64,000 bases of DNA from Vampirovibrionaceae bacterium NZW_1234 (lineage in GTDB: Bacteria; Cyanobacteriota; Vampirovibrionia; Vampirovibrionales; JAGQHJ01), in assembly GCA_041697335.1 (NCBI GenBank), contig JBGUGD010000009.1, positions 93,415 through 157,414 on the forward strand, read 5' to 3'. Positions 1-64,000 of this stretch are shown piece after piece; within the stretch, counting starts at the first letter, position 1, and every line of letters begins with the position of its first letter. Under the pieces are notes generated by a model. The model saw only the letters and a program-made list of their open reading frames with translations. It was not told where the DNA came from and made no database searches. The position numbers were made by a program, and so were the translations under genes.

Positions 1-143
1 ATTTCAGCAGTCCAGTGAATATCTTAGTGATGTAGCCTACCCAAGGTTTAAGGATGAAATAAGCCGTTATTCATTCTTGTAATGAACAAAAAGAATTTTG
101 ATTACATTGGTTATTTACGGATAAGACACAGGAGACAATAAAA

Positions 144-665
144 ATGAGCGTTACTAGTGTTTTACTTTTCGGAACACCATTGGCAATTGGACAAGACCCA
201 AATACACCAAAGCGTCCAACTCAAACAGGCACGATTGACCCGGATGCAGGTCGTGATAGTAATCCAGTCGTTGGCCCGGGAACAACAGGGACACAAAACA
301 ATGTGTTTAAGCCTGGGCAGGTAAAAGTTGATGATAAACGTGGGACGGAGGTCACGGGTGCATCTTCCGGAAATTCGCCTCAAACGGTGTTTAAGCCAGG
401 TCAAGTAAAAGTAGATGACACGCGCGGGACCGAAGTTGTAAAAGCACCGGTCGTAAATGTCCCTGCACCAACGGCCCCAACACCTGCAGTGACGTACTAC
501 CAACCGGTAAAAACCACAGATCCCGATGATGAATTGGTTTATGATGATACTTGTGGTAATGACGTCTATTATACCCGTCGTCAATTGCGAGAGAAAGAGG
601 AAGCTATTCAGCGCGCACGCCCAAATGACACACCTCCAAGCTCTGATCCCTATGACAACTACTAA
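144..665 (+). CDS. Array protein 1: conserved head, 2x FKPGQVKVDDxRGTEV module, DDELxYxDxCGND-type tail
   Basis: SD-like AGGAG upstream; the first ~290 nt are nearly identical to 729..1250; motif shared with 9 downstream ORFs. Confidence 0.85.
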   Translation: MSVTSVLLFGTPLAIGQDPNTPKRPTQTGTIDPDAGRDSNPVVGPGTTGTQNNVFKPGQVKVDDKRGTEVTGASSGNSPQTVFKPGQVKVDDTRGTEVVKAPVVNVPAPTAPTPAVTYYQPVKTTDPDDELVYDDTCGNDVYYTRRQLREKEEAIQRARPNDTPPSSDPYDNY

Positions 666-728
666 CAGCTCATATAAAGAAAGACACACGTAAATTAAAT
701 TGATAATTCGTAGGAGGACAACGATATA

Positions 729-1250
729 ATGAGCGTTACGAGTGTTTTGCTATTTGGGACACAGCTCGCAATTGGACAAGACCCAAATACACCAAAGCGT
801 CCAACTCAAACAGGTACGGTTGACCCGGATGCAGGTCGTGATAGTAATCCAGTCGTTGGCCCGGGAACAACAGGGACACAAAACAATGTGTTTAAGCCTG
901 GGCATGTAAAAGTTGATGATAAACGTGGAACGGAGGTCACGGGTGCATCTTCCGGAAATTCACCTCAAATGGTGTTTAAGCCAGGTCAAGTAAAAGTAGA
1001 TGACACGCGCGGGACCGAAGTTCTGAAGACGCCAATTGGCGATACTCTGAGACCAACAAAGCCAACATCTGTGGTTAATAACTATCCACTGGTAATAACC
1101 ACAGATCCTGATGATGAATTGGATTATACTGACTCCTGTGGTAACGATATTTACTTTACTCGGCGTCAGGTACGTGAAAAATGGGAAGCTGTTCAACGGG
1201 CAAGAGCAAATAGCAGACCCTCAAGCTCTGAATCCTATGACGACAATTGA
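729..1250 (+). CDS. Array protein 2 (recent duplicate of protein 1)
   Basis: AGGAGG upstream; same length (173 aa) and homologous tail to 144..665. Confidence 0.85.
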   Translation: MSVTSVLLFGTQLAIGQDPNTPKRPTQTGTVDPDAGRDSNPVVGPGTTGTQNNVFKPGHVKVDDKRGTEVTGASSGNSPQMVFKPGQVKVDDTRGTEVLKTPIGDTLRPTKPTSVVNNYPLVITTDPDDELDYTDSCGNDIYFTRRQVREKWEAVQRARANSRPSSSESYDDN

Positions 1251-1317
1251 ATACTCAAGTAAGAGACGAAAATAACTTGAAGAAATTAATTGGATAGAAT
1301 ATGGAGTAAATTGGAAA

Positions 1318-1740
1318 ATGAGCTTTGGAACCATAGCAATGATGTCATTAACAACCACATTACCTTGGAAGTTTATTCCAGAAGATACGCCAAAGAGAGA
1401 AAGTAATGCCAATAAAATTGAAGATACCAGTGGCAATGGAACACAGACAACAGGATCGTCTTCTGGGGGTTCTTCTAACAACTATTTTAAACCAGGTCAA
1501 GGGAGAGTAGATGATACCCGCGGAACAGAAGTCGCGAAGACAGGTACTGCTGCAAAGCAACCATCATCGGCAGTATCAACGAGCAACAGCGAGTCTTTGT
1601 TTGCTGAAAAAGAAATTATGATTTTATGGGGAGTTAATATGAAGGTAGTTTATTTTAATGCTCCTATTAAAAGCGTTCCTTCTTCTACGGAGCAAAACCC
1701 TGAAATTCCTAAGTATCTTCGTGACTTACATGGCCTGTAA
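1318..1740 (+). CDS. Array protein 3: 1 module, unique tail
   Basis: MSFGTIAMM head, DTPKR, FKPGQGRVDDTRGTEV. Confidence 0.8.
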   Translation: MSFGTIAMMSLTTTLPWKFIPEDTPKRESNANKIEDTSGNGTQTTGSSSGGSSNNYFKPGQGRVDDTRGTEVAKTGTAAKQPSSAVSTSNSESLFAEKEIMILWGVNMKVVYFNAPIKSVPSSTEQNPEIPKYLRDLHGL

Positions 1741-1846
1741 ATATTCTTTTACCCAGTAGTAAGAGTTTTCTATTCTCTATTACCGATAACTACAATATAC
1801 AAGGTATGAATATCATTATTTCGCAAAACTAAGGAGGAATTGGACA

Positions 1847-2362
1847 GTGACATTTGGAACCATTGCAATGATGACACCTTGGAGTTTCGGTCAGGATCCG
1901 GATACGCCAAAAAAAACCAGTAATGCTAAAAATGTTGATGATTCTGGTGGCCTTGGCACCTATTTTGGAGGTAATTCAACCGTTAATCCTGGTGGAAGTA
2001 ACGCAACAAGTGTATTCAAGCCCGGTAAAGTCAAGGTTGATGATGCCCGGGGTACTGAAACGAAAGGGGCAACCCCTGGAGGAGGAGGTTCTAAGTCGGT
2101 ATTTAAACCTGGTCAAACAAAGGTTGATGATACTCGGGGGACTGAAGTGAAGACTCCGCCCGTGGTAGCTAAACCTGCAACTCCTTCTGAGGAAAAAAAG
2201 GAACCTTATAATCCTGGTTATCGATCCGAGTCAGAACCACCACCAGGCTACTACTGGGATTACAGTGACGTTGTTGCTGGCGGAGGGGGGCCTGATTTGA
2301 AACCTATTCCTGGGTATCGTCCTTCTGCACCTCCGCCTGAGTTTGATCCGAATGATTTTTAG
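1847..2362 (+). CDS. Array protein 4: 2 modules, PPxGYYWDxSD-type tail
   Basis: AAGGAGG plus GTG start; MTFGTIAMM head; tail homologous to 6640..7155. Confidence 0.85.
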   Translation: MTFGTIAMMTPWSFGQDPDTPKKTSNAKNVDDSGGLGTYFGGNSTVNPGGSNATSVFKPGKVKVDDARGTETKGATPGGGGSKSVFKPGQTKVDDTRGTEVKTPPVVAKPATPSEEKKEPYNPGYRSESEPPPGYYWDYSDVVAGGGGPDLKPIPGYRPSAPPPEFDPNDF

Positions 2363-2378
2363 TCATCTTCGCTAGCCT

Positions 2379-2424
2379 TAAAAGTGACAATGCAAGGTGT
2401 TTTGCCTTGCTTTTGTCACTTTTA
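2379..2424. terminator. Hairpin/intrinsic terminator after array protein 4
   Basis: taaaagtgaca...tgtcactttta inverted repeat. Confidence 0.6.
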
Positions 2425-2568
2425 ACTTTAATCCTGGTCTATAATAGCTATGCTTTATGCAATCTGTTTTTATAAGATGCATTGTTTTTTGCTATGAGAT
2501 TGAACATATTTTGTTCTGTTCTAGAAATAGAGTGCTATAAAGTCCTTGAACTTAATGAGCATAAGTAT

Positions 2569-2607
2569 TTACATTCTCACAACATTTCCGAATTACTTGT
2601 TTTAAAG
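2569..2607 (+). promoter_or_regulatory. Shared promoter-like motif (variant TTAC-N26-GTTTTAAA)
   Basis: Same TTAC-N26-GTTTT spacing as the copies at 3659, 4736, 5845 and 8267. Confidence 0.5.
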
Positions 2608-2665
2608 CAAATAATAGCTCGTTTTACAGATTGAGGGTAGTATCTAATCGCCTAAGTTAGGGGTT

Positions 2666-3562
2666 ATGAGTATGATTTATTTAAATATAGGAACTTGGAT
2701 GCCTACACTGGTGTCTGATCAAGAGAAGCAGAAACGTCATAGTTCGGCAAAAAATATTGATGACTCAAGTGGTTCTGATGCAAAGACCAGCGATAGAGGA
2801 GCACAATCTTCAGAGAAACCAAAAACGGCTTTTGGCCCTGGTAAAGTTAAAGTGGATGATAGTTCCGGGATGCAAAAAAAACAAGATGAAAAGAGGGCAA
2901 CTGATAAGACTAAAAACTATTTTCGGCCAGGAAAAGTGAAAGTTGACGATTCTCGTGGTACAGAGAAAAGTCAGACCAGCAAGGATGATAAGTCCAAAAG
3001 CTATTTTCGGCCAGGAAAAGTCAAAGTTGATGATTCACGTGGTACAGAAAATACAAAAAAAGCAGAGCCAAAGGTTGTTGTAAAGACAACAGAGGTTAAG
3101 GTTACAGAGCAAAAGGTTAAGGCTGTATTTGATACTTTGGAAAAGGTCAATTTTACTAATCTTTATGGTAAGCGCAGCGATCGGTTAGACCCAACCAAGA
3201 CGCCAAACCCCGATATGGTGATGGCACTGAAGGCACTAAAAGATGTTGGGTTTGATCCTGGTCTTCCCTATGATAAACAACCACCAGCTGCGCAAGAAAT
3301 GATTCGACGGCTCCGCGATAAATATCGTAACCAAGAACGCTCCATTGACGATGACACAACAGATTCGGTCTATAACCGGATGTCTAGGGAACATCGTAAA
3401 AGAACGACTGATGAGGAAATTCGTCGCATGCTTTATCGAATGTATTCCAGCCATACTTTACAAAGTGAACGTCGGGAAGCCGGCTTTGATACGGATTATT
3501 GGGGTAATCATCTAGATTTTATTCCAGATAAGCAGGTTCTGGGTTACCGGAGTAAATATTAA
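2666..3562 (+). CDS. Array protein 5: 3 modules, long charged tail
   Basis: FGPGKVKVDDSSG, 2x FRPGKVKVDDSRGTE. Confidence 0.85.
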   Translation: MSMIYLNIGTWMPTLVSDQEKQKRHSSAKNIDDSSGSDAKTSDRGAQSSEKPKTAFGPGKVKVDDSSGMQKKQDEKRATDKTKNYFRPGKVKVDDSRGTEKSQTSKDDKSKSYFRPGKVKVDDSRGTENTKKAEPKVVVKTTEVKVTEQKVKAVFDTLEKVNFTNLYGKRSDRLDPTKTPNPDMVMALKALKDVGFDPGLPYDKQPPAAQEMIRRLRDKYRNQERSIDDDTTDSVYNRMSREHRKRTTDEEIRRMLYRMYSSHTLQSERREAGFDTDYWGNHLDFIPDKQVLGYRSKY

Positions 3563-3658
3563 ACTTAATCCTGATTGCCGCTTGCAATGTACAGATTTGA
3601 TTTTGCTTAATAGTATATCTTTGTATGTGCAATGTATTTACTTTGTCGCAATATATGA

Positions 3659-3697
3659 TTACAATATGGCACGAAATGTCTTAATAAAGTTTTTATA
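3659..3697 (+). promoter_or_regulatory. Shared promoter-like motif TTAC..CACGA-N14-GTTTTTATA
   Basis: Fixed-spacing motif repeated upstream of multiple orphan genes. Confidence 0.65.
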
Positions 3698-3765
3698 ATT
3701 ATAGGTTTAATTAAGTGCCGAATTGGCAATGTGTTTAGGCAGTATAATTTTGAGGGACACTGGAC

Positions 3766-4569
3766 ATGGGATACGGAAATTTAATATCAAAAGTAGGTGC
3801 TTATGCGATAGGGCAGAGTGAAGTAACACCTAAATTACCAAGCTCTGCAGGTAAGATCTCAGATAGCAGTGGTTCTGAAATTGGGCTTGGTGGCGGCTCA
3901 TTTGAAAAGCCAAAAGTGCTGTTTAAGCCAGGGCTTGTTAAGGTAGATGATGTCCGTGGAACAGAAATTCCAACAGCTAAGGCACCTGAGCCAAAGGAGC
4001 CTGCTACTCCTCCAACACCGCCGGCGCAACCGACACGTTATTCCTCACAGGCTGAAATGCGTCGAGATTTTGACCAAGTCTTGGATAGACTGACTGCAGG
4101 TGCAAACTTAAAGGGAAGTAATGAGTTTCAAGGGAACCGGGGTGATCGAACTCGCTTTGTTCAGGCCGCTGGGGCATTAGAAAGTTTACAGCCCGGAGGT
4201 ACATTGAATGAAACAACACGTAGTAATTTGACGTATCTCGGCTTTACTAACGATGATATTGATCGGATGCAAACTGATGGCCGTTATCGTAATCTGACGC
4301 GTAGGATTTTAACCTATATCGACCAAAACTGGGGTGATAGTGGAACTAGCGGGGTTAATTATATAACTGATGATAATGGTAATGAGGCCAATTGTGGTGG
4401 ATGTATTTCAGATAATGACTTGTTAGGACTGCGTTATGGTGGTACATCTAATCCACCGTTATTCAATGATAGAGGCATATTGTTTTGGGACTCCAGCTAT
4501 AACTATAACGGCAACGCTGATAGACATCATAAGGCCCTGATTGATACTCTTCATAAAAATTGCCTTTAA
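3766..4569 (+). CDS. Array protein 6: 1 module, Pro linker, putative globular tail
   Basis: MGYGN head, PSSAGKISDSSGSE, FKPGLVKVDDVRGTE. Confidence 0.85.
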   Translation: MGYGNLISKVGAYAIGQSEVTPKLPSSAGKISDSSGSEIGLGGGSFEKPKVLFKPGLVKVDDVRGTEIPTAKAPEPKEPATPPTPPAQPTRYSSQAEMRRDFDQVLDRLTAGANLKGSNEFQGNRGDRTRFVQAAGALESLQPGGTLNETTRSNLTYLGFTNDDIDRMQTDGRYRNLTRRILTYIDQNWGDSGTSGVNYITDDNGNEANCGGCISDNDLLGLRYGGTSNPPLFNDRGILFWDSSYNYNGNADRHHKALIDTLHKNCL

Positions 4570-4578
4570 TATCGTATT

Positions 4579-4609
4579 ACTGGGTGAGCAATTCAATTGC
4601 TCACCCAGT
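4579..4609. terminator. Hairpin after array protein 6
   Basis: actgggtgagcaatt-c-aattgctcacccagt palindrome. Confidence 0.6.
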
Positions 4610-4735
4610 TCGTATCAGTCAAAATCAATAATAATAATAACTTGGCGGCTTTAATTCCACCAAGTCAAAACGGTGTGGCTCTGAGACTATATGAAAAAAC
4701 AGACTTTTAAGTCAGGTAAAATTGTAAAAAATTGC

Positions 4736-4774
4736 TTACGATTTCTCACAAAATTCCTTAAGAAAGTTTTTATA
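4736..4774 (+). promoter_or_regulatory. Shared promoter-like motif TTAC..CACAA-N14-GTTTTTATA
   Basis: ccttaagaaagtttttatatt is identical to the copy at 5865-5885. Confidence 0.7.
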
Positions 4775-4845
4775 TTAATAGACCCACACGATGATGTTTA
4801 TTAATTATGGCACTGTGGACAATAAGATTTTAGAGGACAAAGGAC

Positions 4846-5412
4846 ATGGGATTCGGAAATATTGCAATCATGACAGGTGCAATGGCCTTGGGCCAAAGTC
4901 CTGATACTCCGAGCCGGCCGAGTTCTGCCGGAAATATTAGTGACAGTAGCGGTTCGGAAGTCACATCTAGTGGCAGTGGCGCGAAGTCTACAGGAGCCCA
5001 ATCAGGTTCTCCATTTCGGCCAGGTCAGGTAAGAGTGGATGATAGCCGTGGTACAGAAGTAACATCTACTGGTGGACCTGGAGGCAAACCTACTGCGTTT
5101 AAACCGGGCCAAGTACGGGTCGATGATACTCGTGGAACCGAGGTCAGGAATAATAATAATCCTCCACCGGCAGTATTTACACCGCCGTCACCCCCTCCAA
5201 TAGTGGAGCGTCGGCTTATTTTGACTAACCAGAATTGTTGTATCGGTTGCCACCCGAGCGCACCTTCTTATCGGGGTGTTGCTAATCCAGGGTTTGGTTC
5301 TAATAGAGATATGCCAGACTTAAGCACATTCTTTAACCAATCTCGTCGTGGTGCTAGTCCATCACGCTTAACAGATGACGAAATAAGGGCGCTCTTGGCT
5401 CCAAAGCGTTAA
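4846..5412 (+). CDS. Array protein 7: 2 modules, Cys-containing tail (NCCIGCH)
   Basis: MGFGNIAIMT head; conserved modules. Confidence 0.85.
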   Translation: MGFGNIAIMTGAMALGQSPDTPSRPSSAGNISDSSGSEVTSSGSGAKSTGAQSGSPFRPGQVRVDDSRGTEVTSTGGPGGKPTAFKPGQVRVDDTRGTEVRNNNNPPPAVFTPPSPPPIVERRLILTNQNCCIGCHPSAPSYRGVANPGFGSNRDMPDLSTFFNQSRRGASPSRLTDDEIRALLAPKR

Positions 5413-5844
5413 TTATAGCTATTTCAGCTTTGAACGTTTGCCAAAATAACTTGTTTTTCACTCAAAATTATTAATGAAATTAGTTGAGCAAGAAGTTTTT
5501 CAATTAGATTGAAAAACTTCTTGTTAGTTCCGGCTGTATCTATAAAGTGTCCACGCATTTAACATTTCAGGTTATGAATTTTTGAGTAGTATTCAATTAA
5601 AGCTCCCCTTTAACTAATGCTTGTTCGAGTTTTCTAATTGATCCAGTTTTAAAGGGGTATTTTCTACGGGAAGAAATTCAATGTTCTATAAAAAAGTTCT
5701 CGCATTATTTCTAAAGTAAAGTGTTCTGTGCTGATGTTCGTTGCTAATTTAGCTTGCACTCAGGCCAATGTTTGCAGTTTAAGTATTGCTTTCTAGAGAG
5801 GATAACGTAAAGAGTTGATGCAATTTATGAATGTAAAGTTTGAG

Positions 5845-5883
5845 TTACAGAAAAGCATAAATTACCTTAAGAAAGTTTTTATA
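5845..5883 (+). promoter_or_regulatory. Shared promoter-like motif TTAC..CATAA-N14-GTTTTTATA
   Basis: Fixed-spacing motif. Confidence 0.7.
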
Positions 5884-5957
5884 TTTATATATACAAATAT
5901 GGCATAGGTTAATAAGACTAGGTTAATGGACAATAGGACTTATGGAGGTCTGTGGAC

Positions 5958-6593
5958 ATGGGATACGGAAATATTGCAATTATGACAAGTTCTTTGGCGA
6001 TGGGGCAAAATGCTGATACTCCCCGTCGTCCGAGCTCTGCTGGAAACATTAGTGACAGTAGTGGTTCGGAAGTCACGTCTGGTGGTGGCGGTGCACAATC
6101 TGCTGGAGGCCAATCAGGTTCTCCATTTCGGCCAGGCCAAGTAAGAGTGGATGATAGCCGCGGTACAGAAGTAACATCTACCGGTGGAGCTGGAGGCCAA
6201 TCAGGTTCTCCATTTCGGCCAGGTCAAGTTCGTGTAGATGATACTCGCGGTACAGAAAGAGCGAGTACTTCAGGTCGACAAGCTACTGTACCATCATCTA
6301 CTTTAACAACAACGCCTTCGTACTCTAGCTTCCCCAGTTATGGTGGCCCAGGCCCAGGTATGGTACCAGTGACTGTTGGTGGTTGGGGTCCTTATGGAGG
6401 AGGTCCTGCCGGAACACCAGGCATTGGTTCAGGCCCTCAAATTGTAGGTTATAGACCGGCCGGAGGCTACGGGGCCTATGGTGGTCCTGGTGGTGGTGGT
6501 TATACCGGCGGTGGCTACGGCTCTTATGGTGGTGGTGGCTATGGCTCCTCTGGTGGGGGGTATGGATCCTATGGCGGTGGCTTCCGTCGATAA
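5958..6593 (+). CDS. Array protein 8: 2 modules, Gly/Tyr-rich tail
   Basis: GGAGG upstream; ATG at 5958 (ggacATGgga context shared with paralogues) preferred over GTG 5952. Confidence 0.85.
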   Translation: MGYGNIAIMTSSLAMGQNADTPRRPSSAGNISDSSGSEVTSGGGGAQSAGGQSGSPFRPGQVRVDDSRGTEVTSTGGAGGQSGSPFRPGQVRVDDTRGTERASTSGRQATVPSSTLTTTPSYSSFPSYGGPGPGMVPVTVGGWGPYGGGPAGTPGIGSGPQIVGYRPAGGYGAYGGPGGGGYTGGGYGSYGGGGYGSSGGGYGSYGGGFRR

Positions 6594-6639
6594 ATGTTTA
6601 TTGATGATTTAGGCTTATGGACAATGGAGGACAATAGAT

Positions 6640-7155
6640 ATGGGATTTGGTAATCTCGCATTAATCACAAGTGCTTATGCGATGGGGCAAAGTCCTGATA
6701 CCCCACGCCGTCCTAGCTCTGCAGGAAATATTTCTGACAGTAGTGGAACAGAAATTGGTGGTGGCGGTAATGGACAGCAACCTGGGGCTGTTCCCGGGAA
6801 TCCTTTCCGACCTGGGCAAGTCCGAGTTGATGATACCCGTGGAACGGAGCGGCCTGGTCAAGGCGGACCCGGCGGAGTATCTGGAGGCGCATTTAGGCCA
6901 GGTCAGGTAAGAGTTGACGATACACGCGGTACTGAAAGAAGACCGCCTGCTACTGTACCAACCACACCGACTACTACCTATTCAAGCTCAAGCTCAAGTA
7001 CTAGCTCAGGAAGTGGTGAAGATTATAATAATCCACCTGCCGGATATTATTGGGATTTCAGTGACACTTGCGGTGGGCTGCCTACATTAAGACCCATCCA
7101 AGGGTATCGTCGTACACCTCCTCCAACTTACGATGAAGATTGGTGTAACGGATAA
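6640..7155 (+). CDS. Array protein 9: 2 modules, PPxGYYWDxSD-type tail
   Basis: GGAGG upstream; tail homologous to 1847..2362. Confidence 0.85.
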   Translation: MGFGNLALITSAYAMGQSPDTPRRPSSAGNISDSSGTEIGGGGNGQQPGAVPGNPFRPGQVRVDDTRGTERPGQGGPGGVSGGAFRPGQVRVDDTRGTERRPPATVPTTPTTTYSSSSSSTSSGSGEDYNNPPAGYYWDFSDTCGGLPTLRPIQGYRRTPPPTYDEDWCNG

Positions 7156-7348
7156 AATACTCACTCACTTCATAATAATCGAATGTCATTATATCTAGCC
7201 CAATGATTTTCAGCATTCAAACCATGCAACCTGGGGTGTTGTTCGTAATCATTGGGCTAGACTTATTTAGAGAGCATTGCACATTTAGACTCACTATATT
7301 GGACAAAACGTACAGGGTTAATTTCTAGAAATAGAAGGAAAATTTGCT

Positions 7349-7966
7349 ATGGGTTACACGACAATAATTGATAGAGCCGTTCTTAGAGCCATTGGACAAG
7401 ATGCAACCACGCCAAGACGACCAAGTGCTGCAGGAAATATTAATGATAATAGTGGTAGCGAGGTGAACTCTGGGAGTTTATTAATCCCTACAGGGGAGAC
7501 TTCTCAAAATGTTTTCCGACCTGGAAAAATTGCAGTGGATGACACTCGTGGAGTGGAAGTCAATAAAAATGCAGTTTCTGGTTTATCTAACAATTATTTC
7601 CGACCGGGGCAGGTAAAAGTAGATGATGAACGTGGAACGGAAGTCAATAAAAATGCAGTTTCTGGCTCATCTAACAATTATTTCCGACCGGGGCAGATAA
7701 AAGTAGATGACAAGCGTGGGACAGAGGTTGTGGTTTCACCTGCTCTGCAGCCAGTGTCATCTACTGGAGTTAATCATGCTCCAAATCTAAATGGAGTCCA
7801 ATTTACAAACCATGTGCCAGGAACATTTGGGTTTGGGGGGGCTCCTCCTGGCTCCTTCGGAGGCCCTCCATTTGGACCCTTCTATCCGGGCTTTGCTGGA
7901 AATCCACATGGTTTTCACGGATCATCTTATGGTGGAAGCTTCACTGGAGGCTCGGTATATCGCTAA
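7349..7966 (+). CDS. Array protein 10: 3 modules, Gly/Phe/Pro-rich tail
   Basis: AIGQDATTPRRPSAAGNINDNSGSEV head; 84-nt tandem duplication at ~7556-7723. Confidence 0.85.
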   Translation: MGYTTIIDRAVLRAIGQDATTPRRPSAAGNINDNSGSEVNSGSLLIPTGETSQNVFRPGKIAVDDTRGVEVNKNAVSGLSNNYFRPGQVKVDDERGTEVNKNAVSGSSNNYFRPGQIKVDDKRGTEVVVSPALQPVSSTGVNHAPNLNGVQFTNHVPGTFGFGGAPPGSFGGPPFGPFYPGFAGNPHGFHGSSYGGSFTGGSVYR

Positions 7967-8266
7967 ATTATGGTTTTCAGCTGACCTGTAAATATGCTAC
8001 TGAACTCAATCAGGTTAAGAGAACTAGCTACTTCTTGGTTTAAAATCCCGATAACAAAAGTTTTAGGTGGTTCTGACAGTATTGGGAGTGGATTATCATC
8101 CACTCCCTTAGCTTTTAAGACTTTTCTAAGTACTTCCTATCGATCTTTAAATAGTTATTAAAGAATGAGCTTTAAAGGAGTGTCCAGTATAAGCGTTTGC
8201 GTAGAAGCTGCATAAAATAGACTATGTATGATCAATTTTTAAAAAAACACTTTTTGAATCATTGTG

Positions 8267-8305
8267 TTACAAGCTATTAAAATTAAGAATTAATTAGTTT
8301 TTATA
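8267..8305 (+). promoter_or_regulatory. Shared promoter-like motif TTAC-N26-GTTTTTATA upstream of the long leader of 8620
   Basis: Fixed-spacing motif. Confidence 0.6.
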
Positions 8306-8619
8306 TATATGGGGAAATTCTGAAAAATAACAATACAGAGTGAATGACGAGAAATATTAGAGGGAAATAGTATGTATTCAGCAGGTTTAACTTTGATCGA
8401 TTTTAAAGGCGGCGTATTCTAACGCCTCCCTTTACATGGCAGCGTACTGTGCGTTTTTGCTTTGAAGTACGCTGCCCATATTTATTTTTCCAAATTGATT
8501 AAAATGCTCAGCGAGCTGCTGCACAGCACAGATAACGTGCTGGGTCTCAAGTTCGTAGGAAATCGAGATGAGCGAAACTGCGATAAAAAATTTGACACAC
8601 GAGGGGGGTACTCAAACTT

Positions 8620-11121
8620 ATGCCAATGATTGGAGTAAATCCTTATTACGATGGATCTGCCAACCGAACTTTCGGTGGGAATGAACCAAATCAGCCGTCA
8701 GCTCCAAGTTCGCCTTCCACTGGCTCCAACGCAAATTATGTAGATCAGGCCAGACAGGCTGAACTTCAAGAGCGTAATCGACGGTATAACGCTCGTGGAC
8801 AGTTCTATGAAGCCCAAAAGAAACGGGAAGAAAAGGGTTGGGCATGGTGGGCTAACCCGACTGTTGACATGGAAAGCCTGCAGAAACGCCAGAACGAGGA
8901 AGCACAGAATTTACGTAACCAGGCTCCAGAGGTTAAACCTCAGAAAACCGGGTGGCAAAAATTCTGGAGTGGTGTTAAGTGTGCTACTAACTTTGTGAAA
9001 GGTGCAACGGTTGGTTTTGTTAAGAAAACCTACCAAAGCATGTGCTGTGACGAGAACGGCAATTTTAGTTGGAAGAAAACTTTAACCTCTGCGGCAGTTG
9101 TTGGTGTTGCTGTCGCTGCCTGCGCAATACCCGGTGTCGGACCTGTTATTTCAGCAGGTTTATTGGCATATGGCTTAGGCTCTTCAGCCATTGCTGTTGC
9201 TCAAAACGCTGCTAAAGTTTATGACTTGTACAGCAAAGGCGAGTACGAAATGGCAGAAGCAGCTGGTTATGAGCTAGGGGTGGAAACCACCAATGCCGCA
9301 ATGTGTTTCGCCGGTGGTATGCAGGCCCTCAAGGCAATGAAAGCAGCTCGTGCTGCTCAGGCTGCTCAGGCTGCCAATCGAGCCACTTCAATTGCTAATC
9401 GGGCTGGAAAGCTTGCCAACTTAGCGGATGATGCCATTGCGATGTCTGACAAAGGCAAATTAATTGCAAGATTGCCTATTAAAGGTGGTGGCACAAAAGA
9501 ACTGGATGTTCTGAAAAATATTACACGTGCTGCAGACAAAGCAGATGATATGCTTCCGATGGTCACTCGTGGTACACGCTATGCCAGAAATGGTTCTAGT
9601 ATGGCCGATAAAGCCAAGTCTGCCGCAGAAGGCATGCGTAATTCGGCTGAAAGAGTTAAAGCTGCAGCTGACAAATTGAAAGATATGGATAAGCTGCGTA
9701 AAGCGCAACAAGAAGCACGTCAAGCTATGAAAGACTTGGCACCAAAACTGAAGGATCAAAGAAGTACCATCACTCGACTGGAATCGCAGCTTAAATCTGC
9801 TACGTCCAAGTCGCAAAGAAGAACTATTACCAAGCAATTGGAAACTGCTAAAACGCAGGCTTCACAGACCAAAGCTCAAATGCAGCAATTGGGTGGTAAG
9901 CTCAAAGAAGCCAAGGCACCTATGCGGGAAGTTAAAGATGCGCTGCGTGAATACCAGGCTCACGCCCGTGATTTTGCTAAGGTGGCTCGCAAGTCTTCGA
10001 ATCTGACCACACGATCCAATATGCAGTATTTGGCTCGCCAAAAGCAGGCAGGTTTTAGAGGTGGTTGGAAAAACCCGCTTAACTTGGTTGCAAGACCCTT
10101 GGCTCGCATTAAGAATGCCGGTATGGAAGTTCTTCGTGAAACCAAGCTCAGCATGGGCTTTAAAGTGAAGCCTCCTACAGGCACTGCTGAAGCTGCTAAG
10201 TCTGGCTGGAGATTGACCCGCTGGATGCCAAAACCCTGGAAATGGATGCGCAGCGGTAGCAAAATGGTCGATAAAATGACCAAGCCGAAGCCGCTCCGGG
10301 TTCCCGGTATTGATAAACCTAGAGGTTTCGATGCAATGAGTGCCGCTGAGAAAGCTGCCTTTAGACAACAACGGGCTGCACTCTATGATCAGGCTCGCAC
10401 GAATTTGACCGGTCGCAATGTTAAACTGGATCCTGTAAGACCGAAACCAGTCAGTACTAATCCAAGACCTACATCTCCGACTCCGGCGCCCAGCACAGTG
10501 GCTTCTCCGCCACCAGCACCTGCGGTCACTAATCCTGTTGCTCCGGTTGTTCGAGGAGGCCGTACCTTAACACCCAGTGAAGTAGCTCGTAATGCCAGAG
10601 TTCAGCAAGTGCGAGATGCAGTAGAAGTCGGTAAGCAATGGGTGTACAACAGAGCAACCAAAACCTGGAGTTGGATCTGGGGAGATAAAAACAAACCCAC
10701 TCAAATTGTGGGTGATACCCTTCCCAGAATCTTTACCAGCCCTAATTTGGCTACTCGTACCCAGGTTCGCTTGCCCTATGCAGTGCTTGCTGTCTCTGAA
10801 GGTCGTAACATGCTAGGTGTTGGAACCACCACGGATGAAATGATGGATCCCTTCCGGGCACCAAACGTGGAAAGATACGATCCTAACGCTGCTCGGGAAC
10901 AGGGTGACGATACTTCTGCTCCTGCAGGGATTCGTTACAGAAGCAATTACACGCCTGTTATCGAAGGAACTCCAGTTGCCACTGTTGGTGGAACATCTGT
11001 TCCTTATGGAACCTGGGTATCCTCTTACGATGATATGTATGGAAGTTACATTATGGACGATGTTCCAGGATCTTACACAGGAGGGCGAACTGCCGGTACC
11101 CGGTTCGCAACCAGTGGGTAA
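8620..11121 (+). CDS. 833-aa hypothetical protein: hydrophobic double helix (~aa 155-200), long Ala/Lys coiled coil, basic/Pro-rich C-terminal half
   Basis: GAGGGGG SD; long open frame; TLTSAAVVGVAVAACAIPGVGPVISAGLLAYGLGSSAIAVA segment. Confidence 0.85.
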   Translation: MPMIGVNPYYDGSANRTFGGNEPNQPSAPSSPSTGSNANYVDQARQAELQERNRRYNARGQFYEAQKKREEKGWAWWANPTVDMESLQKRQNEEAQNLRNQAPEVKPQKTGWQKFWSGVKCATNFVKGATVGFVKKTYQSMCCDENGNFSWKKTLTSAAVVGVAVAACAIPGVGPVISAGLLAYGLGSSAIAVAQNAAKVYDLYSKGEYEMAEAAGYELGVETTNAAMCFAGGMQALKAMKAARAAQAAQAANRATSIANRAGKLANLADDAIAMSDKGKLIARLPIKGGGTKELDVLKNITRAADKADDMLPMVTRGTRYARNGSSMADKAKSAAEGMRNSAERVKAAADKLKDMDKLRKAQQEARQAMKDLAPKLKDQRSTITRLESQLKSATSKSQRRTITKQLETAKTQASQTKAQMQQLGGKLKEAKAPMREVKDALREYQAHARDFAKVARKSSNLTTRSNMQYLARQKQAGFRGGWKNPLNLVARPLARIKNAGMEVLRETKLSMGFKVKPPTGTAEAAKSGWRLTRWMPKPWKWMRSGSKMVDKMTKPKPLRVPGIDKPRGFDAMSAAEKAAFRQQRAALYDQARTNLTGRNVKLDPVRPKPVSTNPRPTSPTPAPSTVASPPPAPAVTNPVAPVVRGGRTLTPSEVARNARVQQVRDAVEVGKQWVYNRATKTWSWIWGDKNKPTQIVGDTLPRIFTSPNLATRTQVRLPYAVLAVSEGRNMLGVGTTTDEMMDPFRAPNVERYDPNAAREQGDDTSAPAGIRYRSNYTPVIEGTPVATVGGTSVPYGTWVSSYDDMYGSYIMDDVPGSYTGGRTAGTRFATSG

Positions 11122-11129
11122 CTTGATAC

Positions 11130-11162
11130 AAAAAGCCTCATCCCAACGATGAGGCTTTTTTA
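11130..11162. terminator. Bidirectional intrinsic terminator between convergent genes
   Basis: aaaaagcctcatc-ccaac-gatgaggcttttt. Confidence 0.85.
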
Positions 11163-12338
11163 GTTCACATTGAGCGCTATTCGTGTATCAAATTGACCAC
11201 GTACTCGTTGATCCAAATCCTGAATTGTACTTAGGGAAGGACAAGAAGTGAGATCTTTTGCATGCAGGTTCATTACTTGTTCAATAAGACGAGGAATATC
11301 CATAAAGCCGATCCTGCCTTTCAAGAACGCATCCACGGCCAGCTCATCGGCGGCGTTTAGGACCACGGGCATGGTGCCGCCGATTTTGGCGGCTTGGCGG
11401 GCCAGGGCCAGGCACGGAAATTTATCGGGATCTGCTGGGTAAAGTTCAAGTTGGGAGAGCTGGGTCAGATCCAGGTGGAGGTCGGAATCAGTGGCTGACC
11501 AGCGTTCGGGGAAGGTGAGTCCGTATTGCAGGGGGACCCGCATATCCGGCTGGCCGAGTTGAGCAATAATCGAGCCATCGTTAAAGGCGACGGCGCTGTG
11601 AATGATGCTTTGAGGGTGAACCACGACCTCAATCTGATTCAGGGGCATTTGAAATAGATGATGGGCTTCGATAATTTCCAGGCCTTTGTTCATCATGGTG
11701 GCTGAATCAATGGTGACTTTGGGGCCCATTTGCCAGTTGGGGTGCTGCAAGGCTTGTTGCGGAGTGACGGAGGCCAAGGCGTCGGGAGAAATACTTCGGA
11801 ACGGGCCGCCAGAGGCGGTGAGATAGAGCTTGCGGACTTCTGTTTGAGGGGACTGGCATCCTTGCAGGCATTGAAAAATAGCAGAATGCTCACTATCCAG
11901 CGGGACAATCTGATCCAGATACGGGGCGACCAGATGCCCGGCAACGACAAATGTTTCCTTGTTCGCTGTAAGGACTTTCTTCCCGGCCTCAAGGGCTCGA
12001 AGGGTCGGCAGTAATCCGGCAAATCCGGTAATGCCCACGACAACGATATCCACATCTTCATGGGTGACAATATCACAAAGGCCGGTTTCTCCCACAGCGA
12101 TGAAGGGCAGGGGGTACTTCGAGTCGTGAGCAAGCTTATCGCGAAAGTCACCCAGAGCATTCTCATCTGCCACACAAACAAGCTGTGGTGAAAAGGCTTG
12201 AACCTGGTCTGCCAAAAGGGACGTATTTCGTCCCGCTGCGAGTGCCACAACCTGAAACGCCTGATGATAATGGGCCAGGATACTGAGTGTTTGTGTTCCG
12301 ATTGACCCCGTGGAGCCAAGAACGGCGACTCGTTTCAA
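11160..12338 (-). CDS. dxr: 1-deoxy-D-xylulose 5-phosphate reductoisomerase
   Basis: LGSTGSIG, ANKE, DSEHSAIFQ, TASGGPFR, HPNWxMGPKVTIDSATMMNKGLEIIEA motifs. Confidence 0.97.
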   Translation of the reverse strand: MKRVAVLGSTGSIGTQTLSILAHYHQAFQVVALAAGRNTSLLADQVQAFSPQLVCVADENALGDFRDKLAHDSKYPLPFIAVGETGLCDIVTHEDVDIVVVGITGFAGLLPTLRALEAGKKVLTANKETFVVAGHLVAPYLDQIVPLDSEHSAIFQCLQGCQSPQTEVRKLYLTASGGPFRSISPDALASVTPQQALQHPNWQMGPKVTIDSATMMNKGLEIIEAHHLFQMPLNQIEVVVHPQSIIHSAVAFNDGSIIAQLGQPDMRVPLQYGLTFPERWSATDSDLHLDLTQLSQLELYPADPDKFPCLALARQAAKIGGTMPVVLNAADELAVDAFLKGRIGFMDIPRLIEQVMNLHAKDLTSCPSLSTIQDLDQRVRGQFDTRIALNVN

Positions 12339-12356
12339 GGAAAGGTCCTCTTCAGC

Positions 12357-12569
12357 CTAGAGCTTGGACATCGCACCGCATGCGGTGCAGACATACTCGG
12401 GCTCGCCCCAGGAGTTCAGGCCCCGATAGACCATATTCTCACCACAGTGGCATTGCACGGTATCCTTGTTGGCAGCAATGCCTTTGGCATTTTCACATTG
12501 CGGGTTCATGCAGCGAGTACCGGTTTCCGTCTTGAGGATTCGGCCGTTACACAAAGTACATCTATCCAT
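12357..12569 (-). CDS. Small Cys-rich double zinc-ribbon protein
   Basis: GGAGG before ATG 12569; CTLC, CMNPQC, CHC, CTAC; co-oriented 18 nt upstream of dxr. Confidence 0.7.
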   Translation of the reverse strand: MDRCTLCNGRILKTETGTRCMNPQCENAKGIAANKDTVQCHCGENMVYRGLNSWGEPEYVCTACGAMSKL

Positions 12570-12672
12570 GGTGCAGTCCTCCATCAGCATTCGATTGAGC
12601 GTATCCCTTCTATTTTATCCAAGAGATACGCTATGCAACAGCGTCAGTTTTGTGTCCTGGACTGAGGCTGCT

Positions 12673-13239
12673 TTAAGCAGGAGGATTCTCTAAGGCTTGC
12701 ACGTTGCTCACTTCTCCTGCCACACGTGTGCCATCGCCCATTAAAATGCGTGTTGATGGGGGGAGTTGGCGTCTGATTTGAGTATAGAGGGCGTTAATCG
12801 CTTTGATAGTTTTTGCATTTTGGTGCGTATCGGACCCGCTGAAGCCGGATTGTATCTTGCCATTGAAAGACACATCGACATAGTCCTTGAATGCACGAGC
12901 CACACGACTGTCCAAGAACGTTTCAACAACCGAGTCCAGTACATCGGGTACGAGCAGATCAATCCGGTGCGGGCTGACACGGCTATAAAACGCGAGCGCT
13001 GTGGGGGGCAGTAAGTCAGGCGTTTCAGTTAATGTTTGGCTCACCACATCTCGGCTTTCATCCACAATAGCTTTGGTAATGGTATGCACATACTTCTCGG
13101 CCGCAAAAAGATTGGTGGTATCTGGGCCACCGCCACGGCGTTGGAACTTTTGAAAGCCGGGTCGGGTCACATCGTATTTTGAATCCAGTCTGACCTGGAA
13201 GTGGGAACCAAAACGGAGTGAAGTCGGGGTCAGTGTCAT
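12673..13239 (-). CDS. Hypothetical protein with N-terminal PTSLRFG motif
   Basis: 188-aa ORF; N-terminus resembles that of neighbour 13417..14007. Confidence 0.7.
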   Translation of the reverse strand: MTLTPTSLRFGSHFQVRLDSKYDVTRPGFQKFQRRGGGPDTTNLFAAEKYVHTITKAIVDESRDVVSQTLTETPDLLPPTALAFYSRVSPHRIDLLVPDVLDSVVETFLDSRVARAFKDYVDVSFNGKIQSGFSGSDTHQNAKTIKAINALYTQIRRQLPPSTRILMGDGTRVAGEVSNVQALENPPA

Positions 13240-13416
13240 CGTCTGTATCTTCCTATCGATTGTAATGTTCTAAATGAGTGGATCGGAGTGGTTGGGTCTT
13301 CTAATGAAGGCAGAAAATGATGACAAATTGCTTTTGGTAAGCAAAAAAAATTGATGGATAAAACGAAGCGAGCCGCTTACTTGCCACTCGCTTCGTTTCT
13401 CAAGAGTCATTGTATT

Positions 13417-14007
13417 TTATGAGCGACCTTGGAAAATACTCTCCGGGGTTTTCAAGTACACACGTCCCCGCAGTTTATAGTTTTCCAGATGTTCCCGAGC
13501 ATAGCGTTCGGCATCTTCCCATTGGCGGGGTGACAACTTGTCTTTCAGGCTGTTCAAGTGACCTTTGGCCTCAGGAACACCTTCTGAAGCGGCCAGGAGC
13601 ATCAGGCCAACATAGGGAACCTTGTGGTGGGGCAGGCGATCCATGAGGGCGCCCATAATGTCCTCACCCAATCGAAGGCGTTTCACAAATTGATAAAAAC
13701 GTTTCGGACTCGACCGTTCATCCGGTTGATCTAGCATGAACCGAGCCAATTGGTACCGTGCTTCAGGAAAATCTGGCTCTTTGGCCAGTCCTTCCAACAT
13801 GGCTTTGGCCTTTTCCAGATCACGCAGTTTCGGATTAATGGGGCCATGCGCAAATGCTTGGCCGGTTTCATACATAATGGCTTCTGACAGTCGGCGTTGA
13901 TTCGGGGTGCTTTGCTGTTCTACCGTCGCCGTCGTGTCGTCACCGCCATAAAGGCGCAGATAAGGACGATCACCGCCAAAGCGTAAAGACGAAGGAGGAA
14001 TGTGCAT
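13417..14007 (-). CDS. Hypothetical protein with N-terminal PSSLRFG motif and Sel1/TPR-like helices
   Basis: EARYQLARF and LAASEGVPEAKGHLNSLKDKLSPRQWEDAERYARE resemble the C-terminal helices of Sel1-repeat proteins. Confidence 0.7.
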   Translation of the reverse strand: MHIPPSSLRFGGDRPYLRLYGGDDTTATVEQQSTPNQRRLSEAIMYETGQAFAHGPINPKLRDLEKAKAMLEGLAKEPDFPEARYQLARFMLDQPDERSSPKRFYQFVKRLRLGEDIMGALMDRLPHHKVPYVGLMLLAASEGVPEAKGHLNSLKDKLSPRQWEDAERYAREHLENYKLRGRVYLKTPESIFQGRS

Positions 14008-14200
14008 CAGGGGTTCCTTTATTTCAATCTTCGTGAATAGAGATGTTGTAATGAGATATAAAACAAGGCAAAGGTCACAATTGCGTCCGACTCACATTTC
14101 CTGTTGAAGCGCTATTATTGCCATTAGGACCGGCCTTTTATGGTGGGTCGAAATCATGTGGATATGGAAAACCAAAAAGAATCTTAGGATTCCTGATTTA

Positions 14201-14241
14201 CTAGCAAAACTAAAAAAACAGTTGTGTTTATATTTATACAA
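14201..14241 (+). promoter_or_regulatory. Shared promoter-like motif CTAGCAAAA-N14-GTGTTTATATTTATACAA
   Basis: CTAGCA..TTTATA also found at ~16335 and ~17445. Confidence 0.65.
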
Positions 14242-14727
14242 GCAATGATGATGGTGCCAAACACCTAAATTATGGGCTTGCGGTTAGATGGAAGTTATAG
14301 GCTGTGTACGAATAAAGAGTCTGTCAGAAGGATGCATATAAACAGATCTGCACGCTGTTTAGAATTGCCCCTCGATGACAATAACGATTTCAACCCACGT
14401 GTATAATCCCACGGCATACGGTGATTGACCCATAGGTGCCAACACCCGTTGCCACAGGGACACATGCAACTGTAGACAATACCATTTTCTCTTCTTTCAA
14501 GAGAAAAACATTGTGTTGGCATGCAGTGGGATCACGCGCTCTGCAAATAAGAGAAAATGCAGGCGGGTCTTCACCTGCACGAAAAAGCAACTTAATTCAA
14601 TGGGAAAGGAAAAACCAATGAGTTGATATGCAAGCGAATGACCCGAAAAACAAGGATAAAAGACGGTTATTAGGCGATATTCAGAGAATTATTCGGTAAC
14701 ACATAAGCTGGGAGGATTACTTAAGGT

Positions 14728-16170
14728 ATGAAAGAATTTGAATTTTTATTACCCCTGTATATGGATTTAAGTGTCTCGGGTTCAAGTGCAGCCTCGGGTG
14801 CATCCAATGTTGAGGCCCCCAAACGCAAGAAGCCCGAAGAGTTGCAGCAAACAACGGATTCTGTGGCAGAGTTGCCGGAATCGGAAACGGATGATGCGTC
14901 AAAAGTATCAGAAAGTTCTGCCCAAATGCCGACAGGCGACTTTGACGATGCTATGGGCGATTTCGAAGAGGTCAGTTTAAAAGACTCAGCTGCACCCGAG
15001 GATGATACGACTGAAGTTAGTGATACCAGTGGTACGCCCGAGGATGATACCACGGAAGTCAGTGATACCAGTGGCACGCCAGAAGATGACACAACGGAAG
15101 TAAAAGACACCAGTGGCACTCCGGAAGATGATACCACCGAAGTGAAAGACACGGGCAAACCGCCTGCTAAGCCAGAAGAAAAGGACGATACGGCCCGAGC
15201 TGCCGAAAAAAAGGATAAACCTGCTACCAAGCCTGATGCAAAAGGTGGTAAGTTGGATCCCGAAAAATTACCAACGTTTAAAGATATGAAGGGGGCGCCT
15301 CCGGAAGCTCGTGATTTAACCGATCAGAAAATTGATGAAAACAACGTTGGCGATGCCGCTAAAATGGCAAAAGACAAGGGTGTCGGTTTTAAAGGCGATG
15401 CTAAGGAAGTGGTTGCAAGAGCTACAGAGATGGTAAAAGCCGGTATTAAGAAAAACGAACAGCTTTTAGCCGCTAAAGGTGGTGGGGCTGGTAAGGATAC
15501 AGCCAAACCGTCTGGTGATAATGCAGGTGGTCTTGGCAAAGATGGCGCCTCTGCCAAAGATGGTGGCGGTGGAATCGGAAGTAATGCTGGCGGAGAACCC
15601 GTTCGTTTCCCTCGTGAATTCTGGGGTGCCGGGCCAGACGCGGAAAATATCAAATCCCAGTTGGAGCAACAAGTTGGACCGCTGGTTGATCAATGTAATA
15701 AACTGGCGGATCAGGTTGACGGGGGCCAAGGTGCTAAAGGTAATGATAAAAAACCTGAAAACAAAGAGAAAGCCGGTGGCGGTGAAGGTGCGCCTCCAAC
15801 GAAAGAAGCCAAGGGTAAAGAAGGCACCGGTGGTAAAGAAACCAAGCCCGCAGCCAAAGAACCCAGTCCATTCGCTCGGCGGACGGATCTTAAGCCCGGT
15901 GAAAAACAGCCCTCTGTTGAAGACACGGCACGCCGCTTAAGAACGGAAGATCCCTCTGGTAAAAAACTCAATGAAGCTCTGGATGGTTTGAAAAAAGAAG
16001 ATATTAATGGATTTAACCCCTTCAATAACGATTTGCCAAACCTCCAGCGATTATTACGGCAACGTTTACGAGATCTTCAAGCCAATCCCACGGCGGAAAA
16101 CCAGAAATTAATTGAACAAACTCGACAGAACCTTCGAGAAATAGATAATCGAATGCGTTCGGTTGCCTAG
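14728..16170 (+). CDS. Acidic low-complexity protein A (paralogue of 17779..19023)
   Basis: GGGAGG upstream; core PTFK..DKGVGFKGD..NEQLL..GGGGIG..P..FW aligns to protein C. Confidence 0.85.
   Translation: MKEFEFLLPLYMDLSVSGSSAASGASNVEAPKRKKPEELQQTTDSVAELPESETDDASKVSESSAQMPTGDFDDAMGDFEEVSLKDSAAPEDDTTEVSDTSGTPEDDTTEVSDTSGTPEDDTTEVKDTSGTPEDDTTEVKDTGKPPAKPEEKDDTARAAEKKDKPATKPDAKGGKLDPEKLPTFKDMKGAPPEARDLTDQKIDENNVGDAAKMAKDKGVGFKGDAKEVVARATEMVKAGIKKNEQLLAAKGGGAGKDTAKPSGDNAGGLGKDGASAKDGGGGIGSNAGGEPVRFPREFWGAGPDAENIKSQLEQQVGPLVDQCNKLADQVDGGQGAKGNDKKPENKEKAGGGEGAPPTKEAKGKEGTGGKETKPAAKEPSPFARRTDLKPGEKQPSVEDTARRLRTEDPSGKKLNEALDGLKKEDINGFNPFNNDLPNLQRLLRQRLRDLQANPTAENQKLIEQTRQNLREIDNRMRSVA
14995..15156 (+). 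repeat. 4x 42-nt coding repeat (PEDDTTEV[SK]DTSGT)
   Basis: Visible in both translation and DNA, with synonymous differences between units. Confidence 0.9.
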
Positions 16171-16215
16171 TTGTTCAACAGTCAATGGAAATTATGAATG
16201 TGAAACAGGTTTTCA

Positions 16216-16278
16216 ACCTAGCGTAACTGTCGTAAACACTTACGAGACAACCCCCGACGCAAGTCGGGGGCTTTTTTT
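16216..16278 (+). ncRNA. Conserved 3'-UTR element (34 nt) plus terminator; candidate antisense/sRNA, copy 1
   Basis: acctagcgtaactgtcgtaaacacttacgagaca is identical to 17267-17300 and complementary to 17742-17767; followed by cccccgac-gcaa-gtcggggg and a T tract. Confidence 0.6.
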
Positions 16279-16334
16279 AGCGTTCTTTAGACTCTTTTTG
16301 GAAAACTTAAAAGACCCTTAAACTCACATCAAAT

Positions 16335-16367
16335 CTAGCACAAGGGACTTCAAGGATTGTTTTTATA
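16335..16367 (+). promoter_or_regulatory. Shared promoter-like motif CTAGCACAA-N15-GTTTTTATA
   Basis: Motif conservation. Confidence 0.65.
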
Positions 16368-16581
16368 CATTTAGAAAGACCTGATATGAATAATGATACT
16401 AGGCTGTGTACGGTAAATTAACGAGTCAATTAAAACGAGCAGTGCTTTTAACACAATAGGAAGCACTCTGGTGTGTACCCGCTGACTGTCGCCAGGTACG
16501 GCTTATGGTGCTAGGCATTGCCCGGCGTATCGTCAACGAGTCTCAAGGGCTGAGACTGAATGATATTCTAGGCTGAGAGGA

Positions 16582-17256
16582 ATGACTACTATGATGAAGA
16601 CCACATTCGAGTTTTTAACCCCAGTGTATAAAGTAGGGCTGCCCATCCTGTCCCAATCGGGTGCGGCAGGGGCCACATTTAAAAAATTGTTGGAGGACAC
16701 GCAAAAAAGTGCGCCACAGCAACAACCGGGTGCAGCGTCCCCGTTGGCGGGACCGTCTCAGGATACCCTGCAGAGTGACAACACAAACCAAGTAAATCCC
16801 AGCGATGACGATGCCGATTTATTTGAAGCCCAAGGACAAGGCCCACAGGGTGCTGAGGATCCGGGCGCAGCTGAGCCCGCAGGTGAAACCGAGGGTACCC
16901 AGGGGAACCCAAACCCAACTGGAACTCCTGGTGAGGGTGATAATACGGCCAAGGGGACAGAGGGACCCAATGGGGCACAACAAGAACAAGGCGACGCCCC
17001 CCGGAGCCTTCAAGATCTGGAGAAAGAGTACAAAGAGTTGGTCGATGGCTATGAAAGGCTTTCTCAGCAAGAGAAGGAAAGTCCCACGGGCAAGCGGTTA
17101 GAACAAGTTCTCCGGGACATCGAGAAAAAACTTGAGGAAAAGCGAAAGGAAAAAGCCACTGGTCAACCTGGAGGCAACAACCCCCAAAATCCGCAGAACC
17201 CGCAAAATGCTGAAAACGGTCAAAATCAGCAACGTCGACAGCTCCAAGCATCCTAG
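16582..17256 (+). CDS. Low-complexity protein B with C-terminal coiled coil
   Basis: N-terminus FEFLTPVY matches FEFLLPLY of protein A; the start may be the ATG at 16591 or 16594. Confidence 0.8.
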   Translation: MTTMMKTTFEFLTPVYKVGLPILSQSGAAGATFKKLLEDTQKSAPQQQPGAASPLAGPSQDTLQSDNTNQVNPSDDDADLFEAQGQGPQGAEDPGAAEPAGETEGTQGNPNPTGTPGEGDNTAKGTEGPNGAQQEQGDAPRSLQDLEKEYKELVDGYERLSQQEKESPTGKRLEQVLRDIEKKLEEKRKEKATGQPGGNNPQNPQNPQNAENGQNQQRRQLQAS

Positions 17257-17266
17257 ATTTATTTTC

Positions 17267-17329
17267 ACCTAGCGTAACTGTCGTAAACACTTACGAGACA
17301 CCCCCCGATACCCATCGGGGGCTTTTTTT
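17267..17329 (+). ncRNA. Conserved 3'-UTR element (34 nt) plus terminator; candidate antisense/sRNA, copy 2
   Basis: Identical to 16216-16249; followed by cccccgat-accc-atcggggg and a T tract. Confidence 0.6.
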
Positions 17330-17444
17330 ATCTGCACTGGTTTCAATTCAAGACGTCCCTCTAAGGGATTGACCCTCATTATCCATGTGCTGAAAATGAA
17401 CGTCAAACGCAGATCCTTAAGAGATTATTAGGATCGTCTTGAAA

Positions 17445-17485
17445 CTAGCACAAACGAAATCTAAAACGATTTTATATTTATACAA
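17445..17485 (+). promoter_or_regulatory. Shared promoter-like motif CTAGCACAA-N14-GATTTTATATTTATACAA
   Basis: Motif conservation with 14201 and 16335. Confidence 0.65.
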
Positions 17486-17778
17486 ACAAACGAGCCAATC
17501 ACATCATCAAGGTGAACTGCTGCTCAAACGTAGGCTGGTGAACAAGACAAGTTTTATTAAATCAGCTGTTGATGCATGCCGTGCTACTTTGCCGTGAATG
17601 GCAAGATACTTCGGTGAATCTAGCTTCGTGAGGTCAATAGTTACGTAAGGAAATAACCGATGTCATAAGTCTTTATCGTGCGGTCGTGCGCAATCACGGT
17701 CCAGAGTGGGCTGTCGCGTGCGCTGTTGTGAGTCAAGTTATGTAAGTGTTTACGACAATACGCTGGGAGGAAAAACAA

Positions 17779-19023
17779 ATGGTTGCATCAGGAATTACAC
17801 GTCGACCGATACAGGGGCCCGGACAGGGCCAGCCAGTACAGGGTGCTGGAGCTAGTGGCAATTCTGGTATACAGGAAGGTACCCAGATAAATATGACTGG
17901 CAACACAGGTGTTAATGGTGAAAACACACCTGAAGCTGTCAACAACTTAGCCTCGGATGCAGAAGGCCCTGAAGATTTTGATTTTACTGGTTTAGAGGAT
18001 GATAACTCTACGAATGGTGCTGGTAATGGACCCACAGCTGCTAATGGAGCCAGCGGACCTGCCGGAGCCTCTGGTGCTGCAGGCGCCAGTGGAGCTTCAG
18101 GTGCTGCCGGAGCTTCTGGAGCAAATGGTGCTCAACCTGCAAATGGTGCGGGTAATGGTCAACGTCCCACATTTAACGGAACCAACGGACCCGAGGGGGC
18201 CCAGGATTGGACCGGTGAAGAATTCAATGCCAATAACATCGAAGAAGCCGGACAAGCCGCAAATGACAAAGGGATTGGTGTTCAGGGCGATGTCCAAGCC
18301 CAGGTAGCGGCAGCCGAGAAATTCTGTCAGGAAGCCATTGCACATAACCAGCGCTTGCTGCAACAGCTTGGTGGCGGCGGTGAAGGTGGCGACTCTGCCG
18401 GAGGTGCAGGTGTTGAAGGACCTGCCGGTGGCGTCGGTGAAACACCAAGTGCCGGTGGTGGTGAAGGTACCGATGGTGGTGGCGGACTCGGAGGCAGTGC
18501 CGGCCAGCAGCCCGTAGATATTCCATCACAAGTCTGGAGTAAAACCGCTGATGGTCAAGACAACCAAGAAGGTATCCAGGCCCTGCAACAGGTCGTTCAA
18601 CGCTACAAGCCCCAAAACGATCCGCTCGTTCAGCAGATCCGTCAGCGCCAAGGCGGCGGTGAAGCAGCTAATGGTGGTGAAGGTAACAACGGGGCTCCTG
18701 CCAACGGGGCGAATGGAACTCCCACCAATGGAGCCAATGGCGCTAATGAAGTAAATCCGGCCGGTGGCGAAGGCAACCAAGATAAACCATTAAATGAAAT
18801 GTCTGCAGATGAAATTCGGGCACTGACGCCGGAACAGCTGCAAGCCAAGGAAGCTGAAATGGAAGAAGCCGGTACCGGTGCAACGCTTGATGAAGAGCAA
18901 CAAGCTGCGGTTGAAGAAGTTCGATCCAGAGGCCAGCAGCCTACCGAAGAGGCTAACAATGGTGATAACCTGGTTCAGGGTAATTTCGACCAACAGCAGC
19001 CTCGTCGGGCCGTGAATGCATAG
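17779..19023 (+). CDS. Acidic Gly/Ala/Asn-rich low-complexity protein C (paralogue of protein A)
   Basis: GGGAGG 8 nt before ATG 17779 (preferred over GTG 17746); GASGAA repeats; core shared with protein A. Confidence 0.85.
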   Translation: MVASGITRRPIQGPGQGQPVQGAGASGNSGIQEGTQINMTGNTGVNGENTPEAVNNLASDAEGPEDFDFTGLEDDNSTNGAGNGPTAANGASGPAGASGAAGASGASGAAGASGANGAQPANGAGNGQRPTFNGTNGPEGAQDWTGEEFNANNIEEAGQAANDKGIGVQGDVQAQVAAAEKFCQEAIAHNQRLLQQLGGGGEGGDSAGGAGVEGPAGGVGETPSAGGGEGTDGGGGLGGSAGQQPVDIPSQVWSKTADGQDNQEGIQALQQVVQRYKPQNDPLVQQIRQRQGGGEAANGGEGNNGAPANGANGTPTNGANGANEVNPAGGEGNQDKPLNEMSADEIRALTPEQLQAKEAEMEEAGTGATLDEEQQAAVEEVRSRGQQPTEEANNGDNLVQGNFDQQQPRRAVNA

Positions 19024-19123
19024 TCTGTTCTGATTCGTTTAATCCACTCTTTCAATATGTGAATGTAAGTTCGTAAGGAAGTAAACCAGTATTCAAGCGT
19101 GTTGAACGCAAACACATACAGCC

Positions 19124-19151
19124 AACCCCTCGAGGCAACTCGAGGGGTTTT
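19124..19151 (+). terminator. Intrinsic terminator
   Basis: aacccctcgag-gcaa-ctcgaggggtttt. Confidence 0.8.
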
Positions 19152-19212
19152 GGTCTTTGTCGTAAAATGTGAAAACAAACCGATTCCCTCAACCTATGGG
19201 AGATTGTCCGCC

Positions 19213-19806
19213 ATGAGCCTGTATCGCACCCTGGAATCCATGTTGCCTTGTGCCAAATGCGGCACCGAGCGCCACGTCACTGTTCAGTTCAATACCGGAG
19301 AAGACAACCTGGAGAGTTACCATCAGGGACAACTGGTCATGGGCGATCCCCTATTTTATCAGGGCGCATGCTTCCCGGCCCAGATGGAAGGGTACTGCGA
19401 AGCCTGTATTGGCTTACGGCGTCAGGAGGAGTACCGGGCCTTCTACCAGTGCTTAACGCAATTTGTGGCTGATGGGCGCTTAATGGTGCGTATGGGCAAA
19501 CTGGTGCGCAAGTGGCTCAGCGCCGAGGAACTTCAACTCATCGGCAAAGCCCGGTTGGCCGATCTGCTGGCCAAGGGCAAACCTGTCCCTAACCCTTTTA
19601 GCGAACTCAAAGCCTTCGACCCCCTGTGGAACCGGGAGCCGTTAATCCAGGGTTCTCCCGAATATGTGGATTTTCTGGATACCATTACGCCGATGATGAA
19701 CAACGCCATGGCCGATGCCGGCTGGCCGCCGTTGGCCCTGATTCGCCGGGACATCCAGGTTTGTGTCGATGACGCCAAAACCTTGCAGGTGGCTTATATC
19801 AGTTAA
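19213..19806 (+). CDS. Hypothetical protein with two CxxC motifs
   Basis: GGGAG before ATG 19213; CAKC and CEAC; coding-like codon usage. Confidence 0.7.
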   Translation: MSLYRTLESMLPCAKCGTERHVTVQFNTGEDNLESYHQGQLVMGDPLFYQGACFPAQMEGYCEACIGLRRQEEYRAFYQCLTQFVADGRLMVRMGKLVRKWLSAEELQLIGKARLADLLAKGKPVPNPFSELKAFDPLWNREPLIQGSPEYVDFLDTITPMMNNAMADAGWPPLALIRRDIQVCVDDAKTLQVAYIS

Positions 19807-19817
19807 TGCCGTAAACC

Positions 19818-20474
19818 CTATTTCTCGCTGAACCCGGATTCAATGGCCCACACAATGGCTTCCGAGCGGGTATTCACCCCAATTTTACTGTAAATGTTAT
19901 ACAAATGATTATGGACGGTTTTGGGGCTGACCATCAGGAGTTCGGCCAGTTGCTGGTTGGAGTACCCTCGGGTCAGGGCCGACAGGACTTCCTTTTCCCG
20001 ATCCGTCAGCGCATCGAAGATATCTTCTTTGGCCGTAAATTTTGCCGAATTCAGCTTTTCGGACAAATCGGCAGACAGATCCAGGGTCTCACCGGCAATG
20101 ACCCGATGAATGGAGCTAATCAGTTCTTCAATCTGAACATCTTTCAATAAAAAGCCCTTCACCCCCAGATCCAGGAATTTCTTCAACACCAGCGTGTCAT
20201 CCTGATTCGTCAGCACAATAATCCGAGCCGCTGGCCATGCTGTCATAATGGCCCGGCTCGCCTCGTACCCGTTCACTTTGGGCAGGTTGATGTCCATCAG
20301 AATGACATCCGGCTTTAGCGCCAGTGCCTGCATAATGGCATCTTCCCCGTTGTCGGCTTCGCCACAGATCTCGATCTGTGAATCCGTGGCCAAGAGCTGC
20401 TTCAGTCCTTGACGCAAGATCGTGTGGTCATCAATCAGTAACACGCGAATGGCAGTTGTCTCTGTCATAGTCAT
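19818..20474 (-). CDS. NarL/LuxR-family DNA-binding response regulator
   Basis: REC (IDDH, MDINLP) plus LuxR HTH (LTDREKEVL..SNQQLAELL.VSPKTVHNH). Confidence 0.95.
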   Translation of the reverse strand: MTMTETTAIRVLLIDDHTILRQGLKQLLATDSQIEICGEADNGEDAIMQALALKPDVILMDINLPKVNGYEASRAIMTAWPAARIIVLTNQDDTLVLKKFLDLGVKGFLLKDVQIEELISSIHRVIAGETLDLSADLSEKLNSAKFTAKEDIFDALTDREKEVLSALTRGYSNQQLAELLMVSPKTVHNHLYNIYSKIGVNTRSEAIVWAIESGFSEK

Positions 20475-21607
20475 TTGGCAATCGTAATCTCCATACAGGC
20501 TCCATGACTGGCATTGTTGGCCAGAGAAAAAGTACCGGCCAATTCCTTGATCCGCTCTTTTAACCCGACCACACCCAGGTGGCCGTTTTGAACCAGGGTC
20601 TCATCCGACGGCATCACGGTCCAGGGCAACCCAATGCCATCATCCTGAATCTGAAATAAAAATTGCTCGGAGGTTTCCTCAATCACCACATCAATGGTCT
20701 CGGCCTGACTGTGTTTAATACAGTTGCGAATTCCTTCCTGCAAGATCCGAAACAAGTGCAATAACTCTCGCTCATTGAATCGGGATTCAAACCGCACATG
20801 CCCGTCCGTATCGGCTAAAGGCCGGTAATCCAGCATAATCCCAACCTCCGGGGTTTGCTGCCGGATCTTTTCGATAAACTGCTCCAATGCGGGAATCAAC
20901 CCCAGGGCGAACAAAGGCTCCGGTCTCAAGTCCCGACAAATCTGGCGTACCGTTTTCAGCGTCTCTCCCAGTTCCTGGCCGATGTTGCGAAGCTGCTCCT
21001 TCAGCTTATCCGACCCGCCGGAGTCGGCAATTTCCTTCTGGCACAACTGCAACTGAAAATTCAAAAACGTCAGCCGCTGGGCCAAATCATCATGAAGCTC
21101 TCGGGAAATGTTCAGCCGCTCCGACTCAATATGCTCCTCATAGGTCATCAGCAACCGGTTCATTTCCTTGTTGACCGTTCCCAGCTTCTGGTTCAACTTC
21201 TGCATGTTCGTTTTCGTGTCGATCATCCACGGAATCCACTCAAAGAACCCGTAGGCAATCAGGGAAATCCCGCCGGTATAACCCAAAATTTTCTTTAAAA
21301 ACGCCTGCTCCCAACTCCGGCCAAAGGGAATGTCCCAGCTCTGTAACACGGCCACCACGGGCGGATCATCCAGAATATCCACCCAGCTGCCAATCATCAG
21401 AAAACCCAGGCCCCACACAATCTTGGTCCACCCCACCTGCTTCATTTCCGGATACTTGATCTGGCAAATAATGGCAAATACAAAAATGGCCGACACCACC
21501 AGCCCATGCACAATCTCCACCAAAATGGTTTCCATTTGCCAGACATTATCAAAATAAGCCAGCAACGCACCAAAGGCGATCAATAGAAAAAAGACCTTGA
21601 GATTCAT
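20471..21607 (-). CDS. Membrane sensor histidine kinase (HisKA_3, NarX/DegS type)
   Basis: 4 TM segments; ERLNISRELHDD, QEGIRNCIKHS, DDGIG, GHLGVVGLKER; 4-nt overlap with the regulator. Confidence 0.93.
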   Translation of the reverse strand: MNLKVFFLLIAFGALLAYFDNVWQMETILVEIVHGLVVSAIFVFAIICQIKYPEMKQVGWTKIVWGLGFLMIGSWVDILDDPPVVAVLQSWDIPFGRSWEQAFLKKILGYTGGISLIAYGFFEWIPWMIDTKTNMQKLNQKLGTVNKEMNRLLMTYEEHIESERLNISRELHDDLAQRLTFLNFQLQLCQKEIADSGGSDKLKEQLRNIGQELGETLKTVRQICRDLRPEPLFALGLIPALEQFIEKIRQQTPEVGIMLDYRPLADTDGHVRFESRFNERELLHLFRILQEGIRNCIKHSQAETIDVVIEETSEQFLFQIQDDGIGLPWTVMPSDETLVQNGHLGVVGLKERIKELAGTFSLANNASHGACMEITIAK

Positions 21608-21792
21608 CGGGTGTCCAATCCAATCTTAGAAAGGGAAATAAGGGTGCATCCTCATTATACGGGAAGCCGGATAGAAAAAACCGACCACTCTGTCAGAATG
21701 ATCGGGGTTGTAAACGTTAAGGAGTTTTGGGGGTCAATTAGGTAAGGATTAAGGTAAGGAAACTTGATGAAGCTCTCGTGTGCTTCGATACT

Positions 21793-22208
21793 CCCTATTC
21801 AACCAAACCCACACCCCACTGCCATGAGGAATCTTTCCCCACTTCCCTAGGTATTCTTTCCTATCTTCTCGTATGTTTGATGTATTTGTGCACATTATCA
21901 ATAATGGGGGCCTTGCCCCCAAACCCCCACCAAAGGGCCACCTGGCCCTCTGGACACCCAACCGGGATAGTTAGGGAGGGGGCCTTTTCTAAAATATGTG
22001 ACCTGGAGGTTTAAATGCCCCCTCCCTAACTATCCCACACGGGGTTCCAAGGGGCCGTAAGGCCCTTTGGCAGGGGTTTGGGGACAGCGTCCCCATTATC
22101 GACAGGGCGCACGGATACGGCAAACACATGGAGAAGATAGGAAAGAATACCCAGGGAAGTGAGGAAGATTTACTCAGGAAAGGGTTGATTGGTTTTGGTT
22201 GAATGGGG
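21793..22208. repeat. Long imperfect inverted repeat (two ~190-bp arms, 33-nt spacer), MITE/REP-like
   Basis: 21793-21983 aligns to the reverse complement of 22017-22208 (e.g. ggtattctttcctatcttctc; gggatagttagggagggggc). Confidence 0.85.
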
Positions 22209-22254
22209 ACAGTTGGACATAGCTTTACGTTACACAGCGAAGGAGTATTCACCG

Positions 22255-22581
22255 ATGATCACGTTGGACAATGTTTTAGCCGGGTTGACCCAAGGCTTGC
22301 AGGGCAATAATAAAGCTGGCGGTGGTCAGAGTGCAACCGCAAATCCGTTGGAAGGATTATTAAGTGGTGTTGTGTCGTCCTTGACCGGGCCGTCTGAGGA
22401 TGTTGCCGAGATCGGGCCTCGCAAAGCCAAAGCGGCTAAATCCGAGAGCCAGCAACAGAGCGGTGGTTTGGTCAGCAATCTGCTGTCTCGGGGCAAGAGT
22501 TTGGCCATGACCGTTGCCGTTGGCCTGGGGTTGTATTATTTGGCAAAACGGTTCTTTTCGGGAAATAATGGCAATCAATAG
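22255..22581 (+). CDS. Small hypothetical protein with C-terminal membrane anchor
   Basis: AAGGAG before ATG 22255; LAMTVAVGLGLYYLAKRFF. Confidence 0.7.
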   Translation: MITLDNVLAGLTQGLQGNNKAGGGQSATANPLEGLLSGVVSSLTGPSEDVAEIGPRKAKAAKSESQQQSGGLVSNLLSRGKSLAMTVAVGLGLYYLAKRFFSGNNGNQ

Positions 22582-22633
22582 GCCGGACTGGTTTTATTAG
22601 CAGTCTGCGACAAGATAGGAATTTGTAACGCTC

Positions 22634-23470
22634 ATGTACGGTCCCAGCTTGCTTCCCTATGTACTTCATTCCCAAGGCCCATCCGTGGGTTGGCAGAATG
22701 TGGTGGATCGATCCGCCGAACAGTATTACAGCTGGGGTAACATTAAGACCCAGATGGCGTTGAATTCGGCGGCGCAGTCCATGTTTAGCGATCGGGACAA
22801 CCCGATGGGGGCAGCCGGAAGTGCTCTGGTTACCTATGGGGCGTTAACGGCAGGCGAAAAGTTTTTCGGGCTGTATGGCCGGATGCTGAAGCGTTTTTCG
22901 GAGAATCATCCCGGCTTTGCCGAGTTTCGAAACACGCACCCCATTATCGGCAATATCCTGGCCTGGGGGCCCGGCGTGGGGCTTGGCGTTGCAGGCGGGG
23001 CTGCGGCCTTTGCCGTTGGCCGAAGCATTCTGGCCAATGGTATGAAAGCCGGTGTATTTAATGCGTTGAATGCGAATCCGCTGGTTCGCACATTAGTTTT
23101 AGGAGGCATTCTGGTCGGTGGCCTGGCCACCTCGTTCCTGGGAATTTTTGCTCGCAAGGGCATTGGGGAATTGTCCGATTCGGGGAAAGAGTATCGCGAG
23201 GCCCGCAAGGTCAATCCGACCATGGCGCCGGATCAACTTAAGCAGTTGGTCAAGGCGACTCGGAACCAACGTATTTTGAATCAACAGCTGCAAGCCCAGG
23301 AAGAAACCCGACGCTCCCAGCTGGATCCTTTTTACAAGGCCCGTCCGGTCCAGCGTCAAGATGAGGTGGTTAATCCAAGACTAAATCCGGCGCCGATGCA
23401 GACGATGTCCAATCAATGGCAATGGCAGCCTGCGGAGAGACCGGTATCTCGCCAGCTTCAGTGGGCATAG
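22634..23470 (+). CDS. Hypothetical membrane protein (Gly-rich TM helices, Gln-rich tail)
   Basis: GPGVGLGVAGGAAAFAVG and LVLGGILVGGLATSFLGIF segments. Confidence 0.75.
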   Translation: MYGPSLLPYVLHSQGPSVGWQNVVDRSAEQYYSWGNIKTQMALNSAAQSMFSDRDNPMGAAGSALVTYGALTAGEKFFGLYGRMLKRFSENHPGFAEFRNTHPIIGNILAWGPGVGLGVAGGAAAFAVGRSILANGMKAGVFNALNANPLVRTLVLGGILVGGLATSFLGIFARKGIGELSDSGKEYREARKVNPTMAPDQLKQLVKATRNQRILNQQLQAQEETRRSQLDPFYKARPVQRQDEVVNPRLNPAPMQTMSNQWQWQPAERPVSRQLQWA

Positions 23471-23585
23471 GGGTGATTATCCTGCTTCGGTGGGAATAAA
23501 AAATACAGTCTGTACGGGCAGGCATGAAAATCCTGTGACCGGTTTTTTTTAGGATATTCAAAAGTTTATCCTGAAAGGATTTCCT

Positions 23586-25379
23586 GTGGTACGCATTATG
23601 CTGTTCAGCAGGAACCAGGGGCCTCCGAGGCGTGTCGGCGTTGCTGCCGGTGGCGGTGTTGCCCCACGAAACGTGTTAAACCGGGTTGCGCTGCCGCATC
23701 CGGTCTCGCAACCTAGGGCTGAATCAGTACGCTTTGGCGGCGTCACGGGGACTCTGGCGGATCGTCACTGGATGTCTCCAAAAGCCTTTCAAAACCTGTT
23801 AAACATTGCCTCAACGCCCTACATTGGGCGGTTGCCTGACGCTTTGCGCCAGGCGGTCGAGGGCTCGCCCAAGCAGGTGTATCAGGCCCTGGATGAACTG
23901 GCACCGTTGTTGCGCAAGCTCCGAAATTGTGACACGGATGATTTGGCGTTTCGTATCGGCCCATCCAACGTCCCAGTGACCCTCCACCAGATTGGCTCGG
24001 GCAGCTATGGGATTGTCTATCGCCTGACGGTCAATCAGCAGTCGTTTGCCTTAAAGGTTTACCACCACACCACGGAAGTATCTACCCATGGCTCCTATGG
24101 CGAAAGTGCGACGGGACTCTATTTTTCTCAACAAAACCTGAAGGATGTGGCCCGGTTTCATTTCGGCAATCCCAAGGCCGGGTGGGGGGTCTTCGAGTTG
24201 ATTACCTCCGGGATGTCGGTCGCCACGCGAAAAGGCCAATCCATTAAAGCGTTTCCGGTTGTTTTGGAAGACGATCGGGATGTGAATCGGATAAATGGCA
24301 TCCGGGTCGACTATGGAGGTATTCTTAAAAGCAGTCAACGCCGAGAGAGGAAAAAACTCGGCGGGTATCCGCAGGCAACAGTCAATCCAGACAGCGGGAT
24401 CCAGGCAAGTAATCCGTCAAGACTTTATAACCTCCCCCAGGACGAACGCTATGAAGCTTTCCTGAAGCTCATGCAGTCGAAGCAGCCTTTCGCCCTTCTT
24501 GATGCGGTTTCTCAGATTGACAATTTGCCGGAGCAATGGCGCTATGAAGCTTTTAATCAGGCGATGCATACCGGGGAACAATGGGTACAAGCCAAGGCGG
24601 CGTCAAAACTCTTCTGTCTGTCGCCTGAATTTAGGGTGGAAGCCTTTCGTCAAGCGATCCAAACCACCGACATCATGGTGCAGGCCAATGCTTTGTCGCA
24701 ACTGAAGTGCCTCCCCACTGAATTTCGACAAGAAGCCTTCGAGTGGGGGATCAAAACCCACATCCCAGCATTGCAGTCTGTGGTTGCGTCTGAAATTTAC
24801 AGTCTACCCGAAGAATTCATCAATACGGCCTTTCAACGGGCCATGCAAACCCGGGACCCATTGGTTCAAAGCAATGCTGCATTGGGGATATCTCAATTGC
24901 CCCCGGCCTTCCGGCACGATGCGTTTGAGCAGGCCATGCAAACCGAGGATCCGTCTCTTCAGGAGATCGCGGTTTCTCAACTATTCAGTCTTCCCAGTGA
25001 GGTTATTCCAACGATTTATCACCGCGTGATGCAGACCCAAAACCCCATGTTTCAGGCGAGTGCGGCGTCGCAGATCGGTGCGTATCCATGGACGTTCCGG
25101 CAAGACGCGTTTCAGCAGGCCATGAAAATTCAGGACCCGAGGGTGCAAGCCAGTGCCGCTTCTCAGATCTCCAGCCTGCCTCCCGAAGATCGGCAAGAAG
25201 CTTTTGAGCAGGCACTACAAACCAACAACCCGGATGTTCAGGCCAGTGCCGCAAGTCAAATCTATAGCTTCCCCAAGGCATTCAGGCCCAACGCAGTTCA
25301 GATGTATGCAGACGCCATGGCGCGTCATGGGGCGTTGCAGTGTGTGAAAGACCTGACCCTCATCACCGCTTCAGCCTGA
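23586..25379 (+). CDS. Protein-kinase-like domain fused to ~9.5 tandem 31-aa HEAT-like repeats; SVRFGG motif near the N-terminus
   Basis: IGSGSYGIVY, FALKVY, DDRDVN, VDYGG; repeat IxxLPxEFRxEAFxQAMQTxDPxVQAxAASQ; start uncertain (23586 or 23598). Confidence 0.8.
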   Translation: MVRIMLFSRNQGPPRRVGVAAGGGVAPRNVLNRVALPHPVSQPRAESVRFGGVTGTLADRHWMSPKAFQNLLNIASTPYIGRLPDALRQAVEGSPKQVYQALDELAPLLRKLRNCDTDDLAFRIGPSNVPVTLHQIGSGSYGIVYRLTVNQQSFALKVYHHTTEVSTHGSYGESATGLYFSQQNLKDVARFHFGNPKAGWGVFELITSGMSVATRKGQSIKAFPVVLEDDRDVNRINGIRVDYGGILKSSQRRERKKLGGYPQATVNPDSGIQASNPSRLYNLPQDERYEAFLKLMQSKQPFALLDAVSQIDNLPEQWRYEAFNQAMHTGEQWVQAKAASKLFCLSPEFRVEAFRQAIQTTDIMVQANALSQLKCLPTEFRQEAFEWGIKTHIPALQSVVASEIYSLPEEFINTAFQRAMQTRDPLVQSNAALGISQLPPAFRHDAFEQAMQTEDPSLQEIAVSQLFSLPSEVIPTIYHRVMQTQNPMFQASAASQIGAYPWTFRQDAFQQAMKIQDPRVQASAASQISSLPPEDRQEAFEQALQTNNPDVQASAASQIYSFPKAFRPNAVQMYADAMARHGALQCVKDLTLITASA

Positions 25380-25466
25380 AACCGTACCCGGCCTGCATTT
25401 AAAATGGCATGGCCTCACCCGGTTGATGAAGGTGCGACGTTCGGGCAAGGGTGGTAGGATGGGACC

Positions 25467-26495
25467 ATGATGCTTCGACGCCGTATTTTAGCGCTTTTGA
25501 TTCTCGTGCTTGGGTTGGCCGGGCAGGGGCATGTGGCCGCACAGAAATCGGATCAATCGGAGTTGGATCAAGCGGCCATGAAACAGGCCGTTTCCCACGA
25601 GGGATTGCGCGGGATGATCCACGGGGCCAATCCCGCCACCGGGGCCTATGTGCTGACCGTTCGTCATCCCCAGGATTTTTTTGACAGCATGGAGATTTCC
25701 CTGGTCCCCGCCTCGCCTGAAGTGCGACAAACCTTGGCCCGCTTGAAGCGGCATGACCAGGTTCGGGTGAAAGGCGCGTTTCTGAATAATCCCTCTCCCC
25801 AACCACACCTTCAGGTCGCGGAGGTAATCCTGGAAACCCCATGGCAACCTTCAACCATGGCTTCGCCCAGCCGGAAAACCCTTGAATCGAATATGCCTGC
25901 CACACTCCCGTCCTCTGGGGAACTAGTCGGCATCGTGCATGCCCTCCTGGAAGAGGGGCGGCTGTTGGTGGTCGAAGCCGGACAGCAGGTCTGGCCCGTG
26001 GTTGTGACTGATCCCGCATGGACACGTGATCTGTGGCGGGGGGATGGGATCCGGATGACCTACCGCACCCAGGGGTGGCCGCCTGAACCCACGCATTTAA
26101 TGTTGGAAAATCGTGCCGAAACCCCGCTGGTGGTTTTTGAGCGTTTGCAGATGGTGCATCAGAAACCCCTAACCCTCACCGGGGCCTTGGTCTTGTTTCC
26201 TCAAAGCCCGATTATTAACCGCGATGTCTGGGCCATTGAACAAACAACACCGGAAGGGCTCACCCGGTATTTTACGTTGGTCAATTTTGATGACCCCGAT
26301 GAGTTTTCAAAAATCGATGCCCGGCTTCGCCGATGGTGGGACGCCGAATCGGCCACGGCCGTTTCCGGCCGGAACAAATTCATCAACCCCAAACTCCTGA
26401 TTCAGGCTTCCGGCGTGGCCAATATTGAATCGCCGAATCAGGCCAATCCCCAATTAACGGTTCGTGTTCAGCATCTTGTGAAAGTTCAAAAATAA
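25467..26495 (+). CDS. Hypothetical exported protein
   Basis: Sec-type signal MMLRRRILALLILVLGLAGQGHVAA; beta-rich body. Confidence 0.75.
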   Translation: MMLRRRILALLILVLGLAGQGHVAAQKSDQSELDQAAMKQAVSHEGLRGMIHGANPATGAYVLTVRHPQDFFDSMEISLVPASPEVRQTLARLKRHDQVRVKGAFLNNPSPQPHLQVAEVILETPWQPSTMASPSRKTLESNMPATLPSSGELVGIVHALLEEGRLLVVEAGQQVWPVVVTDPAWTRDLWRGDGIRMTYRTQGWPPEPTHLMLENRAETPLVVFERLQMVHQKPLTLTGALVLFPQSPIINRDVWAIEQTTPEGLTRYFTLVNFDDPDEFSKIDARLRRWWDAESATAVSGRNKFINPKLLIQASGVANIESPNQANPQLTVRVQHLVKVQK

Positions 26496-26528
26496 AAATC
26501 ACTCCGATAGAGTATCGGAGTGATTTTT
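26494..26528. terminator. Bidirectional terminator
   Basis: aaaaatcactccgata-gag-tatcggagtgattttt. Confidence 0.85.
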
Positions 26529-26548
26529 TGTATTATCCTGAGAATCGA

Positions 26549-27349
26549 TTACATCGATTTTAAAGCGGCCGCCAGTGCTCTAAAGGCATCACGTTGTGTA
26601 AACTGGCTGGTGCCACCCAATAATTCATCCGGCTTTTCAGACATTTTCCGTTTCATGAATTTCAGATTCGTCTTTTCAATTTGCGGAATGTCTAAGCTAT
26701 CAATATTAACCTTGTCCAGAACAAAGCCAATGACTTCACCCAGAATTTGATTGACTTGTTCATCGGTTGTGGCGACATCAAGTTGAGACTTTAATGCTTC
26801 AAGTTTGCTTTGATCAACATTACTCAGCCCACCTTTTTTCAGAATTGCATCGAGGGCTTTTCCGGTAAAGCTTTTTGTCTGAGCTTGATTGGGGCCATCG
26901 CCGTTTTCTGCCAGGAATGTGGCCTGGTTTTTAATGTCATCTGCAAGTTTGTTTGCTTCAGTCTTATTTTGTTCTTTAATCTGGCCCGGTGTTTTCGGTT
27001 TTTCCAAGCGCTCGTTTAACAGCTTCATCAGGTTTTTAATTTGTTCTTCTTGCTTTTTCATCTGCTTGGTCATGGCTTCCAACAACTTGTTGGTATTACC
27101 GGTATTTAAAGCAATTTGCCCCAGAAGCATATCACCAATGCTGGGCATCCCGAAGTTGGGCATGCCGTTGGGAATTCCAAAGTTGGGGATTCCGCTGCCA
27201 CCACCTGCGGTGGGAGTTCCGCCCAGAGGAATGGTGACCCCGGTTCCAGGGGTGTTGCCACCAAATGTCACCGATGAACTGCTAGTGCCATTGGCGTTAA
27301 AGTTAAAATTGAACGAAACTGTTGCAGCCGTATTAATACCGTTACTCAT
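26549..27349 (-). CDS. Hypothetical protein: low-complexity N-terminus, coiled coil, helical C-domain (paralogue of 30131..31018)
   Basis: GGAGG before ATG 27349; C-terminal ~125 aa closely match 30131..31018. Confidence 0.85.
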   Translation of the reverse strand: MSNGINTAATVSFNFNFNANGTSSSSVTFGGNTPGTGVTIPLGGTPTAGGGSGIPNFGIPNGMPNFGMPSIGDMLLGQIALNTGNTNKLLEAMTKQMKKQEEQIKNLMKLLNERLEKPKTPGQIKEQNKTEANKLADDIKNQATFLAENGDGPNQAQTKSFTGKALDAILKKGGLSNVDQSKLEALKSQLDVATTDEQVNQILGEVIGFVLDKVNIDSLDIPQIEKTNLKFMKRKMSEKPDELLGGTSQFTQRDAFRALAAALKSM

Positions 27350-27409
27350 AATCCCAGCCTCCAATATGTCCTTACTTAAATATCAGCACATTGTGTTACC
27401 TTGTATAAA

Positions 27410-27437
27410 TATAAAAACAAGGTTAAGAGACTTTTTG
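27410..27437 (-). promoter_or_regulatory. Shared promoter-like motif CAAAA-N14-GTTTTTATA
   Basis: Minus-strand copy followed by TTTATACAA as at 14224 and 17468. Confidence 0.65.
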
Positions 27438-27633
27438 ATAGTTATTTTTAAATAGTCACGATTTTTAAAATTGTATATCTGATAGACGACGTTCAGAATG
27501 CTTTTGAACGTAAAATACGGATCCAAGCGGGATTAAAAGCATGGGCATCAGAAGTGTCCTTCCACCGAAAAACCAGCACGCGATCACCCATTTCGGGAAC
27601 CTGAGAAGAGAGAATTGATGCGATCCCGGGGCT

Positions 27634-29841
27634 TTAAAGGTGAGATTTTAGAATGATCCGCGCATCAACCGATGAATTTCCAACTTCTCCTTCCGGTGTT
27701 GCCATATAAGGGTTGATATCCAATTCCTGAATTTCCGGACAGTCCATTGCCAAACAGCTTAATCGGATCATGGCTTCTTCCAGCCTGTTTAAATCAACAG
27801 CCGGCTTTCCCCGGTACCCTTTTAATATTTGGTAGGCCTTGATACCCTCGATCATTTCTTGGGCATCTTGTCTGGTTAATGGGGCTAATCGAAATTGAAC
27901 ATCCTGATCAATCGTTGTATAGATGCCGCCTCGACCAATCATCAACAATTTACCAAAATCCGGATCGTCTTTGATACCCAGAATAATTTCTCTTCCTCTG
28001 GTCAGGTAGGCTTGAATCATAATCCCTTCACCGGGTTCGAAGTGTGTAACCCCATGGTGCGAAAGTTGTTCTCGCATGCTCAGAAACCTGCTTGTCAGTT
28101 CCGCGTCATTTCGGATGTCGACTTGAACCCCGCCGATGTCGGTTTTATGAGTAATCGTTTTTGAATTTAATTTTAAAGCAAGGGGGTAGTTCAAGACTTG
28201 AGCTGCTTCTAAGGCCTCCTCGAGGGTTGTTACAACTTTAAAGGGTGCGGATTCAATGCCGTAGAGACAGAGAACATCCAAGGACTCGGATGTCGTCAGC
28301 AGGATCCTTTCTTCTTGCTTGACCTGATGAAAAATACGCTGAACCCGCTCCGTACTCACGTCTTTCATCGCAATCGGCTGAGCCTTAGGCCTCATTTGCC
28401 AAAGTCGATGTTTTTCAAGTGCCCCTAATCCGGTAATGGCTTCTTCCATAGATGCATATAACGCTAAAGGGGAAAGCTTGGCAGTTTTAAGTTCCTGATG
28501 GATCTGTGCAATATCCGATTCATGGGTCGAGAGAACGACTAACAGGGGTTTCTCAGACTCATTCTGCACAGCGGCAATCGCATTTGTTATCTCATGAAGT
28601 TGCATGTTCAGCAGTGGGATAATGGGCACAATACAGGAATCGACCTGCGGGTCTTTCAGAATAGCCAGTAGCGCCTGTTTATAATTCTCCAGGGAATCCA
28701 TGGGCATGGTTGCCGTGGTATCGACCGGGTTTTTCTTGGATGCCGTCCTCGGCAGTAATTTTTCAAGCTGCTGATATGTATCCTCGCTAAACTGTGCCAA
28801 GACTAACCCCTGGTTTTGATGAAATGCGGGCTCCAACCGATCGGATCCCATAACCGCATAGCCGCCCGCGTTGGAGAAAATAGCCACTCGATTTCCCGCG
28901 GAAGGTTTTGCATTTTCAAAGGCCTGAGCGGCGGCAAAGAGATCCGTTATCGTTCCAAACCGTTGTATGCCCGTTTGCGCACAGAGGGCATTAACGGCAT
29001 CATCATTTCCAGCCAGAGAACCCGTGTGGGACTTTGCAGCCTGAGCACCGATACTGGATTTTCCCGCTTTAATTAATAAGACAGGTTTTTCTTTTGTGAC
29101 CTCTGCGGCAGTATCTTTTATTTCGGCCAGGGAACGCCCCGATTCCATATAACCGGCAATATAAGCAACCTGAGGATCATGGTGCCAGAACTGAAGAAGT
29201 TGTTTCGGTCTCAAGTGCAATTCATTTCCCAGGGAAACGAACTGTGTTAAGCCTAAGCCCATTCGCTTGGCCTTATCAATAATATCAATGCCAACGGCTC
29301 CGGATTGTGAAAAGACGGCTCCTTTACCGATAGGTGGAGCTTGTTTTGCAAATGTCGCATTGAGCCGGATTGTTGGATCCGTATCGGCAATTCCCAGGCA
29401 ATTTGGACCCACCAGGACCATATCGTATTTTTCAACGGTTTGCGTTACCTGTTCGGCCAGTGTGTTGCCTTGCTCTCCCAGTTCCTTGAAACCCGCAGAG
29501 ATCACCACAACGGATGGGAGATGCTTTTGTCCCAGGATGTCCAGGATGTGCGGAACCGTTTTACTGGGTGTCATGATCAAGGCCAAATCCACGTCGCTAT
29601 CGGGTAGTTCCTCTGGCGTTGCGAGATAGGTTAACGGTTTTTTTGTGCCGTTACTGTGGTAGATGACCTCTTGGCCAGCGTATTTCGGGTTCACAGGATA
29701 AATTTTACCCGTGTACCCGCTCGAAACAATATTTGAAAGCAGGGCCTTCCCGACAGACCCTTCTGATTCAGAAGCCCCAATCACGGCGATTGAGGCAGGC
29801 TTTAAAAGATGTTGTAATTTCTCAATCGTTTCCATAAACAC
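27634..29841 (-). CDS. Acetate/acyl-CoA ligase (NDP-forming), fused alpha/beta (CoA-binding plus ATP-grasp)
   Basis: PASIAVIGAS, VGPNCLG, SQSGA, SHTGSLAG, SNAGG, NPVD, HKTDIGGV, ELDINP. Confidence 0.93.
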   Translation of the reverse strand: MFMETIEKLQHLLKPASIAVIGASESEGSVGKALLSNIVSSGYTGKIYPVNPKYAGQEVIYHSNGTKKPLTYLATPEELPDSDVDLALIMTPSKTVPHILDILGQKHLPSVVVISAGFKELGEQGNTLAEQVTQTVEKYDMVLVGPNCLGIADTDPTIRLNATFAKQAPPIGKGAVFSQSGAVGIDIIDKAKRMGLGLTQFVSLGNELHLRPKQLLQFWHHDPQVAYIAGYMESGRSLAEIKDTAAEVTKEKPVLLIKAGKSSIGAQAAKSHTGSLAGNDDAVNALCAQTGIQRFGTITDLFAAAQAFENAKPSAGNRVAIFSNAGGYAVMGSDRLEPAFHQNQGLVLAQFSEDTYQQLEKLLPRTASKKNPVDTTATMPMDSLENYKQALLAILKDPQVDSCIVPIIPLLNMQLHEITNAIAAVQNESEKPLLVVLSTHESDIAQIHQELKTAKLSPLALYASMEEAITGLGALEKHRLWQMRPKAQPIAMKDVSTERVQRIFHQVKQEERILLTTSESLDVLCLYGIESAPFKVVTTLEEALEAAQVLNYPLALKLNSKTITHKTDIGGVQVDIRNDAELTSRFLSMREQLSHHGVTHFEPGEGIMIQAYLTRGREIILGIKDDPDFGKLLMIGRGGIYTTIDQDVQFRLAPLTRQDAQEMIEGIKAYQILKGYRGKPAVDLNRLEEAMIRLSCLAMDCPEIQELDINPYMATPEGEVGNSSVDARIILKSHL

Positions 29842-30074
29842 CCACTGCTTCTGTCACGCGACGCAAAATTGAAGAGCAGTATACCGCAATCCATCGATCA
29901 AGAACCTCTCCTATCGTTTTAGCCATCCTCTAGTATGGTCTAGCCCTGATTGCGATCAAAAAGCGTTGTTTAAGCAAACCAGGCGGCTTGTAATCGGACC
30001 CGGCGGTAATCTGATGATACGCTAAAAACCACCTGAAGCGAACTCCATATGGATTTTGCTAAAAGTGGAAATTG

Positions 30075-30107
30075 AAAAATCGCCCTGGAGATATCCAGGG
30101 CGATTTT
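30075..30107. terminator. Intrinsic terminator for 30131..31018
   Basis: aaaaatcgccctgga-gata-tccagggcgatttt. Confidence 0.8.
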
Positions 30108-30130
30108 AGAACGATTTACCTGAGAATTAA

Positions 30131-31018
30131 CTACATTGCTTTTAAAGCGGCAGCCAGTGCTCTGAAGGCATCGCCCTGGGTCGAGCCGGCAGTCCCACCT
30201 AAAAGTTCATTGGGTTTCTCAGACATTTTACGCTTCATATATCTCAGATTGGTTTTCTCAATGGCAGGAATGTCCAAAGAGTTAATATCTACTTTATCCA
30301 AGACAAATCCGATAACTTGGCCCAAGATATCATTGATTTGTGCATCGCTGGTAGCAACTTCCAATTGGGATTTCAAAGCTTCCAACTTGCTCTTGTCGGC
30401 ATTGCTGAGTCCGCCTTTTTTCAGGATGGCGTCAAGTGCTTTGCCGGTCAAGCCTTTTGTTTGTTCAGTCGTTGGGCTGTCACCGTCTTTGGTCAAGAAG
30501 GAAGCCTGATTGCCAAGGTCTTCGGCTAAACGATTTCCTTCGGCTCTGTTATCGGCACGAATTTGATCCGGAGTTCTGGGAGCCGGAATACGCTCGCTCA
30601 GTAACCGGGTCAGATTTTCAATCTGAGTTTGTTGGGTTCTCAGTTGATTTTGCAACGTCGTCAACTGGGTGTTGGTGTTGTTGGTATTGGTTGCAATTTG
30701 GCCCAACAGCCCCAACTGTGCCAGGTTGCCGTTATTCTGGTTGGTCAGCAATTGCTGAAGAATCGGCGATAAATCCGGGCTCGTGGTGGGCACGGTGACA
30801 GGAAGTCCTGCCATCATCGGCGGGAATGTGGGAATTCCCGTCGGAGCGCCACCAAAGGTAATGCCTGGAGTTCCGCTGCCACCAATGGTGAACCCAGGGG
30901 CTCCACCCACGGTTGGCGTGAACGGAATCGTTACACTGCCGGTAGGACCACCGTAGGTCATCGACCCGGTTGCACCGGTAGGTCCGTAGTTAAACGTAAC
31001 AGAAAAAGATGCGTTCAT
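30131..31018 (-). CDS. Hypothetical protein, paralogue of 26549..27349
   Basis: Same ttggaggctggg leader; shared TGKALDAILKKGGLSN..KRKMSEKP..AFRALAAALK domain. Confidence 0.85.
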   Translation of the reverse strand: MNASFSVTFNYGPTGATGSMTYGGPTGSVTIPFTPTVGGAPGFTIGGSGTPGITFGGAPTGIPTFPPMMAGLPVTVPTTSPDLSPILQQLLTNQNNGNLAQLGLLGQIATNTNNTNTQLTTLQNQLRTQQTQIENLTRLLSERIPAPRTPDQIRADNRAEGNRLAEDLGNQASFLTKDGDSPTTEQTKGLTGKALDAILKKGGLSNADKSKLEALKSQLEVATSDAQINDILGQVIGFVLDKVDINSLDIPAIEKTNLRYMKRKMSEKPNELLGGTAGSTQGDAFRALAAALKAM

Positions 31019-31079
31019 AATGCCCAGCCTCCAAATGTGTCCTTAATCATCAACCCATACTATTGAGGGAGTGTATTGA

Positions 31080-31107
31080 TATAAAAACAACCCTCTGAAT
31101 TTTTTTG
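31080..31107 (-). promoter_or_regulatory. Shared promoter-like motif CAAAA-N14-GTTTTTATA
   Basis: Minus-strand copy ~60 nt upstream of the start codon. Confidence 0.65.
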
Positions 31108-31454
31108 ATGAATTATTATTATTTTGTTAATATTTTATTAACAAATGATTAAAGAGAATTGCCAAAAGTCCTCGCTATCATTGATGTTTCCGCAAATTTC
31201 ACATGGCTCCGTAACGGATCAGTTGGCCCCAAACCGAGGGTGTCCTGACATGCCATGAATCTCCTAAAAACAACCAGGATGCACCTTTCCTGGAGATGAG
31301 AGGGTTTTATGTTGTCGAAGAAAAAGACATAGCCTTCATGGGCACCCGATTTATAAAAGCCGGGACAGGCAAAATCAAATTGGTCACAGCGTTTAGGTTT
31401 AATTTGACGGCATTTTGGGTATAAGAGGTCTGTAAAACCTTTTAGAAAAACAAG

Positions 31455-31706
31455 AAACGAGTGACACAGACGAGATAGAAATGAGTAAAAACGAGTAAAA
31501 ATTCAGATCTGATTTTTGCTCACTCAGCTCCCCCCAATGCGGAAAAACGCAACAGTAGACCCTTTCAGGCTGAATCCCAAAACATGGAAACCTGAAACAA
31601 ACCCCCGTCTGTGGAGCAAAAATGAGTAGAAACGAGTCAATTCGACCTAAAACCCCAATCATCATAGAGTAGAAATGAGTAGAAAAGAGTAGAAACGAGT
31701 TAAAAA
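31455..31706. repeat. Clusters of 10-bp direct repeats GAGTA(G/A)AAAN
   Basis: 4 tandem units at 31667-31706, 2 at 31483-31502, 2 at 31624-31643. Confidence 0.75.
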
Positions 31707-31929
31707 TCCAAATATGAGAGTGACGCATCTCACGAAACCCTCCCCCCCCTTACAAATAGATAGAACCCGGCAGATACCAGGTTCCTCGAATGGGCTCGTG
31801 TGATTGAGCCGCTTATTATAGGTGGGCAAAGAAACTCTTGGGAGGGATGTATTCTTCAGCCCTGGCCCGGTCTGGTAAATCAAGATGCTCTCGACCGGGT
31901 GCTCCTCTCTCCTTCACTCTTCCATAAGT

Positions 31930-33567
31930 CTAAGGTTGCTTTTGAGCCATGCCTTTGCGGACACCATTGGCCAGTTCGGGGCGACCGTCTTTTTCCATCA
32001 ACTCCGCCACGGAGCGCAGGAAGTCCAGAACCTGGTCGTTATTGGCGGGTAACCCGGCCTTGGGTTGGGCCACCGGCTGGCGCACCGGCGGGGTTCTATC
32101 CACCGTTCGTGATTGGCCGGATGCACTGGCTCTGGGGAGGGGTCGCTGAGGAGCGGCAGATTCTGCCGTTCCTTTAGCAGGAGCCTGCGGTCTTGGCGGA
32201 CGGCTGGCCATGCTGTTGGCGGCGGGGGATTTTGCCGGACCTTTTTGATAGCGCTTCATGTTGTGGGTGCTTTCAACCGCCTGGCGCAAGTTAATGGACT
32301 GCTTGAGTTCCAAATCGATTTCCTGGCTGTCGCGACGCCGAGGTTCACTCACGGCGGGCAACGCTTGTTGGGCATATTGATGAATCGCCTGGGCACGGTT
32401 CACCAGGGGACGACTGGGTTGAACCGGTTCGAGTTCCGGATGATGGAAACCGCTTAACCCGACCGGGCGCTCGGTTTGTCTGGAAGTGTGCTGGATGCCA
32501 GCCTCGCTCATAAGATTCGGACGGCGCCGACGCCCTTGCGGACGCTTGCGCTTGGGACCAAAGAACGTATTGAGCACTGATGTGCCGGCAGCCCGATGGG
32601 GCCCGTCACTGGTCCGCAGTTTGTACCGGATAAAGAGTCCGAGGCTGAGAATCAGGGTGGAAAGACCCAGTATTCTAAACCACAGACCTTTCCCGGCCAA
32701 CGCAGGTCCAACAAGCCGACTGAGGTTGTTTAAAATATCGAGTCCACTACCCAAGGTTTCTTCCAGGGGGGAGTCTTCCGTGTTGGTTGTATCTTGTTCC
32801 GAGTAATCCAGCTTGCCCATGGGGGTCCGATCACCCAAATCTTGTATAGAGGCCATTGACGTGTTACCGGCATCCGGATCGGCACTGTCTAACACAGTGT
32901 CTGGGGATTCAGTGGGGGCAGATTCTGTTGCAGAAACGTCCGATGTGCTTTCGGATACCGTTGGTGCAGGTGCTTCTGTTGCCAGGGCTGTCATGGCAAT
33001 GCCTTGAGCATCAGGCGACTTGACACTGGCTTGTGCCGCTTTGGGCGTGACGGATTGGGTCACTGGTGCGGTATCCGATTCGGAGGAAAACACGGGATCG
33101 ATCTTTTGCACGGTCGGGAGTGGGGTTTTCCCCGAAGCAATGATCGGGTTGCCTAAGCCCTCGCCCCGAATGACCATACGAAGCCGATTGCTGGACACAG
33201 GCTTCAGAATAACCTGTTCGATATTTTCGGCATTGGCAAAATCGGTGGGGATGCTGCGAGTCGGGTCTACGGAACTAATGTCGATGACAATCTTGTCGGC
33301 GGACTGGGACACAATCTGGTAGGGTAGCCGGGTATCCGACTTGAGCGTGACCTTGGTTTCCAAACCGCTGGAGTCTAACACAATGCCTTGCAACCCTGTC
33401 ATGGCAGCCCATCCCGTAACGCTGATACACGACAGAACAATCCCCAGGGTGGAAGCGCACAGCTGTTTCGTTGTGAAACGCATCAAATTTGACATTAGTC
33501 CACCTGCGCCTTTCTCTCTCGACTCTTTCTTTGACTTCGACACGAATGGCTCGCTCGATTTCATCAC
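31930..33567 (-). CDS. AMIN-like periplasmic domain, Ser/Thr/acidic linker, single TM and basic cytoplasmic tail
   Basis: Signal-like LGIVLSCISVTGWAA; TKVTLKSD..YQIV..DKIVIDI..IEQV..LRMVI pattern; TM WFRILGLSTLILSLGLFI; true start may be ~33495. Confidence 0.7.
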   Translation of the reverse strand: MMKSSEPFVSKSKKESREKGAGGLMSNLMRFTTKQLCASTLGIVLSCISVTGWAAMTGLQGIVLDSSGLETKVTLKSDTRLPYQIVSQSADKIVIDISSVDPTRSIPTDFANAENIEQVILKPVSSNRLRMVIRGEGLGNPIIASGKTPLPTVQKIDPVFSSESDTAPVTQSVTPKAAQASVKSPDAQGIAMTALATEAPAPTVSESTSDVSATESAPTESPDTVLDSADPDAGNTSMASIQDLGDRTPMGKLDYSEQDTTNTEDSPLEETLGSGLDILNNLSRLVGPALAGKGLWFRILGLSTLILSLGLFIRYKLRTSDGPHRAAGTSVLNTFFGPKRKRPQGRRRRPNLMSEAGIQHTSRQTERPVGLSGFHHPELEPVQPSRPLVNRAQAIHQYAQQALPAVSEPRRRDSQEIDLELKQSINLRQAVESTHNMKRYQKGPAKSPAANSMASRPPRPQAPAKGTAESAAPQRPLPRASASGQSRTVDRTPPVRQPVAQPKAGLPANNDQVLDFLRSVAELMEKDGRPELANGVRKGMAQKQP

Positions 33568-33809
33568 ACCTATATTCTTAGGCTAATGTATGGCGAGGAA
33601 GGCTTCATCGGTTGTTTAATGGAGTCGCCTCAATCTCCCCTCTCCGGAGGGGGAGTCGCGTGGATCATGGAAACCTGCCGAAGTGGTCTGAAAACCCTTC
33701 TGTAATGTCTGTTTTTGGTTTTCCAGGATTCCCGGGTCTCCGGCAAAAAGAGGAGTCCTGACGCTCGGGCTTCGGGACAGAATATCCTGTATAACCTGTA
33801 TACAGAGTC

Positions 33810-34148
33810 CTAGGTGTAAATCGTAAAGGTCGGCGCCACATGATTGGCCAGGTCATGATTGACCGTCTCAATGCGCCGTTTCGAGAGTTCCGGGTTGGCC
33901 GGATCGTCGAGGGTCTTTTTTAACGCACGGTATTCCAGCGCCAACGGACCCGTCACGGTGTAATGGTAACGCCCGGAATCACCCACCAATGCAGCGTCAA
34001 AAACTTCAGCCGGAATGCCGTTGCCTTCCAGGTTTTTGGCAAAGGCATCCGCAAGCTTGGGTTGCGCCTTTTTATCTGGTAAAAAGCAATACAAGGACCC
34101 GGTATTGAACCCGACGCGCTGAGCGCCCAGAGAACCAAATGAAAGCAT
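33810..34148 (-). CDS. Small hypothetical protein with N-terminal MLSFG motif
   Basis: AGGAG upstream of ATG 34148. Confidence 0.6.
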   Translation of the reverse strand: MLSFGSLGAQRVGFNTGSLYCFLPDKKAQPKLADAFAKNLEGNGIPAEVFDAALVGDSGRYHYTVTGPLALEYRALKKTLDDPANPELSKRRIETVNHDLANHVAPTFTIYT

Positions 34149-34326
34149 CCGTACACATCTCCTAATCCCACGAACCCAACGTCTAAGGTTTGCATTAAAA
34201 CCATTCACGGCCGATTGATGCTAGCGACGTGTTGTTGGAGAAATTATCCTCCGTTCCGATATGCCGAAACCGCCGCCATGCAGATGGCACGGCGGCGGTT
34301 TCGCTCAAATAGGTGAAGGTGGTCGG

Positions 34327-35307
34327 CTAGAGGCTTGCGCCACAAGCACCACAATGTTTGAATTGGGCAGGCAGGAAGGCCGTTCCGCAGCTTTGGCAGG
34401 ACTGCACATTGGGCCCCCATAGAAACTCCGTGGATTCACCCGTTTCATGACGACGCCGCAGGGCGTCGTAGTCGATGGGGCGTTTTTCCACAAAGGCACG
34501 GGTGCCTTCAAAGGTTTCGTATGAGGTGTTGTGCAGGGTCAGCCAGTCCCGGGCATGGTTCACGGTAAGGCCCCAGGAGAGATCCCGCCAGAAGTTGGTC
34601 TGTTGCTTGGTATAGCGCAGGCACTCCGGCAATTTGTCCAGGAGCTTTTGCGCCATGGCTTCCACGGCGGTGTCCAACTCGGCGCGGGGAACCACCTGAT
34701 TGATCAAGCCCCATTCCAGGGCTTTTTGGGCCGGGATTTCTTCACACAGCCACAGGATTTCACGGGCCCGCCGATCGCCCACGATGATGGGCAGCCATTG
34801 GGTTGCACCTGCGGCAGGAACACTGCCCCGGGCTGTGCCCACTTGGCGAATGTAGATATCATCCGCCGCAACGGCCAAATCGCAAGCCATGTTCAGTTCA
34901 TTACCACCGCCTACGACCATGCCGTTGAGGCGAGCAATGGAGGGCTTGCCCAGGACCCGCAGTTTGTCGTGCAGATCGATAAAGGCTCCCATCCACTTCC
35001 AGTAATCATGGGGACGATTCAGGAAGTACTGCTTTTGCTCTTTCAGATCCGCGCCAGTACAAAAGGCCTTGTCGCCCGCACCGGTCAGGATCAGCACGCC
35101 CACCTGATCGTCAAAAGAGACGTCTTCCAGGGCCTGGGTGATCTCTTTGAAGGTTTGAAAGTCAAAGGCATTGTACCGATCTGGCCGGTTAATGGTGATC
35201 TTGGCCCGGCCGTTGTACTTTTCATAGATAATGCGGGTAAAGCCAAAGCTCTTGGGATCTTTGCCCTGTAACTCGGCTTTGACCTCGACGTGGGTAGTCG
35301 TGGTCAT
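34327..35307 (-). CDS. Enoyl-CoA hydratase/crotonase-superfamily enzyme (Oah/BamA- or MenB-like) with C-terminal CxxC..CxxC
   Basis: ITINRPDRYNAF, AFCTGADL, GMVVGGGNELNMACDL, GDRRAREI, ALEWGLINQVVP. Confidence 0.88.
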   Translation of the reverse strand: MTTTTHVEVKAELQGKDPKSFGFTRIIYEKYNGRAKITINRPDRYNAFDFQTFKEITQALEDVSFDDQVGVLILTGAGDKAFCTGADLKEQKQYFLNRPHDYWKWMGAFIDLHDKLRVLGKPSIARLNGMVVGGGNELNMACDLAVAADDIYIRQVGTARGSVPAAGATQWLPIIVGDRRAREILWLCEEIPAQKALEWGLINQVVPRAELDTAVEAMAQKLLDKLPECLRYTKQQTNFWRDLSWGLTVNHARDWLTLHNTSYETFEGTRAFVEKRPIDYDALRRRHETGESTEFLWGPNVQSCQSCGTAFLPAQFKHCGACGASL

Positions 35308-35310
35308 GGG

Positions 35311-35652
35311 CTATACCTCGGCGGTTGCTTTGTGAGCCGTTTCTTTTGCGTTGGCCGGTTCGGAGATCATCAGGTGGACCAGGTTCCCGGCAAAGCCCAT
35401 CAGATCTTTGGCAGCGGCCATGCCCTCGGGGGATTTCATGGCAGCATCAAGGGCGGCTTTGGATTCAAAGGTCATCACGGCCAGCAGATGGTAATCGGTT
35501 TTGCCCATGGGGGAGCCGACAATCTGGTGGTACTGTGCGCTGACCAGCCCCGGCATTTTCTCCGAGAGCGGGACATGGGTTTGAAAGTAATGCTCGTCGA
35601 ACGCTTGGGTGTCATCCGGTTTTTTATAAAGAGCCAATAAGGTTGCGGTCAT
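35311..35652 (-). CDS. EthD-family protein
   Basis: LYKKPDDTQAFDEHYFQTHVPL..KMPGL..FES..AL.AAM.SPEG; ATG 35652. Confidence 0.88.
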   Translation of the reverse strand: MTATLLALYKKPDDTQAFDEHYFQTHVPLSEKMPGLVSAQYHQIVGSPMGKTDYHLLAVMTFESKAALDAAMKSPEGMAAAKDLMGFAGNLVHLMISEPANAKETAHKATAEV

Positions 35653-36009
35653 AGGAAACCCCTTTCTATCCGGTACTATCTGGATGTTGACTATGATATG
35701 GTAGTCCGATTTTGCCACGAAGGCATGGCACACACAACCTGTCGGAATAACCCATTTTGTCTGTCCTTTCATGAAGAGGCGTGGGGCATTGAACCATTGA
35801 GAGAGGGTCCGATGAACACCGATGGATCCAAGCATGAGCATGGTGGGCATTTACATGACGGCCCATGGGAAAACGAGGGACGGTGAATGGCGCTGACAAA
35901 TGTAGTGGCAAAAAAATTTCAATGTGGCGGGTTTTTGCCATATTGATGACAAATTTCTTTGTTACGGTCATGGGCAGAAAGCGAACAAGCCCCTCTGAAA
36001 TAGGAAACG

Positions 36010-36252
36010 ATGATGACACTGACCCAACGACAGCATAAACACCAGCAACTGCAGATTTTGCCTGTAGTTCAGCAGGGTCAGCAGATTTCTATTCAGCAGC
36101 AGCAATCTTTTTTTCTATCACATATTCCCTTTAAATCCTCATTATTTGTTCTTCTGGGCCAATTGTATTGGCCCTTTTTTATGGTTTCCGGGGGTGCAAG
36201 CCTGGCCGGAAACCATAAAAAAGGGAGTGGCATGGTGGAGTCTGCCGCATGA
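36010..36252 (+). CDS. Possible Gln-rich leader ORF, translationally coupled to 36249
   Basis: 13 Gln in the first 32 codons; ATGA stop/start overlap; spans two alternative hairpins. Confidence 0.4.
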   Translation: MMTLTQRQHKHQQLQILPVVQQGQQISIQQQQSFFLSHIPFKSSLFVLLGQLYWPFFMVSGGASLAGNHKKGSGMVESAA

Positions 36253-36824
36253 TAAACGCCCTTTCGCCAATGATGCGTGAAATCATTGGGAAGAATATTG
36301 CCGCCTCCGGCTTAAAGTCCATTGGCGGGCTGCTTCGGGTCAAAGTCGATATTCCTGAGAATAAGCCCGAGCTGCGCTGGAAGTCCTTATGCCGTGAAAT
36401 GAGTGTGCTTGGCATGACATTCGCTGCCGGGATGGTGCTGGACTTTGCCTTTTCCTCTCGGACGATTCCGGCTATGATTCGCCGCAACGGCATTATCAAA
36501 TTTGCCCCACAGGCTGCTGCCATCTTTCTGGCCGAAATGGCCAGCCGAAAGCTGACCAACTACAACGAGGCAGTACAGAATGCGTTCGGGGAAAAACCCA
36601 AAACGTCCGAGCTTCCAAAGACGGATGATGACGGCGACACCTTCGAGAAGCATGATGATGCGATGAAGAACCGTCATATTCGCTTCAAGCCTTTTAGTAA
36701 TCAACTTTTCCGTAATCACTCCAAAGATCAAGACCCACCAGCTGTTGTTTTTCAATCCGGTTCCCAATACCCCATGTATTGGGCACGACAAAGTCAATTT
36801 GGGCCTACGGCTCGTTTTTATTGA
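36249..36824 (+). CDS. Hypothetical protein
   Basis: GGAG upstream; 191-aa ORF co-oriented with the phoBR-like pair. Confidence 0.7.
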   Translation: MINALSPMMREIIGKNIAASGLKSIGGLLRVKVDIPENKPELRWKSLCREMSVLGMTFAAGMVLDFAFSSRTIPAMIRRNGIIKFAPQAAAIFLAEMASRKLTNYNEAVQNAFGEKPKTSELPKTDDDGDTFEKHDDAMKNRHIRFKPFSNQLFRNHSKDQDPPAVVFQSGSQYPMYWARQSQFGPTARFY

Positions 36825-36857
36825 TTCACATTGAACACACAACCCGGGGAGTAACCG

Positions 36858-37568
36858 ATGACCGCACAAATCCTTATCGTCGATGACGAAATCGATCTGG
36901 TCCGTCTGGTCCGCTATAATCTGGAGAAAGAGGGCTTCCAAGTACTGACCGCCTACGATGGCAAGACAACCTTTGCTCAAATCCGTGAGCACGAGCCGGA
37001 TCTGCTGATCTTGGATCTGATGTTGCCGGATATGTCCGGCATCAAGATTTGCAATCAAATCAAAGACGATCCCCAGGCCAAGCACATTCCCATCATTATG
37101 TTGACGGCCCGCTCGTCCGAGCAGGATCGGGTTTCCGGGTTTGAGGCCGGTGCCGATGATTATGTGGTTAAACCCTTCAGCCCAAAAGAGCTGGTTCTCA
37201 GGGTCAAGGCGATGCTGAGCCGGACCCGGGTGCAACGTTCCGTCGCCCCGGCCAAAATTCACCTGGGTGACATTGTAATTTATCCGAAATCCCATTGTGT
37301 TGAGACGCTGAGCGGCCAATTGCTGCCGTTGTCCTCGTTGGAGTTCAAGATCCTGCTGTCTTTGGCCCAGAATCCCAACATGGTGAAAAGCCGGGAACAG
37401 CTCATTGCCGATGTCTGGGAGCAGGAAGGCGAGAACATCAGTGATCGTACGGTGGACACCCACATTAAGCGCTTACGCCAAAAACTGGGTGCCTCTCGTG
37501 ATATTATTGAAACCATTCGCGGGGTCGGCTATCGCGTGATTGCCACCAAAACCCCGGCGTTGCGCTAA
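36858..37568 (+). CDS. phoB: OmpR/PhoB-family response regulator (PhoB/SphR-like)
   Basis: ILIVDDE, LDLMLP, IPIIMLTARS.EQDRV.GFEAGADDYVVKPFSPKEL, DRTVDTHIKRLRQKL..IETIRGVGY. Confidence 0.85.
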   Translation: MTAQILIVDDEIDLVRLVRYNLEKEGFQVLTAYDGKTTFAQIREHEPDLLILDLMLPDMSGIKICNQIKDDPQAKHIPIIMLTARSSEQDRVSGFEAGADDYVVKPFSPKELVLRVKAMLSRTRVQRSVAPAKIHLGDIVIYPKSHCVETLSGQLLPLSSLEFKILLSLAQNPNMVKSREQLIADVWEQEGENISDRTVDTHIKRLRQKLGASRDIIETIRGVGYRVIATKTPALR

Positions 37569-37599
37569 CGTTTCCTTTCTCAACCCGAGGTCGTTTTCC

Positions 37600-38754
37600 A
37601 TGGATCAGGTTCTGGCACCGGAGTCCGCACGTAAGACTCCCAAACCCCTTTCTTCTGAAGATTCCGATGAGTTACTGCATCAACTGAAAGAAGCGGTTCC
37701 CATTGATCGCTACAAGTTGTTCCGCATCATCCAGGCCATGGCCGATGGGGTTCTGGTGTTTAACGTGCATGGGCAGGTGCAACTGTGTAACATTGCCTTT
37801 CAGGAGATTTTCGGGTGCTCTCAGGAGTCCATTGCCGGGCAGTCCTTGGATCGGCTCTTTCGCTCCATCGCCCCGGAGCTAACCGATATGCTGACCCCCC
37901 TGGTTGAATCCGGAAACCCGTATTCCCAGGAGTTTACGCTCTATAATAATCCGCCTCGAGTCTTTAAGCTGGACACGATTCCCATTGTGGAAAATGGGGT
38001 GATCACCGAGGGGATTGCCGTATTTCACGACATTACCGAGGTGAAGAAGACCGAGAAGATGCGTCGGGACTTTGTGGCCAACGTATCTCACGAACTTCGG
38101 ACCCCGTTGAGCGCCATTAACGGCTACGCCGAAACCTTGTTGGAAGGGGCCTTGGAAGATGAAACCGTGGCCCGGGATTTTATCCAGATCATCTTCAATC
38201 ACTCCGAGCGCCTGTCTCAGCTGGTTCGGGATTTGCTGGATCTGTCCAAGCTCGAAGCCTCCGAATGCCCCTTTGAGCTGTCGCCCACCAGTGTGGTGGC
38301 CATTATCGAGAAGGTCATTCAACTCAGCAAAAAGCATCTTAGTGAGAAAAACATTCTGTTATTTTTTCAACCCCCCAAAGCCTTTCCCTCGGTTTTGGCC
38401 CACGCCAGTACCATTGAGCAGGTGGTGACCAACTTGTTGGACAATGCCATCAAATATACCCCGGAAGGCGGCTCGATTCATATTCGCTTGACGACTCTGG
38501 ATGACGGCATGATTCAGGTCGATGTGGAAGATACGGGGATTGGGATTGAGCCCAAGCATATTCCAAGACTGTTTGAGCGATTTTACCGGGTGGACAAGGC
38601 TCGCTCACGAGAGATGGGTGGTACAGGGCTGGGCTTATCCATTGTGAAGCACATTATTCAGTCCCATGGGGGCGAAGTCTGGGTCAACAGTATTCCAGGC
38701 GAAGGCTCCACCTTCAGCTTCACGCTTCGTGCCATGGCAGGCGAAACGGTTTAA
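37600..38754 (+). CDS. phoR: Soluble PAS histidine kinase (PhoR/SphS-like)
   Basis: MADGVLVFN PAS; EKMRRDFVANVSHELRTPL; RLFERFYRVDKARSREMGGTGLGLSIVKH; no TM; start uncertain (37540-37600). Confidence 0.85.
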   Translation: MDQVLAPESARKTPKPLSSEDSDELLHQLKEAVPIDRYKLFRIIQAMADGVLVFNVHGQVQLCNIAFQEIFGCSQESIAGQSLDRLFRSIAPELTDMLTPLVESGNPYSQEFTLYNNPPRVFKLDTIPIVENGVITEGIAVFHDITEVKKTEKMRRDFVANVSHELRTPLSAINGYAETLLEGALEDETVARDFIQIIFNHSERLSQLVRDLLDLSKLEASECPFELSPTSVVAIIEKVIQLSKKHLSEKNILLFFQPPKAFPSVLAHASTIEQVVTNLLDNAIKYTPEGGSIHIRLTTLDDGMIQVDVEDTGIGIEPKHIPRLFERFYRVDKARSREMGGTGLGLSIVKHIIQSHGGEVWVNSIPGEGSTFSFTLRAMAGETV

Positions 38755-39476
38755 TCGGGTGTTGCCGTTATGTCAGTCGGGTCAATAAGGTCTTTGGCGC
38801 GTTCAAAAATCTGGTCCAGCATGGCTTCGGTCAGCTTGCCGGTAAAGGTATTCTGCTGGCTGGGATGATAGGAGCCGATCAGCGTCAGTGAGTCCGAAAG
38901 CGAGACTTCGACCCCATGACCAAAACGGGGTTTGGGGGTGATCTTCGGATACCCCAGGGTTGACGAGCCCAGAACGTGGAGTACATGAAAAAAGGCGATG
39001 CTTCCCAAAGCCACAATCACCCGAAGCTGAGGCGCCATGTGGCGCAATTCGGCCTCCAGATAGGGTGTACAGGCTTCGATTTCCTCTTTGAGGAGTTTGT
39101 TCAGAGGGGGGGCACAATGGGCCACGGCACTGATGTAGGCATTGATGAGGGTGAGCCCGTCATCTTTATGGATGGTGATGGGTTGATTGGTAAATCCGGC
39201 GCGATACATGGCCCGAAAAAGCCAGTCTCCGCTTCGATCACCGGTAAATAGCCGGCCGGTCCGGTTGGCCCCATGGGCTGCCGGAGCCAAGCCGACGATG
39301 AGGAGCCGGGCCTCCGGATCGCCCAGGCTCGGGAGAGGTTTGCCCCAATAGGTTTCGTCCTGATGGCGTTTGACCTTTTCGCGAGCCACTTGGGTACACC
39401 AGGCAATCAGTCTCGGGCATCGCTGGCAGTCAACAATCCGTTGGTTGATGTCGGTTAAAGCATGGTTTTGTGTCAT
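38751..39476 (-). CDS. Uracil-DNA glycosylase, family 5 (UdgB-like, Fe-S)
   Basis: CQRCPRL, VGLAPAAHGANRTGRLFTGDRSGDWL, CAPP.NK, SYHPSQQNTFTGKLT. Confidence 0.93.
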   Translation of the reverse strand: MTQNHALTDINQRIVDCQRCPRLIAWCTQVAREKVKRHQDETYWGKPLPSLGDPEARLLIVGLAPAAHGANRTGRLFTGDRSGDWLFRAMYRAGFTNQPITIHKDDGLTLINAYISAVAHCAPPLNKLLKEEIEACTPYLEAELRHMAPQLRVIVALGSIAFFHVLHVLGSSTLGYPKITPKPRFGHGVEVSLSDSLTLIGSYHPSQQNTFTGKLTEAMLDQIFERAKDLIDPTDITATPD

Positions 39477-39672
39477 CTGGAAAAGCTTTCAATACGTTTT
39501 AGCGACATGAAGACAGATAGTGTCTGTCATCTCGATAGACATCGTAACATTTTTGACGCACAGCGGGCAAAATTGGCAATCCTGCCAAGTCTCCATACTT
39601 ATCTTTAGCAGACCCTGGGGGGTCTACCGTTATTGTGTTTTTGTTTCAGATAATTAGGAGGGTTGGTTCCTG

Positions 39673-40251
39673 ATGCATGCCATTCGATTCGGAAAATTGG
39701 AGTTACTTCCAGCGATGTACCCGGCAACCAAGGAGAATAGCTCTGATATATTGGTCATCCCAAGGCATACCTTGGCCCCGTCTCAGCATTTGGCAAGGCT
39801 GGCCCGAGTAGACGGATTGCATCAGCAAGTGGCGATTCAGCTCAATGCCATGGACGCCTTGATTCTCTCAAAGAAGGAGGGGAGCGAAGGGGACATGACA
39901 CAGTTGATTTCCTATGGCACGTCTCCAAAGCTGGATACCTGGGAAAAACGCCATGAGGCCGCAACACGAATTTGGGATCTGGGAAACCACATTCGACAGC
40001 TGGTCATAAAGGCCCTGGTTCAGCACCCCAACGATCCGGACCCGACACCCAACCATGTGGAGCCGGACCTGGGCCAGGCCCGGTATTTGATGCGCAATTA
40101 TAATTACCTGCTTCATGGTTCGTCTGATTCTCTTTCGGAGCAGTCCATTCATGGAAAACTCCAAAAGCTGGGTGTCCCCCAGGAACCATTAGAGCAAATA
40201 CGCCAGACGTCATTCAAGCTGAGTCAAACGTTGGAAGAGCTATTTGCCTAG
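39673..40251 (+). CDS. Hypothetical protein with MHAIRFG N-terminus; distant paralogue of 41399..42037
   Basis: AGGAGG upstream; ARVDGLH..VA motif shared. Confidence 0.75.
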   Translation: MHAIRFGKLELLPAMYPATKENSSDILVIPRHTLAPSQHLARLARVDGLHQQVAIQLNAMDALILSKKEGSEGDMTQLISYGTSPKLDTWEKRHEAATRIWDLGNHIRQLVIKALVQHPNDPDPTPNHVEPDLGQARYLMRNYNYLLHGSSDSLSEQSIHGKLQKLGVPQEPLEQIRQTSFKLSQTLEELFA

Positions 40252-40378
40252 GTCATCACGCCTGGGATTCTGTGGCTGGGGTCAGCCATCAGATGGGCTA
40301 AATCGGGCTGTGATGTGACATGTTGAACACGCTTATAATAGAGAGAGATAGCTTCGATCTGCTGCATGGAGGTTTGAG

Positions 40379-41260
40379 TTGGCCAAAAAACTAATCGGTC
40401 TGATCCTGGTTATCTTTGGCTGTTTCGGGACAGTACAGGCAAATGAGGCGTTGTTCGTTCCCGATATGTTGGATGATTTGGTGCCCGTGATGCTTCAATA
40501 CGCAACAGAAGCAGGCGAAAACGCTGAGGAAAGTCCAACTCCAACTGAGGCTGAAGAAAAACTCATGCAGGAGCAGGAGTACGAGGAAAACACCGCCGAT
40601 GAGAGCAGTATTGCCCCGCACATTCCAGAGCCCATGGTGTTTGATTTGATTCGACCGCTAGGAGCCAAGAAAGGGGAGTTTGAAATCAATACCTTGGGTT
40701 TGTGGCCTTTGAGGAGGCGTAATCTCGATTTGGAGTGGGCCCCCGAGGTGGAGTATGCCTTTCGGGATGGTCATGCAATCGAGTTGGAAGTCCCGTTTCG
40801 AGATCATGGTTTGAACAGCTTTAAGTTCGCTTACCAGGCGACACTGCCCAAACAGAAAAACCGCCCTTATATACATGGCATTCAGGCCATTGCCCGTCAT
40901 GACTTTTCACCCCGTCGAACGGCGATGGAGTCTACGTATTTGTTCGGTTACGCGTTGAACAACCGATTCAGTGTGATGACCATCACGGGCGCCCGCGCCA
41001 ATGTTCACAGTCGGGGAACGAATATGGACCTGCTGGTCAATCCCAGCCTGTTTTATCATGTGAATAAGCGAATTACCCTGGGTATGGAGAATAACCTGCG
41101 TCTGCGAAATACTCGGGATTATGACCTGAATCTGATTCCTCAAATGTTTATTGAGTTTGGCAGATATGCCAGTCTTCAGGTTGGCGCAGGCGTGACGCGC
41201 CCGCAAACCGGTACGTATCGGCCGTTGCTGGCAATGCGGATCATTATGGCATTTCGATAG
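40379..41260 (+). CDS. Exported protein, probable outer-membrane beta-barrel
   Basis: GGAGG plus TTG; signal peptide; alternating beta-strand pattern ending ..IMAFR. Confidence 0.7.
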   Translation: MAKKLIGLILVIFGCFGTVQANEALFVPDMLDDLVPVMLQYATEAGENAEESPTPTEAEEKLMQEQEYEENTADESSIAPHIPEPMVFDLIRPLGAKKGEFEINTLGLWPLRRRNLDLEWAPEVEYAFRDGHAIELEVPFRDHGLNSFKFAYQATLPKQKNRPYIHGIQAIARHDFSPRRTAMESTYLFGYALNNRFSVMTITGARANVHSRGTNMDLLVNPSLFYHVNKRITLGMENNLRLRNTRDYDLNLIPQMFIEFGRYASLQVGAGVTRPQTGTYRPLLAMRIIMAFR

Positions 41261-41398
41261 ATCGATTCATCCAGATTGCCTAATAGTTTAGCTTGATGGC
41301 CGAGAATGTTTTCTATTTACTACAGGAAGAAGGTATTGTTCGGCATAGCTGAACTCGCTGTCCGATCTTAAGACGCGCCGAGAGGGGGGGACATCGGG

Positions 41399-42037
41399 AT
41401 GGGACGAATCATCTTTTCCGGATTTCAAATGGGGTATGTTCGCTATCGACGGGCAGAGGAGTTAGCGTCTCTGAATCCGCCACTGCGAAAAAAAGGGGAA
41501 AGCGTGCTCCCCGTACCGGTGGCGGTCGCTATGGCCCAAGGGAGCTATGGCAATGTGGCCAGGGTCAGTGGCTTGCATGCGAAAGTCGCCAATGTCGTGG
41601 ACACCTTCTATCGCTGGGTGGGACGTCCGTGGGATGGCGACCCCAAGACATTGACGAATCAATTGAAAACACAATGGGTTAAGCCCGATGTGATTGACGC
41701 ACTGTGGAAGACCTGCTACGACCTGAGGGTTGCCACTTATCAGGCTTTGGCCAGTCGACCCGGTGACGGGGAGTTGCCGATGGCTCGGCTAAGCGTAAAA
41801 TCACTGCTTCCCGCAAGAAAGAACAACGATGCGATACAGTTGGAGACGCTACAAGCCCTGAATCAGAACCTGGATGCCATGCGTCAGGAAAAACGGCAGG
41901 GCCGGAAAAGATTGTCTCTGCTCCAGGCCTTGGACCGGCTTGGCGTATCTCAACATCACCGACACGAAGTCAGTCGGACTCTGAATTGTTTTAGCAAGGC
42001 AGTGTCTCAGGTGATTCAAGCATTGGACCGATCTTGA
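41399..42037 (+). CDS. Hypothetical protein with MGRIIFSG N-terminus; distant paralogue of 39673..40251
   Basis: ARVSGLH..VA, LW..C..LR..TYQAL..RP.D, L.RLGVSQ blocks. Confidence 0.75.
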   Translation: MGRIIFSGFQMGYVRYRRAEELASLNPPLRKKGESVLPVPVAVAMAQGSYGNVARVSGLHAKVANVVDTFYRWVGRPWDGDPKTLTNQLKTQWVKPDVIDALWKTCYDLRVATYQALASRPGDGELPMARLSVKSLLPARKNNDAIQLETLQALNQNLDAMRQEKRQGRKRLSLLQALDRLGVSQHHRHEVSRTLNCFSKAVSQVIQALDRS

Positions 42038-42071
42038 ACCATTTCAAGAGGTCGCTGATGCGCTGCTGAGC

Positions 42072-44489
42072 TTAAGAAGGAACCTCAGCGGTATCAGGAG
42101 CTTCGGCGTTTTCTGCTGTGGGTAACTCTCGGGAGTATTTGCACTCTTTGCTGGAGCAGGCTTCAAAGTTGCCTTTTTTCAGGTTCTTCTCAACCAGGAG
42201 GCTGTTACAATCCGGGCAAAGCTGGCCTGTCGGTTTGTTCCAGACAGCAAAGTTACAGTCGGGATAGCCTGGGCAGCCATAAAAGATCTTGCCGTAACGG
42301 GATTTCCGCTGAACCAGTTCCTGTGTCTTGCACTGGGGGCAGGTGACGCCGGTTTTGACGACAATTTTGCGGGTGGCTTTACAGTCTTCATTGGGACAAG
42401 CCAGGTACTCCCCGAAACGCCCATACTTGAAGTTCATGATGGTGCCGCAGGCCTCACATTTTTCTTCCGAGGGGCGTTCTTCCGGTGCTACTTTTTGATC
42501 TTTGGTCAGGGGCTTGGTAGTTTTGCATTCGGGGTAACCGGTGCAGCCCAGGAACTGGGAGCCCCAGCGGCTGGTTTTTAACTGCATCGGCAGGCCGCAA
42601 CTGGAACAATTCTCACCTTCAAACAGAATGGTGACCTTGTCCATCTCTTTTTCCGCTTTTTCCAGTTCTTCTTTAAAGGGAAAGAAAAACTCACCCACCA
42701 CGTTTTGCCACTGTTCACCGGTTTCCTCAATCAAGTCGAGACGGCTTTCCAGATCCGAGGTGAACTGAAGATCCACGACATTGGCAAAGTGATCGACCAG
42801 GAGCTTGTTGACGGCCTTGCCCAATTCCGTGGGCACCAGAACCTTTTCCTGTTTCAACACGTAGTTGCGGTCCTGAATGGTGCTGATGGTCGGGGCATAG
42901 GTAGAGGGACGACCGATCCCCAGTTCTTCAAGGGTTTTAACCAGGCTGGCTTCGGTAAACCGGGGCGGCGGTTCGGTAAAGTGCTGCTTGGGCTCCACTT
43001 TCTTGAGGAGCATGGCGTCGCCTTTTTCCAATTCGGGCAAGGCATTGCCTTCTTCTTCGGCCTCGTCCTCTTCAGAGCGGTAAATGGCCATATAGCCCGG
43101 GAAAATGACCTTGCTGTGGCTGGCCCGCAGTGTCAGGTCATCCACGGTGATTTCAATGGACTTGGTTTTGACCTGGGCCGATTCCATCTGGCTTGCCATA
43201 AAGCGGTCCCAGATAATTTTGTAAATCTTGAGCTGCTCGCCCGAAAGGAACTTTTGCATCTGCTCCGGGGTCCGATGGACAGACGTGGGGCGGATGGCTT
43301 CGTGAGCGCCCTGGACGTTCTTGCCTTTGCGTTCGTAGGTACGAGGTGTTTCCGGGTAGTACTCCTTGCCGTACTTTTCCAGGATGAATGCCTTGGCTTC
43401 CTCCTGCGCCTCTTCGGCGATACGGGTACTGTCGGTACGCATATAGGTAATCAAACCTTCGGTAACCCCATCGAGCTCCAAACCTTCGTAAAGCTTTTGG
43501 GCGATCTGCATGGTCTTTTTGACCGGGTAGCCGAAGCGGTTGCTGGCTTCACGTTGCAGAGAGCTGGTAATGAAGGGAGCAACCGGGTTACGTTTGCTGG
43601 TCCGCTCATTTACAGCCGTAATGGTGGCTTCTTTGGTTTCCAGTTTTTTCACAATGGCCTGGGCTTCATCGCCATTGGGAATCCGGGCCTTCTCACCGGC
43701 AACTTTGGTGAGGTCGGCGTGAAGAATGGCATCGTCTTTTTTCTTCGCCGCAAAATCCGTATGAATGGTCCAGTACTCTTCCGGCACAAACGCCTGGACT
43801 TCGGCTTCGCGCTCACAGATAATCCGAACCGCCACACTTTGAACACGCCCTGCCGAGAGCCCTTTGTTGACTTTTTTCCAGAGCAGGGGACTCAGCTTGT
43901 AACCCACCAGTCGATCCAGAACTCGGCGTGCCTGCTGGGCATCGACGCGTTTAAGATCAATTTCCCGAGGGTGCTTCAGGGCTTCTTTAATGGCGTTTTT
44001 GGTAATCTCGTGGAATTCAATGCGCTTGATGTCTTTTTTCGTATCCTCAAGCATCTGCGCAATGTGCCAGGCAATGGCTTCTCCCTCGCGGTCAGGGTCG
44101 GCTGCGAGGTAAATGACTTTGGCCCGTTTGGCAGCAGCTTGCAAATCATCGGCCACATCGGCTTTTTCGGCCAGGATCTCATAACTGGGGGCAAAGTTTT
44201 CCTCGATGACGACACCCAGCTTTTTCTTGGGCAAGTCACGAATGTGACCGACACTGGCCTTCACTTGAAAGTCCGAACCTAAAATCTTGCGAATGGTTTT
44301 GGCTTTGGCAGGAGACTCAACAATAACCAGATTCTTGCCAACCGCCTCTTTTTCGGAATCGGACTCCGACTCGGCTTCAAGAAGCTCGATATCGTCGTCA
44401 TCCTCTGCCTTGGCTTTGGACTTGGGGCTGGCTTTGGTCTTGGCCTTGGCCGCTGTTTTGGGTTTGGTTGTTTTTGCTGTCTTTGCCAT
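42072..44489 (-). CDS. topA: DNA topoisomerase I (type IA) with C-terminal zinc ribbons
   Basis: LVIVESPAKAKTI, SVGHIRDL, DPDREGEAIAWH, SAGRVQS, LITYMRTDS, AHEAIRPT, GIGRPSTYA. Confidence 0.98.
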   Translation of the reverse strand: MAKTAKTTKPKTAAKAKTKASPKSKAKAEDDDDIELLEAESESDSEKEAVGKNLVIVESPAKAKTIRKILGSDFQVKASVGHIRDLPKKKLGVVIEENFAPSYEILAEKADVADDLQAAAKRAKVIYLAADPDREGEAIAWHIAQMLEDTKKDIKRIEFHEITKNAIKEALKHPREIDLKRVDAQQARRVLDRLVGYKLSPLLWKKVNKGLSAGRVQSVAVRIICEREAEVQAFVPEEYWTIHTDFAAKKKDDAILHADLTKVAGEKARIPNGDEAQAIVKKLETKEATITAVNERTSKRNPVAPFITSSLQREASNRFGYPVKKTMQIAQKLYEGLELDGVTEGLITYMRTDSTRIAEEAQEEAKAFILEKYGKEYYPETPRTYERKGKNVQGAHEAIRPTSVHRTPEQMQKFLSGEQLKIYKIIWDRFMASQMESAQVKTKSIEITVDDLTLRASHSKVIFPGYMAIYRSEEDEAEEEGNALPELEKGDAMLLKKVEPKQHFTEPPPRFTEASLVKTLEELGIGRPSTYAPTISTIQDRNYVLKQEKVLVPTELGKAVNKLLVDHFANVVDLQFTSDLESRLDLIEETGEQWQNVVGEFFFPFKEELEKAEKEMDKVTILFEGENCSSCGLPMQLKTSRWGSQFLGCTGYPECKTTKPLTKDQKVAPEERPSEEKCEACGTIMNFKYGRFGEYLACPNEDCKATRKIVVKTGVTCPQCKTQELVQRKSRYGKIFYGCPGYPDCNFAVWNKPTGQLCPDCNSLLVEKNLKKGNFEACSSKECKYSRELPTAENAEAPDTAEVPS

Positions 44490-44710
44490 ATTGCCTATTA
44501 TTGAAGGACGTTTAAAAAAATTTCAAGCCCCCTTATTTTAAACGAGACTTGGATTCGTGCAAGTGGGAATTTTGAAGCGTCCCCTTGGACGGGCGATTTC
44601 AGCGATGACGCTTGTTCATAAAAGGCAATTTTCGAGAAGCCTTCTTCTTTATTCTGAATGTAGTAAGTTTGTGTGGTGTTCGTCCTGACAGAGGACACTG
44701 GAGGATGGCA

Positions 44711-45916
44711 ATGCAGGTCCGAATTCTCAGGCAGCAAGGCTTAATCTCGGGTTTATCCGTTCAAAATAGGCCTTCTTCAATCCGTTATGGTGCAAAAAAG
44801 CGAATCGATCTTGCCGAGTATGAGCATTTGCCAGGACCATTGCATCGATATCTTGTGCCCCAGTCTCGCTGGAGCCGGTTTCGGAAATTGTTGGCCTGCA
44901 ATTGGGCCCAATGGACCTCCTACCATCATTTGCCCCAGACCCCGGACGATTACCGAAATCTCATTCATCTCCGGAACGCTTACTTTCGGGCAACCCAGTT
45001 TGTTTGTGGAGTCAAGGGGGGCAAGGAATTCAAAATGGATCGCGAAGCCCTGGCGGCTACCGTTTATCAGGATATTGTGATTGGTGAGGCGTCCAAGCGG
45101 CTGTCGCCTGCCTTCAAAAACCGGAATCCCTTTATGGTCTGGAAGAACTTCGAGCAGACTCGGGATAAGGTTCATAAAGCCTTTGAAGGGGTCTTTCCCC
45201 GAGGGATTTTCGATACCTTCTGGTATCACGGGGGAAATACAGTGTTGACCCTGGATGCCTGGCTGCGAAAAGCAGTGAAAGGTCATACGAAAAAGCGCTT
45301 TGATTTGGGAGATTTGACCACGGCGCCCCAAATCATTCCTTTTGCCAATCAGGTGCCCATGTTTCTCGATGGGAAAGACCACACCAATGCTGGCCTGACC
45401 GCCTTTCTCGTCGAGCCGTCGTATATTGCTAAGCGTTACCTGGCGCAATTGCCTTTTTATCCCAAGTCCATCGAAAACGATCCGGAGAAAAGCAAACTAT
45501 TCAAGACATTGATGCACCTGGAAACCGCCTTGGCCTGTGCACGGCATTATGTGCGAGGGATGAGCAAAGACGATTTTATCCGGAATGTCAAAACCCAGAG
45601 TGCCGTGATGGCCGAACTGGCCATTGTCCGTGTCGGCATTCAGCGCCTGCCCGACAAGTTTAAGGAAGCCTATCCCAAAACGCCCTGGAAGGCCATTTAT
45701 GATATGGGATCCAAGCTGGTTCATCAGTTTGATACCGTAGACACAACGATTGTTTGGGATACCTTGACGAAACCGAAATTCCTGCCAACACTGCAGAAAC
45801 AGTTGGGTGAGATGATTCAGGCCTTGGCACCGGATGTGCTGGAAGGAACAGCACATGTGGTAATGCCATCGCCTGAGGCCATGTATGATCGACTGGTTGA
45901 AGAAATACATGAGTAG
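44711..45916 (+). CDS. Protein with two tandem DUF86/HepT-like HEPN domains and an N-terminal SIRYG motif
   Basis: GGAGG 6 nt before ATG 44711; domain 1 IVIGEASKRLSPAFK...W....TRDKVH; domain 2 GMSKDDF...KTQSAV...RLPDKFKEAYP..PWKAI..MGSKLVH.F..VD..IVWDT. Confidence 0.75.
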   Translation: MQVRILRQQGLISGLSVQNRPSSIRYGAKKRIDLAEYEHLPGPLHRYLVPQSRWSRFRKLLACNWAQWTSYHHLPQTPDDYRNLIHLRNAYFRATQFVCGVKGGKEFKMDREALAATVYQDIVIGEASKRLSPAFKNRNPFMVWKNFEQTRDKVHKAFEGVFPRGIFDTFWYHGGNTVLTLDAWLRKAVKGHTKKRFDLGDLTTAPQIIPFANQVPMFLDGKDHTNAGLTAFLVEPSYIAKRYLAQLPFYPKSIENDPEKSKLFKTLMHLETALACARHYVRGMSKDDFIRNVKTQSAVMAELAIVRVGIQRLPDKFKEAYPKTPWKAIYDMGSKLVHQFDTVDTTIVWDTLTKPKFLPTLQKQLGEMIQALAPDVLEGTAHVVMPSPEAMYDRLVEEIHE

Positions 45917-46010
45917 GTTCATTCATTAACCTTGGGAGTAGAAGCCTACGCTGGTTTATGAGAAAATAAAAAAAAGTCCGTCAGTAAGCAACAAAGGGAT
46001 GCTTTGAGCC

Positions 46011-46277
46011 ATGAACTATGAAGCCCCCCAATGGGAAGACTGGGAAAATCGGTTCCGACAGCTGGCAGAACAGGCCACGTTGGTGACAGGCACCGCCGAA
46101 GCGGCAAAGATTCGCGGGGCCAAGCATTATTTGTGTCTCTATGGGGACAATGGATTGACGCCCGATGAAGAGTTTGCCGAGCTGGAACGGATGAGTAGCC
46201 AGACCAGCCAGTTGAAGCGAGTTGAAGTGGATACGTCCTACTGGCAGGATACGGTATTGTTTGTCCCCTCGCCCTAA
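46011..46277 (+). CDS. Small hypothetical protein
   Basis: 88-aa ORF with plausible composition, co-oriented with neighbours. Confidence 0.55.
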   Translation: MNYEAPQWEDWENRFRQLAEQATLVTGTAEAAKIRGAKHYLCLYGDNGLTPDEEFAELERMSSQTSQLKRVEVDTSYWQDTVLFVPSP

Positions 46278-46361
46278 TCATTTTTTAAATATACGCTCTT
46301 CGTGTAAAGGACAAATTCCTAAAAGTATGCAACGATATCGGTCACGCTGAACGAGAGGATA

Positions 46362-46820
46362 TTGATTTTGCAAAAGCAGCTCTTTGAGAAACACTTTACC
46401 CTGGATGAGGCGGTGCAGATGCTTCCCTTTGTCCAGGAAACTTTTGCTCAGGCCCATGCCGAGCTTAGTGAGCTTCGCGATGATATTATTCTCTACAAAC
46501 GCATTCACCAGGTGAAAGAAGAAGAAGGGCATCAGGTTGTCTCAAAAGTGGATGACCCATCATCCCATGCCATTTCCGAGCTTTTGAATGCCAAGTGGCA
46601 TTGCTACGAGGAATGCTTTTATCGCTGGGTCAATGTGCTGACTGAGCGCGGGATTCAGGTTCGTGATTTCAAAAAGGGATTAATTGATTTTCCCTATCGC
46701 GCCAAGAACGGGGCGGAGTATTTCCTCTGCTGGCACTTGGGAGAAGACGGCCTGTTTTACTTTCATGATGTTTATGAGGGGTTTACCGGGCGAAAACCGA
46801 TCTCGCTGCTGCCCGAGTGA
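46362..46820 (+). CDS. DUF2203-family protein
   Basis: FTLDEA..MLP, GI.VRD...GLIDFP, LCW.LGE....FH....GF.GRKPI. Confidence 0.85.
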   Translation: MILQKQLFEKHFTLDEAVQMLPFVQETFAQAHAELSELRDDIILYKRIHQVKEEEGHQVVSKVDDPSSHAISELLNAKWHCYEECFYRWVNVLTERGIQVRDFKKGLIDFPYRAKNGAEYFLCWHLGEDGLFYFHDVYEGFTGRKPISLLPE

Positions 46821-46862
46821 GTGTGTTATTTGTCGTTAACCCTGCCCCTAACACCGAATTTT

Positions 46863-46905
46863 AAAAAAGCCCCGCTCTCAGAACATTCAGTGAGCGGGGC
46901 TTTTA
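46863..46905. terminator. Bidirectional terminator
   Basis: aaaaaagccccgctc...gagcggggctttt. Confidence 0.85.
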
Positions 46906-46920
46906 AATTGATTTCGGCGC

Positions 46921-64000: not shown

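Follow-up and report, generated by a model that had tools for sequence, protein, structure and literature searches.

Organization of the Paralogue Array

The window, a stretch of DNA of 64,000 nucleotides analysed as a whole, opens within an array of 12 co-oriented paralogues carrying 24 modules, all of which lie at one genomic locus. The host is an uncultured relative of the cyanobacteria and is apparently non-photosynthetic. An earlier note on this DNA had listed ten ORFs with 20 canonical modules in the window; all ten were found at those coordinates on the + strand, with per-gene module counts of 2, 2, 1, 2, 3, 1, 2, 2, 2 and 3, and its suggestion that the array may continue leftwards was borne out by exactly two further paralogues, making the array bigger than first noted. 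These left-hand members (G000:C9:91699-92514 and G000:C9:92615-93496) each carry two modules followed by a DUF4214 tail; paralogue 1 (271 aa; Pfam E 7.5e-25) lies entirely left of the window, and paralogue 2 (293 aa; Pfam E 2.1e-18) reaches into it with its 3' end (1..82, + strand).

Paralogue 3 (144..665, 173 aa) has modules at 306-350 and 390-434 and an acidic/aromatic tail with one Cys, and paralogue 4 (729..1250, 173 aa) has modules at 891-935 and 975-1019. Paralogue 5 (1318..1740, 140 aa) combines a divergent head, a single module (1486-1530) and a short hydrophobic tail; a frameshifted second module was looked for in this gene and not found. Paralogue 6 (1847..2362, 171 aa, GTG start) carries modules at 2015-2059 and 2102-2146 ahead of a Pro/Tyr-rich tail (PPxGYYWDxSD...), to which the tail of paralogue 11 (6640..7155, 171 aa; modules 6805-6849 and 6892-6936, then a Ser/Thr spacer) is homologous. 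Of the three modules in paralogue 7 (2666..3562, 298 aa), at 2831-2875, 2921-2965 and 3005-3049, the first is degenerate (FGPG...SSGMQ); its tail is helical and charged, with a DUF4214-like stretch judged by eye only, and a shorter variant of the gene is present on a 943-bp JGI contig. Paralogue 8 (3766..4569, 267 aa) has one module (3922-3966) followed by a 200-aa tail, for which the single-sequence AlphaFold2 model of the protein (pLDDT 44) is too poor to give a fold.

Paralogue 9 (4846..5412, 188 aa; modules 5014-5058 and 5098-5142) ends in a tail with a CIGCH (CxxCH) motif; a cytochrome c reading of this tail, which would imply the periplasm, failed every statistical test and is kept as a lead only. 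In paralogue 10 (5952..6593; modules 6126-6170 and 6213-6257) the tail is Gly/Tyr-rich with 37% Gly, and translation may begin at GTG 5952 (213 aa) or at ATG 5958 (211 aa), the latter being likelier given the GGAGG upstream. Paralogue 12 (7349..7966, 205 aa) closes the array with modules at 7514-7558, 7598-7642 and 7682-7726 and a Gly/Phe/Pro-rich tail.

The Shared Handle

Each protein follows the same order: an uncharged 16-residue N-terminus, TP(K/R)RP, a degenerate "module 0", the canonical modules, usually a spacer, and the tail. In all 12 members the N-terminus is moderately hydrophobic and is followed by the head motif G-Q-x-P-x-T-P-[KR]-R-P, with TP[KR] falling at residue 20-24 throughout and at residue 21 in 10 of the 12. 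The canonical module F[KR]PGxVxVDDxRGTE, 15 residues in length, is present in one to three copies per protein (two in 8/12 members); the first copy begins at residue 53-57, the period is 28-30 residues and the linkers span 13-15. The degenerate module described previously, SAGNISDSSGSE, is borne out: RPSSAGNISDSSGSE sits one 29-residue period ahead of module 1, is likewise 15 residues long and has [IV]xD[ST]xG[ST]E in common with the canonical module. The linkers had been called Gly/Ser; they are Gly/Ser/Thr-rich in most genes but Lys/Asp/Asn-rich in genes 7 and 12. A Pro/Thr-rich spacer follows the last module in most members.

In an AlphaFold2 model of paralogue 1, built with the 12-sequence family alignment, the handle is predicted to be disordered (every 10-residue block of residues 1-150 has a mean pLDDT <=59) and the DUF4214 tail to be folded (pLDDT 81-94 over residues 151-270). 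These predictions bear on whether the proteins could be self-assembling matrix or fibre subunits, in which each module would be an amphipathic beta-hairpin (QVKVD / TEV) stacking between molecules and multi-module proteins would form a cross-linked gel or fibre with the tails as decoration. The module does alternate hydrophobic and charged residues in V-K-V-D, with a D-x-R-G turn and then T-E-V behind it; each chain strings 1-3 modules on flexible linkers, some of the tails are rich in Gly/Tyr or Gly/Phe, and an adjacent 896-aa gene encodes (GAS/GTS)n repeats that resemble collagen (Pfam Collagen E 8.5e-27). However, the modelled handle is without strands, and functional amyloid repeats such as those of curli and Fap need no constant linker length. 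Such self-assembly is considered improbable.

Selection and Concerted Evolution

The claim that module residues stay conserved while third codon positions vary holds quantitatively, with a pooled pS of 0.770 and pN of 0.136 over 276 module pairs. The F, P, G, V and G of the module are invariant, yet each is encoded by 2-4 different codons. Across nine gene pairs (pair 3/4 excluded), pN is 0.02-0.16 in modules compared to 0.16-0.64 in linkers and 0.41-0.56 in tails; the modules are under strong purifying selection, and linkers and tails diverge freely with linker length kept. A linker that is constant in length and free in sequence suggests a partner with fixed spacing, though constant spacing would be equally expected of a segment wrapping a secretion chaperone or gate.

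In pair 3/4, modules and linkers have a pS of 0.04-0.05 and the tail a pS of 0.58, and a repeat shared by the two genes is 94% identical over 300 nt. Head 6 is nearest to head 5 (48%) and head 11 to heads 9 and 10 (62-63%). By these measures the 5' portions of neighbouring genes evolve together and the tails do not: tails 6 and 11 are homologous though each head resembles those of its own neighbours. Describing the tails as hypervariable was an overstatement: they mostly differ, but BLASTP finds three homologous pairs (1~2, E 3e-39; 3~4, E 1.5e-29; 6~11, E 4e-11), and the remainder are simply unrelated. Most are short, low-complexity or DUF4214, with no recognisable enzymes or toxins among them. 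The DUF4214 domain is mostly seen in multidomain proteins outside the cell. One further match to it in the genome, the only one, is weak and partial (24.5 bits), and the ORF concerned bears the genome's other non-Sec (RF[GS]) leader.

Assembly Support and Expression Signals

That the locus is non-functional, being an assembly artefact or a set of ORFs that are decaying or never expressed, is extremely unlikely. The family is found in a single metagenome-assembled genome, its supporting contigs are of low depth (word depth about 1-6), and the array genes are GC3 outliers (0.29-0.37 against a genome median of 0.56); such a low GC3 may also mean that the island was acquired recently and that its partner is foreign to this genome. 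The array locus was looked for among RNA runs and occurs in none. Against this, independent contigs from four runs of one sample agree, 83/86 being >=99% identical, all 12 frames are open, a GGAG-type ribosome-binding site precedes the start in 12/12 genes, and purifying selection on module residues is evident from a pN/pS of 0.18 across modules whose synonymous sites are saturated. Contigs of two of the four runs skip 87 nt (6101 to 6189) in paralogue 10, equal to one module unit, which may be an assembly collapse.

A conserved 49-nt element 5' of three genes is a candidate promoter or operator. The first copy (3656..3704) lies about 60-110 nt 5' of the gene 8 start, and those before gene 9 (4733..4781) and gene 10 (5842..5890) have 78% and 69% identity to it, all on the + strand. 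Terminator-like hairpins after gene 6 (2392..2410, + strand) and, with 10 pairs, after the last array gene (8084..8107, + strand) come from a consensus scan only, in which the number of hairpins found was no higher than in shuffles.

Family Distribution and Neighbourhood

With a 20-column module profile, each of the 24 copies scores 40.4-53.3 bits (per-genome E 1e-9 to 1e-13), with no match beyond them in a search of the whole genome, and a head-only profile picks out the 12 genes (E 1e-17 to 1e-22), its best match otherwise in the five genomes searched having E 0.6; on these scores the recurrence of module and head is not due to chance. Searches of Pfam, NCBIfam, PHROGs, PADLOC and PDB sequences gave no match. 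Among 1.84 billion representatives, a profile search retrieved this genome's own proteins only, and the family is in 0/48 other genomes of the same order. By sequence comparison, it has no relative in any database searched and is seen in one genome.

Downstream of the array, as context only, lies a gene for an 833-aa protein with a hydrophobic hairpin and a coiled coil (8620..11121, + strand), whose homologues lie near the gene set flanking the array's other side in three of four same-family genomes. Two CxxCxxCC (PF03692) genes are located 4-5 kb upstream of the array, a family that includes the flagellin lysine methylase FliB. These genes, together with the K, T, D and E at conserved module positions, would fit modules that are sites of enzymatic modification rather than docking motifs, the chemistry being RiPP-like Lys/Thr to Asp/Glu side-chain cross-links or Lys methylation. 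RiPP precursors do not usually carry tails of 69-200 residues behind their cores, however, the 46 kb scanned contain a single ATP-grasp domain, in a protein of the CoA-ligase type (PF13549 plus CoA-binding domains, window 27637-29841), and core-modifying enzymes do not require constant module spacing; modification sites in general and either chemistry in particular are very unlikely.

The N-terminus and Possible Export

The earlier note saw no Sec signal, which stands in so far as 10/12 members have no basic n-region and is weakened by an N-terminus that is hydrophobic and carries an A-x-G|Q site in 8/12. The first 16 residues are without K/R in 10/12 and without D/E in 11/12, the best 10-residue hydropathy ranges from 0.99 to 2.38, and members 8 and 12 have K or D/R within the hydrophobic stretch. 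Its composition sets the N-terminus apart from classical signal peptides. An extracytoplasmic location is weakly hinted at by each of five features: the N-terminus, its A-x-G|Q site, the spacers, the DUF4214 tails and the non-Sec leader on the one other ORF that matches DUF4214.

The absent basic n-region and the heads of members 8 and 12, which look amphipathic rather than uniformly hydrophobic, would also suit cytoplasmic intrinsically disordered adaptors whose modules bind a cytoplasmic polymer or oligomer and whose N-terminus is a membrane-binding amphipathic segment. Tau/MAP repeats bind microtubules through conserved cores with variable inter-repeats, and the array modules are alike in having a conserved core and a variable inter-repeat of constant length. 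Such adaptors are decidedly improbable here, as Pro/Thr spacers, DUF4214 tails and small Cys-bearing tails are commoner in exported proteins, and no cytoskeletal gene is among the annotated neighbours.

The main rival, itself unlikely, holds that the proteins are type-III-effector-like cargo: the uncharged N-terminus would be a non-cleaved export signal, and the tails would be secreted, possibly towards prey. On the same doubtful footing, one of two flagellar-type export gates would read the evenly spaced modules, which would serve to bind the gate or a chaperone. Both FlhA and FlhB have two paralogues in the genome, and contig C32 carries a second fliF-fliG-fliH-flhA-fliI/flgB-flgC cluster; two FlhA occur in 21/21 genomes of the order examined. 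The array N-termini are uncharged, with an abundance of Ser, Thr, Ile and Met, and a constant distance of >30 residues separates them from the first Phe-led motif downstream. According to Bryant et al. 2022 (PMC8983047), early flagellar subunits have an unstructured N-terminus and a dual signal, which pairs small hydrophobic N-terminal residues with an FlhBc-docking gate recognition motif placed at least 26-30 residues further downstream; the geometry of the array proteins resembles this. The two modules of 8/12 members would suit a dimeric chaperone. The module is far richer in information than a gate recognition motif, however, and the Fxxx-hydrophobic consensus of that motif does not fit 23/24 modules, where Q, K or H stands four residues past the Phe. 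In addition, the tails are neither enzyme- nor toxin-like, both flagellar clusters are on other contigs with no genomic link to the array, and the two export gates are order-wide whereas the handle family is confined to one genome.

Proposed Function and Comparison with Known Systems

The best explanation, favoured tentatively, is a shared export-and-docking handle by which all members would present their varied tails on the same partner. The common front end probably acts as an address or docking label. The proposal of a constant handle with variable cargo finds support in the architecture, namely the fixed geometry, the purifying selection, the disordered handle joined to a folded DUF4214 tail and the concerted 5' parts. 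Export from the cytoplasm would fall to the head, and the evenly spaced motifs, as short linear motifs or beta-hairpins, would each bind one site of a partner that may be a single oligomeric or periodic structure of the envelope or surface, with the spacer holding out DUF4214, Gly/Tyr-rich, Pro/aromatic or Cys-bearing tails. Surface subunits and effectors had both been put forward as candidates; the tails suit surface or structural subunits better, and the effector half loses ground with no enzyme- or toxin-like tail present. If export and docking are as proposed, a single anchoring system would put a diverse range of surface or matrix proteins on display.

A constant handle with variable cargo is an already known design, which the present family follows. 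Type III effectors are reportedly subject to "terminal reassortment", in which shared N-termini are found on unrelated C-termini, and the common N-termini and unrelated C-termini of the array recall that arrangement.

Extent of the Array and Copy Number

The array comprises twelve co-oriented genes on the + strand. The ten + strand ORFs that had been claimed inside the window (144..7966) were all found, and the suspected leftward continuation was borne out, as two extra paralogues could be read on the contig to the left of the window: paralogue 1 (C9:91699-92514, 271 aa) and paralogue 2 (C9:92615-93496, 293 aa), the latter having its 3' end at window base 82. As an unrelated 896-aa gene adjoins these two on their left, the array is taken to have 12 members; the observation as a whole is confirmed and extended, from 10 genes with 20 modules in the earlier note to 12 genes with 24 modules. 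A GGAG/GGAGG-type site precedes every start (12/12), and a 49-nt upstream element is common to genes 8, 9 and 10. Terminator-like hairpins lie 3' of genes 6 and 12, the total of the hairpin scan being not above that of its shuffles, and no Rfam family was matched in window 1-12500.

A six-frame regular-expression scan with the module core gave 22 matches genome-wide, every one in the array locus, and a slightly wider pattern brought this to 24 modules, with genes 1-12 carrying 2, 2, 2, 2, 1, 2, 3, 1, 2, 2, 2 and 3, respectively. A 20-column module profile scored all 24 copies at 40.4-53.3 bits with no other match in the genome. A 42-column profile of the head recovered the 12 array genes at E 1e-17 to 1e-22, and its next best match beyond the array, in the same genome and four others of the taxonomic family, stood at E 0.6-0.9. 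A frameshifted second module was searched for in gene 5, and none was found.

The window is part of a 3.70-Mb genome in 41 contigs (94.75% complete), in which no photosynthetic reaction-centre gene (PF00124) was found. The locus is present in 12 DNA runs labelled as hot-springs or microbial-mat metagenomes, and none of these 12 is an RNA run. In four of the runs, all from one sample (possibly the source sample), 83 of 86 short contigs are at least 99% identical to the window, and contigs from two of the four join position 6101 to 6189, removing 87 nt, which is exactly one linker-plus-module unit of paralogue 10. This skip is either a one-module allele or an assembler collapse of a 35-nt identical repeat; as 35 bases are ambiguous and k-mer collapse is possible, it is not counted as copy-number variation. 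A reading of the array as an artefact is given lower odds than the two main explanations discussed below.

Protein Anatomy and Evolution of the Handle

All 12 proteins display a common geometry, in which the N-terminus is followed by a polar motif, module 0, the canonical modules and then the tail. The N-terminus is 16 residues long, with K/R absent in 10 of the 12 and D/E absent in 11, and the T-P-[KR] of the conserved polar stretch lies at residue 20-24. Module 0 is a degenerate 15-residue unit, RPSSAGNISDSSGSE in its best-kept copies, which has [IV]xD[ST]xG[ST]E in common with the canonical module (F[KR]PGxVxVDDxRGTE). Canonical modules start at residues 53-57, 83-86 and 112-114, giving a period of 28-30 residues with linkers of 13-15 residues; in most members a Pro/Thr/Val-rich spacer follows the modules, and the tail is 69-200 residues long.

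Across the 24 modules F1, P3, G4, V8 and G13 are invariant, and D9, D10, R12 and E15 are nearly so. Pooled over 276 module pairs, pS is 0.770, a saturated value, and pN is 0.136; when pairs are compared region by region, pN of the modules is 0.01-0.16, and linkers and tails reach up to about 0.4-0.6. In pair 3/4 the modules and linkers have a pS of 0.04-0.05 and the tail one of 0.58, a contrast indicative of recent gene conversion in the 5' part. Head identity between neighbours is 96% for genes 3-4, 75% for 9-10 and 48% for 5-6, and the homologous tails 6 and 11 are borne by handles of different subgroups. Neighbour-like heads, together with this placement of tails 6 and 11, indicate that the handle evolves in concert, with tails evolving or moving independently. 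The proposal of a constant handle carrying variable cargo, made in the earlier note, is partly supported, as regards architecture and evolution.

Diversity of the Tails

Only three pairs of tails are related by BLASTP: 1 and 2 (E 3e-39), 3 and 4 (E 1.5e-29), and 6 and 11 (E 4e-11). Gly and aromatic residues are abundant in both tail 10 and tail 12. DUF4214 (PF13946) is found within the array in tails 1 and 2 only, at 87.2 and 66.6 bits against a gathering cut-off of 23.2 and in two stretches each; the only other match in the genome, a weak one, is an ORF bearing an R-F-[GS] tag. For tail 8, an Atlas look-up at 0.78 (DUF3879 clusters) was uninformative.

Tail 9 (window 5143-5412) contains CIGCH, a CxxCH motif, with a later M-P and a terminal LTDDEIRALL, a combination that looks to the eye like a small c-type cytochrome, and an Atlas feature search returned cytochrome c clusters at 0.87, which is a lead only. 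A periplasmic cytochrome was considered from the CxxCH motif, and this idea then failed every profile test. The tail has no Pfam match at E <= 10 and is absent from the PF13442 matches of the genome at E <= 10. An HMM of 24 cytochrome domains from the order missed it at E <= 1000, and its hhalign probability of 25.5% lies within what 30 shuffles reached (up to 28%). The c-type cytochrome assignment is set aside as unsupported. Nor was anything matched when proteins were searched by words with tail 9.

Search for Relatives

Pfam and NCBIfam returned only chance-level matches for all members, save for DUF4214 in tails 1 and 2, and the same holds for Pfam searches with the tails alone. In the phage and defence collections PHROGs and PADLOC, no family was matched by any of the 12 proteins at E <= 0.01, and among PDB sequences there was none for paralogue 8 or the module profile at E <= 10. 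Searching a head-plus-module profile against 1,835,955,588 representatives returned 11 proteins, all from the same genome; 10 of the 11 were looked up exactly and all lie on the array's own contig, and one representative cluster also takes in a shorter form found on a JGI contig of 943 bp.

None of 40 relatives matched the handle profile, and no true match to the module was present in 48 other genomes of the order. One partial module match, in G043, was read by eye as chance, as it lies inside the N-terminus of a Rossmann-type oxidoreductase-like ORF. Back-translated pattern scans gave 30 pattern matches in genome contigs, none of which was confirmed, and two weak tblastn matches in metagenome contigs, which were read as chance (GC-rich and off-frame, with no family-like ORF). 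No mention of the module strings was found in the literature text searched. To judge from its sequence, the family is new and without a relative in anything searched, and it is known from one metagenome-assembled genome only.

Genomic Neighbourhood and Composition

Upstream of the array and on the same strand are two CxxCxxCC (PF03692) genes, a gene for a 399-aa protein (L001:11835-13034; G000:C9:87249-88448) and the 896-aa gene (L001:13327-16017; G000:C9:88741-91431), which lies directly upstream of the array. The family of the 399-aa protein occurs in three of 49 genomes of the order, all within this taxonomic family, and its other members are on G003:C52 (two genes) and on contigs C115 and C49 of G004. 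Its conserved N-terminus (MG[LF]SSLAV..Y.ID...N..YQQK) and its C-terminal coiled coil with an invariant final FKNNYA enclose a variable centre of 0-300 residues, a layout that is flagellin- or axial-protein-like. Heads 8-11 are somewhat alike to this MG[LF]SSLAV family in their first nine residues (MG[FY]GN[IL]A[IL][IM]), but the likeness is undetectable by profile and is not relied on.

The 896-aa protein contains four blocks of (GAS/GTS)n hexapeptide repeats, each preceded by INYDDFYAVP.APTPVGSS, and matches Pfam Collagen (E 8.5e-27) and the collagen-like PHROGs of phage tail fibres; for its C-terminal half, which is helical, the 48 other genomes of the order gave no match. Downstream of the array, the 833-aa protein (window 8620..11121, + strand) has a hydrophobic hairpin and a coiled coil. 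The 399-aa family adjoins CxxCxxCC (PF03692) genes and homologues of this membrane/coiled-coil protein, and in G003, G002 and G004 the 833-aa homologues adjoin the CxxCxxCC pair and/or the 399-aa family. These shared gene neighbours indicate that in this genome the array and the 896-aa gene sit within an otherwise conserved neighbourhood.

The earlier note proposed inspecting the sequence to the left of the window for export or modifying enzymes. Neither a RiPP enzyme nor a sheath or transposase, nor any obvious chaperone, is found near the array. Nor is there a graspetide-type macrocyclase by the array, the only ATP-grasp domain over 18 kb of upstream sequence and 33 kb of the window being PF13549 in a CoA-ligase-type protein. 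A reading of the modules as modification sites is given lower odds than the two main explanations discussed below.

GC3 of the array genes is 0.29-0.37, compared to a median of 0.56 for 1884 long ORFs of which 1.7% are at or below 0.37, and it is also low in the flanking 896-aa (0.35) and 833-aa (0.40) genes. The compositional island covers window 1-8000 and, on the contig, G000:C9:88741-104532; the low GC3 of the array and its flanks gives it the look of an accessory island, possibly an acquired one.

Further along the window, at 14728-19023, are three orphan genes (480, 224 and 425 aa) that are acidic, of low complexity, rich in Gly/Ala/Ser/Asn and without a Pfam family; the 425-aa one has GAS-type repeats as well. 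Around dxr, gene order is not conserved between this genome and its relatives. Tandem arrays of small lineage-specific proteins also occur in other genomes of the same family, no more than about 10 kb from dxr, namely four paralogues with R-F-[SA] leaders in G003 (L021, G003:C78:10425-12896) and three Gly/Cys/Lys-rich proteins in G001 (L023, G001:C98, about 19800-22000).

The N-Terminus and Possible Export Routes

A Sec-type basic n-region is not found, with residues 2-16 free of K or R in 10 of the 12 proteins. Residues 3-16 of the head abound in I, L, V, M, A and F and carry no charge in 10 of the 12; the best 10-residue Kyte-Doolittle mean of the head is 0.99-2.38, members 8 and 12 having K or D/R inside that hydrophobic stretch. 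A-x-G followed by Q at residue 17 is seen in 8 of the 12, and S-F-G before the Q in one more. From its sequence the head looks hydrophobic, with a putative cleavage site between A-x-G and Q but without a basic n-region.

The main rival to the explanation preferred below, an unlikely one, is that the N-terminus acts as a signal resembling that of type III effectors. In early substrates of flagellar type III export the N-terminus is unstructured and its extreme end carries small hydrophobic residues, and a further motif, with a Phe, follows 26-30 residues or more downstream, at a distance that matters (Bryant et al., 2022, eLife, PMC8983047). The geometry of the handle recalls this dual signal, and the first module Phe, at residue 53-57, lies at a sufficient downstream distance for a gate recognition motif. 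FlhA and FlhB are each encoded twice in the genome, which also contains a second flagellar gene cluster, and two FlhA are present in all 21 genomes of the order that were examined. However, the array family is genome-specific whereas the export gates are order-wide, and the gate recognition consensus, Fxxx-hydrophobic, is unmatched in 23 of the 24 modules, where the residue four after the Phe is Q, K or H (L in the remaining one).

The two FlhA and two FlhB paralogues and the second cluster are located at G000:C2:99188-102335, C32:11558-13534 and C29:178739-179761, with the second cluster, fliF-fliG-fliH-flhA-fliI/flgB-flgC, on contig C32; FlhB2 has NPIH in place of the NPTH autocleavage motif. 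The relative G008, whose genome is nearly complete, has four large tandem paralogues of 562-676 aa (L087, G008:C5:2318807-2328021), three of them starting MAI[LS][PH]SIITSQ, directly upstream of its second fliF-fliG-fliH-flhA cluster. As for other routes, no contractile-injection sheath (PF04984) was found, and the genome has four T2SSE-type ATPases, none linked to the array locus.

Predicted Structure and Proposed Function

In the AlphaFold2 model of paralogue 1, built from the 12-sequence alignment, residues 1-150 had no predicted secondary structure and a mean pLDDT of at most 59 in every 10-residue block, and the DUF4214 tail was folded and confidently helical; the model of paralogue 8, built from its sequence alone, was not usable (pLDDT 44). 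On the prediction for paralogue 1 the handle alone seems intrinsically disordered, as would be expected of short linear motifs that become folded once bound.

The best explanation, offered tentatively and at somewhat less than even odds, is that the handle serves as a putative export-and-docking element, through which the different tails would be anchored to a single partner of the envelope or surface. Each module would bind one site of a partner of fixed geometry, either an oligomer or a periodic polymer. This one-module-one-site proposal draws on the constant spacing with free linker sequence, on the strong constraint on charged and hydrophobic residues of the module, and on the predicted disorder of the handle, and the spacer and the kind of tails would favour display rather than catalysis. 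Two other readings, in which the proteins assemble with themselves or act as adaptors in the cytoplasm, are given lower odds.

On a bolder and rather improbable reading, predatory relatives of cyanobacteria would have in the handle a new code for secretion and docking, composed of an uncharged N-terminal signal and evenly spaced Phe-led motifs. The second flagellar-type export gate of the order, or else a chaperone dedicated to the task, would recognize this code. In that case the twelve genes would provide an arsenal of interchangeable secreted proteins for adhesion or prey contact, produced by swapping tails onto a handle that evolves in concert.

If the export-and-docking explanation is true, the array is a compact natural case of handle plus cargo that relies on a linear motif of 15 residues and not on a folded domain, in a little-studied lineage of Vampirovibrionales-like relatives of cyanobacteria in which many proteins bear non-classical N-terminal tags. 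The reader of the motif, once found, would display how this lineage addresses or anchors proteins, and could perhaps provide a very small docking tag. As the motif is sharply defined, with five invariant and four near-invariant positions in 24 copies, peptide pull-downs and fusion reporters should be straightforward.

Comparison with Known Systems

Set beside early flagellar substrates, the array heads are similar in their small hydrophobic residues and in having a Phe motif far enough downstream; they differ in that the motif is a 15-residue, charge-rich and repeated one, and the proteins are not axial flagellar components.

Within the genome itself, the R-F-[GS] leader is comparable, being an N-terminal tag that does not look like a Sec signal, contains a Phe-Gly element and is borne by unrelated proteins, but R-F-[GS] is absent from the first 45 residues of all 12 paralogues, and the array head has no other match in five genomes. 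Leaders of the R-F-G or R-F-S type, such as MTLTPTSLRFG and MHIPPSSLRFG, occur elsewhere at window 12673-13239 (-), 13417-14007 (-) and 23586-25379 (+), and a crude genome-wide scan of open frames with 120 codons or more, shadow ORFs included, lists 415 that have R-F-[GS] in the first 45 residues.

Judged by analogy, the design principle is one that already has counterparts, in dockerins, the N-termini of type III effectors and PE/PPE proteins. The microtubule-binding repeats of tau, MAP2 and MAP4 are disordered units of about 30 residues in eukaryotic, cytoplasmic proteins, which bind successive sites of a periodic polymer; like the array they have a conserved core and a less conserved inter-repeat of constant length, although the array motif is unrelated in sequence. 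The N-termini of mycobacterial PE/PPE proteins are folded, helical, 110-180 residues long and associated with type VII secretion, and their C-termini are varied, some being Gly-rich. A paralogous family with a conserved N-terminal part and highly varied, in some cases Gly-rich, C-termini is thus common to both, but PE/PPE proteins belong to another phylum, share no sequence similarity with the array and have a folded helical domain, which the array handle is not.

In type III effectors formed by terminal reassortment, recombination places a constant N-terminal secretion or chaperone-binding region on unrelated C-terminal domains, and Salmonella effectors of the SifA/SseJ/SspH type have a conserved N-terminal translocation domain. 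The array resembles these families in the fusion of a constant N-terminal region to unrelated C-termini and in its evolution through recombination, and differs in being a one-locus tandem array with a motif-based, repeated handle and with tails that are not enzyme-like.

Dockerins (Pfam PF00404) are modules of cellulosomal enzymes that bind the cohesins of scaffoldin through a folded Ca-binding domain of 70 residues with paired loop-helix segments. No match to PF00404 was found in the array proteins, where Pfam at E <= 1 gave chance-level matches only. The two systems have in common a short duplicated segment as a common handle, a Pro/Thr-rich linker, many different cargoes and many paralogous carriers per genome; unlike that of dockerins, the handle of the array is N-terminal and predicted to be disordered, with one to three 15-residue units carried on flexible linkers of 13-15 residues.

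Follow-up and report, generated by a model that had tools for sequence, protein, structure and literature searches.

Two tandem genes, A and B, end in an identical 34-nt element that lies between each gene's stop codon and its own terminator, and that can pair in antisense with the ribosome binding region of a third gene, C. Antisense silencing from within a 3′ UTR is already known from other bacteria, and the A/B element is probably another case of it. More specifically, we put at roughly even chances the reading that the element belongs to an Hfq-independent antisense regulator similar to s-SodF, with A and B as the candidate donors and with C and a further paralogue, D, as the candidate targets.

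The genes and their relationships

All positions refer to the window, the whole 64,000-nt stretch of DNA that we analysed. The window belongs to contig C9 of a 3,698,875-bp assembly, 94.75% complete, from an uncultured hot-spring bacterium. The features of the locus, all on the forward strand, are as follows.

14201..14241 (+), promoter-like motif of A, from a regular-expression scan (C9:107615 is window position 14201)
14728..16170 (+), gene A, 480 aa, low-complexity orphan protein, proposed donor 1; stop codon 16168-16170 (open reading frame list)
16210..16279 (+), 3′ module of A: UUUUC, element 16216-16249, terminator hairpin 16251-16270, U-run
16335..16372 (+), promoter-like motif of B, from the same scan (C9:109749)
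16582..17256 (+), gene B, 224 aa, proposed donor 2; stop codon 17254-17256 (open reading frame list)
17262..17330 (+), 3′ module of B: UUUUC, element 17267-17300, terminator hairpin 17302-17321, U-run
17445..17485 (+), promoter-like motif of C, downstream of the element's B copy and upstream of the target site (C9:110859)
17737..17774 (+), proposed target site, a stretch of the C leader that can pair with the A and B modules; core 17742-17757, Shine-Dalgarno (SD) sequence GGGAGG 17765-17770
17779..19023 (+), gene C, 414 aa from the ATG at 17779, proposed target
19124..19149 (+), terminator of C, with no element copy ahead of it

Gene D, a fourth paralogue, is found on another contig (C25), where its upstream neighbour is a minus-strand gene. 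The core of A is related to C (E = 4e-11) and to D. The first-pass annotation had treated A, B and C as paralogues; this holds for A and C, but B is barely a paralogue (A-B, E = 0.001 across 24 aa; B-C, E = 0.19), and the A and B proteins share an N-terminal FEFLxPxY motif and nothing else. The proteins of the family are low-complexity and repetitive, and no Pfam family matched the gene A protein. A two-component system lies 0.8 kb downstream, with a LuxR-type response regulator at 19818-20474.

The orthologous locus was found by DNA in 0 of 40 relatives, and protein C in 0 of 48 other genomes of the order. Searching a profile of the protein core against 5.8 billion clusters (7,999 candidates scored) recovered A and D only, while HMMER against 1.84 billion representatives recovered A, D and an unrelated 969-aa repeat protein only. 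Metagenome contig and genome contig collections yielded no orthologues, and the ESM Atlas gave no usable match. The protein family is young and orphan, and a single genome is where it is found.

A constrained element precedes two terminators

The identical string that the first-pass annotation had placed behind A and B, directly before their terminators, is exact at both positions. When up to three mismatches are allowed, the element still has two matches in the window, and none of 100 shuffles has any. Each copy sits 1 nt ahead of an intrinsic terminator-like hairpin and its U-run, and both terminators are strong (8-bp GC-rich stems followed by U7). Within the whole assembly, the 16-mer core with up to one mismatch occurs at only three sites, namely the two elements and the C leader, and a reversed control occurs at none. 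A blastn-short search of the genome found no further copies of the element; its next matches (17/18 and 16/17) fall within reading frames, and the near-matches at C23:74271 and C30:94683 were discarded, both being inside coding sequence. In metagenomes, an 18-mer of the element had two matches, both within unrelated coding sequence. A dispersed repeat had been named at the outset as the reading that would overturn an antisense one, together with a search for more copies; since the 3.7-Mb genome has three sites, and these lie together in 1.6 kb, a REP- or MITE-like repeat is rejected. The Rfam families matched nothing at gathering score, the sole match being anti-hemB (20.6 bits versus 49.5, E = 0.25).

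The element is identical between A and B at 34 of 34 positions, the terminator that follows it at 24 of 30, and nothing else can be aligned outside the module, apart from the UUUUC found just 5′ of both copies. Because of this difference, we conclude that the element's primary sequence is constrained; had it drifted at the terminator's rate, our own arithmetic gives a probability of 0.8^34, or about 5e-4. The terminator differences include a compensatory C-G to U-A change in the stem and changes in three of the four loop bases. Consequently, the earlier statement that there is little conservation beyond the element is right for the unalignable flanks, but it passes over the terminator and the common UUUUC. 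The element also holds a 6+4+6 palindrome (TCGTAA-ACAC-TTACGA), and the hairpin first proposed from it does appear in the centroid fold, though it is weak. Both copies keep the same layout of seed, hairpin and terminator. In the A copy an upstream hairpin is predicted to close part of the seed, which counts against an antisense role.

The element is complementary to the C leader across its SD sequence

The reverse complement of the element matches 17742-17757 in the C leader at 16 of 16 nt, as first described. With up to two mismatches the window has three matches, and none occurs in any of 100 shuffles. A second block of 9 bp, between UACGCUGGG at 17759-17767 and CCUAGCGUA, contains one G-U pair and runs into the GGGAGG at 17765-17770, which lies 8 nt ahead of the ATG at 17779. 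Both blocks are therefore real, but the pairing had been described as too short. With its flanks it extends over 17737-17774 in stretches of 3, 17, 9 and 5 bp (about 34 bp in all), reaches to 5 nt before the AUG and includes four of the SD sequence's six bases. The SD sequence is bracketed, with G17765-67 and G17770-A17774 both paired.

We calculate a duplex energy of -43.0 kcal/mol between the element and the C leader. The genome background consists of 184,856 windows of 60 nt (mean -13.0, sd 3.5), from which the top three, the elements' own opposite strand, were set aside as self. Of the remaining windows, the C leader is the strongest partner, even at an energy of -38.9 that is cut by the window grid, and so the genome-wide comparison proposed in the first-pass annotation comes out in its favour. 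The second-best non-self window (C29:15921) is inside coding sequence and was discarded. When intramolecular folding is included, the ddG for C is -30.6 with the B module and -29.1 with the A module, while the start regions of A and B themselves have values from -5 to -14. Among 600 random 100-nt windows (mean -5.4, sd 2.5), none reaches -30.6 and one reaches -16.5. C ranks first among the 342 start regions that contain GGAGG-N4-9-ATG.

A 16-nt inverted repeat is, taken alone, weak evidence. There are 15 perfect inverted repeats of at least 16 nt, spaced 30-2000 bp apart, in the genome, where our own arithmetic expects about two by chance. Consequently, the significance of the match rests on the element being predefined, on the extensions of the pairing and on D. 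Two other features of the locus did not survive. A riboswitch-like C leader was dropped, as its fold is no stabler than shuffles (z = +0.67), and the 8-bp "return signal" that had been proposed between AUACAGCC, ahead of the C terminator, and a box in the A and B leaders is at chance level, being equalled in 242 of 500 and 383 of 500 shuffles.

A partial match in paralogue D, and the rival readings of descent and pairing in cis

The D leader is third by duplex energy among the non-self genome windows (-32.9). With folding included, its ddG values are -16.5 and -17.8, and it ranks second of the 342 SD-bearing start regions, but barely (-16.5 versus -16.4 for the next site); D is then not a statistical outlier. 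Its complementarity differs from that of C along the element. The element's 3′ end (UACGAGACAAC) is complementary to D at 11 of 11 positions, where C matches poorly, and its middle is complementary to C at 16 of 16 positions, where D differs.

The complementarity as a whole could be a product of descent instead of selection for pairing, because the module's reverse complement aligns like a homologue with a broken SD sequence. The alignment with the C and D start regions continues through the SD sequence and the A-rich spacer, with GCTAGGT-GAAAA standing against GCTGGGAGGAAAA at the damaged site. The module may then be a functionless relic, a C/D-type start region that was duplicated in inverted orientation behind a gene, later spread from one of the genes A and B to the other through duplication or gene conversion, and regulates nothing. 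That the family is young, orphan and limited to one genome is consistent with a relic, and gene conversion could explain the 34/34 identity. However, a recent conversion tract would need to stop exactly at the element's edge, where it abuts a terminator that differs at six of 30 nt and in which two of the changes compensate each other. A relic also sits poorly with the 11/11 match to D at positions where C has diverged, and with the tidy seed, hairpin and terminator layout kept in both copies. We consider it unlikely.

D also bears on whether the pairing takes place within one molecule. The genes are in tandem and share a strand, with 447 and 1498 nt separating the target from the two copies of the element; in read-through transcripts from A or B, the element could fold onto the C start, so that C would be translated only from transcripts of its own promoter. 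The icaR mRNA provides a precedent, in which a 3′ UTR closes the SD sequence of the same molecule (in the available part of PMC3868564). Such cis insulation would leave the partial target in D without a role, as D lies on another contig behind a minus-strand gene, and read-through should be rare because both terminators are strong. We give it only a small chance.

Promoter-like motifs and the DNA-level readings

A regular-expression scan of the genome for motifs of the type CTAGCA..N..TTTATA found 14 strict and 26 loose sites, and all four genes, A, B, C and D, carry the same motif. We infer from sequence that motifs of this type act as promoters. Because the motif is common to donors and targets, the four genes may be co-induced, which would be odd for an either/or switch; a common motif is by itself no switch. 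A sigma-70 scan for an internal promoter of the 3′ module returned seven promoter-like sites where 5.5 were expected. The TCGACA ahead of both elements was rejected as a module promoter, since it encodes a conserved Arg-Gln and its distances differ (94 and 32 nt).

The promoter-like motif of C at 17445 lies between perfect 16-bp inverted repeats, 447 nt apart. Invertons are promoters flanked by inverted repeats (as defined in the available part of PMC11602134), and a recombinase could flip the 447-bp segment between 17279-17294 and 17742-17757, or a 1498-bp segment by using the A copy, to produce phase variation of C. The low-complexity, repetitive proteins of the family are of a kind often seen in phase-variable surface proteins. 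In the 94.75%-complete genome, however, the serine recombinase family PF00239 has no matches, and none of the nine matches to the tyrosine recombinase family PF00589 is on C9 or C25, although a distant enzyme could act. The repeat sequence is absent elsewhere in the genome. Of 13 sequencing runs listed, none is recorded as RNA. Four DNA runs contain no flipped joints, and their contigs bridge both arms in the reference orientation (16645-17719 and 17712-18047); these contigs have 2-5x coverage and drop rare variants, and so they weigh neither for inversion nor against it. The same 2-5x contigs contain a single SNP, at 15559. Inversion would also give no account of the third arm, behind A, of the indel by which the extended repeat differs, of the junction with the terminators being fixed, or of the match in the D leader. 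We regard it as improbable.

The palindrome within the element, together with the ability of DNA sites to function in either orientation, is compatible with a transcription factor operator, for example for the LuxR-type regulator at 19818-20474 in the two-component system 0.8 kb downstream. Sites of this kind would precede the promoters of B and C, and an inverted one would follow the promoter of C, an arrangement in which looping is conceivable. Yet the common sequence is asymmetric about the palindrome and continues into the SD sequence, and its distance to the next promoter motif varies (86 versus 145 nt). There is also no copy ahead of the promoters of A and D, nor close to any of the 22 remaining motif sites, and the conserved junction with the terminator is an RNA feature. 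An operator is, in our estimate, very improbable.

Proposed mechanism

The reading we prefer, an antisense regulator carried in the 3′ UTR, would operate as follows. The mRNAs of A and B would each end in a module of about 70 nt, in which a single-stranded seed at the 5′ end (UUUUC-A-CCUAGCGUA) is followed by a weak hairpin and then by the terminator of the gene itself. Either within the full-length mRNA or after being cut off from it, the module would act as an antisense RNA on the C mRNA, where it would form about 34 bp at positions -42 to -5, and it would pair less completely with the corresponding region of D. The SD region would be occluded, 30S binding would be blocked, and the duplex would probably become an RNase III substrate. 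Transcription of A and B would then lower the output of C and D. That the modules are transcribed as drawn, that the RNAs meet, and that regulation has this direction and sign is what we infer. The genome contains genes for RNase III and RNase E/G. The Hfq family PF17209 has no matches in the 94.75%-complete genome (as a control, it matched in 5 of 14 genomes), and an Hfq-dependent sRNA was therefore set aside. Compared with the first-pass annotation, in which transcripts of A or B silence C as part of a cross-talk switch, the sequence premises of silencing are stronger than first seen, but the return signal is at chance and the shared promoter motif makes no switch.

A broader interpretation is doubtful. 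The orphan family would consist of two classes wired together by RNA, with FEFLxPxY donors (A and B) that carry the module and targets (C and D) that carry the anti-module over their SD sequences. The module would have arisen by inverted duplication of a target start region and would now be mosaic-complementary to both targets, with the result that, at the RNA level, some of the co-induced paralogues would take precedence over the others or exclude them. Plant miRNA genes, which arise from their targets, offer a likeness for such an origin.

Significance

If confirmed, the locus would offer a clean natural example of a gene whose 3′ UTR silences a relative of that gene, beyond the few model organisms where this is known and in a lineage that lacks Hfq and in which no RNA regulation has been studied. 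Its evolutionary origin would also be visible, as the antisense module resembles its target's ribosome binding region in inverted form. The search for long sense-strand complementarity, suggested by the s-SodF authors (in the available part of PMC3919588), here yields candidates in metagenome-assembled genomes. Practical value is limited by an uncultured organism and by proteins without known function.

Comparison with known systems

Enterobacterial 3′ UTR sRNAs such as CpxQ and DapZ are Hfq-dependent. The A/B modules resemble this type in the use of the parent mRNA's terminator by the sRNA and in the placement of the seed 5′ of that terminator; they differ in that no Hfq gene was found and in a pairing far longer than the 7-12-nt seed of the Hfq type.

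Invertons, as the available part of PMC11602134 presents them, share with this locus a promoter-bearing segment that lies between inverted repeats, ahead of a gene for a repetitive protein. Here, unlike in invertons, there is no recombinase nearby, a third arm is present and the repeat is fused to terminators.

In icaR of Staphylococcus aureus, a 3′ UTR motif binds the SD region, initiation is blocked and the duplex is an RNase III substrate (PMC3868564, available part), all of which we propose here. The icaR pairing relies on a short anti-SD motif, UCCCCUG, and joins parts of one mRNA molecule or two copies of that mRNA (same source and extent). At the A/B locus, in contrast, the donors' own starts pair poorly and the strong partner is another gene. 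In hly-prsA2 of Listeria monocytogenes, the 3′ UTR of a full-length mRNA pairs in trans with the 5′ UTR of another mRNA (PMC8722363, available part), as it may here. According to the same account, that pairing stabilises the target against RNase J1; at C the SD sequence is covered, and so repression would be expected instead.

The closest likeness is to s-SodF of Streptomyces coelicolor, an sRNA processed from the sodF 3′ UTR that represses sodN (PMC3919588; this and the following statements on s-SodF follow the available part of that report). In both systems, an antisense sequence in one gene's 3′ UTR faces the 5′ region of another gene up to its ribosome binding site, an antisense-bearing stem-loop is followed by a terminator stem-loop, the lineage is without Hfq, and the case was first spotted by sense-strand complementarity. 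s-SodF has been proven with a Northern blot, RACE, mutants and measured half-lives, and Streptomyces species share it, whereas the A/B element is a candidate predicted from sequence, for which the searches found no orthologues. The arrangements differ as well. Two tandem donors and two candidate targets are present here, all four genes have the same promoter-like motif, and the products are mutually related orphan low-complexity proteins, while those of the s-SodF case are unrelated isoenzymes. The complementarity of s-SodF spans 16-19 nt; that of the A/B element has 16 nt perfectly matched and about 34 bp in all.

Genes of the locus and the repeated 3′ UTR element

The assembly spans 3.70 Mb in 41 contigs and is 94.75% complete; the window lies on contig C9, and the locus is found in sequencing runs labelled as metagenomes of hot springs or microbial mats. 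Four genes are considered, of which A, B and C form a tandem row:

Gene A: 14728-16170, plus strand, 480 aa
Gene B: 16582-17256, plus strand, 224 aa
Gene C: from ATG 17779, 8 nt past GGGAGG, plus strand, 414 aa
Gene D: contig C25, L007:1114-2493, 459 aa, found by searching the genome with C

A, B and C match no Pfam family. A and C have a common core of ~66 aa (38% identity, E=4e-11), which D carries together with a collagen-like repeat. The likeness of B to A is confined to a 24-aa N-terminal stretch (E=0.001), and B shows no resemblance to C (E=0.19). ORFs lacking a Pfam family also form long runs elsewhere in the window (1-11118 and 22189-26492), and 18 of the 29 scanned ORFs had no match at E<=1e-5.

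The first-pass annotation proposed that a 34-nt element in the 3′ UTRs of A and B is antisense to the ribosome binding site of C. The element exists in exactly two identical copies (16216-16249 and 17267-17300; matched by 0 of 100 shuffles), each separated by one base from a terminator-like hairpin and U7 run, and its central 16 nt recur in reverse complement at 17742-17757. Across the whole assembly, this 16-mer, with at most one mismatch, occurs only at the two 3′ UTR copies and the C leader, and a sensitive blastn search with the module (UUUUC, element and terminator) found no additional copy, its two next-best matches lying inside reading frames. Therefore, the element is not a dispersed repeat, an alternative that the annotation itself had raised.

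In and around the module, the only DNA that aligns between A and B consists of UUUUC, the element and the terminator. The element is identical at 34/34 positions, whereas the following 30 nt agree at 24/30, differing by a compensatory C-G to U-A stem pair, 3/4 loop bases and one base 5′ of the stem. The comparison therefore indicates that structural constraint shaped the evolution of the terminator, whereas the element remained wholly unchanged. By our own arithmetic, the chance of an unchanged 34-mer at the terminator's rate is ~5e-4, and the element appears to be constrained at its primary sequence. Downstream of the C terminator (19157-19196), three 8-9-nt pieces of the A 3′ UTR (TGTCGTAAA, AATGTGAAA and TCAACCTA) may be a decayed module copy, or chance.

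Predicted pairing with the C leader

Cofolding predicts a longer pairing than the annotation had described, with ~34 bp across 17737-17774 and three small internal loops. The duplex opens with GAC, continues with 17 bp (16 Watson-Crick and one G-U) and the pairing of CCUAGCGUA to UACGCUGGG, and closes with UUUUC, just 5′ of the element, against GAAAA at 17770-17774. It takes in 4/6 SD bases and stops 5 nt short of the AUG. The element is a mosaic: it complements C at 16/16 positions of its centre, a stretch in which D differs, and the D leader at 11/11 positions of its 3′ end, a stretch in which C pairs poorly. A rival reading is a cis fold-back of the element in read-through transcripts.

A 16-nt perfect inverted repeat alone is not rare; genome-wide there are 15 such repeats of at least 16 nt with arms 30-2000 bp apart, against ~2 expected by chance (our own arithmetic). 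Significance rests on the element's prior definition by duplication and on the energy ranks. The duplex between the element and the C leader has an energy of -43.0 kcal/mol. In a background scan of 184,856 windows on both genome strands (mean -13.0, sd 3.5), with the three top windows set aside as the elements' own opposite strand, the C leader ranked first (-38.9, its site being cut by the window grid), followed by a site within coding sequence (-35.8) and the D leader (-32.9).

Table. Interaction energies (ΔΔG, kcal/mol) with intramolecular folding included
C: -30.6 with the B module, -29.1 with the A module
D: -16.5 with B, -17.8 with A
A start region: -12.8 with B, -14.2 with A
B start region: -5 to -9 with B and A

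Among 600 random windows, none reached the ΔΔG of C, one reached that of D and five met that of A. Among 342 strong-SD start regions, C ranks first and D second, the latter by a narrow lead (-16.5 versus -16.4 for the third). That the complementarity to C exceeds chance is beyond doubt; the evidence for D is suggestive. The A leader itself carries GACGGTTATTAGG (14662-14674), an imperfect complement of the element's 5′ half, where a weak cis or self-interaction (-12.8 to -14.2) is possible.

A common promoter-like motif

A, B, C and D are all preceded by one promoter-like motif, CTAGCA-N-TTGTTTTTATA (window 14201, 16335 and 17445; L007:818), with 22 further sites in the genome. Its full form, CTAGCA[C/A]AA-N13-15-TTGTTTTTATA, is strongly conserved (14 strict and 26 loose sites genome-wide) and does not look like the sigma-70 consensus. 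Besides these four genes, mostly orphan small or low-complexity proteins lie downstream of it, plus a C39-like and an M16 peptidase, and GTGTG-rich stretches lie 3′ of several other copies. Near the start of their leaders, A and B have a 13/13 identical box, TAGGCTGTGTACG (14298-14310 and 16400-16412). The annotation suggested that this box could pair with a possible return signal from C, AUACAGCC; the sharing between A and B is real, but shuffles paired as well in 242/500 and 383/500 cases, and nothing ties the box to C.

The copy behind B and the one in the C leader could instead be the inverted repeats of an inverton, and the 447 bp between them do hold the C promoter motif. However, no serine recombinase was found in the 94.75% complete genome, 0/9 tyrosine-recombinase matches lie on C9 or C25, and the repeat is unique to the A/B/C locus and fused to terminators; inversion would also leave the third arm unexplained. 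Contigs from four runs carry the reference orientation only, at a depth of 2-5x that decides nothing on inversion. A DNA operator is another rival to RNA pairing.

Proposed mechanism and origin

In the RNA-pairing reading, the A and B 3′ UTRs, whole or as fragments, would mask the SD region of C and, less strongly, that of D; the duplex would block initiation and probably trigger cleavage. The B module is predicted to present a free 5′ seed, then a weak hairpin and the terminator; in the A module, part of the seed is sequestered by an upstream hairpin, with the weak hairpin and terminator next. No Hfq gene was found in the 94.75% complete genome, which does encode RNase III and RNase E/G; this suggests antisense pairing through a long duplex and independent of Hfq. 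Sequence does not reveal in which direction regulation would run, and co-degradation would lower both partners. Because the four genes have a promoter-like motif in common, the interaction would be one among co-induced genes and not a simple either/or switch.

In reverse complement, the module can be aligned to the start regions of C and D across the SD and A-rich spacer, resembling a homologue with a damaged SD. Inverted duplication of a start region would be its simplest origin; consequently, complementarity alone is no proof of selection for pairing, and a functionless relic is a further rival.

Other terminator-linked units and repeats

An ~80-nt terminator-bearing unit containing CCUCCC and a purine-rich core occurs twice (C2:124324-124358 and C38:18072-18106). 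Its core is complementary over 14-17 nt to pyrimidine-rich stretches in other small terminator-bearing units (C5:235008, C7:38533 and C34:80703), one with GATTGTTTTTAT just 5′; together they may form an sRNA and sponge network. More families of identical 21-45-nt stretches immediately 5′ of intrinsic terminators occur at C8:99456-100370 (an array of three), C29:92198/C2:123407, C26:88086/C7:86864 and C37:112741/114512. In the window, a perfect 21-bp inverted repeat (21850-21870/22131-22151), with 260 bp between its arms, surrounds a hairpin whose stem measures 20 bp (21964-22036; GGGATAGTTAGGGAGGGGGC). Since three more copies of this hairpin lie on other contigs, the 21850-22151 unit may represent a small repeat, either mobile or structured.

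Comparison with known systems

Judged by sequence, the complementarity at the locus is real, statistically solid and well placed, and it shows signs of sequence constraint; most likely, a known kind of regulator has here a new example specific to this lineage. The closest known system by analogy is s-SodF of Streptomyces coelicolor, described as a ~90-nt fragment of the sodF 3′ UTR whose 19-nt anti-sodN stretch extends to the RBS. It is built of two stem-loops, of which the second is the terminator, and its lineage lacks Hfq; as here, its discovery began from sense-strand complementarity (PMC3919588). Pairing between 3′ and 5′ UTRs is also described in cis for icaR (PMC3868564) and between full mRNAs for hly-prsA2 (PMC8722363). 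On paper, the A/B/C locus would work like these systems, whose class is defined by experiment.
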